From Bacillota bacterium (GTDB lineage Bacteria; Bacillota; Sulfobacillia; RBS10-35; Bu92), in assembly GCA_014896375.1 (NCBI GenBank), contig JADBKN010000020.1, positions 16,263 to 80,262 of the forward strand: a stretch of 64,000 nucleotides of DNA. The letters run 5' to 3'. The notes under the pieces were generated by a model that was not told where the DNA came from, did not search any database, and saw only the letters and a program-made list of their open reading frames with translations. Below, one piece after another: positions 1-64,000 of the stretch (the first letter of the stretch is position 1; every line of letters starts with the position of its first letter). Position numbers and translations under genes: made by a program.

Positions 1-2360
1 TCATCCCGTGAGAAGCCGAACGTGGTCTGGGTGAGGTCGTTCGTGCCGAAGGAGAAGAACTCCGCTTCTGTGGCGATCTCGTCCGCGGTGAGGGCCGCGC
101 GCGGCACCTCGATCATCGTGCCGATGCGATAGTGGAAATCCACGCCGCTCTCCCGCCGGACGTCGTCGGCGACCTTCTCCACGAGCTCCCGCATCTTCTT
201 GAGCTCATTGACGTGGCCGACAAGCGGGATCATGACCTCCGGACGGGCATCCACGCCGCGCTTCAGAAGGTTGACCGTCGCCTGGAAGATGGCGCGCGCC
301 TGCATGGCGTACACCTCCGGCATCGTGATGCCGAGGCGCACGCCCCGGTGGCCGAGCATCGGGTTGGCCTCGTGGAGCACGCGCACCTTGCGCAGGAGCT
401 CCTCCTTCTCCCGCAGCGCCTGCGGGTCGCCGCCGCGCAAACGCAGTTCCGCCACCTCCACCGCGAGCTCTTCGAGGTCCGGCAGGAACTCGTGCAGCGG
501 CGGGTCGAGCAGGCGGATCGTGACCGGGAGGCCCTCCATCGCCTCGAGGATGCCTTCGAAGTCGCCCTGTTGCATGGGCAGCAGCTTCTCCAACGCGCGC
601 GCGCGCTCGTCCTCCGTCTCGGCCATGATCATCGCTTGGACCACGGGCAGCCGGTCCTGCGCCATGAACATGTGCTCCGTGCGGCAGAGGCCGACGCCCT
701 CGGCGCCCAGCTCCCGCGCGCGGCGCGCGTCTTCCGGCGTGTCGGCGTTCGCGTGCACGCCGAGGGTGCGGAACTCGTCGGCCCAGGCCATGAGCGTCTG
801 GAATTCCTTGGAGAGCTCCGGTTCCACCGACGGCACCTCGCCCAGGTAGACCTCGCCGAGCGCGCCGTCGAAGGTGATGACGTCGCCCTCGCGCACGACG
901 TGGCCGCCGACGCGGAACACACGGTCCTTGAGGTCGATCGCCAGGGCCTCGCAGCCGACGATGCAGGGCTTGCCCATGCCGCGAGCCACGATGGCCGCGT
1001 GGCAGGTCATGCCGCCGCGGCTCGTGAGCACGCCCTGCGCGGCGACGATGCCGTGGATGTCGTCCGGGGTGGTCTGCGGGCGGACGAGGATCACCTTCTC
1101 GCCCTCGCGGCCGAGGCGCTCGGCCGTGTCGGCGTCGAACACGACCTTGCCGCTGGCCGCGCCGGGCGAGGCGGGAAGACCCTTCGCCAGGAAGGTCTTC
1201 GGCGCCGTGCGGTCGACGTTGCGGTGCAGGAGCCGGACGATGTCCTCCGGGTTCACGCGCAGCACCGCCTCTTCGCGCGTAATGAGCCCCTCCACCGCCA
1301 TGTCGTGGGCGACGCGCACGGCCGCGCGCGGCGCGCGCTTGGCGGAGCGCGTCTGCAGGAGATACAGCCGGCCCTCCTGGACGGTGAACTCGATGTCCTG
1401 CATGTCGCCGTAGTGCCGCTCAAGGAGCGCGCACGTCTCTTCTAGCTGCCGGTAGGTGTCCGGTTGGCGGTCGCGCAGCTCGCTGACCGGAAGCGGCGTG
1501 CGGATGCCGGCGACGACGTCCTCGCCCTGGGCGTTCGGCAGGTACTCGCCGTACAGCACGCGCTCCCCCGTGTTCGGGTCGCGCGTGAACACGACGCCCG
1601 TGCCGGAGGTGGGGCCGCGGTTGCCGAAGACCATGGCCTGCACGTTGACGGCCGTGCCGAGGTCGTCCGGGATCTTGTTCAGGCGGCGGTACACGATGGC
1701 GCGCTCGTTGTTCCAGGAGTTGAACACAGCGCGCACCGCCAGGAGGAGCTGCTCCTTCGGGTCCTGGGGGAAGGAGCGCCCCGTCTCCCGCTCCACGAGC
1801 TCCTTGTACCCGGCGATCACCGCCTCCAGCGCCGCGGCGTCCAGGTCCGTGTCCAGGCGCGCCCCGCGCTCCCGCTTGACGCGCTCAAGGATGTCCTCGA
1901 AGAGGTCGTGGTCGATGCCCATGACGACGTCGCCGAACATCTGGATGAAGCGCCGGTAGGAGTCGAAGGCGAAGCGCGCATCGCCCGTCGTGCGCGCGAG
2001 GCCTTCTACGGAGCGGTCGTTGAGGCCGAGGTTGAGGACCGTGTCCATCATGCCGGGCATGGACACCGCGGCACCGGAGCGTACGGAGACGAGGAGGGGG
2101 TCGTCGGCGTCGCCCAGACGGCGGCCGGCCTTCGCTTCCAACTGCGCCAGGGCGGCCCAGAGGGGCGCCTCCAGCTCCTTCATGAAGGCCTCGCCGCGCC
2201 GCGTGAACTCGATGCAGGCGGGCGCGATGATCGTGAAGCCGGGCGGCACCGGCAGGCCGATGGAGGTCATCTCGGCCAGCGCCGCACCCTTGCCGCCGAG
2301 GATGTCGCGCATGCCGGCGCGGCCTTCTTCGAACGCGTAGATCCACTTGCGGCTCTCCAC
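1..2360 (-). CDS. ppdK: pyruvate, phosphate dikinase (N-terminal ~786 codons; C-terminus runs off the left edge)
   Basis: Absent from the ORF track because it is truncated at the edge. Reverse translation from GTG at 2360 gives VESRKWIYAFEEGRAGMRDILGGKGAALAEMT, the canonical PPDK N-terminus. The plus-strand ORFs at 132..2477 are Arg/Ala-rich antisense shadows. The start overlaps the stop of the upstream PDRP gene (GTAGTG). Confidence 0.85.
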   Translation of the reverse strand, partial: MESRKWIYAFEEGRAGMRDILGGKGAALAEMTSIGLPVPPGFTIIAPACIEFTRRGEAFMKELEAPLWAALAQLEAKAGRRLGDADDPLLVSVRSGAAVSMPGMMDTVLNLGLNDRSVEGLARTTGDARFAFDSYRRFIQMFGDVVMGIDHDLFEDILERVKRERGARLDTDLDAAALEAVIAGYKELVERETGRSFPQDPKEQLLLAVRAVFNSWNNERAIVYRRLNKIPDDLGTAVNVQAMVFGNRGPTSGTGVVFTRDPNTGERVLYGEYLPNAQGEDVVAGIRTPLPVSELRDRQPDTYRQLEETCALLERHYGDMQDIEFTVQEGRLYLLQTRSAKRAPRAAVRVAHDMAVEGLITREEAVLRVNPEDIVRLLHRNVDRTAPKTFLAKGLPASPGAASGKVVFDADTAERLGREGEKVILVRPQTTPDDIHGIVAAQGVLTSRGGMTCHAAIVARGMGKPCIVGCEALAIDLKDRVFRVGGHVVREGDVITFDGALGEVYLGEVPSVEPELSKEFQTLMAWADEFRTLGVHANADTPEDARRARELGAEGVGLCRTEHMFMAQDRLPVVQAMIMAETEDERARALEKLLPMQQGDFEGILEAMEGLPVTIRLLDPPLHEFLPDLEELAVEVAELRLRGGDPQALREKEELLRKVRVLHEANPMLGHRGVRLGITMPEVYAMQARAIFQATVNLLKRGVDARPEVMIPLVGHVNELKKMRELVEKVADDVRRESGVDFHYRIGTMIEVPRAALTADEIATEAEFFSFGTNDLTQTTFGFSRD

Positions 2361-3163
2361 TACAACTCCTCCTCGCCGAACGCGATCTCGATCACTTCGC
2401 GCGCCGTCTCCTCGACGGCCTTGTGCGTCACATCGATCACCGGGCAGCCGAGCTCCTGGAACACGCGGTTGGCGTAGCGGATCTCCTCCGTGATGCGGGA
2501 GAGGTCGGCGTAGCTGGCGCCGCTCTCCAGGCCGAGCGCCTTCAGGCGCTCCTGCCGGATCTCCCGCAGCTTGTCCGGGCGTACGGTGAGCCCAATGACC
2601 CGGTTTCGCGGCAGACGGGCCAATTCCTTGGGGGGCTCCACCTCAGGTACAAGCGGCACGTTGGCCACCTTGTACCCGCGGTGCGCGAGGTACATCGACA
2701 CCGGCGTCTTCGAGCTGCGCGAGACGCCGAGCAGCACCACGTCCGCGTCCACGAGGCCCGAGGGATCGCGGCCGTCGTCGTACTTGACGGCGAACTCGAT
2801 CGCCTCCACGCGGCGGAAGTAGCCGGCGTCCAGGCGGTGGATGAGGCCGGGCTGCAGGCGCGGCTGGGTCTTCGAGACGCGCGCGAAGGCGTCGATCACC
2901 GGACCGAGCACGTCGACGGCCGGAAGGTCGAGGCGCTCGGCCTCCTCGCGGACGAAGGCGCGCAGTTCCGGGTCGACGAGCGTGTAGACGAGCGCCCCGT
3001 TCCGCCGCTTGGCCTCCGTGAGCGCGTGCAGGACGGCCGCCCGGTCGCTGGCGAAGGCCACGCGGTGGAACTCCACGCCGTCGTTCTCGAACTGGCTCGC
3101 GCCCGCGCGCGCCACGGCCTCCGCCGTCTCCCCCAGTGCGTCGGACAAAAGGTAGATGACCAC
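2360..3163 (-). CDS. pyruvate phosphate dikinase regulatory protein (PDRP/PSRP, DUF299 kinase-phosphotransferase)
   Basis: Body of ORF 2360..3313: VVIYLLSDALGETAE...LLGVSRSSKTPVSMYLAHRGYKVANVPLVPE, typical of PDRP. Start trimmed to GTG 3163, which is preceded by GGAAGGGGG. Lies directly upstream of ppdK. Confidence 0.85.
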   Translation of the reverse strand: MVIYLLSDALGETAEAVARAGASQFENDGVEFHRVAFASDRAAVLHALTEAKRRNGALVYTLVDPELRAFVREEAERLDLPAVDVLGPVIDAFARVSKTQPRLQPGLIHRLDAGYFRRVEAIEFAVKYDDGRDPSGLVDADVVLLGVSRSSKTPVSMYLAHRGYKVANVPLVPEVEPPKELARLPRNRVIGLTVRPDKLREIRQERLKALGLESGASYADLSRITEEIRYANRVFQELGCPVIDVTHKAVEETAREVIEIAFGEEEL

Positions 3164-3272
3164 GGCCGACGGCCAGCCCCCTTCCGGCGACGCGATCTTC
3201 AGCGTATGGGCCGCGGGCCCGTCCGGTGCGCCCGCCCGGCGACCGAGGGCGCCGGCGCGGCCCGCCGCCCCC

Positions 3273-5369
3273 TCAGCTTTCTGCGGAGACGGCGAGGCGG
3301 CCGAGGTCCCCAAGCCGGCCGGCGAGCCTCGTGACGGCCGCGAGGAGCCCCAGGCGGCGGGCGCGCGCCTCAGCCTCCGGCGCCATCACCAGCACGCGCT
3401 CCAGGAAGCGGTCGACGGCCGGCCGCAGCGCGGCCACGGCGTCGAAGTAGGCGGCGTCGTCGCCCGCCGCCAGCGCCGCCGCGGCGCGCTCCTCCGCCTG
3501 CCGCAGGGCCGCCGCGAGCCGCGCTTCCTCCTCGTCCGGCCAGGGGCCTGCGAGGGAGGCCGGCGGCTGCCCGCCCTTCGCCAGGTTCGCGGCGCGACGG
3601 AAGACGGTGACGATCGCCTCCAGGTCCGGCCGCGACAGCGCCCGCTGGACGCTCTCCGCCGTCCACCAGGCGCGGGCGACGTCGTCCCAGCCGCCCGCCA
3701 GCGCCGCCTCCACGACGTCGTGGCGCAGCCCCTCCTCCTGCATTTGAACACGCAGGCGTCCTTCAAGGAAGCGGAGGATGTCCTCGACGACGCCCTCCCC
3801 TGCGGACGGCAGCGCGGCGACGGCGGCCTGCAAAAGGCGCCGGACGCTCGCGCCCTGCGGCCGGCGGCGCAGGATGCGGAGGAGCCCGATGGCCTGCCGG
3901 CGCAGGCCGAAGGGATCCTGGGATCCCGTCGGCTGGCGGCCGGTGAGGAAGCCCGCCGCGAGGTTGTCGAGCTTGTCCGCGACGGCCAGCGCGATGCCGG
4001 CCTCCGTCTCCGGCACGGGACCGCCGGCGCCGCGCGGCAGGTACTGCTCCGAGAGCGCGCGCGCCACGGCCTCCGGCTCGCCCTCGAGGCGGGCGTAATG
4101 CTCGCCCATCACGCCCTCCAGCTCCGGAAACTCGTACACGACGTGCGTGAGAAGGTCCGTCTTGCTGAGCCAGGCAGCGCGCTCGGCCGCCTCCAGGGCG
4201 GAGAGGCCGAGCTCCGCCGAGACGGCGCGGACGAGGCGGACGAGGCGTTCGGTTTTGTCGTACAGCGATCCGAGCTCGGCGAGGAAGGTGACGCGCTTGA
4301 GGTCCGGAATGCGCTCCTCCAGGCGGCGCTTGCGGTCTTCCTGGTAGAAGAAGCGGGCGTCGGCCAGGCGCGCGCGCAGCACGCGCTCGTTGCCGGCGGC
4401 GACGCGCTCCAGGGCGCGCCGGTCGCCGTTGCGCACGCCCACGAAACGGTTCAGAAGCCGGCCGTCCGGACCCTCGACGGGGAAATAGCGCTGGTGGACG
4501 CGCATCGTCGTCTCCAGCACAGCCTCCGGCAACTCAAGGAAGGCTTCGTCGAAGCGGCCCACGAACGGCGTGGGGAACTCGACGAGGTTCGTGACCTCCT
4601 CCACGAGAGCCTCCGTCACCCGCGCCCGCCCGCCGGCCTGGCGCGCGACGGCCTCCGCGCCGGTGACGACGAGCTGCCGGCGCTCCGCCGGGTCGACGAC
4701 GACGAACGCGGCGTCCATCTTGCGGAAGTAGTCGTCCGGATCGGAGACCTCAAGCGGACCGGGCGCGAGGAAGCGGTGGCCGCTCGTCCGGCGGCCCGCC
4801 CGCACCCCCGCCACCTCGCAGGGGACGACGTCCTCACCGAGGAGGGCCACCACCCAGCGGATCGGCCGCGAAAAACGGAAGTCGCCGGCGCCCCAGCGCA
4901 TCGTCTTCGGGAACTCGATGGCGCCGGCGATGGCCGGCAGAACCTCCGCGAGCACATCGACGGCGGGGCGGCCCGGGTCCAGGACCTCCACCATCACGTA
5001 GCGGCCCTGGGGCGTCTCGCGCACCTGGAGCCGCTCCACGGGCACGCCGCGGCTGCGGGCGAAGCCCAGCGCGGCCGGCGTGGGCCGCCCGTCCGGGGTG
5101 AAGGCCGCCTTCTCCGAGGGCCCGCGCACCCACTGCCGCTCTTCCGCCTGGCGCTCCGGCACGCCCTGGGCGTGAAGCACGAGCCGCCGCGGCGTGCCGA
5201 GCGCGCGCACGGCGCGCGCGGGGAGACGCGCCTCGGCCAGCTTCTGCCGGCCCAAGGCGGCGAGCTGCTGCAGGGCGGAGGGCAGGTCGGCCGCGGGGAT
5301 CTCCTCGCAGCCGATCTCAAAGAGGAGGTCGCGCTCACCGACGAGGATCTCGCGCTCACCGGCCGCCAA
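3273..5369 (-). CDS. glyS: glycine--tRNA ligase beta subunit
   Basis: 698-aa ORF with N-terminus [19 protein letters not shown], characteristic of GlyS. Overlaps the glyQ stop by 14 nt, the usual glyQS arrangement. Confidence 0.95.
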
Positions 5370-6303
5370 AGGCGCCCACCTCCCCCGTTCCGGCGCGCGC
5401 GGCAGGCGGCGGCGCGCCCTCCGCCTCGCCCGGCGCCGCGTGCTCCGTCGCGCTCTCCGCCGCGCCGCGGCGCGCGAGCCACGCCTCGGCGCAGCGCCGC
5501 GCCAGCTCCCTCACGCGCGCGATGTACTCCGCGCGCTGCGTCACCGAGATGGCGCCGCGCGCCTCAAGAAGGTTGAAGAGGTGCGAGCAGCGCAGCGTGT
5601 GGTCATAGGCGGGCAGGATGAGGCCCGCCTCCAGGGCGCGGCCGGCCTCGCGCTCGGAGGCCTCGAACTGCGAGCGGAGGAGCGGCACATCGGCCACCTC
5701 GAAGCTGTATTTGGAGTGCTCGTACTCCTCCAGGCGGAAGACGTCGCCGTAGGTGACCCCGTCCACCCACTCCACCTGGAAGATGTCGTCCACACCCTGG
5801 ATGAAGGCGGCGAGACGCTCCAAACCGTAGGTGATCTCCGCCGCCACGGGGCGCACCTCCTGGCCGCCCATCTGCTGGAAATAGGTGAACTGCGTGATCT
5901 CCATGCCGTCGAGCCAGACTTCCCAGCCCAGGCCCCAAGCGCCCAGCGTGGGCGCCTCCCAGTTGTCCTCGACGAAGCGGATGTCGTGCTCGAGAGGGTC
6001 GATGCCGAGGGCCCGCAGGCTGTCGACGTACACGTCCAGGACGTCGTCCGGCGACGGCTTCAGCACCACCTGGTACTGCCAGTGCCGGTAGAGCCGGTTC
6101 GGGTTCTCGCCGTAGCGGCCGTCGGCCGGGCGGCGGGAGGGCTCCACGTACGCCACGCGCCAAGGCTCAGGGCCGAGGGAGCGGAAGAAGGTGAAGGGGT
6201 TCATCGTGCCCGCGCCCTTCTCCACGTCATAGGGCTGCGCCAGGACGCAGCCGCGGTCGCCCCAGAAGCGGTGCAGGCGCAGGATCATCTCCTGGAAGTT
6301 CAA
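5356..6303 (-). CDS. glyQ: glycine--tRNA ligase alpha subunit
   Basis: Conserved core [35 protein letters not shown]...YFQQMGG. The track ORF (to 6858) has a spurious extension. Start set at TTG 6303, preceded by GGGAGGTG. Confidence 0.93.
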
Positions 6304-6320
6304 GCGCGCACCTCCCGAAC

Positions 6321-6370
6321 AAAAAGAAACGACCCGCCCGTGTCCGCCCTCGCGCACAGGGATCCGGGCC
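6321..6370 (-). promoter_or_regulatory. terminator-like hairpin plus U-tract inside the short glyQ 5' leader
   Basis: Minus-strand RNA reads GGCCCGGAUCCCUGUG..CACGGGCGGGUC, followed by GUUUCUUUUU, about 10 nt before the glyQ SD. A candidate promoter (TTGCCC-18nt-TACAAT) lies at about 6395..6425. Confidence 0.45.
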
Positions 6371-6451
6371 CGTCCCGCAGCCCGCCGGTCTGGGCCGATT
6401 GTACACATCCGCCGAAGGCGGGGGCAAGGCGCGCGACCAAGGCGCGCTACC

Positions 6452-7540
6452 ATGGACGGGGAGGGAGCGCGGTTGGCGGAGGAGGCGCTGTGGAAGGGGC
6501 CGCTCAACGCGATCACGGACGTCGAGGGGGTGCGCGTGGGCCACGTCACCCTGGTGCGCGGCGAGGGTCGGCTCGTGCCCGGCCGCGGGCCGGTGCGCAC
6601 CGGCGTGACGGTCATCGTGCCCGGCGAGGGGGTGTATGAGCGGAAGTTCGTCGCCGGGGCGCACGTGATCAACGGTTTCGGGAAGGCCGTGGGGCTGCCG
6701 CAGCTCGTGGAGCTCGGCCGCCTGGAGACGCCGATCGGCCTCACGAACACGCTCTGCGTGTGGCGCGCGGCCGAGGCGCTGGCGGAAGCGGCCATACGTG
6801 AGAACCCGGGCATCGGCGTCCGCGGTCCGACCGTCAACCCCGTGGTGGGCGAGTGCAACGACGGCTACCTCAACGACATCCAGGGAATGCACGTGCGCAA
6901 GGAGGATGTGGCCCTGGCCCTGGAACGCGCCTCGGCGGGTCCGGTGGAGGAAGGCGCGGTGGGGGCCGGCACCGGCATGGTCTGCTACGGGTGGAAGGGG
7001 GGCATCGGCTCGGCCTCGCGGCGCTGGCGGTGCGAGGCGCTGGACCGCGAGGTGACGCTCGGCGCGCTCGTGCTGGCGAACTTCGGCCGGCCGCAGGATC
7101 TGGTGATCGACGGCTTCCCGGCCGGCCACCTCCTGGCGGAGGTGCGGGAAGAGGAGCCGCGCGCCGGCGAGGGCGGCTCGGTGATCGTCGTCTATGCGAC
7201 GGACGCCCCGCTGACCTCGCGCCAGCTCACGCGCGTGGCCCGCCGCGCGGCGGCCGGCCTTGCGCGGACCGGGTCCGTCTACCACCACGGCAGCGGCGAC
7301 TTCGCCCTCGCCTTCAGCACGGCGCGCGCCTACCCGCCCTACCTGCCGGACGAGGGCCACTACCTCAACCCGTTCTTCCTCGCGGCCGCGGAGACGGCGG
7401 CGGAGGCCGTGTGGCGCGCGCTCGCGGCCGCCCGCGCGATGACGGGCCGCGACGGCCGCACGGTGGACGCGCTGCCCGTGGAGCGCGTGCGCGAGCTGGC
7501 GGCGCGCCGCGGCCTGCGGCTGCCCTCGCTGGAAACGTGA
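6452..7540 (+). CDS. DmpA/S58-family aminopeptidase (L-aminopeptidase/D-esterase type)
   Basis: [18 protein letters not shown] near the N-terminus, and [20 protein letters not shown] matching the self-processing Gly-Ser site of the DmpA family. Confidence 0.8.
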
Positions 7541-7580
7541 GCCGGGGCCGATCGCCAAAACGCGTGGCGCCGCGGCCGGC

Positions 7581-8033
7581 TCACATGCGGGTGAGGGCGT
7601 CGTCGCCGGGGGTGCCGCCCGCGCCCGGCCGGTCGTCCTCGCCCGCTGGACCGCGCCGCTCCACCACGATCTCCGCGCGCGCGGCGAGCGCCGCCAGCGC
7701 CCCCAGCACGGCGAGGTAGGGGGCGAGCACAGCGCCGATGGCGCCGACCGTCACCGGGATCTCCAGCACCGTCTGGCCGTCGTGCTTGACGACGAGCTTG
7801 GTCACGTTCCCTTCCTTGAGAAGCTGCTTGATGCGCTCCAGGAGCTCCGCGCCGCGCACGTTGATGCGCTCCTGGATGCGCTCCGGCCAGGAAGCGTTGC
7901 GCTCCTCCTCCTCTTCAAGGGCGATCAGCGCCTTGACCACGTCGCCGCCGTGCGCCTCCAGCACCTCCGCGGCCTTGCGGTAGCTCACGCCCGTGCGGCG
8001 GCGGATCTCGTCGATCTTGGCCAGCTCCTCCAT
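7581..8033 (-). CDS. UBA/EF-Ts-N-like plus DUF4342-like small protein
   Basis: MEELAKIDEIRRRTGVSYRKAAEVLEAHGGDVVKALIALEE resembles a TS-N/UBA-like domain. KLVVKHDGQTVLEIPVTVGAIGAVLAPYLAVLGALAAL resembles DUF4342. Start ATG 8033 follows GGAGGGAG. Confidence 0.65.
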   Translation of the reverse strand: MEELAKIDEIRRRTGVSYRKAAEVLEAHGGDVVKALIALEEEEERNASWPERIQERINVRGAELLERIKQLLKEGNVTKLVVKHDGQTVLEIPVTVGAIGAVLAPYLAVLGALAALAARAEIVVERRGPAGEDDRPGAGGTPGDDALTRM

Positions 8034-8059
8034 GAGGCTCCCTCCGTTTCGCGCACCGG

Positions 8060-8809
8060 TCACAATATGTCCAAAAAGGCCGCCGATTTCAGCGGCCGCT
8101 GCAGGATCCAGACGGCGAAGCCGCCCAGCGCGGCGCGCAGCTCGGCCTCCGCGCCCGCCGACCAGCGCAGGCGCGCCGCGGCGCGGAGCGGGTCGCCCTC
8201 CAGCAGCCGGCGGAGCACAGCCAGCGCCTCGGCGCCGAGGTGCAGGCGCGCGCCACCGGCGCAGGCGCGGCAGAGCGCTCCCCCCTGCTCCGGGGAGAAG
8301 CCCGCGCCGCCCTCGACCGGCCCGCCGCAGGCCGCGCAGCGCTCCACGCTCGGCCGGTAGCCGCAGGCGGCGAGCACGCCCGCCTCGCAGGCGCGCAGGA
8401 TGCGGTCGCGCGCGGCGCGCTCCATAGGCGTCGCGCCGCCGGCCAGCCCCTGGAGCCCCCGGGCGAGGAGGTCGAAGAGCGCCGGGTTCGCCTCGCCCTC
8501 CTGAGTAAAGGCGTCGACGAGCTCCGTGAGGAAGGCGGCGCCGCCCAGCCGGACGGGGTCCTCGCGCAGCGCGCGGTGCGCCTCCACCACCTCCGCCTGG
8601 CTGATGCCGTCGAGCGAGCGGCCCTTCCAGAGAAGGAAACGGGCGCGCACAAAGGGCTGCACGGCGCCGCCCAGCCGGCTCTGCGTGCGGCGCGTGCCCT
8701 TGGCGACGGCGCGCAGCTTCTCCCCTTCCTGCGTGAGGAGCGTGACGAGGCGGTCCGCCTCCGCAAACGGCTGCGTGCGCAGGATGATGGCCTCCGCGCG
8801 GTAGAGCAC
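8060..8809 (-). CDS. recO: DNA repair protein RecO
   Basis: VLYRAEAIILRTQPFAEADRLVTLLTQEGEKLRAVAKG (OB fold) and the Cys cluster CAACGGPVE..GGALCRAC. Start GTG 8809 follows GGGGAGG; the track extension to 9097 is rejected. Confidence 0.88.
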   Translation of the reverse strand: MLYRAEAIILRTQPFAEADRLVTLLTQEGEKLRAVAKGTRRTQSRLGGAVQPFVRARFLLWKGRSLDGISQAEVVEAHRALREDPVRLGGAAFLTELVDAFTQEGEANPALFDLLARGLQGLAGGATPMERAARDRILRACEAGVLAACGYRPSVERCAACGGPVEGGAGFSPEQGGALCRACAGGARLHLGAEALAVLRRLLEGDPLRAAARLRWSAGAEAELRAALGGFAVWILQRPLKSAAFLDIL

Positions 8810-8844
8810 GGCCGCGCCTCCCCGTGACCCGTGGCCCCTTCGGC

Positions 8845-9888
8845 CTACATCCACCGTACGGCGGGACTGTCCTCGAAGTCCAGGTCCGGATCGGCGTCCA
8901 GTTCGTAGCCGTCGCGGCGGCCGGCGCGCCACGCGAACCAGCCGGCGGCCGCGATCATGGCGGCGTTGTCCGTGCAGTAACGGAGGGGTGGGACCACGAG
9001 CCGCCAACCGCGCTCGCCGCAGGCGGCCGCGAGGCGCTGCCGCAAGGCGCCGTTGGCCGCCACGCCGCCGGCCGCGACGACGCAACGTGCGCCACACGCC
9101 TCCGCGGCGCGCACCGTCTTCGTCACGAGCACGTCGACGACCGCGTCCTGGAAGGCGCGCGCCACCGCCTCCGGCGCCACGCGCGGCCCCCGTTCCTCAA
9201 GAAGCACGGCCACGGCCGTCTTCAGGCCGCTGAAGCTGAAGTCGAAGCCCTCGTCCCGCATGGGCCGCGGCAGCTCCAAGCCCCCGGCGGCACCCGCCCT
9301 CGCGGCCGCCGCCTCGATGGCCGGCCCGCCCGGATATGGCAGGCCGAGGAGGCGCGCCACCTTGTCGAAGGCTTCGCCGGCGGCGTCGTCGCGCGTGCCG
9401 CCGAGCCGGCGAAGCTCTCCGGGCGCCCCGCCCTCGCCCTTCCCGATCCAGAGGAGATCGGTGTGCGAGCCGGAGACGACGAGCGCCACGGCCGGCCACT
9501 CCGGCGGCTCCCCCTCAAGATACGCGGCCATGATGTGTCCGGCCAGGTGGTTGACGCCCACGAGCGGCAGGCCGCGCGCGAAGGCGGCCGCCTTGGCCGC
9601 CGCCACGCCCACGAGCAGCGCCCCCACCAGGCCCGGGCCGCGCGTCACGGCGACGGCGTCGACGTCCTCCCAGCCGGCCCCGGCCTGCGCGAACGCCTCC
9701 CGCAACACGGGGCCGATCGCCTCCACGTGGCGCCGCGCCGCGATCTCCGGCACGACGCCGCCGTACCGCCGATGGACCTCCGCCTGGGAGGCGACGACGC
9801 TGGAGAGCACGCGCCGCCCCTCGGCCACGAGCGCCGCGGCTGTTTCATCACAGCTCGTCTCCAGGCCCAGGACGATGCCCCCGCCCAT
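8845..9888 (-). CDS. tsaD: tRNA N6-adenosine threonylcarbamoyltransferase TsaD
   Basis: GIVLGLETSCDETAAALV...VNHLAGHI...GGVAAN, the Kae1/TsaD signature. Start trimmed to MGGGIVLG. Confidence 0.93.
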   Translation of the reverse strand: MGGGIVLGLETSCDETAAALVAEGRRVLSSVVASQAEVHRRYGGVVPEIAARRHVEAIGPVLREAFAQAGAGWEDVDAVAVTRGPGLVGALLVGVAAAKAAAFARGLPLVGVNHLAGHIMAAYLEGEPPEWPAVALVVSGSHTDLLWIGKGEGGAPGELRRLGGTRDDAAGEAFDKVARLLGLPYPGGPAIEAAAARAGAAGGLELPRPMRDEGFDFSFSGLKTAVAVLLEERGPRVAPEAVARAFQDAVVDVLVTKTVRAAEACGARCVVAAGGVAANGALRQRLAAACGERGWRLVVPPLRYCTDNAAMIAAAGWFAWRAGRRDGYELDADPDLDFEDSPAVRWM

Positions 9889-9923
9889 CTTCGCCCCCCA
9901 CGAAGAGTGTACCGAAGCGGGCC

Positions 9924-10634
9924 TCACGCCACCGACGAGGGCGCGGCGACCGCCACGAGGCGCATCATGGAGCCCTCGCGGAACACGTCCAGGGCGACCG
10001 GCTCGCCGGGTCCCGTCTCATGAAGGACCTGCGCCAAGTCCGCGTAGGTCCGCACCGGTTTCCCGTTCGCTCTGCGGACGATGTCGCCCGCACGCAGCCC
10101 GGCCTCATGGGCGGGCGATCCCTGCGCCACCTGAAGCACCAGGGCGCCGTCCGGAACGCCTCGATCCCCGTGATCCGTCCGCAGCGACACGTACGTGACG
10201 CCGAGCCGCACCCTCCAGAAGTTGGGACGCAGGTCGCGCCCCTCTTCGACGACGCTCCTAAGATTCTGCATCAGGAGCCCCATGCTGAACGACGCGCCTT
10301 CGCGCTGCAGCTGGCTGAAGTCGCCCAGGCCGAAGCCGGACATCTCCAGTCGCACGAGCGTCGACCCGCCCTCATCCTCAAGGGTCCAAGTGGTGCGCAG
10401 GCCGGCCTCATCCTGATACGCCAGCCGCGCAGGGGGATCCAGCTCCACGATCGTCCCCAGGTCCTTGATGCCTCCGTAATCCAACTCGATCCGCCCGCCG
10501 ATCCGCAAGTCGATGGCGGCGGACTGCGTCTCCCAGCGGTTGAGCTCCTCCGGGTCCGTAAGCGCTTTCCACACCCGCTCGCGCGGGGCATGGATGCGGA
10601 TCTCCCTACAAAACGACGTGCTGGTCGTGATCAT
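9924..10634 (-). CDS. SRPBCC (AHSA1/START-like) domain protein with a C-terminal PDZ domain
   Basis: REIRIHAPRERVWKALTDPEELNRW is AHSA1-like. C-terminal GALVLQVAQGSPAHEAGLRAGDIVRRANGKPV is a PDZ motif. The ATG at 10634 overlaps the arsR stop (ATGA). Confidence 0.75.
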   Translation of the reverse strand: MITTSTSFCREIRIHAPRERVWKALTDPEELNRWETQSAAIDLRIGGRIELDYGGIKDLGTIVELDPPARLAYQDEAGLRTTWTLEDEGGSTLVRLEMSGFGLGDFSQLQREGASFSMGLLMQNLRSVVEEGRDLRPNFWRVRLGVTYVSLRTDHGDRGVPDGALVLQVAQGSPAHEAGLRAGDIVRRANGKPVRTYADLAQVLHETGPGEPVALDVFREGSMMRLVAVAAPSSVA

Positions 10635-10975
10635 CCATTTCCATCCTCGTGATCTGCTGGCCGACCGTCTTTCCCACGCTCCACGAAATCCTTCAACCGG
10701 CGCAGCCGCTGATCCATCATCGCCTCCATCTCCTCTCGGATCCGTCGATAGGCGTCCCGCAGCGCCGCCTCGTCGGTGCTGTAGTAGCAGTACCGTCCCT
10801 CCCGCCGTTCGCGGATGAGGCCGGCTCGCTTCAGCACCTTGAGGTGCTTCACGACGGCAGGCTGGGAGATGTCGAACATGCCGACCAGATCCGATTGCGT
10901 GCACTCGCCGGCCGCCAGGCGCTGCAAGATCCGGCGGCGGACCGCATCCGACAGGACCCGGAAGACGTCCTCCAT
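10631..10975 (-). CDS. ArsR/SmtB-family transcriptional regulator
   Basis: VFRVLSDAVRRRILQRLAAGECTQSDLVGMFDISQPAVVKHLKVLKRAGLI is a winged HTH of the ArsR family. It shows the usual pairing with a downstream SRPBCC gene. Confidence 0.88.
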   Translation of the reverse strand: MEDVFRVLSDAVRRRILQRLAAGECTQSDLVGMFDISQPAVVKHLKVLKRAGLIRERREGRYCYYSTDEAALRDAYRRIREEMEAMMDQRLRRLKDFVERGKDGRPADHEDGNG

Positions 10976-10994
10976 CTCCTCGATCGCCCCGTTT

Positions 10995-11014
10995 ATATAA
11001 CCGTACGGTAATAT
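10995..11014. promoter_or_regulatory. 20-bp near-perfect palindrome upstream of arsR (candidate operator overlapping a -10-like element)
   Basis: ATATAACCGTACGGTAATAT matches its own reverse complement at 18 of 20 positions. It lies 20-40 nt upstream of the arsR start in an AT-rich patch. Confidence 0.45.
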
Positions 11015-11062
11015 TATGCGTCCAGCATGCCCATGGCTGGGGAGGATGTCAAGACCTTACAG

Positions 11063-11768
11063 TCTAGACCGATAAGTGTGTGGTGAACACGAGCGCGGCC
11101 AATGGCGGAAGCCCAAGGAGCATATTCGGACATCGATGTCAGGGTCTCCGGCCGGTCATCGATCGGCTGCTGTCGCGCGACGGGTCCGCTGCTGTGACGC
11201 GTACGCGATCATGGCCTCGCCGGTGAAATAGGGCAAATTTCTTTGCCTATTTTGCCGAGACACCGTGTGAGCGAGTAGATAAGCCAAAAAGGTTGGCCTA
11301 TCAGTTGACATAACGATGATTTTGGGGTGTAGGACGGGAAATAGGCCAAAGAATTTGGCTTATCAGAGGCTGGATCCGCCGTCTCATCGAAATAGGCAAA
11401 GAATTTTCGGTTATCGGCCCGTCGGCTGCGGGGGCTGCGGGGCTAAGGGGTATCCGGTGCCGGCCGGCGGGCGCAGAGCCCCGACGGCCGCAGAGCCCCG
11501 CAGCCCACGCGGCGGGCAGAACCCGGCGACCCGCCGGAGGCGTGCCAGTCCCGGCACCCGGCGGAGGCGAGCCGGGCCCGGCGCGCCTCGGAGCTCGAAA
11601 GGCGCGGCAGCCGAGCCGCCGCCGTCCAGACGGCTCTCAGCACTTTCGACGTGTGCCGTGGAACGACGGGAGCGGCGGAGCAGATGGCCCTCCCGGTGTG
11701 TGGGTATCGCACTCAACCCTTGACGCTTCTGCCGCTCTCTTCCTTCACCACACACTGATCGGTCTAGA
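11063..11768. mobile_element. MITE-like non-autonomous element (no credible transposase ORF)
   Basis: 25-bp terminal inverted repeats TCTAGACCGAT(A/C)AGTGTGTGGTGAA at 11063..11087 and 11744..11768, with one mismatch. A direct 9-mer GACCTTACA flanks it at 11053..11061 and 11772..11780. The left half has visibly lower GC. Confidence 0.6.
11228..11415. repeat. four copies of a ~23-bp palindromic repeat (consensus ATAGGCCAAA-N3/4-TTTGGCCTAT)
   Basis: Copies: ATAGGGCAAATTTCTTTGCCTAT (~11230), ATAAGCCAAAAAGGTTGGCCTAT (~11279), ATAGGCCAAAGAATTTGGCTTAT (~11341) and ATAGGCAAAGAATTTTCGGTTAT (~11392). They are spaced about 50-60 nt apart. Confidence 0.7.
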
Positions 11769-11798
11769 GCCGACCTTACAAGTGAGCCCAGGTGCGGC

Positions 11799-12494
11799 TC
11801 AGCCCAGATACCGCGTCTCCAGCGCGGTCTCGACGGCGCGGCCGCCCACGCGCTCCAGCCGGTAGGCTCTGGCCGCCGGCCGCGAACTCACGACCGCCTT
11901 GAGCTCGCGGTCGACGAAATGAAGGGCGGCGCCGTCGTCCGCCGCCCAGCCCGGCCCGATACGCCCCTCCTCAAGTAGGCGATGGAAGGCCGGCCGCCGC
12001 TCCGCCTCGCCGTCATAGTGCGGGCAGAAGCTACCCGGGAGGAAACCGAGCGCGGCGATGCGGTCGAGCCGCTCACCGTAAGAGTCCGTCACTCCCTCCT
12101 CGAACCAGCAGATGGCGCCGGCGCTGAGCCCTGCGAGCACCACGCCCTCCTCCCAGGCGCGGCGGAGGATGCGGTCCAGACCCCACTCCCGCCAGAGCGC
12201 GAGGAGGTTCTTCGTGTTGCCGCCGCCGACGTAGATCACGTCCTTCTCAAGGACGAACGCAGCCAGATCCTCCGTGGGAGGGCGAAAGAGCGAGAGGTGC
12301 GAGGGCTCGCAGTCCAGGCGGCGGAAGGCGTGGTAGAACCTTTCGACGTAGCCTTCGGCGTCGCCGCTGGCCGTCGGCACGAAGCAGACCTTCGGCGCCG
12401 GCTTGCCGCACTGCTGGAGCACGTAGAGATCGAGGAGGGGGTTCTCCGGCTCCATGGAAAAGCCGCCGCCCCCCATGGCGATGATCTGCCTCAC
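11799..12494 (-). CDS. peptidase E-like (S51 family) dipeptidase
   Basis: IIAMGGGGFS...VIYVGGGNTKNLL...LAGLSAGAICWFE...CPHYD matches S51 family motifs. Confidence 0.8.
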   Translation of the reverse strand: MRQIIAMGGGGFSMEPENPLLDLYVLQQCGKPAPKVCFVPTASGDAEGYVERFYHAFRRLDCEPSHLSLFRPPTEDLAAFVLEKDVIYVGGGNTKNLLALWREWGLDRILRRAWEEGVVLAGLSAGAICWFEEGVTDSYGERLDRIAALGFLPGSFCPHYDGEAERRPAFHRLLEEGRIGPGWAADDGAALHFVDRELKAVVSSRPAARAYRLERVGGRAVETALETRYLG

Positions 12495-12500
12495 GCGGCG

Positions 12501-12959
12501 TCACTCCCTGGTGCGTTCCGGTTCCAGGCTGTCCTTCCACATGATGATGGCGTCTTCGTTCGTGTCGGAGTAGTATCCGGGCCGGACGCCGCGCGCCACG
12601 AAGCCGTGCTTGCGGTAGAGGGCCTGGGCGACATCGTTGGACGGGCGCACTTCGAGGGTCATGCGCGTGCAGCCGTGGGCGCGCGCACGGTGTTCAAGCT
12701 CCGTGAGGAGCCGGTCGCCGATCCCCCGGCCACGCCACTTGGGGTTGACGGCGATGTTCGTCACGTGGGCCTCGTCAAGGATCAGCCACATGCCCGCGTA
12801 GCCCGCGACTTCGCCGTCCACGCGCGCCACGATGTAGTGGGCGTAGGCGTTGCGCGTCAGCTCCGAGACGAAGGCGCGCTCGGACCAGGGCGTGGGGAAC
12901 GACTGGCGCTCGATGCTCATGACGGCCGGCAGGTCGCTCAGCTGCATTTCCGTGATCAT
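12501..12959 (-). CDS. rimI: ribosomal-protein-alanine N-acetyltransferase RimI
   Basis: ERQSFPTPWSERAFVSEL...NIAVNPKWRGRGIGDRLL...LEVRPSNDVAQALYRKHGF. Located between tsaB and (displaced) tsaD. The track ORF extension to 13904 is rejected. Confidence 0.88.
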   Translation of the reverse strand: MITEMQLSDLPAVMSIERQSFPTPWSERAFVSELTRNAYAHYIVARVDGEVAGYAGMWLILDEAHVTNIAVNPKWRGRGIGDRLLTELEHRARAHGCTRMTLEVRPSNDVAQALYRKHGFVARGVRPGYYSDTNEDAIIMWKDSLEPERTRE

Positions 12960-13035
12960 CACGTCCAGAGGACGGTCCTGCGTGTTCTCGACGGCCACGC
13001 GCCGATCCCCCGCCTTTCCAAGGTCCTGCCAGACA

Positions 13036-13908
13036 TTATGCGCCCGGCGCGGTGCGGGGCGCCACGTGCGGCGGCGCGGCGTAGAGCGGCACCAGCGTGA
13101 GCGGGTCGCCGCCGCCGGCGCGCAGGCGGGCGGCGGCGAGCGCGGCCACGGCCTCGGCGGACACGCGCGCCGCCAGCGGCGCGCGCCAGAGCCGCAGCCC
13201 GCGTCGCGCCGCGGCCGCGGCCAGCGCCGCGGCGGCGCCCGGCGCGAGTTCGCCGTCGCCCGCCGCGCAGAGGACGGCGCGCCCCGCGCCCGCAGCGGCC
13301 TGCGCGGCGAGCTCCGCCGCCTCGGCCGACGGCATGCGCGCCGGCGGTGCCAGCTCCAGGGGTGCGGCATCGCCGGGTGCCGCGTGAGCGTGCAGCGCGC
13401 CGGTTCCAGCGGGCGCCGCGTCCTCGCCGGGAGCCTCGCCGGTGCGGGGCGCGCCGGGCGCGCCGGCCGCGCCCGCCCCACCCGGCGCCGCGCCTCCCGC
13501 GGGCGCGGCCGCGGCGTACACCGCGGCGAACACCTGTCCCCGGCGGGCGTCCAGCCATGCCAGCACAGCGCATTCGGGCCCCAGCCAGGGCCAGGCCAGC
13601 GCCTCCAGCGTGCCCACGCCCGCCGCGGGCAGGCCGCGGGCCAGCGCGAGGCCCTTCGCGCTGGCGATGCCGATGCGCAGCCCGGTGTAGGACCCAGGCC
13701 CCACCGTGACACCGACGCCGTCGAGCGACGACACGCTCCAGCCGCATTCCACGAGGCCGCGCTGCCATGCGGGGACCAGCGCCGCCGCGTGCCCCGGGCG
13801 GCCGGGGGGAAACTCCCGTGTGAACAGCCAGACCGTGCGGCCGCCTTCCCAGAGGGCGACCGACAGCGAGGCGCCGGAGGTGTCGAAGGCGAGGATGCGC
13901 TCACTCAT
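13036..13908 (-). CDS. tsaB: tRNA threonylcarbamoyladenosine biosynthesis protein TsaB, with an Ala/Gly/Pro-rich insertion
   Basis: MSERILAFDTSGASLSVAL...GVGVTVGPGSYTGLRIGIASAKGLA. Start 13908 overlaps the tsaE stop. The middle carries a long low-complexity AAAPAGGAAPGGAGAAGAPGAP segment. Confidence 0.85.
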   Translation of the reverse strand: MSERILAFDTSGASLSVALWEGGRTVWLFTREFPPGRPGHAAALVPAWQRGLVECGWSVSSLDGVGVTVGPGSYTGLRIGIASAKGLALARGLPAAGVGTLEALAWPWLGPECAVLAWLDARRGQVFAAVYAAAAPAGGAAPGGAGAAGAPGAPRTGEAPGEDAAPAGTGALHAHAAPGDAAPLELAPPARMPSAEAAELAAQAAAGAGRAVLCAAGDGELAPGAAAALAAAAARRGLRLWRAPLAARVSAEAVAALAAARLRAGGGDPLTLVPLYAAPPHVAPRTAPGA

Positions 13909-14410
13909 GCGGGTCGCCTCCACCGGTGCCGCCCGGCCAGGCTTCGAAGGCCTGGCGCGCGCGCTCCCACCACGCGCGGGAGCGCGGGCCGGACGGCGCC
14001 GCCTGCGCCCGCCGCGCCGCGCCGTCGCGTTCGAGGGCCAGCACGAGCCGGTCTTCCGGGAGGATCGACCAGGCCCTCTCCGGCCATTCCACAACGGCCA
14101 GCTCGGCTCCTTCGACGGCCTCGCCCAACCACTCGACATCCTCGGGCGCGGCGGCCTCCAGGCGGTAGAGGTCGAGGTGCACGGCGCGCAGCCGGCCGTC
14201 GTACTGCCTCATGAGCCCGAACGTGGGGCTCGGCACGCGGCCGGACCATCCCAGGCCGCGCATCACTCCCTGCGCCACGACCGTCTTGCCCACGCCGAGC
14301 GGCCCCACGAGCGCCAGGGCGCAGCCGCGTTCGGCCGTGCGCCCGAGCGCCTCGCCAAGGCGGCGCGCCTCCCCCTCGCTCATCAGCCGCACGTCCCGCT
14401 TCACCTCCAC
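13901..14410 (-). CDS. tsaE: tRNA threonylcarbamoyladenosine biosynthesis ATPase TsaE
   Basis: LALVGPLGVGKTVVAQGV...VPSPTFGLMRQY...HLDLYRL matches the YjeE/TsaE P-loop family. Confidence 0.88.
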   Translation of the reverse strand: MEVKRDVRLMSEGEARRLGEALGRTAERGCALALVGPLGVGKTVVAQGVMRGLGWSGRVPSPTFGLMRQYDGRLRAVHLDLYRLEAAAPEDVEWLGEAVEGAELAVVEWPERAWSILPEDRLVLALERDGAARRAQAAPSGPRSRAWWERARQAFEAWPGGTGGGDPHE

Positions 14411-14541
14411 CTAGACTAGCGCCGTTCGCCGGCCGTCGCCAGCCGCACCACCCCAAAGCGCCGCCCCGGCCCGAAGACGTATAAAGCGCCGCGCGGCGGA
14501 CCACGCTCCGCCGTGGAGACGTCTGTGGAAGGAGGAGGCCG

Positions 14542-14844
14542 ATGAAGCGGAAGTCGCCACCGTCGCCGGATGTGGTCTGGCTCGGCGCAGCGCTGGCCGA
14601 CGTGAAGGATGACATCTACCGCAACATGTTGGGCCTCGCGGCCGTCATGGAGGCGCTCGTGGCGAAGGGGATCGTCAGCCGCGAGGAGCTGTCCGCCGCG
14701 GCGCGCCGCCTGGAGGAGGACGCGGAGGCCGAGCTGGCCGGGCGGGCGGGGCCGGGGGCGGCGGGCGGGCACGCCGGCTCGGGCAAGGGCGAGCGCTGGA
14801 CAGAGGACGCCGGCGTGCAGGCTCCCCTGGGCCTTGGGCGTTGA
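14542..14844 (+). CDS. small hypothetical protein (100 aa)
   Basis: Strong SD GGAAGGAGGAGG 4 nt before the ATG. The first ~60 aa have non-shadow composition (DDIYRNMLGLAAVMEALVAKGIVSREEL). I recognise no family. Confidence 0.55.
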   Translation: MKRKSPPSPDVVWLGAALADVKDDIYRNMLGLAAVMEALVAKGIVSREELSAAARRLEEDAEAELAGRAGPGAAGGHAGSGKGERWTEDAGVQAPLGLGR

Positions 14845-14869
14845 GGCGGCGCCCCGCCGGAGGGAGCCC

Positions 14870-15778
14870 TCACGGGCGCGGCGCCCGCCGCAGCGCGCGG
14901 TACGCGTCGCGGATCTTCTGGAAGTCCTCCCACACCGCCGCCTTCTTCGACGGGTCACGCAACAGGGCCGCCGGATGGTAGGTGGGCATGATGCGCCGCG
15001 CTCCATGCGCATGCCAGATGCCCCGGACGCGCGTGATGCGCGCGTCCGGCCCCAGAAGCGCGCGGGCCGCGGTGCTGCCGAGCGCCACGATGATCGCCGG
15101 GTCGATGAGGTCGATCTTGCGCTCAAGGTACGGCCGGCAGGCGGCCGCCTCCTCGTCCGTGGGGGTGCGGTTGCCCGGGGGCCGGCACATCACCACGTTG
15201 GTGATGTACACCTCTTCCCGCGCGAAGCCGGCCGCCTTCAGGATGCGGTCGAGCAGCTCCCCGGCGCGGCCGACGAACGGGCGTCCAAGCTCGTCCTCGG
15301 TGGCGCCCGGCCCCTCGCCGACCAGCATCACCCGCGCGTGCGGATCGCCTTCGCCGAAGACGACGCCGCGGCAACCCTCGCGCAGGGCGCAGCGCCGGCA
15401 CCCCAGCGCGAAGGCCTGAAGCGTGGCGAGATCCGTGAAGCGTTCGAGCTCCAGGTAAAACGCCGCCGCCCTGGCGGCGCGGGCCAGGCGGCTGTCCGCG
15501 GCCGGCACCGCGCCGGCGGGCGCGCCGGCGCTCGCGCCCGCGCCCCGCGCCGCGCCCGCGCCCCGCGCCGCGGCCACCTCAAGGGCGCCGGCGGCCGTAG
15601 ACTTCAGCGCCTGCGAAGCGGCCGCCTCTGCGGCACCCGGCGTGCCCGCCGGAGCGGCCGGGGCCGCCTCCGGCCCCGCCTCCTCCGGAAAGAGCGGCAA
15701 GAGGATCTGCCCGGGCGGCGGCGCCGGCGCCCGGGCGGCGGAGTCGTCGTCAAACAGCGTCAACTGCATCGGATCCAC
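14870..15778 (-). CDS. uracil-DNA glycosylase, family 4, with a low-complexity N-terminal extension
   Basis: [47 protein letters not shown]...[14 protein letters not shown]...HPAALLR match family-4 UDG motifs. Confidence 0.88.
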
Positions 15779-15903
15779 GTGGGATGCTCCCCGTCCACGC
15801 TACCACAAGACGGTGCGCGGCGGCCGTGCCGGGCCGCCGCAGGAGCGCGCCTGGACCCGGCGGCACGGGCGCGCTCCGGGCCCCCGCGCTGCCGCACGCC
15901 GCG

Positions 15904-17076
15904 TTACTCCCCCGCCAGGATCTCCACGTTCGCCCGCGGGATCGTGATCGTCTCGCCGCTGTCGCGCAATTGCACCGTCACGACGCGCACCCGGGCCTCC
16001 GTCTCGATGGGCGTGAGCTCCGGCGGCAGCGCCGTGACGACGCCGAGGCGGCCGAAGAACGGCTCGCGGATGACGCGCACGCGCGTGCCGATGTCGAGCA
16101 CCGTGGCCTCGTCCTCGGGGTCGGCCGCGCCGGGCGCGCCCGCGTCCGCGGCGGTGGCCGCGGAGACCGCGGCAGCGGCGGCGGACGCCGTGGAGACGAC
16201 GACCTCCGGCCTCATCACGCCGGCGCGGATTTGCGTGGCGCCGTTGATCGAGGCCTCCCGCCCCTCCAGGCGCCGCAGGAGCTGGAAGGTGCGCTCGGCC
16301 ATCGCCATGGGGCCGAAACCCTCCGTGACGATGAGCGTCGCCGGCACGTCCTCCTGGCCGGTGATGGCCACGCCGATGTCGTGCCCCACGTACTCCACAA
16401 GGTCGACGTCGACGATGCCGCCGACCACGATCCCGGCCACGCCGACCTCCCCCGCCTTGCGCAGCGCGCCGCGCGTGACGAGGGAGCCGCCCACCACGAC
16501 GCAGCCCTTGTGCTCGGGCCGGATGCGCGTCTCGTCGAGCTCGTCCGTGGGCCGCTCGACGACCACCCGCAGCGTGCCGAAGCGCTCGCCGCCGACGCCG
16601 AAGATGCCCTGGATGAGGGCGCCCGACGTCTCCACCGTGACGCCCTCGCGCTCCAGGATCTCGACCACGCGGCCGTGGATGTACGCCTGGATCTCTACGG
16701 GGATCGGCGGCTCCCGCAGGGTCAGCTGCCCCGTCACCGTCGAGACGAGCTCGATGGTGCCGCTGATCGGCGAACGCACCTCCCGGGCGCCGAGGCCGAA
16801 GAAGCCGCGCGAGCGCGCGATCGGCTCCCCGGCCGCGACCGCCTCGCCCTGCTTCTTCAGCATGTAGTCGACGATGTCCGAGGGCTGGGCGCCGAGGAGG
16901 TTGGCGAGGTTCAGCGTCTGGGGGTTGCCCGGCAGGAGCGCCCGCGCGACGACCGTGTCCGGGCGGACCGTGTCTCCCGCGCGTACGAGCACCTCACCCG
17001 GGATGGGCAGGCGGCGCGTCTTGCGGATGCGCGTGGAACCGGTGACCTTCAGTCCGGGTGTGTAGGCGCTGGCCAC
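15904..17076 (-). CDS. uncharacterised partner protein B (390 aa; barrel-sandwich-like N-terminus, KOW/SH3-like C-terminus)
   Basis: Paralog of 19748..21097. Shared blocks: RRLPIPGEVLV, GIFGVGGER.G.LRV, ITGQED...TEGFG, LEGR.ASINGATQ.RAG, RVR.I.EP.FG..G.V. Starts 13 nt after the GlmL-like B stop. Confidence 0.85.
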   Translation of the reverse strand: MASAYTPGLKVTGSTRIRKTRRLPIPGEVLVRAGDTVRPDTVVARALLPGNPQTLNLANLLGAQPSDIVDYMLKKQGEAVAAGEPIARSRGFFGLGAREVRSPISGTIELVSTVTGQLTLREPPIPVEIQAYIHGRVVEILEREGVTVETSGALIQGIFGVGGERFGTLRVVVERPTDELDETRIRPEHKGCVVVGGSLVTRGALRKAGEVGVAGIVVGGIVDVDLVEYVGHDIGVAITGQEDVPATLIVTEGFGPMAMAERTFQLLRRLEGREASINGATQIRAGVMRPEVVVSTASAAAAAVSAATAADAGAPGAADPEDEATVLDIGTRVRVIREPFFGRLGVVTALPPELTPIETEARVRVVTVQLRDSGETITIPRANVEILAGE

Positions 17077-17089
17077 GTCCCGTCCCCCC

Positions 17090-18913
17090 TCACGCGCCCA
17101 GGCGGGCCAGCGCCCGCTCCGGGTACAGGTCCAGTGCGGTAAACCAGCGTTGCAGCGCGCGGATGCGCTCCGCCTCCGCGGTGGGAAGGCCGAACGGCCG
17201 GCGGCCGCGCGCGTCGAGGATGATGCCGACGACGCCGCCCTCCAGCCGCGTGCGCACCGTGGCGCCCGGGCCGGCGCCCAGGTGGAGGCCGCGGCCGGGG
17301 CGCAGCTCGGCCTCCGCCGCGGCGCCCACGGGCAGCGGCACGAGGCGGATCTCGCCGTACTCCAGCGTCTCCTGGCGCACGGAGCCGTCCGGCAGGCGGA
17401 GGGAGGCCTCCAGCGCCGGGCCGCCGCCGCGCGGCGGCTCGCCGGCCGGCGCGACCACCGTGCCCAGGCGGATGAGGCAGTCCTTTTCGAAGACCTGCGC
17501 CGCCGCCTCCGGGTTGACGGTGGAGAGCACTCCCAGCTGGGGCATCATGAAGATGCTGTCCACGGCCAGCTCCGTCACGCCCTCCGGCTGGAAGGCGTCG
17601 ATCATCATGAGGGCCGCCTGCACGCGCCGCGGCGCATGGGAGAGCACGCCGCCGGAGCCGATGAGAAGGTTGAGCTTCATGAGGTCGATGAGCGTCTGGC
17701 CGGACATCTGGTAGTCGAAGACGTCGCCCAGGTCCCGTTGCTGGCGCACGCCCTTGAGCCCCACGGCGAGGGTCTTGTGGTGCTCGAAGGCGAGGCGCAA
17801 CGCCTCCCGCGCCACGGCCTGCTCGATCATGAGGTCCTCGAGCGTCTGCGGGATGCTGGTGGGGCGGATCATCTTGTTGCGGATGCGGTTGCGCAGCGCC
17901 GCCTCGTCGATGCGGAAGGGCAGCCAGCGCATGATGTTCGCCACGCCGGCCTCCAGCAGCACATTGGCCATGGAGTAGCTCATGCCCAGGTTCGCGCTCA
18001 CCGTGCGGTTGAAGGTGCCGTCAAAGACCGAGAAGACGTCCGTCGTGGCGCCGCCGATGTCGACGCCGATGACGTGGATGCCGCGCTCGCGCGCCACGGT
18101 CTCGATGAGGAGCCCCACGGCCCCAGGGGTAGGCATGATCGGCGCCGCCGTCCAGGCCATAAGCTTGCTGTAGCCCGGCGCCTGCGCCATGACGTGCTCC
18201 ATGAAGAGGTTGTGGATCTCCTCCCGCGCGGGGCCGAGCCGCTCCTCCTCCAGAACGGGACGGAGGTTGTCGACGATGCGCAGGTCCACCACGTCGCCCA
18301 GCGTGCGGCGCACGTGCTCCCGCGCGTCGCGGTTGCCGGCGTAGATCACCGGCAGCTTGAAGGTGTGGCCGAGGCGGGGCCGCGGCTCGGCCGCCTTGAG
18401 GAGTTCCGCCATCTCCACGACGTGCGTGATCGTGCCGCCGTCGACGCCGCCGGAGAGGAGGATCATGTCCGGGCGCAGCGCGCGGATGCGCTGGATCTTC
18501 TCATGCGGCTTGCGGCCGTCGTCGATGCTGATCGCGTCCATGACGATCGCCCCGGCGCCCAGCGCCGCCCGCTGCGCGCTCTCCGTGGTCATGGACTTGA
18601 CGACGCCCGCCACCATCATCTGCAGGCCGCCGCCGGCGCTCGACGTGGAGAAGTAGGCGTCGACGCCGCTGCCGTCGGCCGCGCGCGGCGTGCGGATGCC
18701 GTCCTCGCTGAGGATGCGCCGGCCGGCCAGCTCCTCCACCTCGCGCACAGCGTTGCGCACGCCCACCGTGACGTCCTCGAAGGGCGCCTCGACGGTCGTG
18801 GGTGCCTCGCCGCGGACGACGAGACGGTACTCGCCCTGCACCTTCTCGATGAGAATCGCTTTGGTCGTGGTGCTGCCACAGTCCGTGGCCAGAATCGCTT
18901 CGATCTCCGCCAC
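17090..18913 (-). CDS. GlmL/MutL-like ASKHA-superfamily ATPase, copy B (607 aa)
   Basis: ILATDCGSTTTKAILI (phosphate-1), GVDIGGATTDVFS (phosphate-2) and LIGSGGVLSHAP (adenosine motif). Overall layout resembles glutamate-mutase GlmL/MutL, with an extra ~140-aa C-terminal extension. Confidence 0.85.
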   Translation of the reverse strand: MAEIEAILATDCGSTTTKAILIEKVQGEYRLVVRGEAPTTVEAPFEDVTVGVRNAVREVEELAGRRILSEDGIRTPRAADGSGVDAYFSTSSAGGGLQMMVAGVVKSMTTESAQRAALGAGAIVMDAISIDDGRKPHEKIQRIRALRPDMILLSGGVDGGTITHVVEMAELLKAAEPRPRLGHTFKLPVIYAGNRDAREHVRRTLGDVVDLRIVDNLRPVLEEERLGPAREEIHNLFMEHVMAQAPGYSKLMAWTAAPIMPTPGAVGLLIETVARERGIHVIGVDIGGATTDVFSVFDGTFNRTVSANLGMSYSMANVLLEAGVANIMRWLPFRIDEAALRNRIRNKMIRPTSIPQTLEDLMIEQAVAREALRLAFEHHKTLAVGLKGVRQQRDLGDVFDYQMSGQTLIDLMKLNLLIGSGGVLSHAPRRVQAALMMIDAFQPEGVTELAVDSIFMMPQLGVLSTVNPEAAAQVFEKDCLIRLGTVVAPAGEPPRGGGPALEASLRLPDGSVRQETLEYGEIRLVPLPVGAAAEAELRPGRGLHLGAGPGATVRTRLEGGVVGIILDARGRRPFGLPTAEAERIRALQRWFTALDLYPERALARLGA

Positions 18914-18931
18914 CCCCCGTGAGTGCGGCCG

Positions 18932-19318
18932 CTACGCCTTGGCGCGGCCGAAGGGCCACCAGCGCCGGCGGCGCGCCGGCCGCTCCCGCTGGAGCCGCTC
19001 GTTCTCCTCGCGCGCCGCCTTCTCCACGCGCTGGATGAAGAGTTCGATGTTGCGCTCGTCCTCAAGGAGATAGCCGATTTCCTGCCCGATCTTGCCGCCG
19101 CCCAAGATGTCGATGTACGGCGCGGCGAAATGGGCCATCTGGCCGAAGATGAAGTTCATCGGCTTGAAGCTCTCCGCCAGGATGATGGCGGGCGTATAGA
19201 GGCCCCACCGCTGGATCTTTTGCAGCGCCCAGTCGATGATCTCGTCCCGCCGCTCCGGCGTGAGCTCGGGCTCGTCCGGGTCGCGCGGCATGCGCGGCAT
19301 CCCCTGCGGCGCAGGCAT
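18932..19318 (-). CDS. small hypothetical protein B (128 aa), paralog of 19343..19684
   Basis: SD GAAGGAGGAG upstream. Shares the core AIILAESFKPMNFIFGQMAHFAAPYIDIL with its neighbour (AILAAETVKPVAWMLAQGVHFFTPHLDIL). Has a charged C-terminal tail. Confidence 0.75.
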   Translation of the reverse strand: MPAPQGMPRMPRDPDEPELTPERRDEIIDWALQKIQRWGLYTPAIILAESFKPMNFIFGQMAHFAAPYIDILGGGKIGQEIGYLLEDERNIELFIQRVEKAAREENERLQRERPARRRRWWPFGRAKA

Positions 19319-19342
19319 CCGTGAACTCCTCCTTCGCTCGCA

Positions 19343-19684
19343 TCAATCCGGGTCTCGACCGTCCGCGCCGGACGTCCCCGGCTTGCGCCCGGAGCCGCGC
19401 CGGCGCGCGCTCGCCTCCATGGACCGGATGAACGCCTCCAGGCGCTCCGGGTCTTCCAGAAACCCGGCGAAGGCCTGCACGTTCCGCTCCCTCAGGCCGC
19501 CGTGCAGGTAGGAGAGGATGTCGAGGTGCGGCGTGAAGAAGTGCACCCCCTGCGCCAGCATCCAGGCGACGGGCTTCACCGTCTCCGCCGCGAGGATGGC
19601 CGGCACCTCCATCCCCCGCTCCCTCAGCCAGCGGCCGAGGCGCGCCTCGATCCGGTCCTCCTGCGGAAGTTCTTCGTCCTTCAT
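19343..19684 (-). CDS. small hypothetical protein A (113 aa), paralog of 18932..19318
   Basis: Start trimmed to MKDEELPQ, preceded by GGGAGG. Same conserved core as small protein B. Confidence 0.72.
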   Translation of the reverse strand: MKDEELPQEDRIEARLGRWLRERGMEVPAILAAETVKPVAWMLAQGVHFFTPHLDILSYLHGGLRERNVQAFAGFLEDPERLEAFIRSMEASARRRGSGRKPGTSGADGRDPD

Positions 19685-19747
19685 GCGCCCGCCTCCCGCC
19701 CGAAGGTTGCCCCGGGCCGGCAAAAGTTACCGCGGGCGCAAAAGACC

Positions 19748-21097
19748 TCAGAAGAGCTCCACGTTCTTGCGCGGCACCACCACCACGCCGCTCTCCGTCT
19801 CCACCTCCACCACCGGCACGCGCGCCTCCGTCTCGATCTGCCGGTCCTCGCGCGGCAGCGAGACGATCGTGCCAATGGCGCCGAAGTACGGCTCGTTGAT
19901 GATGCGCACGCGCTGGCCCACGGCCAGGTCCTCGTCCGCGACGGCGACCTCCCCCGCCGGACCCTCGTGGTCGAGGAACGGCACCACGATCTCCGGCCGG
20001 ATGGCTCCGGCGCGCACCTGGGTGGCGCCGTTGATCGAAGCGCGGCGCCCCTCCAGCGCCTTCAGCGCGCGGAAGGCCTGCTCCCGCATGGCGAGGGAGC
20101 CGAAGCCCTCCATGAGGATCACCGTCATGTCGATGTCCTCCTGCCCGGTGATGCCCACGCCGAGCTTCACTCCCATAGAGCGCACGAGGTTCAGGTAGTG
20201 CGCCGTGCCGGCGATCACCCCGGCGCAGCCGACCTGCAACGCCTTCGCGAGCGCCTCGTCCGTCGCCTGTGCCCCGCCCACGATGATCTGGCCCTTGCAG
20301 GACTCGTCGATCAGGTCCGGCGTGAGCGGCTGGTCCGGCCGTTCCGTGAGCACGCGCAGCACGCCGTGCCGCTCGCCCCCCAGGCCGAAGATGCCCGTGA
20401 CGCGGACGGCCGGCGCCTCCACGACGACGCCGCGCCCTTCGATCTTCTCCACCACCGTGCCCTCGATGTAGGCGCGCACGACGACTTCCTTGAACGGGCG
20501 GGCGATCGTCACGTGGCCGGTCTGCTCGTTGACCTCCGCGATGACGCCTGAGATGGGGGCGTAGCAGCACTTCGTGAAGAAGGCGGACGTCTCGCCCTTC
20601 TTGGCGATCATCGCGCCCTTCTTCACCTCCTGGCCGACCTTCACCACCATGTGCTGCGGCACCTCGCGCGGCCGGCAGCCGATCTCGAAGGCCACGTCCA
20701 CCTTCACGGGCGGCTCCTCGCGGCCGAACTCCTCCCGGATGACGACGCGGCCCGACTTGGCGGAGATGTCCTCGACCACGCCGTCGATCGGGCACTCGTA
20801 CTCCTTCTGGCCGTAGAGCCCCGTGGAGAGGCCGCGCGCGATGACCTGCTTGGCCTTGACGCGATCGCCCACCTTGACCAGCATGGCCTGCGGCAGCTGC
20901 TCGGGCTGCACGCCGACGAGCCGCGCCACCGGCACCACCCAGGGGATGCCCGGCCGCAGCGCGATGCGCGCCACCGGCTGGTCGGGCTGGACGCGCTCGC
21001 CGACGTCGACCAGCACCTCGCCCGGCAGCGGCAGGCGGCGCAGCTTCCGCAGGCGGACGATCGGATAATCAGCGACCGAATAGGCGGAAGCGGGCAC
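19748..21097 (-). CDS. uncharacterised partner protein A (449 aa; barrel-sandwich-like N-terminus, KOW/SH3-like C-terminus)
   Basis: Paralog of 15904..17076 with an extra N-terminal insertion. The N-terminus MPASAYS aligns with MASAYT of copy B, which supports the 29-nt overlap with the GlmL-like A 3' end. Confidence 0.85.
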   Translation of the reverse strand: MPASAYSVADYPIVRLRKLRRLPLPGEVLVDVGERVQPDQPVARIALRPGIPWVVPVARLVGVQPEQLPQAMLVKVGDRVKAKQVIARGLSTGLYGQKEYECPIDGVVEDISAKSGRVVIREEFGREEPPVKVDVAFEIGCRPREVPQHMVVKVGQEVKKGAMIAKKGETSAFFTKCCYAPISGVIAEVNEQTGHVTIARPFKEVVVRAYIEGTVVEKIEGRGVVVEAPAVRVTGIFGLGGERHGVLRVLTERPDQPLTPDLIDESCKGQIIVGGAQATDEALAKALQVGCAGVIAGTAHYLNLVRSMGVKLGVGITGQEDIDMTVILMEGFGSLAMREQAFRALKALEGRRASINGATQVRAGAIRPEIVVPFLDHEGPAGEVAVADEDLAVGQRVRIINEPYFGAIGTIVSLPREDRQIETEARVPVVEVETESGVVVVPRKNVELF

Positions 21098-22982
21098 GCT
21101 TGGGCTCCTCCTTCGCCTGGACGGCCGGGCCGCCCAGGGGATTCTCGCGCTGGTAACGCTCCAGCACGTCCAGCGGGTAGGCGTTCATGGCCGCGATCCA
21201 GCTCGTCAGCTTGGCCACGCGCTCGGACGTGGAGGTGGGGACCTCGATCGGCCGGCCGCGGCCGTCGAAGATCAGCCCCACGAGGCCGCCGTGCACCTCG
21301 GCCTCCAGCGGCTTGCCCGGCCCGGCGCCGACATCGAAGCCGCGCTGCGGCACGAGCGCCACGCGCGCCTTCTGCCCGACCGGCAGCTCCACGCGCCGGA
21401 TCTCCCCGTAGTTCAGGTCGAAGCTCTCCTTGCGCCCGTCCGCGAACGTCACCGTCACCTGGCAGGCGGGGCGGCCGTCCCGTCCCCTGCCGACCGGCGC
21501 GATGCACGTGCCGAGGCGCACGAGGCAGTCGCGGTCGAAGACCTCCGCCGCGATCTCCGGGTGCACGGAGGCGAGCACGCCGAGATGCGGTGTCATGAAG
21601 ACGCTGTCCACGGCCAGCTGCGTGATGCCCTCGGGTTCGAAGGCGTCCATCAGCATGAGCGCCGCCTGCTCGCGCCGCGGCGCGTGGGAGAGCACGCCGC
21701 CGGAGCCGAGGAGGATGTCGAGGTCCATCATTTTGATGATCTCGACGCCCTCCGAGCGGCTGACGGTGTCCGCCTTCGAGGACCAGGCGCCGAGCCCGCG
21801 CTCCTCCTGCTCCACCTTGCGCGCGAGGCTCTTGTGGTGCACGAAGGACAGCCGCAGCGCCTCCCGCGCGAGCGCCTGCTCAAGGATGAGCTGGTGCAGC
21901 GTCTGCGGGATGGCCGTGGGGCGGACCATCTTGTTGCTCACCCAGTCCGCGAACGCCTCCTCGTCGATGGCGAACGGCACCCAGCGCTGGACGTTGGCGA
22001 AGCCGGCCTCCTCGTAAACGTTTGTGATGCTGTAGCTCATGCCCAGGTTGGCGCTCACCGTGCGCGTGAACGTGCCGCCGAAGTCCGAGAAGACGTCCGT
22101 GGTGGCGCCGCCGATGTCCACGCCCACGATGTTCGCGCCATAGTCCCGCGCCATGACCTGGATGATGTGCCCCACCGCGCCCGGGGTGGGCATGATCGTG
22201 GCGTCGACCCACTCCATGAGCTCGCCGTACCCCGGCGCCTGCGCCATCACGTGGTTCATGAAGAGGTCGTGGATGGCCTCGCGCGCCGGCCCGAGGTTTT
22301 CCAGGTCGTGACGCGGCCGCAGGTTCGGCACGAGGTGCACTTCGAGATCCGGCTCCAAGATGGACTGCACCATGTCCTGCGCGTCCTTATTGCCGGCGTA
22401 CACCACCGGCAGGCGGAACGTGGAGCCGAAGCGCGGCTGGGGGTTGGCCTGGACGATCGTCTCCGCCAGCGCCGCGAGGTACTGCACAGAGCCGCCGTCC
22501 ACGCCGCCGGAGAGCAGGATGATGTCCGGCCGCAGCTGCGTGATGCGCGTGATCTGCTCCGAGGTGGAACGGCCGTCGTCGACGGCGATGACGTCGAGCA
22601 CCACCGCGCCGGCGCCGAGCGCCGCACGGTGCGCGCTGGACGCGCTGATGTTGCTCACGAGCCCCGCGACCATCATCTGCAGGCCGCCGCCCGCGCTGGA
22701 CGTCGACACGTATAAGTCCACACCCTCATCACCGCGCTTAGGACGGATCAGCCGACCGTCCGCGCCGAGGATGCGGCGGCCTGTCACCTCTTCCACCCGG
22801 CGGATGGCCTTGCGCACGCCGATCATGACGTTCTCCCACGGCGCCTCCACCGTGGTCTGCATCTCGCCGCGCGCCACCAGCCGATACTCGTCGCCGACCT
22901 TCTCGATGAGGATGGCTTTGGTCGTCGTGCTGCCCACGTCCGTCGCCAGGATCGACGCCGGCGGACGCGAGGTCTGCGTCAT
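21069..22982 (-). CDS. GlmL/MutL-like ASKHA-superfamily ATPase, copy A (637 aa)
   Basis: ILATDVGSTTTKAILI, GVDIGGATTDVFS and LLGSGGVLSHAP. Collinear with copy B along its whole length. SD GGAAGGAGGGG upstream. Confidence 0.85.
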   Translation of the reverse strand: MTQTSRPPASILATDVGSTTTKAILIEKVGDEYRLVARGEMQTTVEAPWENVMIGVRKAIRRVEEVTGRRILGADGRLIRPKRGDEGVDLYVSTSSAGGGLQMMVAGLVSNISASSAHRAALGAGAVVLDVIAVDDGRSTSEQITRITQLRPDIILLSGGVDGGSVQYLAALAETIVQANPQPRFGSTFRLPVVYAGNKDAQDMVQSILEPDLEVHLVPNLRPRHDLENLGPAREAIHDLFMNHVMAQAPGYGELMEWVDATIMPTPGAVGHIIQVMARDYGANIVGVDIGGATTDVFSDFGGTFTRTVSANLGMSYSITNVYEEAGFANVQRWVPFAIDEEAFADWVSNKMVRPTAIPQTLHQLILEQALAREALRLSFVHHKSLARKVEQEERGLGAWSSKADTVSRSEGVEIIKMMDLDILLGSGGVLSHAPRREQAALMLMDAFEPEGITQLAVDSVFMTPHLGVLASVHPEIAAEVFDRDCLVRLGTCIAPVGRGRDGRPACQVTVTFADGRKESFDLNYGEIRRVELPVGQKARVALVPQRGFDVGAGPGKPLEAEVHGGLVGLIFDGRGRPIEVPTSTSERVAKLTSWIAAMNAYPLDVLERYQRENPLGGPAVQAKEEPKRARFRLFGR

Positions 22983-23024
22983 GAGAGCCCCTCCTTCCAG
23001 AATATTCCCCCGCGATATAGAAGA

Positions 23025-23051
23025 GGGGCCCGCGTCCCGGACCCGGGCCCC
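23025..23051 (-). terminator. GC hairpin plus U-rich tract between the membrane-gene block and the ATPase block (weak terminator or processing site)
   Basis: Minus strand reads GGGGCCCG-loop-CGGGCCCC followed by UCUUCUAUAU. It sits inside the 97-nt gap 22983..23079. Confidence 0.35.
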
Positions 23052-23079
23052 CCAATCCCCCGCTGGACTTCAGGCCGGT

Positions 23080-23709
23080 CTAGCCTCCGGCCAGGTGCAG
23101 CCAGTCTCCCAGGATGTAGTGCATGCGGGCGTAGAACAGGTTGTAGCGGTAGAGCACCGTGTTGCCGAACGCGGCGCCTAGGGCGACCATGATCGCCCAG
23201 CGGCCCAACCAGACGCCGCCCTTCATCACCGGGTTGGCATCGCGCCGGATGGTGAAGAAGAAGTACATCACCGTGCCGAGCAGCGTCAGCAGGAGGATCC
23301 AGTTGTTGATCGTGCCGGAGACGCTGTCCGTCCAGAGATCGTAGAACGAGTTCGTCAGCTGGCCGATGAACACGGCGGGCGTGAAGCCCAGCACGTAGCC
23401 CGCGCCCCAGCCGAGCGCCAGAGAGAGCGGATAGCGCGCCACCCAGGCGATCGACGGGATGTAGCGGGTATACACCAAGAGGCCCGCGATGATCGGGATG
23501 ATGTACACCCATTGCCCCGCCGCCAGGCTGTCCTTGTTGCCGGTGAACGTCGGCCAGATGTACGTGTGCCAGTAGTAGCCGATCGACCAGCCGTAGGCCA
23601 GGCCGATGTAGATGTGCTGGATCAGCTCCCAGATCGGGTTCTGGTGATCCGCGAGGTACGTCCACACGGCGATCGTGCAGATCGCCCCCGCGAGAATGCC
23701 CCAGTCCAT
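23080..23709 (-). CDS. integral membrane protein, unknown family (209 aa, about 6 hydrophobic segments)
   Basis: Trp/Tyr-rich hydrophobic protein (GILAGAICTIAVWTYL...WVYIIPIIAGLLVY...ILLLTLLGTVMYFFF). Codon usage is coherent, and GC is lower than in its neighbours. Confidence 0.8.
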   Translation of the reverse strand: MDWGILAGAICTIAVWTYLADHQNPIWELIQHIYIGLAYGWSIGYYWHTYIWPTFTGNKDSLAAGQWVYIIPIIAGLLVYTRYIPSIAWVARYPLSLALGWGAGYVLGFTPAVFIGQLTNSFYDLWTDSVSGTINNWILLLTLLGTVMYFFFTIRRDANPVMKGGVWLGRWAIMVALGAAFGNTVLYRYNLFYARMHYILGDWLHLAGG

Positions 23710-23749
23710 TGCGTCACCTCCTCCAGCCAGACTGGCCGGCGCCGACCGC

Positions 23750-24580
23750 CTAGGCCGCCTTCTTGCGCGTGGTCAGCCAGGCGACGTTCGCCAGCACGAT
23801 GAGCAGCGTCACGTAGATCGCGGCCAGCGACTGGCCGTCCTGCTGGGCCGCAGCCGCGCCCGGATGGCCGACGAGCTGCTCGTACTCCGCCGCGCCGCGG
23901 GAGCCGGCGAGCATGGCCGCGAACTGGCCGGACGCCACATACGGCTTGTTCTGCGCCACGGACATGGTGATGGAACCCACGAGCAGCGGGATGCCGGTCG
24001 GCTGGGACACGTACGGCAGCCACGCGTCACCCGCGCCCGGCGAGCCGATGTCCGCCGCGAAGATCGCCGCCACGTGGTCCTTGTCCACCTTGGGCAGGTC
24101 CTTCATGATCGGGAACTGATCGAGCGACTGGCCCGTCTGGTCGACGTTCTTGGCCGCCGAGATGAGGTCCTGCGTGATCAGCTGGTACGTCGTCGAGCTG
24201 CCCGGCTTGTAGCCGATGTTGATCCAGTCGACGCCGTACTTCTTGCCCATCTCCTTGGCGACCTGGTCGATCGCCTGCCCCGCCAGCTTCGGCCCGTTCA
24301 CCCAGGCGGCGTCAAAGACGGCCAGCCGCAGGTTGTGGGCGAAGGCCTGGTAGGCGAGGGCCTTGACCATCGGCGTGATCTCGCCCTGCGCGCCGATGTC
24401 GTACGAGGCGCCGACGAGGATGATCGAGCCTTCGGGCAACTTCTGGATCGTGTCGTAGAACTTCTGCGTATCCGGGCTCACCGTGATGGGCAGGCCCAGG
24501 GGATGGATGATGACCGCGCCGATGATGATGAAGATGATGGCCCAGATCCAGCGCCGGTCGATGTCAAGCGCCCATTCCAT
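23750..24580 (-). CDS. membrane-anchored protein with a large soluble alpha/beta-like domain and a C-terminal TM segment, unknown family (276 aa)
   Basis: N-terminal TM WIWAIIFIIIGAVIIHPL, a ~200-aa soluble region, and a C-terminal TM LAAIYVTLLIVLANVAWL followed by TTRKKAA. Confidence 0.8.
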   Translation of the reverse strand: MEWALDIDRRWIWAIIFIIIGAVIIHPLGLPITVSPDTQKFYDTIQKLPEGSIILVGASYDIGAQGEITPMVKALAYQAFAHNLRLAVFDAAWVNGPKLAGQAIDQVAKEMGKKYGVDWINIGYKPGSSTTYQLITQDLISAAKNVDQTGQSLDQFPIMKDLPKVDKDHVAAIFAADIGSPGAGDAWLPYVSQPTGIPLLVGSITMSVAQNKPYVASGQFAAMLAGSRGAAEYEQLVGHPGAAAAQQDGQSLAAIYVTLLIVLANVAWLTTRKKAA

Positions 24581-24630
24581 GCAGCGACACCTCCTTCCTC
24601 GATCGCTTCATCGCCTGCACGAGTGAGATC

Positions 24631-25254
24631 TCACTGGCCAGCACCGCCAAGGTGGGCCCGCTCCAGACCCAAGAGGATGCGCAGCGCCACGGCGAAGCTG
24701 CCCAGGTAGGCGCCCAGGGCGATGCCGCGCATCGCCGACGAGTTCGGCACATCCATGAACCAGCGCGCGACGTTGTTCCAGCCGTGGATGAGGGTGTCGC
24801 CGATCGGCGCCACGCCGAGCATGACGATGACGGCGGTGATCATCAGCACGGTGGCCTCACGCGTGCGCACGCGGAACGCGCGGTACGCGGCCGACGTGAT
24901 GAAGAACGCCAGCAGCGCGAAGATCGTCGCGTCCGTCGGGTTCAGGATGTTGTTGTAGATCCAGTTGGCCTGCGGGCCTTCCACCGTCTGCTGGATGGTC
25001 AGGATGCCGTACCCGTACATGCAGATCAGCAGGATGAGGCTGTAGATCCACTTGGAACGGCGCCGCTGGATGTTCTTGCCGTGGACGATCGTCAGGCTGA
25101 CGACGCCCAAGAGGAAGAACATCGCATACATGACCTGGTACATCCGGTTGGCGGTGGTGAACCAGCCGAGCTGGTCGACGGCGAAGAGGTACTTCGCCAC
25201 GATGACGAAGAGGCCCGCGAGGACCGTCAGGATCATGGGGATTTCTTTCCGCAT
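24631..25254 (-). CDS. integral membrane protein, unknown family (207 aa, about 5-6 hydrophobic segments)
   Basis: SD GAGGGAGGTG 5 nt before ATG 25254. Hydrophobic segments include ILTVLAGLFVIVAKYLF, MYAMFFLLGVVSLTIV, IYSLILLICMYGYGIL and IFALLAFFITSAAY. Confidence 0.8.
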   Translation of the reverse strand: MRKEIPMILTVLAGLFVIVAKYLFAVDQLGWFTTANRMYQVMYAMFFLLGVVSLTIVHGKNIQRRRSKWIYSLILLICMYGYGILTIQQTVEGPQANWIYNNILNPTDATIFALLAFFITSAAYRAFRVRTREATVLMITAVIVMLGVAPIGDTLIHGWNNVARWFMDVPNSSAMRGIALGAYLGSFAVALRILLGLERAHLGGAGQ

Positions 25255-25302
25255 CCGTACACCTCCCTCTTCAGGGGACGGTGCGCGCCAGCGCCAGCCT
25301 TC

Positions 25303-26130
25303 CTAGCTCTTCAGGAACGTCGCCAGGAAGTTGTTGCTGCTGAACGTGGCCACGAGCGTCCCGAGGATGATCACGGCGAAGAGAAGGAACTTGTAGAAGT
25401 CCTCGCCGACGACCGTGCCGGTGAGGATCGGTTCCTTCGAGATGTAGGCGCTGGCGGCGTAGATCTCCTCGCCGATCAGCGCGTAATCGCAGCCGGCCAC
25501 GAAGAACGGCAGCTGGGACGTCGACGCCGTGCCGCCGACCTGGATGGCCCCGGCCAGCGCGCCGGCCTCGATGAAGATCATCGCCTCCGCGAAGAACGGG
25601 CCGCCGAAGAGGATCTGCGCGGCCGGCTTCTCCGCCGCGAGGATCTCCAGGACGCCGGCGACGTACGCGAACTGCCAGTCCGTGATGAAGCGGACGTCGT
25701 CCGGGTTGAAGGCGTCCGGGCGTCCAGCCTCCAGGTAGGCCTGGCGGATGATCTCCTCGTTGATCGCGTACACGACGACGTCGGGGACGGTGTTGATGAG
25801 GCGGGTGTCGTACCGGGCGCACGTCTTGGCGACATGGCCGAGCACCGGGAACGAGGCGATGGTCTGCGGATCCGTGATTCCCGGCAGGCCCATCGTGTAG
25901 TGCACCGGGCGGCCCATCTCCGTGGCGCGGCCCACGGCCTCCTCCAGCGCCTCCAGGCCCGCGATCTTGTGGATCTCCCGTACCGCCTGGCCGGCCCGGG
26001 CGCGGTTGATCATGACGTATACCAGGATGGCGAAGATGAGCACGGCGATGAACGCGCCCGCCTGGCCCGGGACGAAGATGCCCCACACGGGCGACTTGGC
26101 CTCAGCCGCGAGCAGGGAGAGGAATCCCAT
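25303..26130 (-). CDS. membrane protein, unknown family (275 aa; TM segments at both ends flanking a soluble region)
   Basis: Start trimmed to MGFLSLL (ATG 26130), 6 nt after GGAGGTG. TM segments are AGAFIAVLIFAILVYVMI and FLLFAVIILGTLVATF. First gene after the promoter-like element. Confidence 0.8.
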   Translation of the reverse strand: MGFLSLLAAEAKSPVWGIFVPGQAGAFIAVLIFAILVYVMINRARAGQAVREIHKIAGLEALEEAVGRATEMGRPVHYTMGLPGITDPQTIASFPVLGHVAKTCARYDTRLINTVPDVVVYAINEEIIRQAYLEAGRPDAFNPDDVRFITDWQFAYVAGVLEILAAEKPAAQILFGGPFFAEAMIFIEAGALAGAIQVGGTASTSQLPFFVAGCDYALIGEEIYAASAYISKEPILTGTVVGEDFYKFLLFAVIILGTLVATFSSNNFLATFLKS

Positions 26131-26153
26131 GCTTCTCACCTCCTCTCTTTCTT

Positions 26154-26175
26154 AAAGAGGGCACCCGCCCTCTTT
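26154..26175 (-). promoter_or_regulatory. 9-bp-stem hairpin in the 5' UTR immediately upstream of the SD of gene 25303..26130
   Basis: AAAGAGGGC-GGGU-GCCCUCUUU on the minus strand, followed by AAGAAAGAGAGGAGGUGAGAAGCAUG. Confidence 0.45.
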
Positions 26176-26202
26176 GGTCCGGAGATATTCGTGAGAAGGG
26201 GA

Positions 26203-26231
26203 TATTATCCTGCCGCGGAGGGTATTGCGAA
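26203..26231 (-). promoter_or_regulatory. sigma-70/SigA-like promoter candidate for the 26.1-15.9 kb cluster
   Basis: Minus strand reads TTCGCA-18 nt-TAATAT in the 110-nt gap after the upstream operon. The -10 lies inside the 10-mer GGATAATATC, which recurs upstream of the nucleotidase gene at 37687..37696. Confidence 0.45.
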
Positions 26232-26249
26232 CGTCCGGCACGGCGGGGC

Positions 26250-26678
26250 TCAGGCCTGGGGTGCCCCGTCCCCCTCGCCCAGGCGGCGCCGGACAAAGGC
26301 CAGCACGGCCTCGCGGTTGCCCGCGAAGCGGAGGAAGACCCCCTTGTGGATGCGGTTGCGCAGCACGGAGGGGTCATAGGCGAGAAGCACCCCGTCCGGG
26401 TACACGGTGTAGCCGATGAAGCGGTCCCACGGCTTCACGCCGGAGGGGAGGACCACACGCACGCTGACGCCCTCATCCGTGAGGGTGTACTCGTTGGGGA
26501 AGAGATAGTGGGCGAGCGGGCTCACCGTGCCGAGCACGGCCACGAGCAGCCCGGCCGGGCCGAGGAGGTAGTGCCCGAAGGCCCATGACACGGCCATGGC
26601 GGCCAGCACTGCCAAGGAGACGAGCGGCCGCTCCATGAAGGGATGCACCGTCCAGCTGAGGCGCTCCGGCGGCTTCAT
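26250..26678 (-). CDS. small membrane protein (two TM segments plus a beta-rich, PH-like C-terminal domain), hypothetical
   Basis: RPLVSLAVLAAMAVSWAFGHYLLGPAGLLVAVLGTV followed by a soluble domain. The ATG overlaps the stop of the asparaginase-II-like gene (ATGA), so it belongs to the upstream operon. Confidence 0.6.
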   Translation of the reverse strand: MKPPERLSWTVHPFMERPLVSLAVLAAMAVSWAFGHYLLGPAGLLVAVLGTVSPLAHYLFPNEYTLTDEGVSVRVVLPSGVKPWDRFIGYTVYPDGVLLAYDPSVLRNRIHKGVFLRFAGNREAVLAFVRRRLGEGDGAPQA

Positions 26679-27678
26679 GGCCGGCCGCCACTGCCTTCCG
26701 CCACGGCGATCTCCCCGACCACGTCGCCGGCCACGTTGCGCAAGGGCGGCCGCCGCCAGCGCGCGAGCGCCTCGGCCTCCTCCGGGCGCAGGAGCCCGAA
26801 GCGCTCAAGGAGAGCCATCGCCGCCGGCGCCTCCGCGCGGCTGCCGCCGTCCTCCACCTTGAGCGCGAAGCCCCAGTCTCCCGTCTCCGGGCCCACGCAG
26901 AGGACGCCGTCCGCCCCGGGCTTGGCCCAGAGCCGCGCGCGCTCCATGAGCTCCACGGGGAAGTGGCCGCGTCCGCGCGTGAGGTGCGGGTGGGCGCGCA
27001 TGGCGGCGATCACGCGCCGCACAGCCGCGCGCTCCTCCTCCGTGAGGGACGCGCCGCCGGCGCTCATTTGCGCGAAGATACTCGCCATCTGGCGCAGGGT
27101 GAAGGCCGGCGCGGGCAGGCCGCAGCCGTCGACGCCGAAGCGCAGCTCGTCCCGCGGCACGCCGGCCGCGCGCGCCGCGAGCTCCAATATGCGCTGCTGG
27201 AGCGGGTGGTCGGGGCGCGCGTAGCCCTCGACGGGCCAGCCGGCTGCGCGGCAGGCGGCCGTCATGAGCGCGTGCTTGCCGGAGCAGTTGCTGTGCAGGA
27301 CCGTGGGACGGCCGCCGGCCAGGCGGCGGCGGGCATCGGAGTCCAGAGGCTCGTGCGCGCCGCAGGTGAGTTCCTCCGGCGAGCCGCCCGTGCGCTCAAG
27401 CAGGCCCGCCACCACGGCGACGTGCTCGTCGCTGCCCACATGCGAGGCGCAGGCCACCGCCAGCTCCTCCGGCCGCACGCCGAAGCGCGCCTCCACCCCG
27501 GCCACGAGGCAGGCCGCCGCCTGGAGCGGCTTAAAGGCGGAGCGCATGAAGGTGAGGAGGTCCGCGTCCCCCGTCGCATGCAGGAGGCGCCCCTCGGCGT
27601 CCACGACGGCCGCGTGCACGCGGTGGCGGGATTCCACGATGCCGCCGCGGCGGACTTCGACGATCAGCGGGCCGCTCA
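26675..27678 (-). CDS. asparaginase II family protein (AnsA/PF06089-like)
   Basis: IVEVRRGGIVESRHRVHAAV...MRSAFKPLQA...LHSNCSGKHALM...KPGADGV. Start set at GTG 27678, overlapping the upstream stop (GTGA). Confidence 0.75.
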
Positions 27679-28446
27679 CCGCGCCGCCTCCGCCGCGCCG
27701 GCGCGGACGGCGTTCTCGCGGGCGCGCGCGGCGGCCGCGGCCACGAACGCCTCGAAGAGCGCCATGAACTGCGGGTGGCGGTCGACAAGCCCTTCCGGAT
27801 GCCACTGGACGCCCAGAATCCACGCCCCGCCCGGCGCCTCGACGGCCTCCACCACGCCGTCCGGCGCCGTCGCCGCGACGACGAGCCCCTCACCCACGCG
27901 CTCGACCGCCTGGTGGTGGAAGGAGTTCACGCCGCGCACGCCCTCTCCCAGGAGGCCGGCGAGGCGCGTGCCCGGCCGGATCTCCACCGTGTGGCCGAGG
28001 TGCCAGCGCGGCCCCTTTTGCGCGTGCTGGATGGCGCCGGGACGCTGCGCGCGCAGGTCCTGCACCAGCGTGCCGCCGAAGGCCACGTTCAGCACCTGGA
28101 TGCCGCGGCAGATGGCGAAGATGGGCAGACCGCGGCGGCGCGCCTCGTCGATCAGTGCGATCTCCGTGAGGTCGCGGTCCGGGTCGACGCTGCCGAGATC
28201 CGGGTGCGGAGCCTCGCCGAAGCGGGCCGGGTCGACGTCCTCGCCGCCGGAGAGCAGAAGGCCGTCCAGCGCGCGCGCCAGGGCGCGCGCCGTGTCCTCG
28301 TCGGCCAGCGGCGGCAGGAGGACGGGGGCGCCGCCCGCCCGCGTCACGGCGGCGACGTACGTCTCGCTCTGCCCTAGGTGCACGCGGCCGCGGGCGTCCA
28401 CGCCGCGCTCCGCGGTGATGCCGATGATGGGCTTCAGCGCGATCAC
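27676..28446 (-). CDS. gamma-glutamyl-GABA hydrolase-like class-I glutamine amidotransferase (peptidase C26)
   Basis: KPIIGITA...LLLSGGEDVDP...PIFAICRGIQVLNVAFGGTLVQDL...VNSFHHQAV...GVQWHPE. Confidence 0.82.
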   Translation of the reverse strand: MIALKPIIGITAERGVDARGRVHLGQSETYVAAVTRAGGAPVLLPPLADEDTARALARALDGLLLSGGEDVDPARFGEAPHPDLGSVDPDRDLTEIALIDEARRRGLPIFAICRGIQVLNVAFGGTLVQDLRAQRPGAIQHAQKGPRWHLGHTVEIRPGTRLAGLLGEGVRGVNSFHHQAVERVGEGLVVAATAPDGVVEAVEAPGGAWILGVQWHPEGLVDRHPQFMALFEAFVAAAAARARENAVRAGAAEAAR

Positions 28447-29666
28447 TCCTCTTCCAAGGCGGCTCCGGTGTAGACCCGAGGCAGCCGTTCATCCAGGGAG
28501 GTCAAGATTTCGTAGGCGATGGTGCCGGCCCACTGGGCGAGGTCGTTCGCGGTCAGCCGCGCCTCTCCCTGCGCGCCGAGGAGCACGACCTCGTCCCCGG
28601 GCGCGGCGGGTGCGGCCAAGGCGGGGGGTGCGGCCACGGCGGCGGGTGCGGCCGCGGCGGCGGGCGCCGGTCCGAGCCCGATCATGAACTGGTCCATGCA
28701 CACGCGGCCGCGCACGGGCCGCTCCACCCCGCCCACGAGCACCCGCCCCACGTTGCTGAACGCCCGCCGGTAGCCGTCCGCGTAGCCCACCGGCACCGTG
28801 CCGATCCATTCGGGCGCGCTCGTCACGTAGGTCGCGCCATAGCTTATGGCTTCGCCCGCGGCCACGGCCTTCACCTGCGCAAGGCGCGCCTTCCAGGCGA
28901 GGGCCGGCTGGAGCGGCGCGGGCGTCGTCACGAAGGGGCTGGGGGCGTACCCGTAGAGGCCGATGCCGAGGCGGACGAGGTCGAAGTGCGCATCCGGGAA
29001 GCGGAAAAGGCCGGCTGTGTTGGCCGCGTGGCGCAGGCCCGGTCGCAGCCCGGCCGCCTCAAGGCGCGCGAGGAAGGCGGAGAAGCGCTCGATCTGACGC
29101 CGCGTAGGCGCCGGATCCTCTTCGTCGGCGCAGGCGAAGTGAGTGAAGGTCCCCTCCCACAGGACGAGCGGCTCGCGCGCCAGCGCCTCCGCCGCGGCGA
29201 GGCCGCGCTCGTCCGGCGGCACGCCCAGCCGGCCCATGCCGGTGTCCACCTTGAGGTGCACGCGCGCCGGCCGGCCGGTCTCGCGCGCCAGGCGGGCCAG
29301 CTCACGTGCCTCCTCCGCGCGGAAGACGGTGAGTGCCACATCGTGCCGGACCGCTTCGCGCGCGAGCTCCGGGGGCGTCCAGCCGAGGATGAGGATGGGT
29401 GCGCGCAGGCCGGCGGCGCGCAACTCCAGCGCCTCCGAGAGCACCGCCACCCCGAGCCAGGCGGCGCCCGCGCGCAGGGCGGCGCGCGCCACGGGCACGG
29501 CGCCGTGGCCGTAGGCATCCGCTTTCACCACGGCCATCAGCTGCGCGCCGGGACGCAGCGCCTGCCGGGCAGTGCGCACGTTGTGGGCGATGGCGTCGAG
29601 GTCGACCTCCACCCAGGCGGGGCGGCCGGGCGCCGGCGCCCCCTCCGCGCGGCGCGGCGACGTCAT
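28443..29666 (-). CDS. alr: alanine racemase
   Basis: AWVEVDLDAIAHNV...MAVVKADAYGHGAV (PLP lysine motif)...VPVGYADGYRR...GRVCMDQ. Start ATG 29666 follows GGGAGGCGG; the 651-aa track ORF is an over-extension. Confidence 0.9.
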   Translation of the reverse strand: MTSPRRAEGAPAPGRPAWVEVDLDAIAHNVRTARQALRPGAQLMAVVKADAYGHGAVPVARAALRAGAAWLGVAVLSEALELRAAGLRAPILILGWTPPELAREAVRHDVALTVFRAEEARELARLARETGRPARVHLKVDTGMGRLGVPPDERGLAAAEALAREPLVLWEGTFTHFACADEEDPAPTRRQIERFSAFLARLEAAGLRPGLRHAANTAGLFRFPDAHFDLVRLGIGLYGYAPSPFVTTPAPLQPALAWKARLAQVKAVAAGEAISYGATYVTSAPEWIGTVPVGYADGYRRAFSNVGRVLVGGVERPVRGRVCMDQFMIGLGPAPAAAAAPAAVAAPPALAAPAAPGDEVVLLGAQGEARLTANDLAQWAGTIAYEILTSLDERLPRVYTGAALEEE

Positions 29667-31252
29667 CGTTCCGCCTCCCGCAGCGCCGCGGCCAGGTGGC
29701 GCACCAGTTCTCCGGCCGTCAAGGCGCGCCGCCCGAGGCGCGCCGCGGCCAAGTCTCCGGCGCGGCCGTGCAGCCACACGGCGGCGGCCAGGAGCTCCGG
29801 CGCGCGGCGCCCGTCCAGTTGCCCCGCGGCCGCCGCCTGCGCCCAGAGGCCGGCGGTGAGGCCCGCCAGCACATCGCCGGCGCCGGCCGTGGCCAGGCCG
29901 TCGTTGCCCGTGAGGTTCACCCAGGCGCGGCCGTCCGGAGCGCCGGTGAGCGAGCCGGCCCCCTTCAGCACGACGGCCGCACCGCTCGCCGCCACGGCGC
30001 GATGCAGGGCGGCGAGCCGGTCGGCCTCCACTGCCTCCGGCGTGAGGCCGAGAAGGCGCGCGAGCTCCCCCGCGTGCGGCGTGAGCGCCACGGGCGCCTC
30101 GCGACGGCGGAGGGCCGCCGCCTCGACGAGGGCGAGGGCGTCGGCGTCCAGCACCAGCGGGCCCCGGAAGGCGCTCAGGAAGTGTGCTAGGGCGGCCGCC
30201 GCCCCCGGGGCCCGCCCCAGACCCGGCCCGGCGAGCACCACGTCTGCCCGCCCGGCGAGCGCCGCCGCCGCTTCGCCCGCCTCCGCCGCCAGGCCGCCGG
30301 AGGCGTCGGCCGGCGCGGGGTGCACCAGCGCCTCCGGCACGAGCGCCGCGACGATCGGCCACACGGGCTCCGGCACGAGCACCTCGACCAGCCCGCAACC
30401 CGCGCGCAGGGCGGCGCGCGCCGCGAGCGCCGCCGCCCCGGACATGCCCGTGGCGCCCGCCAGGATGAACACGCGCCCGAACGTGCCCTTGTGCCCGGTG
30501 GGCCGGCGCTGCGGCAGCGCCCCGGCCGCCTCCTTAAGCCCCCATGCGGTGATGGGATGGAAAGGCGCCGTGGCGCGCACCTCCTCCGCCTCATAGGCGG
30601 CGTCCGGAATGCCGATGTCCGCCACGCGCACGCGTCCCGCCCGCCAGTGGTCCGGCCCCGTGAGGCAGCCCAGCTTCGCCGCGCCCAGCGCGACCGTCTC
30701 CACGGCCGCGACGGCCGCGCCCGCCGCCCGGCCCGTGTCGGCATCGAGGCCGGAGGGCACATCGACTGCGATCACCGGCCGCCCGGCCGCCTCCAGCGCG
30801 CCGATGACGGCCTCCACGGGCGGCCGCGGCGCGCCGCGGACGCCGGTGCCCAATAGCGCGTCGACGACCACGTCCGCCGCCTGCGCGCGCGCCGCCAGGG
30901 CGCGCGCATCCGGCTGCGGCTGCGCCTCCACGGCGCAGCCCGCCGCCCTGGCCGCCTCCCAGTAGAGGCGCGCGGCCGGCGCCAGCGCCTCCGGCTCCGC
31001 GCAGACCACGGCCTCCACCTCGGCGCCCCAGTTCGCCAGCGCGAGCGCCGCCACGAGGCCGTCGCCGCCGTTGTTCCCCCGGCCGCAGACGACGAGCACG
31101 CGCCCCGGCCAGCGCCCTCGCCGCCGCAGCCAGAGCCGCGCCGCGGCCGCCACCGCACGCCCCGCCGCGTACATGAGCGCCGTCTCGGGCAGGCCGCCGG
31201 AGATGGCCCAGGCGTCGGCGGCGCGCATCGTCGTGCCCGTGACGACCCTCAC
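29663..31252 (-). CDS. nnr: bifunctional NAD(P)H-hydrate repair enzyme (epimerase / ADP-dependent dehydratase)
   Basis: VLVVCGRGNNGGDGLVAA (YjeF-N) plus a C-terminal carbohydrate-kinase-like half: HKGTFGRVFILAGATGMSGAAAL...TAGAGDVLAG. Confidence 0.88.
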   Translation of the reverse strand: MRVVTGTTMRAADAWAISGGLPETALMYAAGRAVAAAARLWLRRRGRWPGRVLVVCGRGNNGGDGLVAALALANWGAEVEAVVCAEPEALAPAARLYWEAARAAGCAVEAQPQPDARALAARAQAADVVVDALLGTGVRGAPRPPVEAVIGALEAAGRPVIAVDVPSGLDADTGRAAGAAVAAVETVALGAAKLGCLTGPDHWRAGRVRVADIGIPDAAYEAEEVRATAPFHPITAWGLKEAAGALPQRRPTGHKGTFGRVFILAGATGMSGAAALAARAALRAGCGLVEVLVPEPVWPIVAALVPEALVHPAPADASGGLAAEAGEAAAALAGRADVVLAGPGLGRAPGAAAALAHFLSAFRGPLVLDADALALVEAAALRRREAPVALTPHAGELARLLGLTPEAVEADRLAALHRAVAASGAAVVLKGAGSLTGAPDGRAWVNLTGNDGLATAGAGDVLAGLTAGLWAQAAAAGQLDGRRAPELLAAAVWLHGRAGDLAAARLGRRALTAGELVRHLAAALREAER

Positions 31253-31638
31253 GGCGCCTCCCCCTCCGCGATCACCTGCGCGACGGCGTAAGATCCCAGG
31301 TGGCTGATGCTGACGTGGAAGCGCGCCGCCCCGACGGCGCGCGCGCGCGCCGCCGCGCGCCCGAAGAGGCGCAGCTCGGGCTTGCCCAAGGCGTCGCGCA
31401 CGACCTCCACCTCCCGCCAGGCCATGCGGCGCAGCCCCGTGCCGAGGCTCTTGAGGGCGGCTTCCTTGGCCGCAAACGTGCCGGCCAGCCGCTCGGCGGC
31501 GTGCGCCCCGCCCGCCGCGCGCCGCTCCGCCTCGGTGAAGAGGCGGCGCAGGGCGGCCTCGCCCCGGCGCTGGAGGAGGCGGCGGAAGCGGTCGACGTCG
31601 ACCAGGTCGATGCCGGTCCCCACGATGATCGCGATCAC
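31249..31638 (-). CDS. acpS: holo-[acyl-carrier-protein] synthase
   Basis: [14 protein letters not shown]...[14 protein letters not shown]...[14 protein letters not shown]...ISISH. Confidence 0.9.
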
Positions 31639-31754
31639 GTTCTCCCGGAAGGCATGGTTTTCACCGCCATCATAGCGATTCCGTGGTATGCTTTGAACGA
31701 GCGAAATCCGAGCACGCTACAAGGAAATGGCGGCGCCGCCGCCCAGAGGGAGCG

Positions 31755-33158
31755 ATGGGCATGGCCAAGGAACTCGGCCTGGACCTTGAGTACAAATACG
31801 GCTTCCACGACCCGGAAAACTACACGTTCAAGAGCCGCAAGGGCCTCGACCGCCGCGTGGTCGAGGAGATCTCCTGGATGAAGAACGAGCCGGACTGGAT
31901 GCGGGAGTTCCGGCTGAAGTCCCTTGAGATCTTCCTGAAGAAGCCGCTCCCCACATGGGGCGGCGACCTCTCCGGGCTCAACTTCGACGACATGTACTAC
32001 TACGTCAAGGCCACGGAGAAGAAGGGGCGCAGCTGGGACGAGGTCCCCGAGACGATCAAGAAGACCTTCGACCGCCTGGGCATCCCGGAGGCGGAGCGCA
32101 AGTTCCTCGCCGGCGTGGCCGCGCAGTATGAGTCGGAGGTCGTCTACCACAAGATCCGCGAGGACCTGGAGCGCCAGGGCGTGATCTTCGTCGACACGGA
32201 CACCGCCGTGCGCGAGTATCCGGACCTCGTGAAGGAGTACTTCGGCACCGTCGTGCCGCCTTCGGACAACAAGTTTGCGGCGCTCAACAGCGCCGTCTGG
32301 TCCGGCGGCTCGTTCATCTACGTGCCGAAGGGCGTGCGCGTGGAGATCCCGCTGCAGGCCTACTTCCGCATCAACACGGAGAACATGGGCCAGTTCGAGC
32401 GCACGCTCATCATCGTCGACGAGGGCGCGTTCGTGCACTACGTGGAGGGCTGCACCGCGCCGACGTACTCCTCGGCCTCGCTGCACAGCGCCGTCGTGGA
32501 GATCATCGTCAAAAAGGGCGGGCGCTGCCGCTACACGACGATCCAGAACTGGTCGACGAACGTCTACAACCTCGTGACCAAGCGCGCCATCGCGCATGAG
32601 GAAGCCACCATGGAGTGGATCGACGGCAACCTCGGCTCGAAGCTGACGATGAAGTACCCGTCGGTGTTCCTCGTCGGCCGCAAGGCGAAGGGCGAGGTGC
32701 TGTCGATCGCGCTCGCCAATAAGGGCCAGCACCAGGACGCCGGGGCGAAGATGGTGCACTCCGCCCCTGAGACGAGCTCCACGATCACGTCGAAGTCGAT
32801 CAGCCTCGGCGGCGGGCGCACGACGTACCGCGGCCTCGTGCGCGTGCCGAAGACGTCTTACGGCTGCAAGTCGCGCGTGGAGTGCGACGCGCTCATCCTC
32901 GACGACCTCTCCGCCTCGGACACGATCCCGTACATGGAGATCGAGGCGGACGACGTCACCATGGAGCATGAGGCGACCGTCTCCAAGATCAGCGACGAGC
33001 AGCTCTTCTACCTCATGAGCCGCGGCATCAAGGAGGAGCAGGCGGCGAAGATGATCGTGCAGGGCTTCGTGGAGCCGTTCCGCAAGGCCCTGCCGATGGA
33101 GTACGCGATCGAGCTGAACCGCCTGATCGAGCTGGAGATGGAGGGCTCGGTGGGCTAG
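31755..33158 (+). CDS. sufB: Fe-S cluster assembly protein SufB
   Basis: [19 protein letters not shown]...[13 protein letters not shown]...[28 protein letters not shown]...[20 protein letters not shown]. Start set at ATG 31755, after AGAGGGAG. Confidence 0.93.
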
Positions 33159-33311
33159 CCTGCGGGGGCGCGCGGCGCGGGCCCGGGGGCGGGCGGGAGC
33201 GGGCGGCGCGCGGGCGGCCGCACTGCAGAAGGAGTGGGTGCCACGCGGCCCTGTGGAGGGCGCGGCCGGCCGCCCTGCCGCCCGCAGCCGGCGTTCAGCA
33301 GAGCCGGTGGT

Positions 33312-33350
33312 GGCCGTGGCGGCGATCTCGCCGCCACGGCCGACATTTTG
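33312..33350 (+). terminator. long perfect hairpin followed by TTTT (possible sufB terminator)
   Basis: GGCCGTGGCGGCGA/TCGCCGCCACGGCC inverted repeat, then GACATTTTGG. It lies about 150 nt downstream of the sufB stop. Confidence 0.45.
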
Positions 33351-33644
33351 GGGTACGGAGCCGACGGTCGGGCGTGGGCGGGCGTGCGCATCCGGAGCCG
33401 ATGTCCGCCGCACAGCGCACGATGCTGAGCTCCCGGCTGCGCCGGCAGCGACCACACCCTGAGACGCTGTGCCGTGCACACGGCCGCTCGGGTGCCCTGT
33501 GACCGCGTCGCGCGCCAAACGCGCGCGGAGGCGGCCCAAGGGGTCCGCCTCCGCAAGGCATGTGACGCGCTCGCGCCGCCCGCGCCCGCTTGCCGCTGCC
33601 CGGCTACTGCCCGAGGGCTAACGCCCCAGGGCTCCCGCACAGGA

Positions 33645-36600
33645 CTACCGCCCCAGCACCGTGATGCGGTTCTGCAGCGTGTAGCGGATCGGCTGCGGCA
33701 GGCTCTTCAGGTAGGCGATGAACACGTCCGAGTCGATGATGCCGGTGTCGACCTTGCGCTCGGTCGGGATCGACTTCAAGGTGTTGAAGTCGTCGCCGCC
33801 GGCCGCCATGAAGTTGTTGACCACCACGGTGTAGGTCGCGTTCGGATCGACCGGCGTGCCGTCCGCCAGCTTCACGTCCGACACGCGCTGGCCCTTGGGC
33901 TTCGACCAGTCCCACGTGAACGTGATGCCGCTCACCTGTAGCGGGCCGTGGCCGCCCTTCTGATTCAGCTCCTCAAGGACGAAGTTGTTCACGCCTTCCT
34001 CGAGCGTCTGGATCAGCTCCTGGCCGGTCATCTGCACCTTGACCAGGGTGTTGCCGAATGGCTGCACGGAGTAGGCGTCGCCCCACTTCACGGGACCGGC
34101 CGCGAGGTCCGCGCGGATGCCGCCGCCGTTCGTGAGGGCGATCTGTGCGCCGCTCACGGCCTGCAGCTGGGCGTCCGTGATCAGGTCGCCGAGCACCTCC
34201 TCACCGGCCGGCGAGGGCGTGCGGGTGAGGTCGCCGGCGAGCGTCGCGATCACCTGGTCCTTCTTCGGACCGATGACCGCCTCCCACTTGGCGACGAGGT
34301 CGTCGACGTCCGGGTTCGGCGCGAGCTGCAAGCTCGGGTGCACCACCTGCGGCACGGCGCGGATCACCCGGTGCGCGTTCGTGTCGTAGTAGAGGTCGAT
34401 GCGGGCGTACGCGTGCCCATAGTAGCTGCCCTGGACCACGGGCACCGGCCCGAACGGGCTCTGCACGAAGCCGGCCACGTCATCATGCGTGTGGCCCGTG
34501 ATCGCCGCGTCCACGGGCGCGTGGATCCGCTTCAGCACGTCCGCGATCTCGTTCGTGATCTCATGCGTGTCGCCGTCCGTCCAGGTGCCCTCCTGGTCGG
34601 AGGAGAGGTGCGAGACGACGACGACGAGATCGGCGCCCTGCGCCCGCAGCTGCGGGGCGAGCTCGTCGATGATCGGCGCCGGGTCGCGGAACTCGAGGCC
34701 CTCGATGTTCTGCGGGAGCACGATCGACTTCGTCAGCGGCGTGGCGAAGCCGATGAGTCCGATCTTCAACCCGTCGACCTCGATCATCTGCGTGGGCTTC
34801 GCCCAGTCGGGCCGCTGGCCCGTCTTCTCGTCGAAGATGTTGGCCGCGACGTAGGTGAACTTCGCGTCCGCCATGCGGTCGAGCAGGACCGGCACGCCCC
34901 AGTCGAACTCGTGGTTGCCGATGGCCGAGACGCGCAGCCCCACCTGGTTGAACCAGTCGTTGACGGCCTGGCCCTGCGTGAGGTTCGAGATCACGGTGCC
35001 CTGGTAGTTGTCGCCGCCGTCGAGCAGCAAATAGCCCTCGGGGTTGCGCAGCGCCTCGCCAAGGAAGGCCGTCGTCAGGCGGGCTGCGCCGAGCTCGCCG
35101 CGCTTGGCGCTGTACTCGATGTGGCCGTGCAGGTCATTGAAGGAGACGAGGCTCAGCTTCTTCACACCTGGCGCCGGCGCCTCCGGCACGGAGGTGTCGA
35201 TCACCTTCGCCGCCTCGCCCCGCAGGATGGCCGCGCGCGGCCGCAGCGTGCCGTCCGCATAGCCGGCGAGCACCGCGTGGAGCGTGGCGAAGGCCACCGC
35301 CTGCTGCGCGTAGGCGTCGATCTGCGCCTTGTCGGCGTAGTGGTCCAGCACGCGCAGGTCCTGGCCCGCCAGCCCGGCCGGACCGGCGACCGCGCGCACG
35401 ACCATGAGCGCGGCGTCCTCCCGCGTGATCGGGTCATCCGGACGGAACTCGGACGCGCTTACGCCCTTCGTGATGCCGAGCTGCACACCCAAGTCCACGT
35501 AGGCCTCCGCCCAGTGGCCCTTCACGTCCGCGAAAGCCGGCTGCGCTGACGGCGCGCCCGCCGGCTCCTTGCCCAGCGCGCGCTCAAGAAGCGCGAGGAA
35601 CTCCGCGCGCGTGACCGGCCGGTTCAGCAGCAGGCGGCCCTGCGGGTCGCCGCGCAGGACCTCGCGGTCGACGAGGTCGTACGCGTATGGCGCCGCCCAG
35701 TGGGCGAGGTAGGTGGGCGCGAGGCGCCAGTTCTTGTCCGCGACAGGCGCGATCGTGCCCTTGCTGCGGATGTAGTCGATGATCAGCTGGCGGCTCTCAT
35801 CCGTGGTGTCGACGACGCGCACGGCCGTGTCGCCCGTGGCCGGGAAGCCGCCGCCGCCGCCGGCGCGATAGTTGTTCGTGGCCAGCACGAACTTCATGTC
35901 CTCCGCGACCGGCTGGCCGTTGTACGTGAGGTTCACGACCCTCTGGCCCACGGGCTTCGTGATGTCGATCTCATACTGCAGGCTGCCGGGCGCTTCGCCG
36001 TCGATCTGGTCGAAGTTGTAGCCCGGGAAGGTCGGGTTGAGGATGGGCTGGTCGCCCGCGCCGGGCTTCACCTGCAGGAAGTTCTCGGCGCTGTGCTCAA
36101 GCCACGCCTTGAGGTCCTTGCCCGTGATCTCCACGGCCTTCAGGGTGTTGTCGTAGATGTAGAGCGAGGCCACGTCGGCGATGCTCACGTCCCCGGCGGG
36201 GATGTTCGTGTAGTCGCTCGGGCCGCCGCGGCCGGCGCGGAAGGGCGCCGCCGCGGAGAGCACGGGCAGGCCCTCCCACTGCGTGCCCTTGATCGCTTCC
36301 TTGACCTTCTCGATCTGCACCTCGTTGATGAGCTGGATCGCCGCTGTGTCCGTCAGCCGCGCCGACATGGTGGTGAGCGGCGTCAGCGTCTTGCCGATGG
36401 GGCTCGTGACGTACTGGACCGTCTTCTCGTGCGCGTCCTTCGCGAGGTCGAGGATCTCCGGGTCCGGCGGCGTGTCCGTGGTGGTGGCGATGAGCCAGCC
36501 GGCCTTGTCGACGACCTTCCAGCCGCTCGGCGTCTTGTCGAGGGCGAGGTCGGCGATGGCGAGGTGGTTCCCCCAGTACCCGGGCTGCACGATCACCGTG

Positions 36601-37560
36601 CCGCTCGGGCGGATCGGGTCGCTGATGGGGTTGCCATGCTCGTCCTTGCCGGCGTTCTTGCCGACATCCGGGATGTTGAGGTGCGAGTGGCCGGCGACGA
36701 CGACGTCGATGCCGGGCACCTCGTCGGCCAGCTTGAGGGCGGCGTTCTCCAGCGCCGCCTCGGATTCCGAGTAGGACGACTTGCCGTCCGTTCCGGAGTG
36801 GGCGAGGGCCACGATGATGTCGGCGCCCTTCTGCTTCATCTCCGGGATGAAGCGCTTCGCCGCCTCGATGATGTCGCCCGTCTCGACCTTGCCCTTGAGG
36901 TTGTCGCGGTCCCAGATGACGATCCCTGGCGGCGTGAAGCCGATGATGCCCAGCTTGAGGGTCGCCGTGCCGCCGTCGCGCAGCTTGAGGGTGACGTCTT
37001 TGATGACGTACGGCGTGAAGTACGGGTCCTTCGTGCCGGGCTTGTAGATGTTCGCGGACAGAAGCGGGAAGTCGGCCGACTTGGCGGCCTCCTCGAAGAA
37101 GGCGAGGCCGTAGTTGAACTCATGGTTGCCGATGGAGCCGGCCAGGTAGCCCATGTGGCTCATGACCTGGTACATGGGGTGCGGCACGTCCGGCCCGATC
37201 GGGTTCACGCGAGCGTAGTAGTAGTCCAGGGGAGTGCCCTGAAGGACGTCGCCGTCGTCCAGGAGCACGGTGTTGGGATGGTCGGCGCGCACCTGCTTGA
37301 TGAGGGTCTCGATCTTCGCGAGACCATAGAGAGGCGCCGCCTGGTTCTTGTAATAATCCCACGGGTAGATGTTCCCGTGCAGGTCGGATGTGGCCATGAT
37401 GACGAGTTCCGCGTCCCCGCCGGTCACCGGCGCGGTATGCGGCAGCTGGCCCGCCGCCTGCACCGGCGCGACGAGCGCCATCACCAGAGACAGGGCGGCC
37501 AGCAGCGACCATGCGGCGGCGATCCTTTTACGGACCGCGCCGCGGTGGAATCGACTCATG
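33645..37560 (-). CDS. secreted YfkN-like multifunctional nucleotide phosphoesterase: two metallophosphatase/5'-nucleotidase modules separated by SLH repeats (1305 aa)
   Basis: Signal peptide MSRFHRGAVRKRIAAAWSLLAALSLVMALVAPVQA. Two modules begin IMATSDLHGNI and SFNDLHGHI, each with GNHEF. Three internal SLH-like repeats (e.g. FADVKGHWAEAYVDLGVQLGITKG). The track extension to 37889 is rejected. Confidence 0.88.
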
Positions 37561-37686
37561 CATACACCCCCATAGGCGAGATGGAGAGGGGCAGGACCCC
37601 CTGTGGGTGCCCCCCGCGGAGGGGACAGGCACCCACCAAGGAGGGGTAGATTCACCGCGGAGGCCGGAATTCCTCTAGAGAGGCGA

Positions 37687-37747
37687 GATATTATCCGAAC
37701 GATGTGAGGGCAATATCTTCCTTTAGTTCTAATCTTGTCCGAACATT
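37687..37747 (-). promoter_or_regulatory. two direct repeats GTTCGGA(C/T)AA(G/T)AT upstream of the nucleotidase gene; one contains a -10-like GGATAATATC
   Basis: Plus strand shows ATATTATCCGAAC at 37688..37700 and ATCTTGTCCGAAC at 37732..37744, 44 nt apart, in a low-GC patch. Confidence 0.35.
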
Positions 37748-37948
37748 CGTTCTTTCCAGAGACGGCTTGGGAGCCTCGTTTGCGGGGTGCCTGTAGAGCG
37801 GGCGGGACCGGGCGGCGGGCGGGGACGGGCGGCCGCGGTTGGACGTGACCGCCCGTGCGGCGACGTTGTCGCCGCGAGGTAGACCGCATATCCTGATGGC
37901 GTTGCGCCGCGCCTCGACGTTCGCGCGGCGTGCGGGGAGGACGCAGGG

Positions 37949-38692
37949 ATGCGCTTCGACCATCTCGTCGCGTGGGTGCCCGAACTCGACGAAGCCGTGC
38001 GGGCTTACCGCGCCCGCGGGTTCCATGTGAAGTACGGCGGCGAGCACCCGATGTGGGGGACGCACAACGCGGTCTGCCACTTCGGGCTTCCGTACGTGGA
38101 ACTCATCGCCGTCGTGGATCCGGCCCTCACGCCGGCCGGCCCCGCGCACATCTTCCGCGGCGCCGGCCGCCTTCTGGCGCGCGGCGGCGGGGCACTGACG
38201 TTCGCGGTGGCGGTGAGCGATGTCGAAGCCGCCGCCGAGCGCCTCCGCGAGCGCGGCCTGTCCGTGGCCGACCCCGTTCCCGGAGAGCGCCGCCGCCCCG
38301 ACGGGACGCGCCTCACCTGGCGGATGGCGCCGATTGAGGCGGGCCCCTCCTGGCGCCCCTTTCTCATCGAGTGGGGCGAAGCGGACAGCCGCCGGCTCGC
38401 GTCCCTGCGGGAGCAGGGTCTCGACGCGCCGCACCCGCTCGGCGACCTAGCCCTCGACCATCTCGTCATCGCCAGCCGCGACCCGGCCGCCGACGCCACC
38501 TGGGCCGCCCGCCTGACGGGGCGCGGCGCCGCGCCGGAAGGCGGCGTGTGGCGCGTGCCGCTGCCGGGCTGCGACCTCGTCCTCATCGCGGAAAGCGGCG
38601 AGCCGGGGATCGCGGAGGTCGTGCTGCGCGGCCCGATCCCGCAATCCTTCGACCTCTTCGGGCTGCGGGTGACGGTCCGTCCCTTGGGCTAG
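37949..38692 (+). CDS. VOC/glyoxalase-like domain protein
   Basis: MRFDHLVAWVPELDEAVRAYRARGFHV..GGEHP..GTHNA...YVELIAV...FLIEW resembles the glyoxalase-like (Glyoxalase_3-type) family. SD GGGGAGGA upstream. Confidence 0.7.
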   Translation: MRFDHLVAWVPELDEAVRAYRARGFHVKYGGEHPMWGTHNAVCHFGLPYVELIAVVDPALTPAGPAHIFRGAGRLLARGGGALTFAVAVSDVEAAAERLRERGLSVADPVPGERRRPDGTRLTWRMAPIEAGPSWRPFLIEWGEADSRRLASLREQGLDAPHPLGDLALDHLVIASRDPAADATWAARLTGRGAAPEGGVWRVPLPGCDLVLIAESGEPGIAEVVLRGPIPQSFDLFGLRVTVRPLG

Positions 38693-38715
38693 CCTTGCGG
38701 GGGCGGCCGAGCCGG

Positions 38716-39696
38716 TCAATAGAACTGCTGGATGATCGTCTCCAACCTCGGTTCCTGCATGGAGAAGTCGACGATTTCGCCCGCTGCGCGCAGGCGTTCG
38801 AGGACCTGCGGCGCTGGGCAGGTCAGGCGGTTGAACTCGGCGTGCACGGTGCGGCCGTCCTCCAATACGGTGACCCGAATGTCGGGGGACGAGCGCCGCC
38901 CTCCGGCGTCGGAAAGCCTGGACATATCCGGCGGTTCGCGGAACGTGGCGCGCAGGGCGCTCGGCATGCCGACCCGCTCGTGCAGCTCAGCGAGGCTCCC
39001 GTCGAACACCTGGGTCCCCTGGTTGATCACGAGGATGCGCTGGCACAGCTCCTCCACGTCTGTCATGTCGTGAGTGGTGAGGATCACCGTCGTCCCGACC
39101 TCGGCGTTCAGCGAGCGCAGGAATTGGCGCAGCGCCGCCTTGGCCGTCACGTCGAGGCCGATGGTCGGCTCGTCGAGGAACAGCACGCGCGGACCGTGCA
39201 GCAGCGCGCCCGCCAACTCGCCGCGCATGCGCTGCCCCAGCGAGAGCTGCCGCACCGGCATGTCCATGAATGCATCCAGCCCCAGGAGCTCCGTCAGCAT
39301 CTCCATGCGGCGGCGGAAGTCCACGGGCGGCACGCGGTACATCGCTCGCAGGATGCGGAAGGACTCGCGCAGCGGGAGATCCCACCACAGCTGCGTCCGC
39401 TGCCCGAACACCACCCCGATGCGCAGGGCCAGGCGCACGCGGTCCGCCTGCGGCGAAAGGCCGTCGACGGTGACCCGGCCGGAGGTCGGGTGGAGGATCC
39501 CCGTCATCATCTTGATCGTCGTGGACTTCCCGGCGCCGTTCGGCCCGAGGAAGCCCACGAACTCCCCCGGCTCGATGCGGAACGACAGATCCCGCACGGC
39601 TTCCACATTCACGGGCGCATCGGACCGCTTCCTGCCGAAGAGCCGCTGCCCGCGCGTGAACACCTTCCTCAAACGTTCCGCCTCGATGATGGCCAA
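38716..39696 (-). CDS. ABC transporter ATP-binding protein
   Basis: GFLGPNGAGKSTTIKM (Walker A), LSLGQRMR (signature) and VLFLDEPTIGLD (Walker B). TTG start follows GGGGAGGGG. Confidence 0.9.
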   Translation of the reverse strand: MAIIEAERLRKVFTRGQRLFGRKRSDAPVNVEAVRDLSFRIEPGEFVGFLGPNGAGKSTTIKMMTGILHPTSGRVTVDGLSPQADRVRLALRIGVVFGQRTQLWWDLPLRESFRILRAMYRVPPVDFRRRMEMLTELLGLDAFMDMPVRQLSLGQRMRGELAGALLHGPRVLFLDEPTIGLDVTAKAALRQFLRSLNAEVGTTVILTTHDMTDVEELCQRILVINQGTQVFDGSLAELHERVGMPSALRATFREPPDMSRLSDAGGRRSSPDIRVTVLEDGRTVHAEFNRLTCPAPQVLERLRAAGEIVDFSMQEPRLETIIQQFY

Positions 39697-39725
39697 CCTG
39701 TCCCCTCCCCTCGTTCACCGCCGGG

Positions 39726-40544
39726 TCAGGACCCTGTGCTCGTGTACCGGCGCACGCCCAGATTCCACAGCCCGAGGGCCGCGACGAAGCTCGCCGCCGC
39801 CACCGCGGCGCACCACCCCAGGTCCGAAAGCGGCGGGCCCTTGCGGAGAATGGCGGCCGCGGGCACATACGAGCCGAACGCCACTGGCAGAATGGTTTGA
39901 AAGATCCAGCGCACCGCCTTGGGGTAGATCGAAAGGGGATAAGACACGGCGGTCTCCGGCCCGTACAGCAGCACGGGCTGCAGGTCGTCGATGCGCGTCG
40001 TCCAGAAGCCGAGCGCGGCCGTGGCCGTCACGACGGCGAACCAGATGACGGCGCCGCAGGCCACGGCCAGCGCGGCGCATAGCGCGTCCACCACACCGAG
40101 GCCCAGGTCCGGCGCGAGGTGCCGCCAGGCCAGCACCATCAGCACGACCCCCTCAAGGAACGCGCCGCCCTGCTCGACGTCGATGGACCGCGCGGCCACG
40201 GTGAGCAGCGTGTGCGCCGGACGGATCAGCACGCCGTCGAACTCCCCGTGGACCAGGTACTTGTCGAAATTGTGAAGCTCCGATCCGAACACGCGGTAGA
40301 CGCCCGAGGAAGCGAGGACGAGCCCCGACAGAAAGAGGATGTCGTACGTCCCCCAGCCGCCGATGGCGCCGGCCGTGCGGACCATAAGCAGAAGGGCCGC
40401 CACGTCCGCGGAGTACATCAGCATTTGGAAGAAGAGGCTGAGGGTGAAGTTCCACGTGTACGCGGCGCGGCTGCGCAGGCTGGACGCCGCCACGATGCCG
40501 TACGTGCGACAGCCATCCCCCGCCGCCTTGAGCGCCTCCCTCAT
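39726..40544 (-). CDS. ABC-2-type transporter permease
   Basis: Multi-TM protein (FTLSLFFQMLMYSADVAALLL...FWTTRIDD) paralogous in layout to the next gene. The ATG overlaps the upstream stop (ATGA). Confidence 0.75.
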   Translation of the reverse strand: MREALKAAGDGCRTYGIVAASSLRSRAAYTWNFTLSLFFQMLMYSADVAALLLMVRTAGAIGGWGTYDILFLSGLVLASSGVYRVFGSELHNFDKYLVHGEFDGVLIRPAHTLLTVAARSIDVEQGGAFLEGVVLMVLAWRHLAPDLGLGVVDALCAALAVACGAVIWFAVVTATAALGFWTTRIDDLQPVLLYGPETAVSYPLSIYPKAVRWIFQTILPVAFGSYVPAAAILRKGPPLSDLGWCAAVAAASFVAALGLWNLGVRRYTSTGS

Positions 40545-41323
40545 CCCCCCTGCACCTCCAGGCGCCGCGCCGCCTTCCGTGTGAGGCGGGCGCTGATCCA
40601 CGCCAGCCCCAGCGCCCACAGAGCGGCCGACGTCCATGCAGGCAGCGTGTCGACGCCGAGCCACACCGACACAGGGAACGAGATCATCGCCTGAAAGGGC
40701 AGCCACGTGAGGGCGTCGCGGAGGCCGGCGGGCATGAGCTGCAAAGGGAAGAGCTGCCCGCCGCAGAACATGGCCAGCGCAAAGTAGAGCCGCCGCGCCC
40801 AGCGGCTTTCCGTCGTCCAGAAGCCGGCGATGCCGACGAGGTACTGCACCAGCAGACCCATGGCTGCCGCCATCGTGAACGCCGCAGCCACCGCGGCCGC
40901 GCGCCCGGGCGAGGCGACCCTCTCCCACGGGAACACGCCCATCAGCGTGAACATCGCCAGCAGCGGCAGGCAGCGAAAGACGGCGTTGTATGCGACCTCG
41001 CCCGCCGCGGCGGCGAGCACCCGCGGCATGTACCCCACCGGCCGCGCGAACTCCAGCGCGATCTGCCCCGTCCGGATGTGCCGGTCGATGCCGAGGTACG
41101 GCGGCAGGAAAGTCGTGAGCCAGAGCACGACCTGCCCCACGGCGATGTAACTTTCCAGATCGCGCGGGGAGAAGGCGCCCAGCGGACGCCCGTGCGCCGC
41201 CGCGCGCCACAGCATGATATAGATGACCCCAAAGAGCGCGCTGCCTACGTTGTTCGCCATGTGGGCCCACGCATACGCCATGTTCTTGCGCATCGATGCC
41301 TGCGCGAGCGCGAGGTAGAGCAT
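40541..41323 (-). CDS. ABC-2-type transporter permease
   Basis: MLYLALAQASMRKNMAYAWAHMANNVGSALFGVIYIMLW...GFWTTESRW. Start trimmed from the track ORF to ATG 41323. Confidence 0.75.
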   Translation of the reverse strand: MLYLALAQASMRKNMAYAWAHMANNVGSALFGVIYIMLWRAAAHGRPLGAFSPRDLESYIAVGQVVLWLTTFLPPYLGIDRHIRTGQIALEFARPVGYMPRVLAAAAGEVAYNAVFRCLPLLAMFTLMGVFPWERVASPGRAAAVAAAFTMAAAMGLLVQYLVGIAGFWTTESRWARRLYFALAMFCGGQLFPLQLMPAGLRDALTWLPFQAMISFPVSVWLGVDTLPAWTSAALWALGLAWISARLTRKAARRLEVQGG

Positions 41324-41511
41324 GGCCGTCCTCCCCGTCGACAGCGGCTCCCGTCCACCCGGGATCCACCTCTGGACAGAAGCGGACAAGAACGTTACCA
41401 CGGTCATCGCGGCGGGGCAACCCCCAGCAAACGGCGCGCCGTCCTCCCGTCGGAGGACGGCGCCTGAGCGTGAAGGGCCGCGTGCTCCATCCGGATCGGG
41501 GCGGCGCGGGC

Positions 41512-42429
41512 CTAGCGCGCGGCCGTGGCGGAGCCGATCGGGCGCCCCGCCTCCACGTCGCGGATGAAGTCCAGGACGAAGCGGAAGTACGCGTCCGGAT
41601 CGTCCCACTGCGCGCAATGGCTGCCGTTCTCGCAGATGCCGACGCGCGAGTGCGGGATGCGCCGGCCCATCTCCTCGATGTCCTCGACGCGCATCGTGTC
41701 GTACCGGCCCACGATGAGCAGCGTCGGCACGGTGATCCGGTGCAGGTCGTCCCAGCGGTCCCAGTCGGCGAACGTGCCCGTGACGACGAACTCGTTCGGA
41801 CCCTGCATGGTGTTGTAGACCTGTGTGGCCATGTGGTCCAGGCAACGGACGAGAGGGTCCGGCCACGGCCAGAGGCGGCAGATGTGCTGCCGGTAGAGGT
41901 GCTGGATGAGGAGCTCCTGGTACTCCGGGTTCTCGTAGTCCCCGGCCGCCTCGTAGGCCTTCATCTTGTCGACGATGTCCTTGGGCAGCCGCTCCCGCAG
42001 CTCGTTGATGTGCTTCACGTACGAGGCGATGCTCGCCGTCATGTTGGAGATGACGAGCCCCTTCAGGTGCTGCTGGTACTTGAGCGCGTACTCGATGGAC
42101 AGGAGCCCGCCCCAGGATTGGCCGAGGAGGTAGAAGTTCTCAAGTCCCAGGGCCCGGCGGACCTGCTCCACCTCCTCCCGGAACCGTTCGATGGTCCAGA
42201 GCGACGGGTCGTCAGGCTGGTCGGAGTAGTACGAGCCGAGCTGGTCGTAGTAGTAGATCTCGATGCCGTGCGGCGGCAGGTGCTGTTCGAAGCACTCCAG
42301 GTACTCGTGCGTGCAGCCCGGCCCGCCGTGGAGAAGCAGCACCTTGACGTCGCCCTGACCCACGCGGCGCGTCCAGACGTGGTACCGGCCGTCGACCTCG
42401 ACGATCTTCGAAGCGCCGGGATACGCCAT
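41512..42429 (-). CDS. proline iminopeptidase-family alpha/beta hydrolase
   Basis: VLLLHGGPGCTHEY, the nucleophile elbow LLGQSWGG, and C-terminal GSHCAQWDDPD. Confidence 0.85.
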   Translation of the reverse strand: MAYPGASKIVEVDGRYHVWTRRVGQGDVKVLLLHGGPGCTHEYLECFEQHLPPHGIEIYYYDQLGSYYSDQPDDPSLWTIERFREEVEQVRRALGLENFYLLGQSWGGLLSIEYALKYQQHLKGLVISNMTASIASYVKHINELRERLPKDIVDKMKAYEAAGDYENPEYQELLIQHLYRQHICRLWPWPDPLVRCLDHMATQVYNTMQGPNEFVVTGTFADWDRWDDLHRITVPTLLIVGRYDTMRVEDIEEMGRRIPHSRVGICENGSHCAQWDDPDAYFRFVLDFIRDVEAGRPIGSATAAR

Positions 42430-42491
42430 GTCCAGTCTCCTCCCTCATTCCGCATTCGGTGGAGCACTTGGACAGCTGTGTTGAAACTCCT

Positions 42492-43448
42492 TCAGCTGGA
42501 CTGAATCGGCAGCGCCGCCAGCGCCAAAAACATCATGTCCCAGAAGCGGACGACATCGATCTCCATCGCCACCTCGGCGTTGGCCGGCCGCCCTGTGACG
42601 CCGTGCACGTCGCACACCGTCATGCCCGCCGTGAACTCGCCGCGCGTTTCCACGTCGACCCGCATGCGCTGCGTCCGGAAGATGGAACGGTCGATGACGA
42701 AGGCCACCGCGCACGGATCGTGGAGAGGCGGGTCGCCCATCTCAAAGCGGCGCCGGTAGCGCTCCGTGTAGAAGGCCATCAGATCGGCCGCCATGCGCCC
42801 GACGGGCGTGCCCATCTCCCGCAGCCGCCGCCGCACGCTCTCCGTGACCCGCACCTGGTGCGTGAGGTGCAGGCCGTGCATGGCGAGCGGCACGCCGGAG
42901 GCGAAGACGGCGCGGGCGGCCTCCGGGTCCACGTAGGCGTTGAACTCGGCCGCCGGCGTGACATTGCCGAGGCCGAGCGCCCCGCCCATCCAGACGATCT
43001 CCCGGGCGCGGCGGAAGGTGTGCGGGTCCTTGCGCAGCGCCACGGCGAGGTTGGTGAGCGGCCCCGTGGGCACGAGCGTGACCGTCCCGGCCGGCTCCCG
43101 CCCAAGGATCTCGAGGATCAGGTCGACGGCGTGAACGCCGGCGAGCGGCACGTCCGGCTCAGGGAAGTCGTGGCCGTCGAGGCCGGTCTCCCCGTGGATC
43201 TCCGGCGCCGTCTCCAGCGGGCGCGCGAGCGGACCGGCGCAGCCGGCGGCGACGGGCACGCCGCGGATGCCGGCCACGGTGCACACGCGGCGGGCGTTGA
43301 GCGTGACCTTCTCCAGGGTCTGGTTGCCGCCCACGGTGGTGATGGCCAAAAGCTCCACGGCCGGCGAGCCCGCGGCGAGGAGGATCGCGAGGGCGTCGTC
43401 ATGACCGGGGTCGCAATCGAGAATGATCTTCGCCGGTGGCGTCGTCAT
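42492..43448 (-). CDS. nucleoside hydrolase (IUNH family)
   Basis: KIILDCDPGHDDALAILLA (DxDxxxDD motif)...TLVPTGPLTNLA...LHDPCAV. Start ATG 43448 overlaps the ribokinase stop. Confidence 0.88.
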   Translation of the reverse strand: MTTPPAKIILDCDPGHDDALAILLAAGSPAVELLAITTVGGNQTLEKVTLNARRVCTVAGIRGVPVAAGCAGPLARPLETAPEIHGETGLDGHDFPEPDVPLAGVHAVDLILEILGREPAGTVTLVPTGPLTNLAVALRKDPHTFRRAREIVWMGGALGLGNVTPAAEFNAYVDPEAARAVFASGVPLAMHGLHLTHQVRVTESVRRRLREMGTPVGRMAADLMAFYTERYRRRFEMGDPPLHDPCAVAFVIDRSIFRTQRMRVDVETRGEFTAGMTVCDVHGVTGRPANAEVAMEIDVVRFWDMMFLALAALPIQSS

Positions 43449-44377
43449 GCGGAAAACAACCTTTCCAAGTCGGCTTGGGTGGGCAGCGAGGGCTGCGCCC
43501 CGGGGCGGGTGGCGGCGGCCGCGCCGGCCCGGTTGGCCCACGCGACGGCGGCGCGCCAGTCGCGGCCCGCGGCCAGCGCCACGGCGAGGGCGCCGGCGAA
43601 GGCGTCGCCCGCGGCCGTGGTGTCGCGCACCGGCACGCGCAGTCCGGGCTCGTGCCACTCGGTGCCGTCGTGCCGCACAAAAGCTCCGTCGGCGCCGAGC
43701 TTCACGACCGCCGTGCGCGGCCCTCGCGCGCAGAGGGCGGCCGCCGCCGCGCGCGCCGCCTCGGGACCGTCGACGGCGACGCCCGTGAGCGCACGCGCCT
43801 CCGCCTGGTTCGGCAGGACGGCGTCCACCGCGCGCCACAGCTCCGGCGGCAGCGCATCCGGCGAGGGCGGCGCCGGCGCCGGGTCGAGCAGCACGAGCAT
43901 GCCGCGCCGCCGCCCTTCCTCGGCCGCCGCCACCACCGTCGCGATCGGAATCTCCAGCTGAAGCAGCAGCACGCGCGCGCCGTCCCACAGCCCCGCGCGG
44001 CCGGACGCGGCCACGTCCTCGGGCGTCACGCGGCCGTTCGCCCCGGCGGCGATCACGATGCGATTGTCGCCGCTCGCCTCGACGACGATCAGCGCGACGC
44101 CCGTGGGCTCGGACGGGTCGCGCGCGACGCCGCGCACGTCGACGCCGTCCGCCTGCGCCGCCGCGAGGAGGGCGTCGCCGAACGCGTCCGCCCCCACCCG
44201 CCCCACCATCGCCACTCGGCCGCCCAGCCGCGCCGCCGCCACGGCCTGGTTGGCGCCCTTGCCGCCCGGCGCCGTGCCAAAGCGGCGGCCCGGCAAGGTC
44301 TCGCCCGCCTCCGGCGCGCGCTCGGCTTCCACGACGAGGTCCATGTTCAGGCTGCCCACGACGATGATGTCGGCCAT
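43445..44377 (-). CDS. rbsK: ribokinase
   Basis: IIVVGSLNMDLVV...APGGKGANQAVAAARLG...DTTAAGDAFAGAL. Start trimmed to ATG 44377. Confidence 0.88.
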   Translation of the reverse strand: MADIIVVGSLNMDLVVEAERAPEAGETLPGRRFGTAPGGKGANQAVAAARLGGRVAMVGRVGADAFGDALLAAAQADGVDVRGVARDPSEPTGVALIVVEASGDNRIVIAAGANGRVTPEDVAASGRAGLWDGARVLLLQLEIPIATVVAAAEEGRRRGMLVLLDPAPAPPSPDALPPELWRAVDAVLPNQAEARALTGVAVDGPEAARAAAAALCARGPRTAVVKLGADGAFVRHDGTEWHEPGLRVPVRDTTAAGDAFAGALAVALAAGRDWRAAVAWANRAGAAAATRPGAQPSLPTQADLERLFSA

Positions 44378-44435
44378 GGGATGCCTCCAACCTGGGATGT
44401 CTCCAGCAAGGTTACCATGACGCGGGGTGATCGGA

Positions 44436-44900
44436 ATGGACATCCAGCCGTGCACAAAGGCCGACTTCGACCAGATCGTGACGGAGATCGCCGACTTCTG
44501 GGGCAGCGACCGCACTCTCCCCCTGCATCACCCGATCTTCCTCTACGAGTTTGGCGACACGGCGTGGGTGATGCGCGACGGCGACCGCGTCGCCGGTTAC
44601 CTTTTCGGGTTCGTGGCCGCGACGTCGCCCACCGCGTACGTCCACCTGGTCGCGGTGCGGAGCGGATATCGCGAACGGGGGGTGCCCCGCCGGCTGTACG
44701 CCCGTTTCATCGACGAAGCCCGACGCCGCGGGGCGCGCCAGCTCAAGGCGATCACGACGCCGGGCAACCGGGAGTCCGTGGCCTTCCACACCAGGCTGGG
44801 GATGCGCCTCCTCGGCGAGCCCGGACCGGACGGGATCCCCGTCGTGCGGAACTACTCGGGGCCCGGCCAGGACCGCGTCGTCATGATCATGCACCTGTAG
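44436..44900 (+). CDS. GNAT-family N-acetyltransferase
   Basis: YVHLVAVRSGYRERGVPRRLYARFIDEARRRGARQLKAITTPGNRESVAFHTRLGM. The start could instead be GTG 44427. Confidence 0.75.
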   Translation: MDIQPCTKADFDQIVTEIADFWGSDRTLPLHHPIFLYEFGDTAWVMRDGDRVAGYLFGFVAATSPTAYVHLVAVRSGYRERGVPRRLYARFIDEARRRGARQLKAITTPGNRESVAFHTRLGMRLLGEPGPDGIPVVRNYSGPGQDRVVMIMHL

Positions 44901-44970
44901 GCCGCGGGAGGAGAACATATGTTTGCGTCGAACGTGGTGGGTCAATGAGCGGCATACAGGAGGCATGTCG

Positions 44971-45525
44971 ATGAACGCGCACGGCGATGCGTCCATGGCC
45001 GGCTCCGCCGCGGGCGGGCACCCGGCCGAGCGGATGTACGAGTATCACGTGTGGGCGAACCGCAGGGTGTTCGACCACTTAAAGACGTTGCCCAAAGGGG
45101 TCGTCCACCAGAAGATTGCCAGCGTGTTCCCCTCCGTCCACGCGGTGCTCCGGCACATGTACCGGGTGGACGCGCTGTGGCTCGACGTCATGCGGGAACG
45201 GTCCACGGAGGAGATCATGGCCGCGGTCCAGCGCCTGGAGGCGGAGCTCGCCGGGCTCCCGCTTGAGGAGCTGGAGGCCCGGGTTGACGCGCTTGCGGGT
45301 GATTACCGGTCGTTCTTCCGGGAAGCGGGCGACCTGGACCGGCCCGTCGCCGCGGAACACCCGCGGTTGGGCCGGCTGGAAACCCGGGTGTCCGAGCTGG
45401 TCCGGCACGTGTGCAATCACGGCACGTACCACCGCGGCAACATCACGGCCATGCTCCGTCAGATGGGCCACCCGGGCGTGCCCACCGATTACGTGTTCTT
45501 CCTGATGGAGAGCGGAACGCGGTAG
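44971..45525 (+). CDS. DinB-family (four-helix bundle, metal-binding) protein
   Basis: EYHVWANRRVFDHL...HMYRVDALWL...VCNHGTYHRGNITAMLRQMG. Start set at ATG 44971, 7 nt after AGGAGG. Confidence 0.8.
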   Translation: MNAHGDASMAGSAAGGHPAERMYEYHVWANRRVFDHLKTLPKGVVHQKIASVFPSVHAVLRHMYRVDALWLDVMRERSTEEIMAAVQRLEAELAGLPLEELEARVDALAGDYRSFFREAGDLDRPVAAEHPRLGRLETRVSELVRHVCNHGTYHRGNITAMLRQMGHPGVPTDYVFFLMESGTR

Positions 45526-45562
45526 CTTCCATCCGGGAACCCGCCGCACCGGCGCCCCGTCG

Positions 45563-45917
45563 CACGTGTGAGGGGGTCCAGGGGCATGCCCCGACCAGTG
45601 GGAGGCGAGCCAGGCGCTCGGTCCCGGCCGCCCGCCGCCCGGCGGCGTTTTGGAGACCTCATTCGGCTGTCGGCAACCCTTTTGTTTCCGCTCGTCCTGC
45701 TCAGCGGGTGCGCGCGCTCGACGTCGGATCGACGACGCCCGCCGGTGCCGAACCCGCTGCAGCCGGCACCGCGACGGCGCCGGGCGCGGGCGCGAACGGG
45801 GCCGCACTCCTGACGCCCGACGACGTCGTCCCCGCCCTGCGCGCGAACGGCCTCGACGTCCAGACCGAGGGCGATCCCGCCTTTGACGTCACGTTCCGAA
45901 CGACCCGCCACACGTTC
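45563..45917 (+). repeat. 355-bp direct repeat, copy 1 (identical by eye to 53626..53980)
   Basis: Identical ORF translations in three frames at a constant offset of 8063 nt. Boundaries read from the sequence: CACGTGTGAGGGGG...CGCCACACGTTC. Confidence 0.9.
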
Positions 45918-46484
45918 AAGGTCGACGGCACTCACTTAAACCTGTACGTGTACGGCGGGAAACCCGGCGTGAAGATCGGCGAAGACGGCGCGTTCGTTTC
46001 CTCCGGACGCAGCGCGAGCAGCATCGACTACGTGGCGCGCCCGCACCTCTTCCAGACCGGGAACGTGATCGCGGTGGTGGTCTCCGACGACGAGGACGCC
46101 TCGCGCCGCGTGCTTCTTGCGCTGGAAACGCTGGTCGCTCCGCGCCCGATTCCTTGCGACGATGTAACGTCCTGCGCCGGGGCCGTGCAAGTGAAGGGAA
46201 CCTCTTACGCGGCGGCGGACCCGCACGACTGGCAGATCGACGAGAAAGACGTCGGCCCGCCGCTCGGGCGGATCGAACGGACCTTGGTTCCGCTGCGTCC
46301 ACCCTACATTCTGTTCACAGTGAACGGCGTGCCGCCGGATGTGCTCCTGGTGGCCCGCACGAATGAGGGCTGGACCCCTTTCCTGGGGCCTGGCGCGCAC
46401 GACCGCCGTAAGTTCGCCGAGTACGCCTGCCCGTTTGTCGCGGAGGCGGCCCGCAGCCAATATTGCCCGGACGCGACCCATTGA
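45568..46484 (+). pseudogene. putative lipoprotein, with signal peptide and mature part in different frames
   Basis: Frame 1 encodes ...LIRLSATLLFPLVLLSGC (lipobox). The long ORF (ALDVGSTTPAGAEP...to 46484) is in frame 0. The frames meet at a GCGCGCGC tract at 45710..45717. Confidence 0.5.
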
Positions 46485-46705
46485 GGAGCACCGCAATCCA
46501 CTCCATCCGGCTATCTTTACTCCTGAGAGTGGAGGAAACCTCACATGCGGTGCCACTGCATCGTGATCCTACCCTGTCTCCAGGAGGATGGTTGACACTG
46601 CAGGGCTGAAGAAATCCCTCGAGCAAAGCGTGTAAAGGGGGACTGCGGTGGACCCCATCGTCAAGACACTTTTTCGCCCGATTTTAAGGTGCACTCCCTC
46701 CTTTC

Positions 46706-47545
46706 TCAGAGCGCGGCGTGAGGTCCGAAATAGACTTCAGCCGGTGTTCGATAATCCAGCGACTGGTGCGGCCGATCGTGGTTGTAGAACCGCAGGTAGC
46801 GGGCGATTCCCTGCCGGGCGTCACGCGGCCGATCGTAGTCGTTGAGGTAGACCTCCTCGTACTTCACGCTTCGCCAGAGCCGTTCCGTGAAGACGTTGTC
46901 CAGCGCACGGCCCTTGCCGTCCATGCTGATGCGCACGCCGGCGGCCTCCAGCATGGCGATGTACGACGGACTGGTGAATTGGCTGCCCTGATCGCTGTTC
47001 ATGATCTCCGGTGTGGCCGTTGCGAGCGCCGTCTCGAGCGCCTGCAGCACGAAGCCCGTTTCCAGGCTCTGATCCAGCGCCCAGGCGAGCACGTAGCGCG
47101 AGTACCAGTCCATGATGGCCACGAGGTACATCCACCCGCGTGAAAGCCGGATGTAGGTAATGTCCACGCCCCAAACCTGGTTCGGCGCCTCAATGGCCAG
47201 CCCGCGCAACAGGTAGGGGTAAACCCGGTGGTCATGGCGCCGACGGCTCAGGTTGGGCCCGGGCCGGATCCCGGCGATCCCCATCTCGCGCATATGCCGC
47301 TGGACGGCCTTGCGATCGACCAGAAGCCCCTCGCGCCGGAGCATCGCAGCGATCCTGCGAGAGCCCAAAAACGGCCACGCCGTATGGATTTCGTCAATCC
47401 GGTGCTTTAGCGCCACCTCCTCTGCGGACGGCGGTTTTGGCTTGTAGTACAGGCTGGACCGGTTCAGGCCGAGCAGCCGTGCCTGCGTGGCCAACGGCAG
47501 GTCGCCGTCGGGTTCGACCAGCGCCAGCCGTTCCGCTCTACTCAA
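46706..47545 (-). CDS. IS3-family transposase OrfB (DDE integrase domain)
   Basis: VWGVDITYI...MDWYSRYVLAW...MNSDQGSQFTS...DNVFTERLWRSVKYEEVY...YNHDRPHQSL. Confidence 0.9.
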   Translation of the reverse strand: MSRAERLALVEPDGDLPLATQARLLGLNRSSLYYKPKPPSAEEVALKHRIDEIHTAWPFLGSRRIAAMLRREGLLVDRKAVQRHMREMGIAGIRPGPNLSRRRHDHRVYPYLLRGLAIEAPNQVWGVDITYIRLSRGWMYLVAIMDWYSRYVLAWALDQSLETGFVLQALETALATATPEIMNSDQGSQFTSPSYIAMLEAAGVRISMDGKGRALDNVFTERLWRSVKYEEVYLNDYDRPRDARQGIARYLRFYNHDRPHQSLDYRTPAEVYFGPHAAL

Positions 47546-47826
47546 GTCGGATGCCTTTTTTTCAACCAGGCCAGCTCTGTGCTGAGCCGCCCGATCTCCG
47601 TGTAGAGCTCCTCAACCTGCTTCTCGTGCTCAGCCCGTTCCTCGCGCGCCTTCTTGTCCCCGGAGAACACTTCCGGAAGGCGTTCGAGCAGCGTGCGCCG
47701 CCATTTGTGCACCTGGTTCGGATGAATACCGTGACGCGAAGCGATCTCGGAAACGGACGCCTCCTCACGGAGAACCTCGAGCACGACCTGCGCCTTGAAC
47801 TGGGGGGGTGTACCGCTTTCTCATCA
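47542..47826 (-). pseudogene. IS3-family OrfA (HTH), N-terminus out of frame at a C7 homopolymer
   Basis: MMRKRYT (ATG 47826) is one nt out of frame with PQFKAQVVLEVLREEASVSEIASRHGIHPNQVHKW. The C7 run is at 47802..47808. The slippery A7G at 47555..47562 would fuse OrfA to OrfB by a -1 frameshift. Confidence 0.7.
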
Positions 47827-47894
47827 TGACCCTGTTGTAACACCTTAAATCGGGCCGAAAAATTGTCTAAAAGGAGGCGCACGAGAAGGGGATC

Positions 47895-48668
47895 GTGGAG
47901 AACCTGGTGGGGTACATGCGCCGCAACGTTCTGGTCCCCATGCCGCGGGTGGCGTCGCTGGAAGAGCTGAACGCGTACCTTCGGGCACGGAATCTTGAGG
48001 GCCTGAGGAGGCGCGTCGGCCGCCGAGACGGCACGGCGGGAGAGCTTCTTGAAGGGGAGAGGGCGGCCATGCTTCCCCTGCCCCGGCACCGGATGGAGTG
48101 TTGCCGCACGGTCATGCGGGAGGTGAACACGCTGGGGCTCATCCAGTTCGAGCGCGCTCGGTACTCCGTCCCGGTGGCGCATGTGGGGCGGACCGTGTGC
48201 GTGAAGGCCTTCTGGGACCGGATCGTCATCGTGGACGGAGAGAAGGTCCTGGCCGAACACCCGCGCCTTTACGATGGCGGAGAGTCGCTGCAGGTGGAGC
48301 ACTACCTGCCGCTGCTTGAACGCAAGCCCAGTGCCGTGGTCAACGCCCGCGTCTTCCGCCGCCTGCCGCCGGTCTACCAGGCCTTTCGGCAGCGTTGCCT
48401 TTCCGGGCCCGTACCCAGGCCTCGGGAGTTCCTGGCCGTCTTGCGGTTGCACGAGGTGTTCGCCCAGCCCGTGGTGGAACGCGCGCTTGAGCAGGCGCTG
48501 GAGGCCGGGGTGATACTGGCGGACGCCGTGCGCCAGCTTTGCCTTCGCCAGCTGCCGGACCAGGTTCCGCCCCCGCCGCTGCCCGCGGAGAAGGTGCCGG
48601 CGATGCGGAGCTGGTCGCCTGATCCCGGCCGGTACGACGCCTTGATGGGGAGCGTGGCCGGACGATGA
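47895..48668 (+). pseudogene. istA: IS21 IstA transposase, C-terminal fragment
   Basis: HEKGIVENLVGYMRRNVLVP...FERARYSVP...IVDGEKVLAEHPR matches the part downstream of the IstA catalytic core. The N-terminal HTH and DDE regions are missing. Confidence 0.75.
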
Positions 48669-49422
48669 GCGCCGTGGCTTTGCGGATCGACACGGCCCTC
48701 AAGCAGCTGAAGATGCCCGGCGCCGCCCGGTCCTGGCGGGAACTCCTGCGCGACGCCGAACGATCCGGGATGCCCGCCGACGAGTTCCTCGCCACGCTTC
48801 TTGAGGCGGAGATCCAAAGTCGCCGGGAGAACGTGCTTCGCCAGCGCCTCCGCGAGGCGCGCTTCCCGGTCATCAAGACCCTGGAGACGTACGACTTCAC
48901 CGCCCAGCCGTCGGTCCACAAGGCGCTGGTTCTGGCTCTCGCCAAGGGCACGTTCATCCGCGAGGGCGAGAACGTCTGCCTTGCCGGCAACACCGGCACC
49001 GGTAAAACCCACATCGGCATCGCGCTTGGGGTGGCCGCCATCCAGTCGGGCTTCCGGGTGCGTTATGTGCCGGCGGTGAACCTGGTGAGCGATCTGCTCA
49101 GCGCGGCCGCCGAGAACCAGCTGCCGCGCAGCCTGCGTCAGTGGCGCCGCTTTGACCTGGTGATCTGCGACGACTGGGCTACATCCCCGTATCCCGTGAG
49201 GGAGCTCAGGGCTTCTTTCAATTCGTGGCCGATCGCTATGAGCACGGCAAGAGCCTGCTCGTGACGACGAACCTGCAGTATGCGCGCTGGACGGAGGTGC
49301 TGGGCGATGCGCAAATGACCGTGGCCTTGTTGGACCGCTTTACGCATCGTGTCCACACGGTGGAGTTCACCGGAGAGTCGTACCGCTTCCGCGAGAGCTT
49401 GCGACGCAGGGAGGAAGGCTGA
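48665..49422 (+). pseudogene. istB: IS21 IstB ATPase helper, frameshifted
   Basis: LAGNTGTGKTHIGIALG (Walker A) in ORF 48665..49264. The conserved tail YEHGKSLLVTTNL...LLDRFTHRVHTVEFTGESYR continues in another frame (49225..49422). Confidence 0.8.
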
Positions 49423-49493
49423 GCCGATTCGCTATGCCGGGGTGGCTCCCTTTTTGGTGTCGACACTGGCTCCCTTTTACTTGACGAAACACA

Positions 49494-50082
49494 GATGGAG
49501 CGACGCCTCGAGGGGCTGAAGGCGGCCATTGACGCGGTGCTCCAGGGTGCCAGCTGGCAGCGGTGCCGGGTTCACTTCATGCGCAACATCCTGGCCCAGG
49601 TGCCCAAGAGCGCGCAGCCCATGGTGGCGGCGGCGGTGCGCACGATCTTCACGCAAGCCACACAGGACGAGGCCCGTAACTCAGCTCCGTCACGTGGCCG
49701 ACACGCTTGAGGTGCGATTCCCCAAGGTGGCCAAGCTCCTTCTTGACGCGGAAGACGAGGTTCTCGCGTACATGGTGTTTCCGGCGCGGCACAGCCGGCA
49801 GATTCAATCGACCAATCCCCTGGAGAGGTTGCACAAGGAGCTCAAGCGCCGGGCGCACGTCGTCGGCATCTTTCCGAACCGTGCGTCGGTGTTGCGGCTG
49901 ATGGGGGCGGTGCTCATGGAACAGAACGACGAATGGGCGACTGGCCGAAGACACTTCAGCGCGGAGTCCATGGCGGAGATTGGCCGGAGGGAGGTGAACG
50001 CCTCCATCGCGACGGCCGCGAACTAAGCAGCCGGCGTGGGAACCACGAGGGAGAATTTACACCACGAACAGGGACACGACCC
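49494..50082 (+). mobile_element. IS256-family remnant (3' half only)
   Basis: Transposase C-terminal half split over two frames: GASWQRCRVHFMRNILAQVPK, then FPARHSRQIQSTNPLERLHKELKRR..VVGIFPN..SVLRLMGAVLMEQNDEW. The terminal sequence abuts the truncated clpX. Confidence 0.75.
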
Positions 50083-50494
50083 ATCCAGGATCTTCGCCAA
50101 CGTTTCGGCGAGAAGGGTCTTCCCGCTCCGCGTCGGGCCGACCAGGAGCACATTGCTCTTGTTTATTCCGCCGCCAAGCGCGATCCGCTTCAGATGGAAT
50201 GTACACGGCCACCGACAACACTTTCTTCGCGCGGTCCTGGCCCACGACGTGCTCCGAGAGCTTGGCTATGATGTTCTTAGGTGTAAACGCGGGCATAGCC
50301 GCCGGCTTCGAAGCGGAACTCGTGTCCTTTCTCCTTCGAGACTCAGGCTTAACGCCCAGCTCCTCCTCAATCACCTCGGCGCACATGTCTACGCAAGAAT
50401 CGCAGATGTAGACACCTGGCATGGCGATCAGCATGCCCACCTTGTCCTTCGGCAGCCCACAGAACGAGCATCGCATGCTGCCTGGCCTGCTCAT
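50083..50494 (-). pseudogene. clpX: clpX paralog remnant (zinc-finger N-terminus plus start of the AAA+ domain; frameshifted and truncated)
   Basis: CSFCGLPKDKVGMLIAMPGVYICDSCVDMCAEVIEEE, then [20 protein letters not shown]. The Walker A segment [24 protein letters not shown] is in another frame, and the gene ends at the IS256 junction. Confidence 0.75.
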
Positions 50495-50889
50495 CCCACC
50501 GGGCACAGAACATGCCCGGCACTGAAAAGCGAAAACCCCGGGCGAGAACGCCTGGGGCTGGTTTCGAGGCCTAAAAAAGCATGCACTCACCATGTTATCA
50601 AAAGTGTTAAGGGTTTGCGACCGACGGTAACTGTCTGCCTTTCTGCCTTTTAGTCTGCTGATGGAGTAGAGGCGTGTCAAGTCTGAACATGTGCGCGCGG
50701 GCAGGTACTCACTGCGTCCCATATTACAGCCCATCGCAGTTCTACACACGTGCCGCTAGCTCAGGCCCCGCATGCTTCTCATCTCCGCCAGTCGTTCAAG
50801 AGCGGGGTTGCGCCGCAGGTACTCCTCGATCGCCTCCCCCGGTCGGTCTCGCCCAGCGTCTCGCCGCTGAGGAACGCCTCACGCGCCCC

Positions 50890-51199
50890 CCCGGCGACCC
50901 CCTTCCTCGCCCTGGTGCTGGAGAGCCTCCTGTGGCGCAAGCCGCGCCAGCAGAACCCCGACATCAGCTACGACGACGTGTTTCACGACCTCTCGCAGCT
51001 GCACGCCGTGGCGGTGGAGCTGGACACCGAGGTCTACCTGACCCGCACGGAGCTGGTCGGGCAGGCCTACGAGGCTTTCAAGGCCGTGGGCCTGCGGCCG
51101 CCGGTACGGGCACAGCCGCTGCCACGTCCCGAGACGACCCCACTGGGTAGCTTGCCCGTGGCCCGACTTAAGGTGTCAAAGTCGAGTCAAAGATCATGA
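50890..51199 (+). pseudogene. transposase C-terminal fragment (IS4/IS1634-like, tentative)
   Basis: FLALVLESLLWRKPRQ...VFHDLSQLHAVAVELDTEVYLTRTELVGQAYEAFKAVGL resembles the C-terminal end of IS1634-type DDE transposases. No upstream catalytic region is present. Confidence 0.4.
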
Positions 51200-51272
51200 G
51201 CGCAACAGCTATATGCGCAACACGGATCCACTGCCCGACGCGGTGTATTTGGCGTATTCCCTTAATCGTTCT

Positions 51273-51854
51273 CTAATTCGCTGCCCCGCCGGACAGTGGC
51301 ACCACAGCGAAGACGTAAGGGTAGACAACATGGAACGTCAGGCCCATGTACCGATACGTAACCTCAAGGCGATACACTGCGGGCAACGGCGCCGGAAGCG
51401 ACGATGACTCTCCGTGATACCTAATACTTATAAACCCCCCAATGCGTTCACCAGGCAAAAGCTTTCGAGGTTGTCCTGAATGATCAATGCCATACCTTTC
51501 AATATCCCCTGACGTTGCAGGCAAGCCACCTCCAGACTCTCTTAAAACGACGTCATCGACAACTATCACTTCTTGTCCGTACGGGCTACCAGGCGCAACA
51601 AGCACACGCTCATCCATTAGGGTAGCAGAGAGATGACTCCTATTTATTAGTTCAAAACCTAAGTGGAGGACACTTCCCGACTTAGCGTCAAGCACCGAGC
51701 TCGACCACCCGGACACGTTCACGGGGCCTATTTCGGGGTACGCGGCTACAAGCGCCTGTAGTAGTCGTATAATTAGATAAGCGATTATTACGGCCACAGC
51801 CAGCGTCGCATATATAATCTTTGGCCTGACCCGCAATAGGCCCCGCGGTGACAT
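51273..51854 (-). CDS. orphan single-pass membrane protein with a beta-rich ectodomain, hypothetical
   Basis: Clearly lower GC than the surroundings. TM IIYATLAVAVIIAYLIIRLL, then a ~150-aa domain rich in beta-strand-like segments (VLHLGFELINRS...YRLEVTYRY). Confidence 0.6.
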   Translation of the reverse strand: MSPRGLLRVRPKIIYATLAVAVIIAYLIIRLLQALVAAYPEIGPVNVSGWSSSVLDAKSGSVLHLGFELINRSHLSATLMDERVLVAPGSPYGQEVIVVDDVVLRESGGGLPATSGDIERYGIDHSGQPRKLLPGERIGGFISIRYHGESSSLPAPLPAVYRLEVTYRYMGLTFHVVYPYVFAVVPLSGGAAN

Positions 51855-51928
51855 TCTTTCTTGCCTCCTGACTTTAATTATGTGTCCAGTACCACATCCT
51901 TTGGCCTGTATTACGGTCGTACCCTATG

Positions 51929-53561
51929 TAGTTCCCCCTGAAAAAGTCGGGGCGGCCGGCAGGGGTTTGCAGGGCGTTGGACGGTGCGGTGAGAGACTTT
52001 CCTCCCAGGCGTCTGGCTCTAGACTAACGCCGAGATTCGTTGCAGGTTGTAGGCCCAGACCGAAAGGCCCACCCAGGTCCGTGTGCCTTCGTAGCCCCTT
52101 AACCTCGACCGACGTAGCCCGTACTTGCGCTTGAGAAGGCTGATGCGCGCTTCCGCACCTGCCCGCCACCGTTGCAGCCGACGGAATGTCGCCGTTCGCT
52201 CCCATTGTCGGCGTTCAGCGGATTTGCGACCCGGCTTGGGGATGGCCACCGTGATCCCTAAAGCTCCAAGCGCCCGCTCCCTCTCCCTGTGGTAGTAGCC
52301 GCGATCCGCGGCAGCTTCTTTCGGCCTCACTCCGGTGGCGGCCTCATGGGCGGCGATGCCGTCCTCGATCAGGTGGCTGTCCGGAGGATTCCCACGATAC
52401 ACCTGGTAGCCCGTGATGACGCCGTGGTCCGTCTCCTCAAGCTGCACCTTGTAGCCGAACTCCACAGGCTTGCCCGCCTTGCCTTTGACGATCGGCCGGG
52501 CGTCCGGGTCGAAGAGGCTGACCATGCGCTCCGGAATGCGCATGTCTCCGCCCTGGAGCATGTCAGACTGAATCACGGCGGTCCACAGCCGGTTCGCGTA
52601 GCTCTCCAGCTGGCGAAGCAGCGCCTTGGCCCGGACTCGGGACCGGTCTTCCATCCGGGCAAGCTTCCTCCGCCCGTTGCGGACGACGCGCTGGACCTGG
52701 TGGAGTACCTTCTGGGCGATGTCCGCCACTTGCCCGGTGAGCATGCGGACCTCCTCCCGGGCTTCCCCGGTCCGCCGACGCAGCACCCGAGTAATGGCAT
52801 AAAGCCGCCTCTTCACCGCACGCGTCCGGTCCCGCACCTTCGTCCGCACCGCCACGCCAAGCGCCTTGAGCTGACGTGCGATTCGTGTCACCACCCGGAT
52901 GCCGTCGGCTAAGAGGCTGGCATCGGTGGGGTAATGAATGTCGGATTCGACCACCGTGCTGTCCACCCGCAGCTTCTGGCCGCGGATGACCTTCTTCTCC
53001 CGAGCCATTCCCACCAGGCACCGGTTCAGCTCCTCGATCACCTCAGGCCCGACACGCTTGACCAGTTTGATCAAGGTCGTGGCGTCTGGAACCGGATCAC
53101 TGAGCCCCAGGTGGCAGAAGCGGCGCCACTGAATGCTGTCGGAAACCTCCCGGACCAGGGTTTCGTAGCCAAGGTTGTGCCGGTGCTTGAGGTCGAGCAT
53201 GCGCAGAAACGTGACCACCGGGATCGACGGCCGGCCCCAGCGCGCGTGGAAGACCTTCTTGAAGGGCTCGAGAAAGCGGGGATCACCCAGAAGCTCGTCC
53301 ACCCTGGCCAGCTCTTCCGGTAGCTCAAGCATCTCCGGCGGGAGGACGGTGTCCCAGATCGTCACCTGCCGGCGATCAACCTTCAACATGCCGCCACACC
53401 TCGACAGGACTTGCGGCTGGTCTCTCGAACCATACGGATCAAAGGGATTCCCTCCTGGCATGGTTGGTTTGGACACCCATTCCATTCGCCATGGAGCCGC
53501 GAATCCCTTGCTTTTTGCCCATCTCACGCCCCGACCGCCCCGACTTTTTCAGGGGGAACTA
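51929..53561 (-). mobile_element. IS5-superfamily (IS1182/ISNCY-like) insertion sequence, apparently intact
   Basis: Perfect 24-bp inverted repeats TAGTTCCCCCTGAAAAAGTCGGGG at 51929..51952 and 53538..53561, extendable to ~31 bp with one mismatch. They enclose one transposase gene. Confidence 0.85.
52019..53389 (-). CDS. DDE transposase (DUF772-type N-terminus, IS5 superfamily)
   Basis: GRPSIPVVTFLRMLDLKHRHNLGYETLVREVSDSIQWRRFC...VDSTVVESDIHYPTDASLL...AADRGYY. Start set at ATG 53389, after GAGGTG. Confidence 0.85.
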   Translation of the reverse strand: MLKVDRRQVTIWDTVLPPEMLELPEELARVDELLGDPRFLEPFKKVFHARWGRPSIPVVTFLRMLDLKHRHNLGYETLVREVSDSIQWRRFCHLGLSDPVPDATTLIKLVKRVGPEVIEELNRCLVGMAREKKVIRGQKLRVDSTVVESDIHYPTDASLLADGIRVVTRIARQLKALGVAVRTKVRDRTRAVKRRLYAITRVLRRRTGEAREEVRMLTGQVADIAQKVLHQVQRVVRNGRRKLARMEDRSRVRAKALLRQLESYANRLWTAVIQSDMLQGGDMRIPERMVSLFDPDARPIVKGKAGKPVEFGYKVQLEETDHGVITGYQVYRGNPPDSHLIEDGIAAHEAATGVRPKEAAADRGYYHRERERALGALGITVAIPKPGRKSAERRQWERTATFRRLQRWRAGAEARISLLKRKYGLRRSRLRGYEGTRTWVGLSVWAYNLQRISALV

Positions 53562-53625
53562 AAGAGCTGGAGAATCCGTAGCGCTTTTCTTACCGATTGA
53601 ATACCATTCGCCGAGCGTGCGGCAA

Positions 53626-53980
53626 CACGTGTGAGGGGGTCCAGGGGCATGCCCCGACCAGTGGGAGGCGAGCCAGGCGCTCGGTCCCGGCCGCCCGCCG
53701 CCCGGCGGCGTTTTGGAGACCTCATTCGGCTGTCGGCAACCCTTTTGTTTCCGCTCGTCCTGCTCAGCGGGTGCGCGCGCTCGACGTCGGATCGACGACG
53801 CCCGCCGGTGCCGAACCCGCTGCAGCCGGCACCGCGACGGCGCCGGGCGCGGGCGCGAACGGGGCCGCACTCCTGACGCCCGACGACGTCGTCCCCGCCC
53901 TGCGCGCGAACGGCCTCGACGTCCAGACCGAGGGCGATCCCGCCTTTGACGTCACGTTCCGAACGACCCGCCACACGTTC
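53626..53980 (+). repeat. 355-bp direct repeat, copy 2 (identical by eye to 45563..45917)
   Basis: Same sequence as copy 1, including the lipoprotein signal-peptide region and the GCGCGCGC tract. It diverges after ...CACACGTTC. Confidence 0.9.
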
Positions 53981-54069
53981 GTGACCTGTCTGCGCGGGGG
54001 TTCAAGGTGGTGGGAGTGGACGTGCACCGTTTGGACGGCGACAACGACGGAATCGCGTGCGAGAGATGA
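53981..54069 (+). pseudogene. 3' remnant of an Excalibur (calcium-binding) domain gene
   Basis: The frame ending at TGA 54067 reads ...GFKVVGVDVHRLDGDNDGIACER*. LD-DNDGIACE is the typical C-terminal Excalibur motif, and no matching N-terminus is in frame. Confidence 0.4.
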
Positions 54070-54091
54070 AGCGGCAGCGGCCACGTAACAC

Positions 54092-54133
54092 GGGCGGCGC
54101 GGCGTGTCCTCGCACGGGCACGCCGCGCCGCCC
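54092..54133. terminator. 15-bp perfect GC hairpin between the Excalibur remnant and the glmS 3' end (bidirectional terminator candidate)
   Basis: GGGCGGCGCGGCGTG-12 nt-CACGCCGCGCCGCCC, followed on the plus strand by TCCTCGCTTTCATT. Confidence 0.45.
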
Positions 54134-54175
54134 TCCTCGCTTTCATTCCGATTCCCGAACCTCGTTGGCCTTCGT

Positions 54176-56194
54176 TTACTCCACCGTCACGCTCTTCGCG
54201 AGGTTGCGCGGCTTGTCGACGTTGTGGCCGCGCTCCACCGCGGCGTAGTAAGCGAGGAGCTGCAGCGGAATCGCGGTCAGCACCGGTTGGAGGAACGGGT
54301 GCGTCGCCGGAACGGCGATCACGTCCTCCACCACTCCCGAAAGCGCCGGTGCCGTGGGCGCCCAGTCGGCCTCCGCCGCCGCGTTGACGGCCGCGCCGGA
54401 AGCGGCGGTTCCGGCCACAGCCGCTGCCGTCTTGCCAGAAGCAGCGGCCGCAGCCCCAACCCCGGCCCCGCCTCCCACCGGCACGCCGCCCACGCGCCCC
54501 TCGCCGGACGTGGCCACGCCGATCACCCAAGCGCCGCGCGCCTGGACCTCGCGGATGTTGCTGATCGTCTTGTCCAGGAGCGGCGGCTGCGTGGCGATCG
54601 CCACCACGGGCACGCCGTCGGTGACGAGCGCCAGCGTGCCGTGCTTCAGCTCGCCGGCCGCGTAGGCCTCCGCGTGGATGTAGGAGATCTCCTTGAGCTT
54701 GAGCTGCGCTTCCATCGCCGCGGCGTAGTCGAGGCCGCGTCCGATGAAGAACACGTCCTCATGCTGGGCCAGCCGCCGCGCGTGGGCGCGCACGGCCGGT
54801 TCCGCCGCCAGCGCCGCCTCGGCCAGCACCGGCAGGCGCTGCAGCTCGCGCCCCAAGGCGCGCGCCTGGGCGCCGTCCAGCGTGCCGCGCTCCCGCGCGA
54901 AGGCGAGCGCCAGGAGCGCCAGCGCGAGGATCTGCGTGGTGTAGGCTTTGGTCGAGGCCACGGCGATCTCCGGCCCGGCATGCGTGTAGAAGACGGCGTC
55001 GGCCTCGCGCGCGATGGTGGAGCCGACGACGTTCACGATGGCGAGCGTCCGCGAGCCCCGCTCCTTGGCGGCGCGCATGGCCGCGAGGGTGTCGGCCGTC
55101 TCGCCGGACTGCGAGATCACGATGGTCAGCGTGTCCGGACCCACCAGCGGGTCGCGGTAACGGAACTCGGAGGCGAGGTCCGCGTCCACGGGGATGCGCG
55201 CCCAGCGTTCAAAGAGCGTCTTGCCCACGAGCCCCGCGTGGTAGGCGGTGCCGCAGGCGGCGATGGCGATGCGCCGCACCACGGCGGCCGGGCCGCCCAT
55301 GAGCCCCGTCTCCGTGACGTCGACCGTACCGTCCTCCAGCAGGCGGCGGCGCAGCGTCTGGCGCCACACCTCCGGCTGCTCGTGAATCTCCTTCAGCATG
55401 AAGTGGGGGAAGCCGCCCTTCTCCGCCTGCTCCTCGTTCCAGTCCACTGTGAACGGCTCGTGGCGCACGGGCGTCCCGTCGAACGTGGTGATGACGACGC
55501 GGTCGGGACGCAGGTCAGCCATCTCGCCGTCGTTCAGCGCGATCATGCGCCGCGTGTAGGGCAAGAGGGCCGGGATGCCGGAGGCGGCGAAGGCCTCGCC
55601 CTCGCCGAGGCCGATGATGAGCGGGCTCGACTGGCGCACGACGACGATGCGGCCCGGCTCCCGCGCGCTGATGATGACGAAGGCGTACGCGCCCTTGAGG
55701 CGCCGCAGCGCGAGGCGCACGGCCGCCGCCAGGTCACCCTCGGCCGCGCCGCCCGGGCCGTAAAACTCCTCCACGAGGTGCGCCACCACCTCCGTGTCCG
55801 TCTCCGAACGGAAGACGTGGCCGCGCACCTCCAACTCCCGGCGCAATTCGGCGTCGTTCTCGATGATGCCGTTGTGCACGACGGCCAGCGTGCCGTCCTC
55901 GTTCGTGTGCGGGTGGGCGTTCTCGTCGCTCGGGCGGCCGTGGGTGGCCCAGCGCGTATGCCCGAGGCCGGTGCACACCGCGCCCGCGGCCGCCGGGGCG
56001 CCGTCGAGGCCGCTGCCCTCCAGGGCCGCCTCCAGGCGCTGCAGCGGGCCCTCCTTCTTCACCACGGCCACGCGGCCGTCGACCACCACGCCCACGCCCG
56101 CGGAATCGTAACCGCGGTATTCCAGGCGGCGCAGTCCCGGGATCAAGACGTCCAAGGGCGCACGCGGCCCCACGTATCCGACGATGCCGCACAT
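54176..56194 (-). CDS. glmS: glutamine--fructose-6-phosphate aminotransferase (isomerising), with a low-complexity insertion near the C-terminus
   Basis: MCGIVGYVG...RLEYRGYDSAG...HTRWATHG...C-terminal DKPRNLAKSVTVE. 672 aa, with an Ala/Gly-rich block at about 54323..54508. Confidence 0.95.
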   Translation of the reverse strand: MCGIVGYVGPRAPLDVLIPGLRRLEYRGYDSAGVGVVVDGRVAVVKKEGPLQRLEAALEGSGLDGAPAAAGAVCTGLGHTRWATHGRPSDENAHPHTNEDGTLAVVHNGIIENDAELRRELEVRGHVFRSETDTEVVAHLVEEFYGPGGAAEGDLAAAVRLALRRLKGAYAFVIISAREPGRIVVVRQSSPLIIGLGEGEAFAASGIPALLPYTRRMIALNDGEMADLRPDRVVITTFDGTPVRHEPFTVDWNEEQAEKGGFPHFMLKEIHEQPEVWRQTLRRRLLEDGTVDVTETGLMGGPAAVVRRIAIAACGTAYHAGLVGKTLFERWARIPVDADLASEFRYRDPLVGPDTLTIVISQSGETADTLAAMRAAKERGSRTLAIVNVVGSTIAREADAVFYTHAGPEIAVASTKAYTTQILALALLALAFARERGTLDGAQARALGRELQRLPVLAEAALAAEPAVRAHARRLAQHEDVFFIGRGLDYAAAMEAQLKLKEISYIHAEAYAAGELKHGTLALVTDGVPVVAIATQPPLLDKTISNIREVQARGAWVIGVATSGEGRVGGVPVGGGAGVGAAAAASGKTAAAVAGTAASGAAVNAAAEADWAPTAPALSGVVEDVIAVPATHPFLQPVLTAIPLQLLAYYAAVERGHNVDKPRNLAKSVTVE

Positions 56195-56239
56195 GCGGGA
56201 TCACCTCTCCAGGGTAGGTTGCCAAAACGGTGCTGCCGC

Positions 56240-56490
56240 CGCGTTCACCCTGGAAAGGCAAGGGGGGGACCTTGCGCCACCGCCGCCTCCTTTGTCCCGG
56301 CGATCGCTCACCGGCTTTCAGAGGCGGCTGCGGCCGTGGCCGGCCGGAGGGCACCCGCCGATCGTTCGATGAACCCTCTCCTCGTCAACTCGCGCGGCGC
56401 GCGGCGCGGCGCGCGGCGCCGCGGCGGCCGCTCACGGGGTCCGCCGCGGCCGCGAAAGCCTGCTGGCGCGGCGCGCGAGTCCAGGCGCTT
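56240..56490 (-). ncRNA. glmS ribozyme: glmS ribozyme/riboswitch in the glmS 5' UTR
   Basis: Minus strand has A/GCGCCUGGACU (cleavage-site consensus AGCGCCAGAACU) and the core GACGAGGAGAGGGUUCAUCGAACGAUCGGCGGGUGCCCUCCGGC, which closely matches the conserved GACGAGG..GGUUUAUCGAA..UCGGCGGAUGCC..CCGGC. Confidence 0.88.
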
Positions 56491-56541
56491 CCGATGGGTT
56501 CCCAGGGTGAGCGTCCGGCGATCCGAACGCGTGAAGACGCT

Positions 56542-57900
56542 TCAGCCGCGCGCGGCGGCCCGGGAGATCGCCTCTTCAAGGAAGGCCGCCGTCGTTTCCA
56601 CCTCCTTCGCATCCTCTCCTTCGACGAGGATGCGGATGACCGGTTCCGTGCCCGAGGGCCGCACGACGACGCGGCCGCGCCCGGAGAGGCGCGCCTCCGC
56701 GGCGGCGACGGCATCAGCATAGGACTCGGGCGCCGGTTTGGTGCCGGACGGCAGCGGCACGTTGCGCTGCGCCTGCGGCAGGCGCTCCACGACCGCCGCG
56801 AGCTGAGAGAGCGGCTGCCCGCGGCGCGCCGCGACGGCGAGCAGCTGCAGGGCCGTAAGCACGCCGTCGCCGGTGGTGGCGTGGTCGAGCAGGATCACGT
56901 GGCCCGACTGCTCCCCGCCCAAGCGGCTTCCGCTCGCCAGCATCCCTTCCAGAACGTAGCGGTCCCCCACCCGGGTGCGCAAGAGCCGGATGCCGGCGCG
57001 CGCGAGCGCCCGCTCGAGGCCCAGGTTGCTCATCACCGTGGCCACCACGGTGTCGCCGGGCAGCCGGCCGCGCGCTTTGAGGTCGAGCGCCAGCACGGCG
57101 AGGATGCCGTCGCCGTCGATGATGCGGCCCGCCTCGTCCACGGCGATGCAGCGGTCCGCGTCGCCATCGAACGCAAAGCCCGCGAAGGCGCCGCGCTCGA
57201 CCACGGCCCGCGCCAGTCCCTCAGGGTGTTGGGAGCCGCAGCCGTCGTTGATGTTCCAGCCGTCGGGGCGGTCGTTGAGCACCTCGACCGCCACGCCCAG
57301 GCGGCGGAAGGCGTCGGGCGCCGTGCGCACGGCCGCGCCGTGTCCGCAGTCGAGGACGACGCGGCGGCCGCCGAGCGGCACGTCGACCGACGCCGCCAGG
57401 TGCTCCACGTATCGCGCCACCGCCGCCTCGTCGCGGGCCACGCCGCCCACGGCGCGCGGCGAGGGGGGCGGATCCTGCACACGGTCGCGGCGCATGGCGG
57501 CCTCGATGCGGTCCTCCAGCTCGTCCGGCAGCTTGCGGCCGCGCGCGTCGATGAGCTTGATGCCGTTGTACTCCGCGGGGTTGTGCGAGGCGGAGATGAC
57601 GACGCCGGCGTCGGCCGCCAGCGCCGGCGTGAGATAGGCCACCGCCGGGGTGGAGAGGACGCCGAGCAGCGTCACGTCGGCGCCGGCGGAGAGCAGTCCC
57701 GCCACGAGGGCGTGCTCCAGCATCGGCCCGGACGCGCGGGTGTCCCGCCCGATCACGAAACGCGGGCGCATGCTGCGCCCGGCGCCCAGGACCTCCGCCG
57801 CCGCGCGCCCCAGGGCCAGCGCCAGCTCCGGCGTGAGCTCGGCGTTCGCGCGGCCGCGGACGCCGTCCGTTCCGAACAAGCGAGTCAAGGGGACGATCAC
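56542..57900 (-). CDS. glmM: phosphoglucosamine mutase
   Basis: LFGTDGVRGRAN...GVVISASHNPAEYNGIK (phosphoserine loop)...FDGDADR...GEQSGH. Start GTG 57900 overlaps the cdaR stop (GTGA). Confidence 0.93.
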   Translation of the reverse strand: MIVPLTRLFGTDGVRGRANAELTPELALALGRAAAEVLGAGRSMRPRFVIGRDTRASGPMLEHALVAGLLSAGADVTLLGVLSTPAVAYLTPALAADAGVVISASHNPAEYNGIKLIDARGRKLPDELEDRIEAAMRRDRVQDPPPSPRAVGGVARDEAAVARYVEHLAASVDVPLGGRRVVLDCGHGAAVRTAPDAFRRLGVAVEVLNDRPDGWNINDGCGSQHPEGLARAVVERGAFAGFAFDGDADRCIAVDEAGRIIDGDGILAVLALDLKARGRLPGDTVVATVMSNLGLERALARAGIRLLRTRVGDRYVLEGMLASGSRLGGEQSGHVILLDHATTGDGVLTALQLLAVAARRGQPLSQLAAVVERLPQAQRNVPLPSGTKPAPESYADAVAAAEARLSGRGRVVVRPSGTEPVIRILVEGEDAKEVETTAAFLEEAISRAAARG

Positions 57901-58841
57901 GGTCCTTTCGCGATGTTGACGGTGACCTGCACCTCTTGAGGATCCGGCGTCGTGCCGTCCGGCGCGCGCACGGCGACGGTCGCCGTGACGGGCGCGGAGG
58001 CGCCGGAGATGTCGAGCGGCGCCGTCATGGCGCGGTCGGCCGCCTCGACGCGCGCGCGGCTGCCGCTCAGCGACACCGTGGCCGGATTCACGACCACGCT
58101 CTCGATGCGGTAGCCCTCGGCCGGCGTGCCGGCCAGGACGGGCACGACGGGCACATCCTTCTTCGTCCACTCCACGACCGGCACCGTCACGCGCGCGGAG
58201 GCCGGCTGCAACGCCACATCCGGGACGGGGTCGCCCTCCGCGTCGACGGCGCGCAGCGGCACCGCCTGCACCACGTCCGCGGTGCGGCCGGAGACGTCCA
58301 CGGCCGCCACCACGACCGCCACCTGGTCCACGCGGTCGCGCGTGCCGCGCACCACGACCTGCGTGGGATCGGCGGCCGGCGCGAGCGCCTCGTAGCCGCT
58401 CGGCACACTGCCGCGCAGCTCCACCTTCACCGGGAACGCGCGCGCCTCCAGCGGCACGAGCGTGACGGTGACGCGCGAGGGCGCCACACTCACCAACTGC
58501 ACGCCCGGCGGCACGGCCACGTCCACGGTGAAGGCCAGCCGGCCGGCCACGGCGTTGCGCAGGTCGACGAACGCCGTGAAGCTCTGGCTGCCGAGGCTCT
58601 CCGCCACGTCGGCCGAGGCCCGGTACGTGACGGAGACGGTGTCCGGCTCCACCGCGGCCACCGAGAGGTCCGGCGGCAGGTTCCGCCAGGTCACGGCCAC
58701 GTTGTGGCGCGTGTCCTGGACGGGCGCGGTGGGCAGCGCCCGCTCCGGCCCGGCGACGTTGATCCAAAGGAGGATGGCGAGGAGCACGGAGAAGGCCTTG
58801 ATGGCCAGGTCGTCGCCCAGCCAGCGCCTAAGCCTCGTCAC
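57897..58841 (-). CDS. cdaR: YbbR-domain protein CdaR (regulator of diadenylate cyclase)
   Basis: N-terminal TM AIKAFSVLLAILLWINV followed by repeated YbbR-like beta modules. Its position between cdaA and glmM is conserved. Confidence 0.85.
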   Translation of the reverse strand: MTRLRRWLGDDLAIKAFSVLLAILLWINVAGPERALPTAPVQDTRHNVAVTWRNLPPDLSVAAVEPDTVSVTYRASADVAESLGSQSFTAFVDLRNAVAGRLAFTVDVAVPPGVQLVSVAPSRVTVTLVPLEARAFPVKVELRGSVPSGYEALAPAADPTQVVVRGTRDRVDQVAVVVAAVDVSGRTADVVQAVPLRAVDAEGDPVPDVALQPASARVTVPVVEWTKKDVPVVPVLAGTPAEGYRIESVVVNPATVSLSGSRARVEAADRAMTAPLDISGASAPVTATVAVRAPDGTTPDPQEVQVTVNIAKGP

Positions 58842-59658
58842 GCGAGGCCCCTCCCCTCGGGCGGAAGAGCAGGCCGTGCGACGGCTCGCGCGGCAGAAGC
58901 TCCTCCAGGAGCTCGCGCAGGTCGCGCTCGTCGAGCCCCCGGATGAGCTTCCCCGAATGCGCGAGGGCGATGTGGCCCGTCTCCTCCGACACGACGACCG
59001 CGACGGCGTCCGAGTGCTCGGTGATGCCGAGCGCCGCGCGGTGCCGGCTGCCGAGCTCGTTCGGCACGACGTGCTCCTCCGCGAGCGGGAGGAAGGTGCC
59101 CGCGGCCATCACGCGGTTGCCGCGGATGATCACGGCGCCGTCGTGCAGAGGCGTGTTCGGGATGAAGATGTTGACGAGGAACTCCGCCGTCACGAGCCCC
59201 TCGATGCGGATGCCGGTGTCGATGACGTCGTTGAGGCCGGTCTCCCGCTCAAGGACGATGAGGGCGCCTACCTTGTTGCGCGCGAGCGCCGTCACGGCCT
59301 GCACCACCTCGTCGATGAGGTGGTCGACGTCCTCCGAGGCCAGCGCCGTCGTCGGGCGGAAGAAGCTGCCGCGCCCCACCTGCTCGAGGGCGCGGCGGAG
59401 CTCCGGCTGGAAGACGATCGGCACGGCCACGAAGAGACCGACCCACACCTTGTCGAGCAGCCAGTGCGTGGCCCGGAGGCCGAGAAAGCCGCTCACCCAG
59501 TAGATGACGATGATGACGAAAAGGCCCCGCATGAGCTGCGTGGCGCGCGTGCCGCGCACGAGGAGGAAGACGCGGTAGAAGAGGTACGAGATGATGCCGA
59601 TGTCCAGCACGGCCAGCAGCACCTGCGTCAGCGTCAGACCGGCCAGAAAGCCCAGCAT
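58828..59658 (-). CDS. cdaA: membrane-bound diadenylate cyclase CdaA
   Basis: Three N-terminal TM segments, then the DAC domain: GALIVLERETGL...PLHDGAVIIRGNRVMAAG..LPL...LGSRHRAALG. Start ATG 59658 follows GGGAGGTG. Confidence 0.92.
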   Translation of the reverse strand: MLGFLAGLTLTQVLLAVLDIGIISYLFYRVFLLVRGTRATQLMRGLFVIIVIYWVSGFLGLRATHWLLDKVWVGLFVAVPIVFQPELRRALEQVGRGSFFRPTTALASEDVDHLIDEVVQAVTALARNKVGALIVLERETGLNDVIDTGIRIEGLVTAEFLVNIFIPNTPLHDGAVIIRGNRVMAAGTFLPLAEEHVVPNELGSRHRAALGITEHSDAVAVVVSEETGHIALAHSGKLIRGLDERDLRELLEELLPREPSHGLLFRPRGGASRDEA

Positions 59659-59680
59659 CCCGCACCTCCCGTCCGCCGCC

Positions 59681-60343
59681 TCAACCGGACACGCGCTCAC
59701 CCGCGACGTAGTATGAGAGACTTTCCAGCTCGAGGCTCAGGTCGATGGGCTGCACCTGCACGCCCGGCGGCAGGCGCAGCTGAGCCGGCGCGAAGTTGAG
59801 AATCGCCTCGACGCCCGCGCGCACGAGCCGCTCGGCCACCGTTTGCGCCACCGAGGCCGGCACGGTGAGGATCGCGAGGCGCACGCCCTTCTCCCGGACG
59901 ATGTCCTCCATCGCGTCCATGGGCGAGATCGGCACCGTCTCGATGAGCGAGCCCACCTTGTCCGGGTCGGCGTCGAAGATGGCGACGATGCGCACGGCCT
60001 GGGGGCGCGTGAGGTTGTAGCGCGCCAGCGCCGTCCCCAGGTGGCCGGCGCCCACGAGCGCCGCCGGCACCTCCCGGTGCAGGCCGAGGATGCGGCGGAT
60101 GCGGTCCGAGAGCATGGCCACGCTGTAGCCCACGCCGCGCGTGCCGAAGGCGCCGAAATAGGCGAGGTCCTTGCGGATCTGCTCCGACGTGAACCCGCTC
60201 TGCCGCGCGAGCTCCGCCGAGGACACGATGTCCACGCCCTGTTCCCTCATGCGGTCCAGGACCCGCAGGTAGATCGGCAGGCGCTTGATGGTGACGTCCG
60301 GAATGCGCGGGCGCCGGACGGTCGGTCCATCCTGGATGCTCAT
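59681..60343 (-). CDS. rex: redox-sensing transcriptional repressor Rex
   Basis: TIKRLPIYLRVL...SSAELA...IRKDLAYFGAFGTRGVGY...ALVGAGHLGTAL...ILNFAP. Confidence 0.92.
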   Translation of the reverse strand: MSIQDGPTVRRPRIPDVTIKRLPIYLRVLDRMREQGVDIVSSAELARQSGFTSEQIRKDLAYFGAFGTRGVGYSVAMLSDRIRRILGLHREVPAALVGAGHLGTALARYNLTRPQAVRIVAIFDADPDKVGSLIETVPISPMDAMEDIVREKGVRLAILTVPASVAQTVAERLVRAGVEAILNFAPAQLRLPPGVQVQPIDLSLELESLSYYVAGERVSG

Positions 60344-60365
60344 CGCAACCTCCTTGCCGGAAGTG

Positions 60366-61091
60366 TCAGAAGACGCGGTCGATCAGCGCCTGCGCGAGGC
60401 CGTCGAGGGCTTCCCGCGCAGGGCTGGGCGGGAGCGCCGCGAGCGCGCGGCGGCCCTCCTCCGTGAGGCGGCGGGCCACCCCATAAGCGTACTGCAGCGC
60501 CCCGCATTCCTCGAGGCACGCCTGGACGACGTCGAGTTCGGCGTCGCCCCACGGCGGGTTGGCCAGCGCCTCCCGCAGGCGGGGGCCGGTCTCGCGCCGC
60601 GAAAGCGCGTAGAGCACCGGCAGCGTGAGGACCCCGGCGCGCAGGTCGCTGGCCGCCGGCTTGCCGAGCGTGCGCGTGCTCGAGGTGAAGTCGAGCAGGT
60701 CGTCGACGATCTGGTAGCCCATGCCCACCCCGTACCCGAAGCGGGCGAGCGCCTCCTCCGCCTCCGGGCCGGCGCCGGTGAGCACTCCGCCCAGGCGGCA
60801 GCACTCCGCGATGAAGCAGCCCGTCTTTTGGTAGATGCGGACGAAGTAGTCGTCGATCGTCTGGTCGAGGTCGAAGGCGCGGCGCTGCTGCTCGATCTCG
60901 CCGGCCGACATCTCGTGGACGACCTTCGCCATGAGCTGCACGACGCGGTTGTCGCCCACCTGCGCGAGCACCGCGAACGCGCGCGCGAAGAGGTAGTCGC
61001 CCGCCAGGACGCCCACGCGCGTGCCCCACTTGCGGTGCACGGTGGGCACGCCGCGGCGCACCTCGGCCTCGTCGACGACGTCATCGTGCAC
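60366..61091 (-). pseudogene. trans-polyprenyl diphosphate synthase (HepT/IspB-like), N-terminally truncated
   Basis: The ORF begins exactly at the first Asp-rich motif ((L)VHDDVVDE). The second motif YQIVDDLLDF is present. The ~80 N-terminal residues typical of this family are absent, and the upstream in-frame sequence is unrelated and closed by a stop. Confidence 0.65.
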
Positions 61092-61157
61092 CAGGCGCGC
61101 GAAGTCTCCAGGAGAGGTTCCGGGCGTTTCCGAAGGTGCCAGAGCGATGAGGTCGAG

Positions 61158-62171
61158 ATGAGCGTCCCATTTGTGAAATACGAGGCGTTGACGATCGGTG
61201 CCAGCTCAAGGCATACCAACTTGATCAAAAGAAGATCCCTTCCCCGTTCGAGCTTTTGCTCGAAGGCGGCGGGAGGATTTGATTTCGACCGCATCCTGCC
61301 GCGCCGGCCGTCGCAGAACGTGGTCGCCGTCTGGCCCGGGCAGCCCGAGCTGGCGCGCGCGCCCCTGGTCCTGATGGCGCATTACGACACTCAGAAGACT
61401 TCCTGGCTCTTCCACCCAGGGGTGGCTACCCGCCTGCCGCTCGTCTTCGGCGTGGCCTACGCGGCCCTCGCCGCCTCCGTGGCGGCCCTCTTGGGGAGGG
61501 CACTCGCCCTGGACGCGGCCTGGCCCGGACCGGTCGGGGCGGCGTCCGCCGCCGTGCTCCTCGTATTCGCGGCGCTGCTTCTCTGGGGCGGTGTGCGCGG
61601 AGCGTACGTGCCGGGCGCGAACGACAACGGCAGCGGCGTGGCGCTGGCGCTCGCCCTCGCGGAGCGCTGGCGGGCCGAGCCGCCCAGCCCCCGGCCGCTC
61701 TGGGTGGTCCTGACGGGCGCGGAAGAGGTGGGGGAACGAGGGGCCAAGGCCTTCTTGCGCCGGCACGCCGCGCGCCTCGACCGGCGCGCGGCGCTGGTGG
61801 TCAACCTCGACAACTTGGGCGGCGGACAGTTGCGCTATCTCACCGGGGAGGGCCTTCTGCGCTACTGCGCCTACGACGCCCACCTCGTCTCGGCGGCGCG
61901 CGTCCTGGCCATGCACCGCGCACCGGAGCGCGTGGGCCCCTGGCGGAACCTCGTCCTTCCCACGGATGCGCTGCCGCTGGCGGCCGCCGGGTTCCGCGTG
62001 ATCACGTTCGTCGCCATCGGGCGCGGCGGCGCCATCCCGGACTACCACCGGCCCACGGACACGCTGGAGCGGGTCGACCGCCACCTCCTCGCCTTCGAAG
62101 AGGAGTTCCTCTGGGACTACCTGCGCGTTGTCGTCCGCCCGCCGAAGAGCGAGGCCTTTGCCGCTCGCTGA
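61158..62171 (+). CDS. M28-family metallopeptidase with internal hydrophobic segments
   Basis: NVVAVWPG...LVLMAHYDT...GANDNGSGVALALALAE...VVLTGAEEVGERGAKAF...DYHRPTDT. The 5' ~140 nt have low GC and weak family resemblance. Confidence 0.7.
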   Translation: MSVPFVKYEALTIGASSRHTNLIKRRSLPRSSFCSKAAGGFDFDRILPRRPSQNVVAVWPGQPELARAPLVLMAHYDTQKTSWLFHPGVATRLPLVFGVAYAALAASVAALLGRALALDAAWPGPVGAASAAVLLVFAALLLWGGVRGAYVPGANDNGSGVALALALAERWRAEPPSPRPLWVVLTGAEEVGERGAKAFLRRHAARLDRRAALVVNLDNLGGGQLRYLTGEGLLRYCAYDAHLVSAARVLAMHRAPERVGPWRNLVLPTDALPLAAAGFRVITFVAIGRGGAIPDYHRPTDTLERVDRHLLAFEEEFLWDYLRVVVRPPKSEAFAAR

Positions 62172-62188
62172 CGGCATATAATGAAGCC

Positions 62189-63526
62189 ATGTCGTCCCTG
62201 CTCTACGGACTCGACGACCGGCCGGGCCCCGGCCGCACGCTGCTCTACGTCCTCCAGTGGTTCGGCTACATGCTCGCTAACGTGGCCGTCGTGCCGCTCG
62301 TCGTGGGTCCGGCCTTCGGACTCGGTCCCGCGGAGGTGGCGGCGCTCAGCGGGCGCACGTTCCTCATCACGGGCGCCGTCTCGGCGCTCCAGGTGCTCTT
62401 CGGCCACCACCTGCCGCTCGTGGAAGCACCGGCCGGCATCTGGTGGGCCGTCCTCATCCAGCTGGCGACGGTCGCCGGGGCGGGCGGCTTCGCTCACCTG
62501 GGTCCGGCGTTGGAGACGGCGATGATCGTCACCGGCGCCGTCACGGCCCTCCTCGGCTTCACGGGCGGCATCGGCCGCCTCATCCGCGGCTTCACGCCGG
62601 CCGTCACGGGGACGGTGCTCGTGCTCCTCGCCCTGCAGCTCTCCGGCACCTTCCTTAAGGGCGTGCTCGGCATCACGGCCGGCCACCCGCAGCCCGACGG
62701 CGCCCTCGCCGCCATCTCGACGGCCGTCCTGGGCGTCGTCGTGGCCGTGACCCTCTACGGGCCGGGGCTCACGCGCAGCTTCGGCGTGCTGGCGGGGCTC
62801 GTCGTGGGAGCCGTCCTCAGCGCGGCGCTCGGGCGGCTGCGCCCGGTGGCGTTCGGTGCCTGGGTGGGGTGGCCCCAGCCGTTCGCATGGGGACGTCCGG
62901 CCTTCGATGCCGGCGTGACGCTCGTCGCAGTCGTGACGGGGCTCGTCGTCCTCACGAACCTCGTCGCCAGCCTCTATGCGCTGGGCCAGGTGGTGGGCCG
63001 GCAGCCGCCCGAGCGCGCCTACAACCGCGCCGCCGTGCTCACAGGGTTGGCCGACGCCTTGGCGGGCGTCTTCCCGGCCGTGGGCTACGTGCCCTACACG
63101 TCCAGCGCGGGGGTCGTCGCCATGTCCGGGGTGGCCGCGCGCCGGCCGTTCCTCTGGGCCTCGCTGCTCTTCGCGGCTCTCGGCTTCCTGCCCGCCGTGG
63201 GCGCGCTCTTCGCCTCGCTCCCGCCCGCCGTGGGCTACGCCGTCACGATGGCCTCGTTCTCCCAGATCCTCGCCTTCGGCTTGCGGGACTACGCGCGCCT
63301 GCGCTTCACGCCGCGGGACGTGTTCGTCGTCGGGCTGGCCGTGCTCACCGGCAGCGGGGTGATGTTCCTCGACCCGGCCACGTTCGCGGGCGCGCCGCCC
63401 ATCCTGCGCAACCTCCTCAGCAACGGCCTCATCGTCGGTCTCGCGCTGGCGGCGCTCTTCGACCACGTCATTCTCCGCGAGCGTCCTCCGGCTCCGGAGC
63501 GCGCGCTGCCTCGCTCCGGAAGGTGA
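62189..63526 (+). CDS. nucleobase:cation symporter-2 (xanthine/uracil permease) family transporter
   Basis: About 12 hydrophobic segments. The N-terminus LLYVLQWFGYMLANVAVVPLVVG and internal TSSAGVVAMSGVA resemble purine/xanthine permeases. No SD is present, and TATAAT lies 6 nt upstream of the ATG. Confidence 0.65.
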   Translation: MSSLLYGLDDRPGPGRTLLYVLQWFGYMLANVAVVPLVVGPAFGLGPAEVAALSGRTFLITGAVSALQVLFGHHLPLVEAPAGIWWAVLIQLATVAGAGGFAHLGPALETAMIVTGAVTALLGFTGGIGRLIRGFTPAVTGTVLVLLALQLSGTFLKGVLGITAGHPQPDGALAAISTAVLGVVVAVTLYGPGLTRSFGVLAGLVVGAVLSAALGRLRPVAFGAWVGWPQPFAWGRPAFDAGVTLVAVVTGLVVLTNLVASLYALGQVVGRQPPERAYNRAAVLTGLADALAGVFPAVGYVPYTSSAGVVAMSGVAARRPFLWASLLFAALGFLPAVGALFASLPPAVGYAVTMASFSQILAFGLRDYARLRFTPRDVFVVGLAVLTGSGVMFLDPATFAGAPPILRNLLSNGLIVGLALAALFDHVILRERPPAPERALPRSGR

Positions 63527-64000
63527 AGCGCCGGTCGCGCAGCCAGGCCTCCACCTTGCGGCGGAAGTCCGGATCGACGTCGACGAGCTCCACGCGCTCC
63601 GGCTGCAGGGCGTGCAGGAGCGAGAGCGCGAGGTCCTCGCGCCCCAGTTCCAGCCGCGGGTCGAGGAAGCCGGCGAGATACTCGCGGTAGCGCTCCACGC
63701 CGGAGGCGTCCTTGACGACGAGCCGCGGGCCGGCGCCCTCGATCACGAGTTCCCGCACCGGCTCCCGGCGGAGCTCCCGAAACTGCTCGAACGCGCGGCG
63801 CAGGCGCAGGGCGCGCAGGCCGGCGCGCGCCAGCTCGGCGACGATCGCCTGGAACGTGCGGCGCCCACGGAACCGCATCCAGCCCTCAATGGACAGCGTG
63901 CCGCGCTCTTCCAGCGTGGGGCGCAAGAGCGCCTGGGTGCCCCGCGTGAAGTCCGGGCGCTCGAACACGGCGAGGTTTTCGTGGAACACCTCGAGGCGGT
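63468..64000 (-). CDS. hypothetical protein (frame stays open to the right window edge; GTG at 63989 is a possible start)
   Basis: ORF 63468..63989 has non-shadow composition in parts (FHENLAVFERPDFTRGTQALL...). I recognise no family. It overlaps the permease 3' end convergently by 59 nt. Confidence 0.4.
   Translation of the reverse strand, partial: RLEVFHENLAVFERPDFTRGTQALLRPTLEERGTLSIEGWMRFRGRRTFQAIVAELARAGLRALRLRRAFEQFRELRREPVRELVIEGAGPRLVVKDASGVERYREYLAGFLDPRLELGREDLALSLLHALQPERVELVDVDPDFRRKVEAWLRDRRFTFRSEAARAPEPEDARGE

Follow-up and report, generated by a model that had tools for sequence, protein, structure and literature searches.

ASKHA proteins typically work by domain closure, and GlmL is thought to remodel its partner protein in this way. 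In the literature, GlmL figures as the reactivating chaperone of glutamate mutase (PMC4682846). In the window, i.e. the whole 64-kb stretch of DNA analyzed here, two GlmL-like ATPases are encoded with partner, small and membrane proteins in a cluster on which we found no literature. A sequence-only reading had proposed ten tightly packed minus-strand genes at 15904-26130; all ten ORFs were recovered with matching coordinates, and an eleventh conserved gene was added. The features are as follows.

26250-26678, minus strand: U, 142 aa, the eleventh conserved gene, upstream of M1
26204..26231, minus strand: promoter-like site TTCGCA-16-GATAAT, between U and M1
26125..26205, minus strand: structured M1 5' leader (predicted fold)
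25303-26130, minus strand: M1, ATG at 26130, SD AGGAGGTGA
24631-25254, minus strand: M2, 6-TM membrane protein
23750-24580, minus strand: M3, TM-soluble domain-TM
23080-23709, minus strand: M4, polytopic, aromatic-rich membrane protein
21069-22982, minus strand: A1, GlmL-like ASKHA ATPase
19748-21097, minus strand: B1, beta-rich cytoplasmic partner
19343-19684 (alternatively to 19723), minus strand: S1, small protein; ATG 19684 is the probable start, giving 113 aa
18932-19318, minus strand: S2, small protein
17090-18913, minus strand: A2, GlmL-like ASKHA ATPase, canonical copy
15904-17076, minus strand: B2, partner of canonical length, 390 aa

The gene order is thus U-M1-M2-M3-M4-A-B-S-S-A-B, with intergenic gaps of 13-97 nt in the ten-gene run and an overlap of 29 nt between the B1 start region and the A1 stop. 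The proposal that every gene has a strong SD holds for M1-M4, A1, B1 and S2, which have GGAGG-type sequences, and for S1 if it starts at ATG 19684; the SD of A2 is weak, however, and B2 is preceded only by a G-rich SD-like run, GAGGGGGG. For the proposed promoter, TTCGCA-16-GATAAT is the sole such match in 15300-27000 (11.7 kb; mean in shuffled sequence 0.5 +/- 0.8), but the evidence that it is a promoter is weak and at the level of consensus only, and the conserved gene U lies upstream of it. The site could be an internal promoter. Given that U is upstream and that its start codon shares an ATGA with the stop codon of the asparaginase-II gene, the transcript may begin further upstream. The M1 leader contains a perfect 9-bp hairpin (AAAGAGGGC/GCCCTCTTT), and in the predicted fold the surroundings of the SD and start codon are paired within an outer helix (MFE -35.9 kcal/mol, z = -4.67; none of 200 shuffles folds equally well). 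No alignment of the leader with the nearest relatives was obtained.

The six ATPase, partner and small-protein genes form two paralogous sets, as had been proposed, with identities of 58% for A1/A2, 38% for B1/B2 and 36% for S1/S2 (E 2e-13). The likeness of the ATPases to GlmL/MutL is also borne out: A1 and A2 match Pfam MutL (PF13941) with 399.6 and 431.3 bits, and their translations contain the expected motifs ATDVGSTTTK or ATDCGSTTTK, VDIGGATTDVFS and GSGGVLSHAP. Together with the core motifs common to true GlmL and the precedent of glutamate mutase reactivation (PMC4682846), these matches would suit ordinary chaperones that reactivate a B12-dependent mutase whose genes lie outside the window. 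However, A1 and A2 stay below both NCBIfam cut-offs (GlmL equivalog: 218-228 bits, A1 218, with a cut-off of 475; glmL_fam subfamily: 161-173 bits with a cut-off of 204), are only 28.5-28.8% identical to true GlmL (A2 28.8%, over GlmL residues 4-455 only) and have an extra C-terminal domain of ~130 aa that true GlmL lacks. Among themselves, the A proteins share 49-70% identity even between domains of life, the GlmL core motifs being invariant in all 26 compared from archaea to Firmicutes, and their constant linkage is to B and not to a mutase. The claim that no client enzyme is encoded in the 64 kb held for the queries used: tblastn found none in the window (best E 0.5) when queried with the GlmS, GlmE, methylaspartase and cob(I)yrinic acid a,c-diamide adenosyltransferase of an authentic glm operon, and 85 related loci contain no homologue of GlmS, GlmE or methylaspartase, the one exception being a protein with a B12-binding domain encoded near B-only genes in three Fimbriimonadales loci. 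Judged by these comparisons, A1 and A2 are not GlmL orthologues, nor is the system a B12-mutase reactivase; we regard a chaperone for a distant mutase as very improbable.

A2 shares 62-66% identity with A proteins from Armatimonadota, Planctomycetota, Zixibacteria and others, and A1 shares 52-56% with those A proteins of other phyla that occur as a single copy. On these identities A2 is the canonical copy and A1 a lineage-specific diverged paralogue. The C-terminal tail of A1 is basic and aromatic (KRARFRLFGR), and 28-31 of 33 A1-type proteins have a GGLFxRLF[KR] tail, against none of 53 A2-type proteins. We take this tail to resemble the MinD membrane anchor; by this analogy A1-type tails fit peripheral membrane docking.

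To what extent the membrane genes and the ATPase modules belong together is seen in their distribution. A B-based scan with one genome per species yielded at least 575 loci, 80 of which were kept. Of these 80, 23 combine A and B with two or more of M1-M4; they come from Bacillota (including Symbiobacterium thermophilum), Armatimonadota, Planctomycetota/Scalindua, Zixibacteria, Eisenbacteria, Krumholzibacteria, Zipacnadia, Bathyarchaeia and Methanosarcinales; in another three loci, which are cut off by contig ends and include two from Latescibacterota (L072, L080), B is followed directly by M1-M4. M1-M2-M3-M4 is a fixed block, B directly follows full-length A in 84 of 87 A genes of related loci, and loci anchored on the M1 family DUF6754 reproduce the whole cluster. 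The order S-A-B-M1-M2-M3-M4 recurs in distant bacterial phyla, Bathyarchaeia and Methanosarcinales, and since S-A-B is the order there, S2-A2-B2 is the canonical unit. The module copy number varies (1:2, 2:1 and 2:2), a variation that separable sub-complexes would be expected to show. In Fermentithermobacillaceae, U-A-B-S-A-B lacks any M gene within 6-10 kb, three Armatimonadota loci have A and B with no M within 7 kb, one locus (L087) has M1-M4 alone, and B is alone in WOR-3 and Fimbriimonadales; A/B may thus function without M1-M4. The splitting of modules in some lineages, and the synteny of the whole neighborhood within Bacillota (alr, peptidases, UDG, tsaE), which could be inherited gene order, leave room for a fortuitous, lineage-specific adjacency without functional linkage. 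Yet nine or more further lineages of phylum rank keep the linkage while order, strand arrangement and copy number differ and the flanking genes are unrelated, and chance adjacency is scarcely credible. As far as gene content can tell, the system is widespread from Firmicutes to archaea and the adjacency is not fortuitous.

That M1-M4 are membrane or membrane-anchored proteins was upheld; that none could be placed was correct for M2-M4 and, as regards a characterized family, for all four, but M1 belongs to DUF6754 (PF20539, 304.6 bits), for which we know of no function. In the AF2 model of M1 (pLDDT 89.6), N- and C-terminal TM helices (27-48 and 237-266) enclose a cytoplasmic alpha/beta domain built from six beta-alpha units, and Foldseek gave no significant PDB fold match. 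M2 has six TM segments with both termini inside, and its conserved residues are concentrated in the C-terminal tail and in the AYRAFRxRTxEA loop that follows TM4 on the cytoplasmic side. M3 starts with an N-in TM anchor carrying a conserved IDRR and ends with a TM segment plus K/R tail, and between them lies an extracytoplasmic domain of alpha/beta type, ~225 aa long (alignment of 29 members); M4 has at least four hydrophobic segments. M2, M4 and all members of the M3 family lack Pfam or PDB relatives, and M2 and M4 have neither transporter-like homology nor obvious conserved polar residues within the membrane. In other phyla, an N-terminal signal peptide and highly variable ectodomains (fn3 repeats, BamB-like beta-propeller, Cu_amine_oxidN1) are added to M1, with lengths of up to 1272 aa, and settle its topology as N-out. 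These ectodomains, the outward-facing domain of M3 and the C-terminal amphipathic tails reminiscent of FtsA and MinD could point to a membrane-anchored scaffold or an envelope-biogenesis or remodeling system without solute transport, in which A as a polymerizing or chaperone-like ASKHA protein (cf. FtsA, MreB, PilM, Hsp70) organizes or energizes the extracytoplasmic domains of M1 and M3. We consider this doubtful: A is of the GlmL/hydantoinase and not the actin type, with only marginal matches to MreB-like or BcrAD families; monoderm and diderm bacteria as well as archaea have the system, so that no single envelope type is served; and M1 in the window lacks any ectodomain.

B as a whole matches no Pfam family or solved structure. 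The AF2 model of B1 (pLDDT 82.9) comprises a duplicated barrel-sandwich hybrid (RnfC_N match, 42.3 bits), a beta sandwich, an alpha/beta domain (RraA/PA-like) and a KOW-like barrel, and Foldseek returned matches at the domain level only (KOW, NusG-DII/SI3, RraA, PA). B2 lacks one of the barrel-sandwich repeats, its length being in line with the 350-380 aa of B in other phyla. GITGQED, EGFG and NGATQIRAGAIRPE are invariant in the alpha/beta domain. The S proteins have no Pfam or solved-structure match; S2 has a charged C-terminal region ending in RRRRWWPFGRAKA, and many homologues have basic/aromatic C-terminal tails. U likewise has no Pfam or solved-structure match; it is predicted to be membrane-anchored by one TM segment (hydropathy; a second hydrophobic stretch was read by eye), with a soluble C-terminal domain of ~85 aa that by eye is beta-rich. 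An HMM built from U found co-directional homologues at 33 related loci, as U-S-A-B in Eisenbacteria-type loci and in the U-A-B-S-A-B loci without M genes, and by this distribution U travels with the ATPase module. One MAG encodes a 1332-aa fusion of a signal peptide, an M1-family aminopeptidase, a TM segment and A. The A1-type and S tails, the predicted anchor in U and this TM-anchored fusion support membrane association.

The strongly invariant motifs of B look like an active or ligand site, which would suit an enzyme more than an element that passively transmits motion, and persist even in B-only lineages. A and B could then be a soluble ATP-dependent hydantoinase/oxoprolinase-type enzyme (lactam or amide hydrolase, carboxylase or kinase, with a second active site in B) acting on a small nitrogenous metabolite that M1-M4 take up. 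GlmL belongs to the hydantoinase branch, and A2 matches Hydantoinase_A in the phosphate-2 region (28.5 bits, cut-off 22.9). The Armatimonadota A+B pairs without M adjoin creatininase or class-III aminotransferase genes, two loci have the system bordered by genes for glycine cleavage, and the Bacillota neighbors encode peptidases S58, M55 and C26, asparaginase II and alanine racemase. This context points, weakly, to amino-acid or peptide metabolism with an unidentified substrate. We nevertheless regard such an enzyme as possible though unlikely, since there is no HyuB-like or other hydrolase partner, the 110 neighboring ORFs include no conserved client and no family recurring across phyla, the folds of B are adaptor-like (barrel-sandwich, KOW), and tails, U and fusion place A/B itself at the membrane. 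A defense system or plasmid-borne element was also considered for the locus and rejected.

In total, sequence and co-occurrence establish two modules: (i) an integral-membrane block of four unrelated proteins, with the alpha/beta domain of M1 in the cytoplasm, that of M3 outside, and M2 and M4 polytopic, and (ii) a peripheral cytoplasmic ATPase module of A, its obligatory partner B, S and the small membrane protein U. The latter is duplicated here into the canonical S2-A2-B2 and a diverged A1-B1-S1, in which A1 appears to have acquired its MinD-like membrane-targeting tail. We infer, with about even confidence and without interaction, ATPase or transport data, a self-contained ATP-driven membrane machine in which A, B, S and U drive M1-M4. 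In this machine, U, the A1 tail and the S tails would keep A/B/S at the inner membrane face, docked onto M1 at its cytoplasmic domain and onto M2 at its conserved cytoplasmic loops; as A binds and hydrolyzes ATP, it would undergo ASKHA-type domain closure; B would pass this motion on to the membrane block, which would move a substrate across the membrane or act outside through M3 and the M1 ectodomains. A is predicted to be ATPase-competent, and "ATP-driven" rests only on its intact nucleotide-binding motifs.

The suggestion of a membrane-associated ATP-driven machine of unknown function is therefore supported, as neither outcome that would have refuted it, placement in a known family or absence of co-conservation, was observed: searches of Pfam, NCBIfam, PADLOC and PDB (sequence and profile), and Foldseek on the B1 and M1 models, placed the membrane proteins and partners in no characterized family, and matches were limited to DUF6754, Pfam MutL/GlmL and the RnfC_N-type barrel-sandwich domain in B. 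Were A and B a soluble enzyme, the locus would encode an enzyme and a transporter and not a single machine. As a machine, it would probably be a transporter or mechanotransducer, inferred without its substrate having been identified, and the locus probably encodes an undescribed ATP-driven membrane complex.

All ten minus-strand open reading frames assigned to the cluster in the sequence-only reading (15904-26130) are present, with boundaries exactly as given there, and an eleventh gene, U, lies directly upstream of them. The ten genes encode four membrane proteins (M1 to M4), two GlmL-like ASKHA ATPases (A1, A2), two beta-rich partner proteins (B1, B2) and two small proteins (S1, S2); they are separated by gaps of 13-97 nt, except that A1 and B1 overlap by 29 nt. 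The GC content of the window is 58-77% (per 2-kb window).

Features of the cluster and the remaining RNA element of the window
26250-26678, minus strand: U, 142 aa, eleventh gene, directly upstream of the ten-gene cluster
26125-26205, minus strand: M1 5' leader, very stable fold (-35.9 kcal/mol, z -4.67)
25303-26130, minus strand: M1, membrane protein
24631-25254, minus strand: M2, membrane protein
23750-24580, minus strand: M3, membrane protein
23080-23709, minus strand: M4, membrane protein
21069-22982, minus strand: A1, ATPase
19748-21097, minus strand: B1, beta-rich partner
19343-19684 or to 19723, minus strand: S1, small protein
18932-19318, minus strand: S2, small protein
17090-18913, minus strand: A2, ATPase
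15904-17076, minus strand: B2, beta-rich partner
56282-56391, minus strand: glmS ribozyme (RF00234), scoring 71.2 bits where the gathering score is 37; Rfam has no other match in the window, and the ribozyme is unrelated to the cluster

The conservation data suggest that these genes form two modules that are functionally coupled. When HMMs built for each of the eleven proteins were mapped on 85 related loci, M1-M2-M3-M4 always formed one block in that order, and A was followed directly by B for 84 of 87 full-length A genes. A B-anchored scan of species-representative genomes found B relatives in at least 575 of them; among the 80 loci kept, 23 combine A and B with at least two of M1-M4, and in three more, which end at a contig end, B is directly followed by M1-M4 (two of these are Latescibacterota, L072 and L080). 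Similarly, loci anchored on DUF6754, the family of M1, repeat the whole cluster in the same order with M1 homologues that are only 53-60% identical. Linked loci occur in Bacillota (including Symbiobacterium thermophilum), Armatimonadota, Planctomycetota (Scalindua), Zixibacteria, Latescibacterota, Eisenbacteria, Krumholzibacteria, Zipacnadia, Bathyarchaeia and Methanosarcinales. Outside Bacillota the gene order is (U-)S-A-B-M1-M2-M3-M4, unlike that in the window, and the dosage of the modules varies: one S-A-B with two M blocks in Zixibacteria (L066, L056, L075), two of each module in Bathyarchaeia (L057), and two A/B sets with one M block in the lineage of the window. The linkage thus outlasts rearrangement, strand inversion (L016, L057) and change of the flanks, which is strong evidence of functional coupling. 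The sequence-only reading had allowed that the adjacency of membrane genes and ATPase modules might prove fortuitous if they were not co-conserved; given that their linkage is kept across phyla, we regard chance adjacency as scarcely credible. The modules are also found apart: Fermentithermobacillaceae have U-A-B-S-A-B without M genes nearby, three Armatimonadota loci have A and B without M within 7 kb, B occurs alone in some lineages, and L087 carries M1-M2-M3-M4 alone (10001-13068) without A or B within 10 kb, between an upstream MscS-family channel gene and downstream ClpP-like and YlzJ genes. The two modules are therefore separable.

Both ATPases cover the entire Pfam MutL model (PF13941, positions 1-450/450) at 399.6 (A1) and 431.3 bits (A2), well above the gathering threshold of 27 bits, which bears out the GlmL/MutL resemblance seen initially. 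Neither reaches the NCBIfam GlmL equivalog NF040745 (218.2 and 228.0 bits versus a cut-off of 475) or the TIGR01319 glmL_fam subfamily (161.4 and 173.4 versus 204.05 bits). The true GlmL encoded in the glmS-glmL-glmE-mal operon of Peptoclostridium acidaminophilum aligns with A1 and A2 over its residues 4-455, at an identity of 28.5-28.8%. The ASKHA core and all conserved motifs (DxGSTxxK, SSAxGGL, PDxxLxxGGxDGG, GVDxGGATTDVxS, GGxL) are common to A and GlmL, and both are ATPases without a known small-molecule substrate; however, GlmL is without the extra C-terminal beta-rich domain of A (~130 aa) and has a 15-aa insertion that is missing from A, and its gene lies between glmS and glmE whereas the gene for A is found with those for B, S, U and M1-M4. 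Judged from these scores and alignments, A is GlmL-like and not GlmL. GlmL is described as a protein-remodelling chaperone that reactivates glutamate mutase (PMC4682846). That A is an orthodox GlmL reactivase, as the shared core and motifs might be taken to mean, is in our view very improbable: the absence of mutase and B12 genes from the window, claimed from the sequence alone, held for the queries tried, with tblastn searches of GlmS, GlmE, methylaspartase and adenosyltransferase finding nothing (best E 0.5), and GlmE and Mal are in none of the 85 related loci. Instead, we suggest that A probably keeps an ATP-driven action of the GlmL kind with a different client.

The phosphate-1, phosphate-2 and adenosine motifs of the ASKHA fold (DxGSTTTK, DIGGATTD, GSGGVLSHAP) are intact and invariant in 26 A proteins. 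By these motifs A qualifies as a member of the ASKHA ATPase/phosphotransferase superfamily, with a catalytic activity that is predicted from sequence only. The 26 proteins, which range from archaea to Firmicutes, are mutually 49-70% identical, and conservation at this level across domains of life implies strong constraint. The two paralogous sets inferred earlier are real, with identities of 58% for A1/A2, 38% for B1/B2 and 36% for S1/S2. Given that the single-copy A proteins of other phyla are closer to A2 (62-66% identity) than to A1 (52-56%), we consider S2-A2-B2 the canonical set and A1-B1-S1 a lineage-specific diverged copy.

Hydantoinase/oxoprolinase enzymes depend on ATP and act together with a non-homologous second subunit, and their A subunits HyuA/OplA (PF01968/PF05378) lie in the same ASKHA branch as A, with partial matches on the phosphate-1 and phosphate-2 regions. 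The main rival explanation builds on this likeness and holds that A and B constitute a soluble enzyme of the hydantoinase type for which M1-M4 are a dedicated transporter. We consider it rather unlikely. Membership of the family would require full-length Hydantoinase_A and Hydant_A_N matches together with a HyuB partner and was rejected, with only a 48-residue stretch matching (28.5 bits for A2; 15.7 for A1, below the cut-off); in Pfam no protein of the cluster matches Hydantoinase_B, and there is no HyuB-type partner, B being of other architecture. The diol/glycerol dehydratase reactivases DdrAB, GdrAB and PduGH, in which a large ASKHA subunit of ~610 aa and a small subunit of ~115 aa use ATP to remodel a partner protein, resemble A plus S in subunit sizes; the cluster has no Pfam match to reactivase families and no dehydratase nearby.

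The partner B has 1974 homologues. In the AlphaFold2 model of B1 (pLDDT 82.9) two barrel-sandwich hybrid repeats, of which B2 has only one, are followed by a beta sandwich, an alpha/beta domain (~270-375) and a KOW-like barrel. Foldseek searches of the PDB with B1 gave domain-level matches only, namely Spt5/NusG KOW domains, Thermotoga NusG domain II and RpoC2 SI3 (both of the sandwich-barrel hybrid type), RraA (TM 0.51 on target) and PA; neither a whole-chain structural analogue nor a sequence relative was found in the PDB. The invariant residues are concentrated in GITGQED, EGFG and NGATQIRAGAIRPE, and this clustering suggests a ligand site or critical interface. Residues 147-194 of B1 match RnfC_N above the Pfam cut-off (42.3 bits), NqrA_N is weak and B2 has nothing above the Pfam threshold. 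The likeness to NqrA extends to size (446 model positions versus 449 aa for B1) and to setting, B being like NqrA a cofactor-less peripheral protein encoded with ~200-aa polytopic proteins and a ~270-aa TM-anchored protein. Membership of Rnf/Na+-NQR was nevertheless rejected, given that full-length scores are 30 versus 246 (RnfC, TIGR01945) and 15 versus 321 (nqrA) and only the N-terminal domain is concerned. B differs from these systems in having no Fe-S or flavin motifs, the rest of it (RraA/PA-like domain, KOW) is unrelated to RnfC/NqrA, and no member of M2 or M4 matches the Rnf-Nqr family.

In WOR-3 and Fimbriimonadales a B-like gene occurs without A or M within at least 3 kb (L035, L038, L040, L042, L045, L047, L049, L054, L058, L060, L065, L083). 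These lone proteins are ~375 aa long and keep the invariant motifs, suggesting that B may have an activity of its own. Neighbours of lone B include TMEM260-like, transketolase, FtsEX and M23 peptidase genes in L038 (WOR-3) and TatC with a two-component system in L054 (Fimbriimonadales). In three B-only loci of Fimbriimonadales (L065 2705-3136, L062 20-400, L083 5999-6367) a GlmS-like protein with a B12-binding domain, ~30% identical to GlmS, is encoded 2-3 kb from B. The next genes encode an unassigned protein of 461 aa and then, judging by the TatC match at the corresponding position of L054, TatC. Apart from this GlmS-like gene, none related to B12 was found near a member of the family.

The view that the four membrane proteins cannot be placed stood for M2, M3 and M4, which have no match above the Pfam threshold, but not for M1, which belongs to DUF6754 (PF20539; 304.6 bits versus a cut-off of 27), a family of unknown function that no paper in the literature searched mentions. 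DUF6754 has more than 6500 homologues in a 90%-identity database and 2442 representative clusters at 50% identity. The AlphaFold2 model of M1 (pLDDT 89.6) comprises a TM helix (27-48), six beta-alpha units and a second TM helix (237-266), has no significant fold match in the PDB by Foldseek, and includes a conserved alpha/beta domain with many acidic residues that are invariant. Most members of the family have a signal peptide and variable N-terminal domains of 100-1000 aa ahead of the first TM helix, from which we infer that the M1 N-terminus is outside and the alpha/beta domain cytoplasmic. In the representatives P0287-P0430 these extracellular regions include fn3 repeats, a PQQ/BamB-like beta-propeller, Cu_amine_oxidN1 and long stretches without Pfam match; most representatives are much longer than the M1 of the window (for example P0384 with 1272 aa, P0309 and P0305).

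M3 has a central domain of ~225 aa between K/R-flanked termini, and by this prediction the domain should face outward. M2 is predicted to have six TM helices with the N-terminus inside, and its conservation peaks in the C-terminal tail and in the cytoplasmic loop that follows TM4; M4 is polytopic. A duplicated five-gene module with M1/M3 and M2/M4 as paralogues was rejected, with no paralogy by BLASTP or profile-profile comparison in hhalign. Searches for distant relatives of M2, M3, M4, S and U gave nothing consistent, whether Pfam was queried with single sequences, with 29 M3 members or with 74 mixed members, or the PDB with profiles. Similarly, the eleven cluster proteins have no Pfam/NCBIfam match to known primary transporters (ABC, P-type, F/V/A-type, ECF, TRAP), nor do the 29 M3 and 74 M2/M4/S/U members, and the PDB profile searches in this test were empty. 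Thus, the HMM and structure searches that could have refuted the original proposal assign neither the membrane proteins nor the partners to a characterised pathway or transporter.

Three observations suggest that the ATPase module sits on the membrane, where U may help to hold it. First, U is predicted to be a small membrane protein whose C-terminal domain is soluble (hydropathy gives one TM segment, a second was read by eye); co-directional homologues of U occur in 33 related loci, and it accompanies the ATPase genes even in loci without M genes. Second, A1-type proteins end in ...GG(L/V)Fxx(L/F)x(K/R)(K/R) (KRARFRLFGR in the A1 of the window), a tail that 28-31 of 33 A1-type proteins carry and that is missing from all 53 A2-type proteins. 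The form ...GGLFxRLF(K/R)R is similar to the amphipathic membrane-targeting tail of MinD, ...GFLKRLFGG, and is present on one paralogue only and lineage-specifically; the likeness to MinD or FtsA is functional only, A being neither a P-loop protein (MinD) nor actin-like (FtsA). Many S proteins have similar basic/aromatic tails (RRRRWWPFGR in S2); S1 and S2 have no Pfam match above threshold, and no homology of S to anything was seen. Third, P0241 from Bacillota MAG020 (L037 5922-9950; 1332 aa) joins a signal peptide, an M1-family zinc aminopeptidase with the motif HEIAHQW...E, a TM segment and a complete A-type ATPase. Given that this fusion is a singleton, the one found in a database of 5.8 billion proteins, it is only a weak clue to a membrane seat of the ATPase module.

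The neighbouring genes lean slightly towards amino-acid and peptide metabolism, and the aminopeptidase fusion P0241 adds to this leaning. The window has alr, peptidase C26 and asparaginase II upstream and UDG, tsaE, tsaB, rimI and peptidase S51 downstream, the syntenic Bacillota neighbourhood holds peptidases S58, M55 and C26, asparaginase II, a PALP enzyme and alanine racemase, and in Armatimonadota creatininase and a class-III aminotransferase are neighbours. A census of 110 flanking ORFs at 27 non-syntenic loci found no neighbour family recurrent across phyla, with glycine-cleavage genes, Aminotran_3 and Peptidase_C26 each in only ~2 loci. In Eisenbacteria-type loci (L079 2912-7322, L056 3002-7383) gcvT-gcvH-gcvPA-gcvPB lie directly upstream of the system and co-directional with it, with lplA for lipoate-protein ligase, also co-directional, downstream in L056 (18255-19121); the barrel-sandwich domains of B are lipoyl-domain-like, and the glycine-cleavage link exists in only 2 of 85 loci. 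The alanine racemase ORF of the window (28443-30398, minus strand) has an Arg/Gly-rich N-terminal extension of ~260 aa ahead of the Pfam domain that is probably over-extension of the ORF in GC-rich DNA and not a real domain; the many long antisense ORFs are artefacts of the same kind. A role in anti-phage defence was rejected (ten proteins, no PADLOC-DB match at E <= 0.01), as was a mobile element (no plasmid copy of B; A-like plasmid matches are true GlmL).

The start codon of U overlaps the stop codon of asparaginase II (ATGA, 26675-26678), and the transcription unit may therefore begin upstream of the promoter proposed in the sequence-only reading; U, and perhaps the entire cluster, may share a transcript with alr, peptidase C26 and asparaginase II. 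The proposed element itself, TTCGCA-16-GATAAT at 26231..26204, is the sole such match in 11.7 kb, but shuffled sequences give 0.5 and it is weak evidence of a putative promoter. Strong Shine-Dalgarno sequences had been attributed to every gene: GGAGG-type sites precede M1, M2, M3, M4, A1, B1 and S2, but that of A2 is weak, that of S1 exists only if translation starts at ATG 19684, and B2 has an upstream G-rich SD-like run, GAGGGGGG. M1 starts at ATG 26130, preceded by AGGAGGTGA, and its leader combines a perfect 9-bp hairpin with an outer helix in which the surroundings of the SD and start codon are base-paired. The leader may serve to control translation; it did not align with the two closest relatives, and no riboswitch was found with Rfam in the window or in seven related loci. 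A GC-rich hairpin with a weak T tail (23026-23044, minus strand) lies in the 97-nt M4-A1 gap, the boundary of the two modules; such hairpins are not above chance (1 found versus 2.5 expected).

Based on these data we retain the membrane-associated ATP-driven machine of the sequence-only reading as our committed model, its function being inferred. We suggest, at about even confidence, a two-module machine in which a peripheral A/B/S(/U) module would spend ATP on conformational work in M1-M4, whose output would be solute transport or work on the outer face. Alternatively, the system may have a scaffold or envelope role, which we think improbable. FtsEX, MacB, LolCDE and mtHsp70-TIM23 are precedents in which a cytoplasmic or matrix ATPase drives work in membrane proteins with large extracytoplasmic domains. 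The cluster shares this concept, and the Hsp70 motor has the ASKHA fold; however, there is no homology to mechanotransmission ABC or Hsp70 motors, and the cluster has no P-loop ATPase and no J-domain protein. More tentatively, S-A-B/U with M1-M4 could constitute a new class of primary-active membrane machine, a transporter or trans-membrane mechanotransducer, that is ASKHA-powered and not P-loop, P-type or rotary.

The open full-text literature on DUF6754, PF13941, GlmL and ASKHA with MutL or glutamate mutase does not describe this system, PDB searches found no solved structure for any component, and the only parts recognisable by homology are the ATPase superfamily and one barrel-sandwich domain. 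Given that the system matches no known kind, we rate it as categorically new, with an inferred function. The primary membrane energisers established so far all rely on a few ATPase folds, to which a conserved system that couples an ASKHA ATPase to four membrane proteins from unknown fold families would add another kind. Hundreds of species of bacteria and archaea, most of them uncultured, carry the system, with a distribution from Firmicutes, Armatimonadota and Planctomycetota (anammox Scalindua) to FCB-group candidate phyla, Bathyarchaeia and Methanosarcinales. Because Symbiobacterium thermophilum is cultured and has the full cluster, the system is experimentally tractable. DUF6754 gains a context, at least five unannotated protein families are defined (B, S, U, M2, M3, M4), and the poorly understood GlmL/MutL family gains a second, much larger context. 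If the more tentative reading of a new ASKHA-powered class is true, it would reveal the general role of the enigmatic GlmL family as ATP-driven remodelling of a partner protein.
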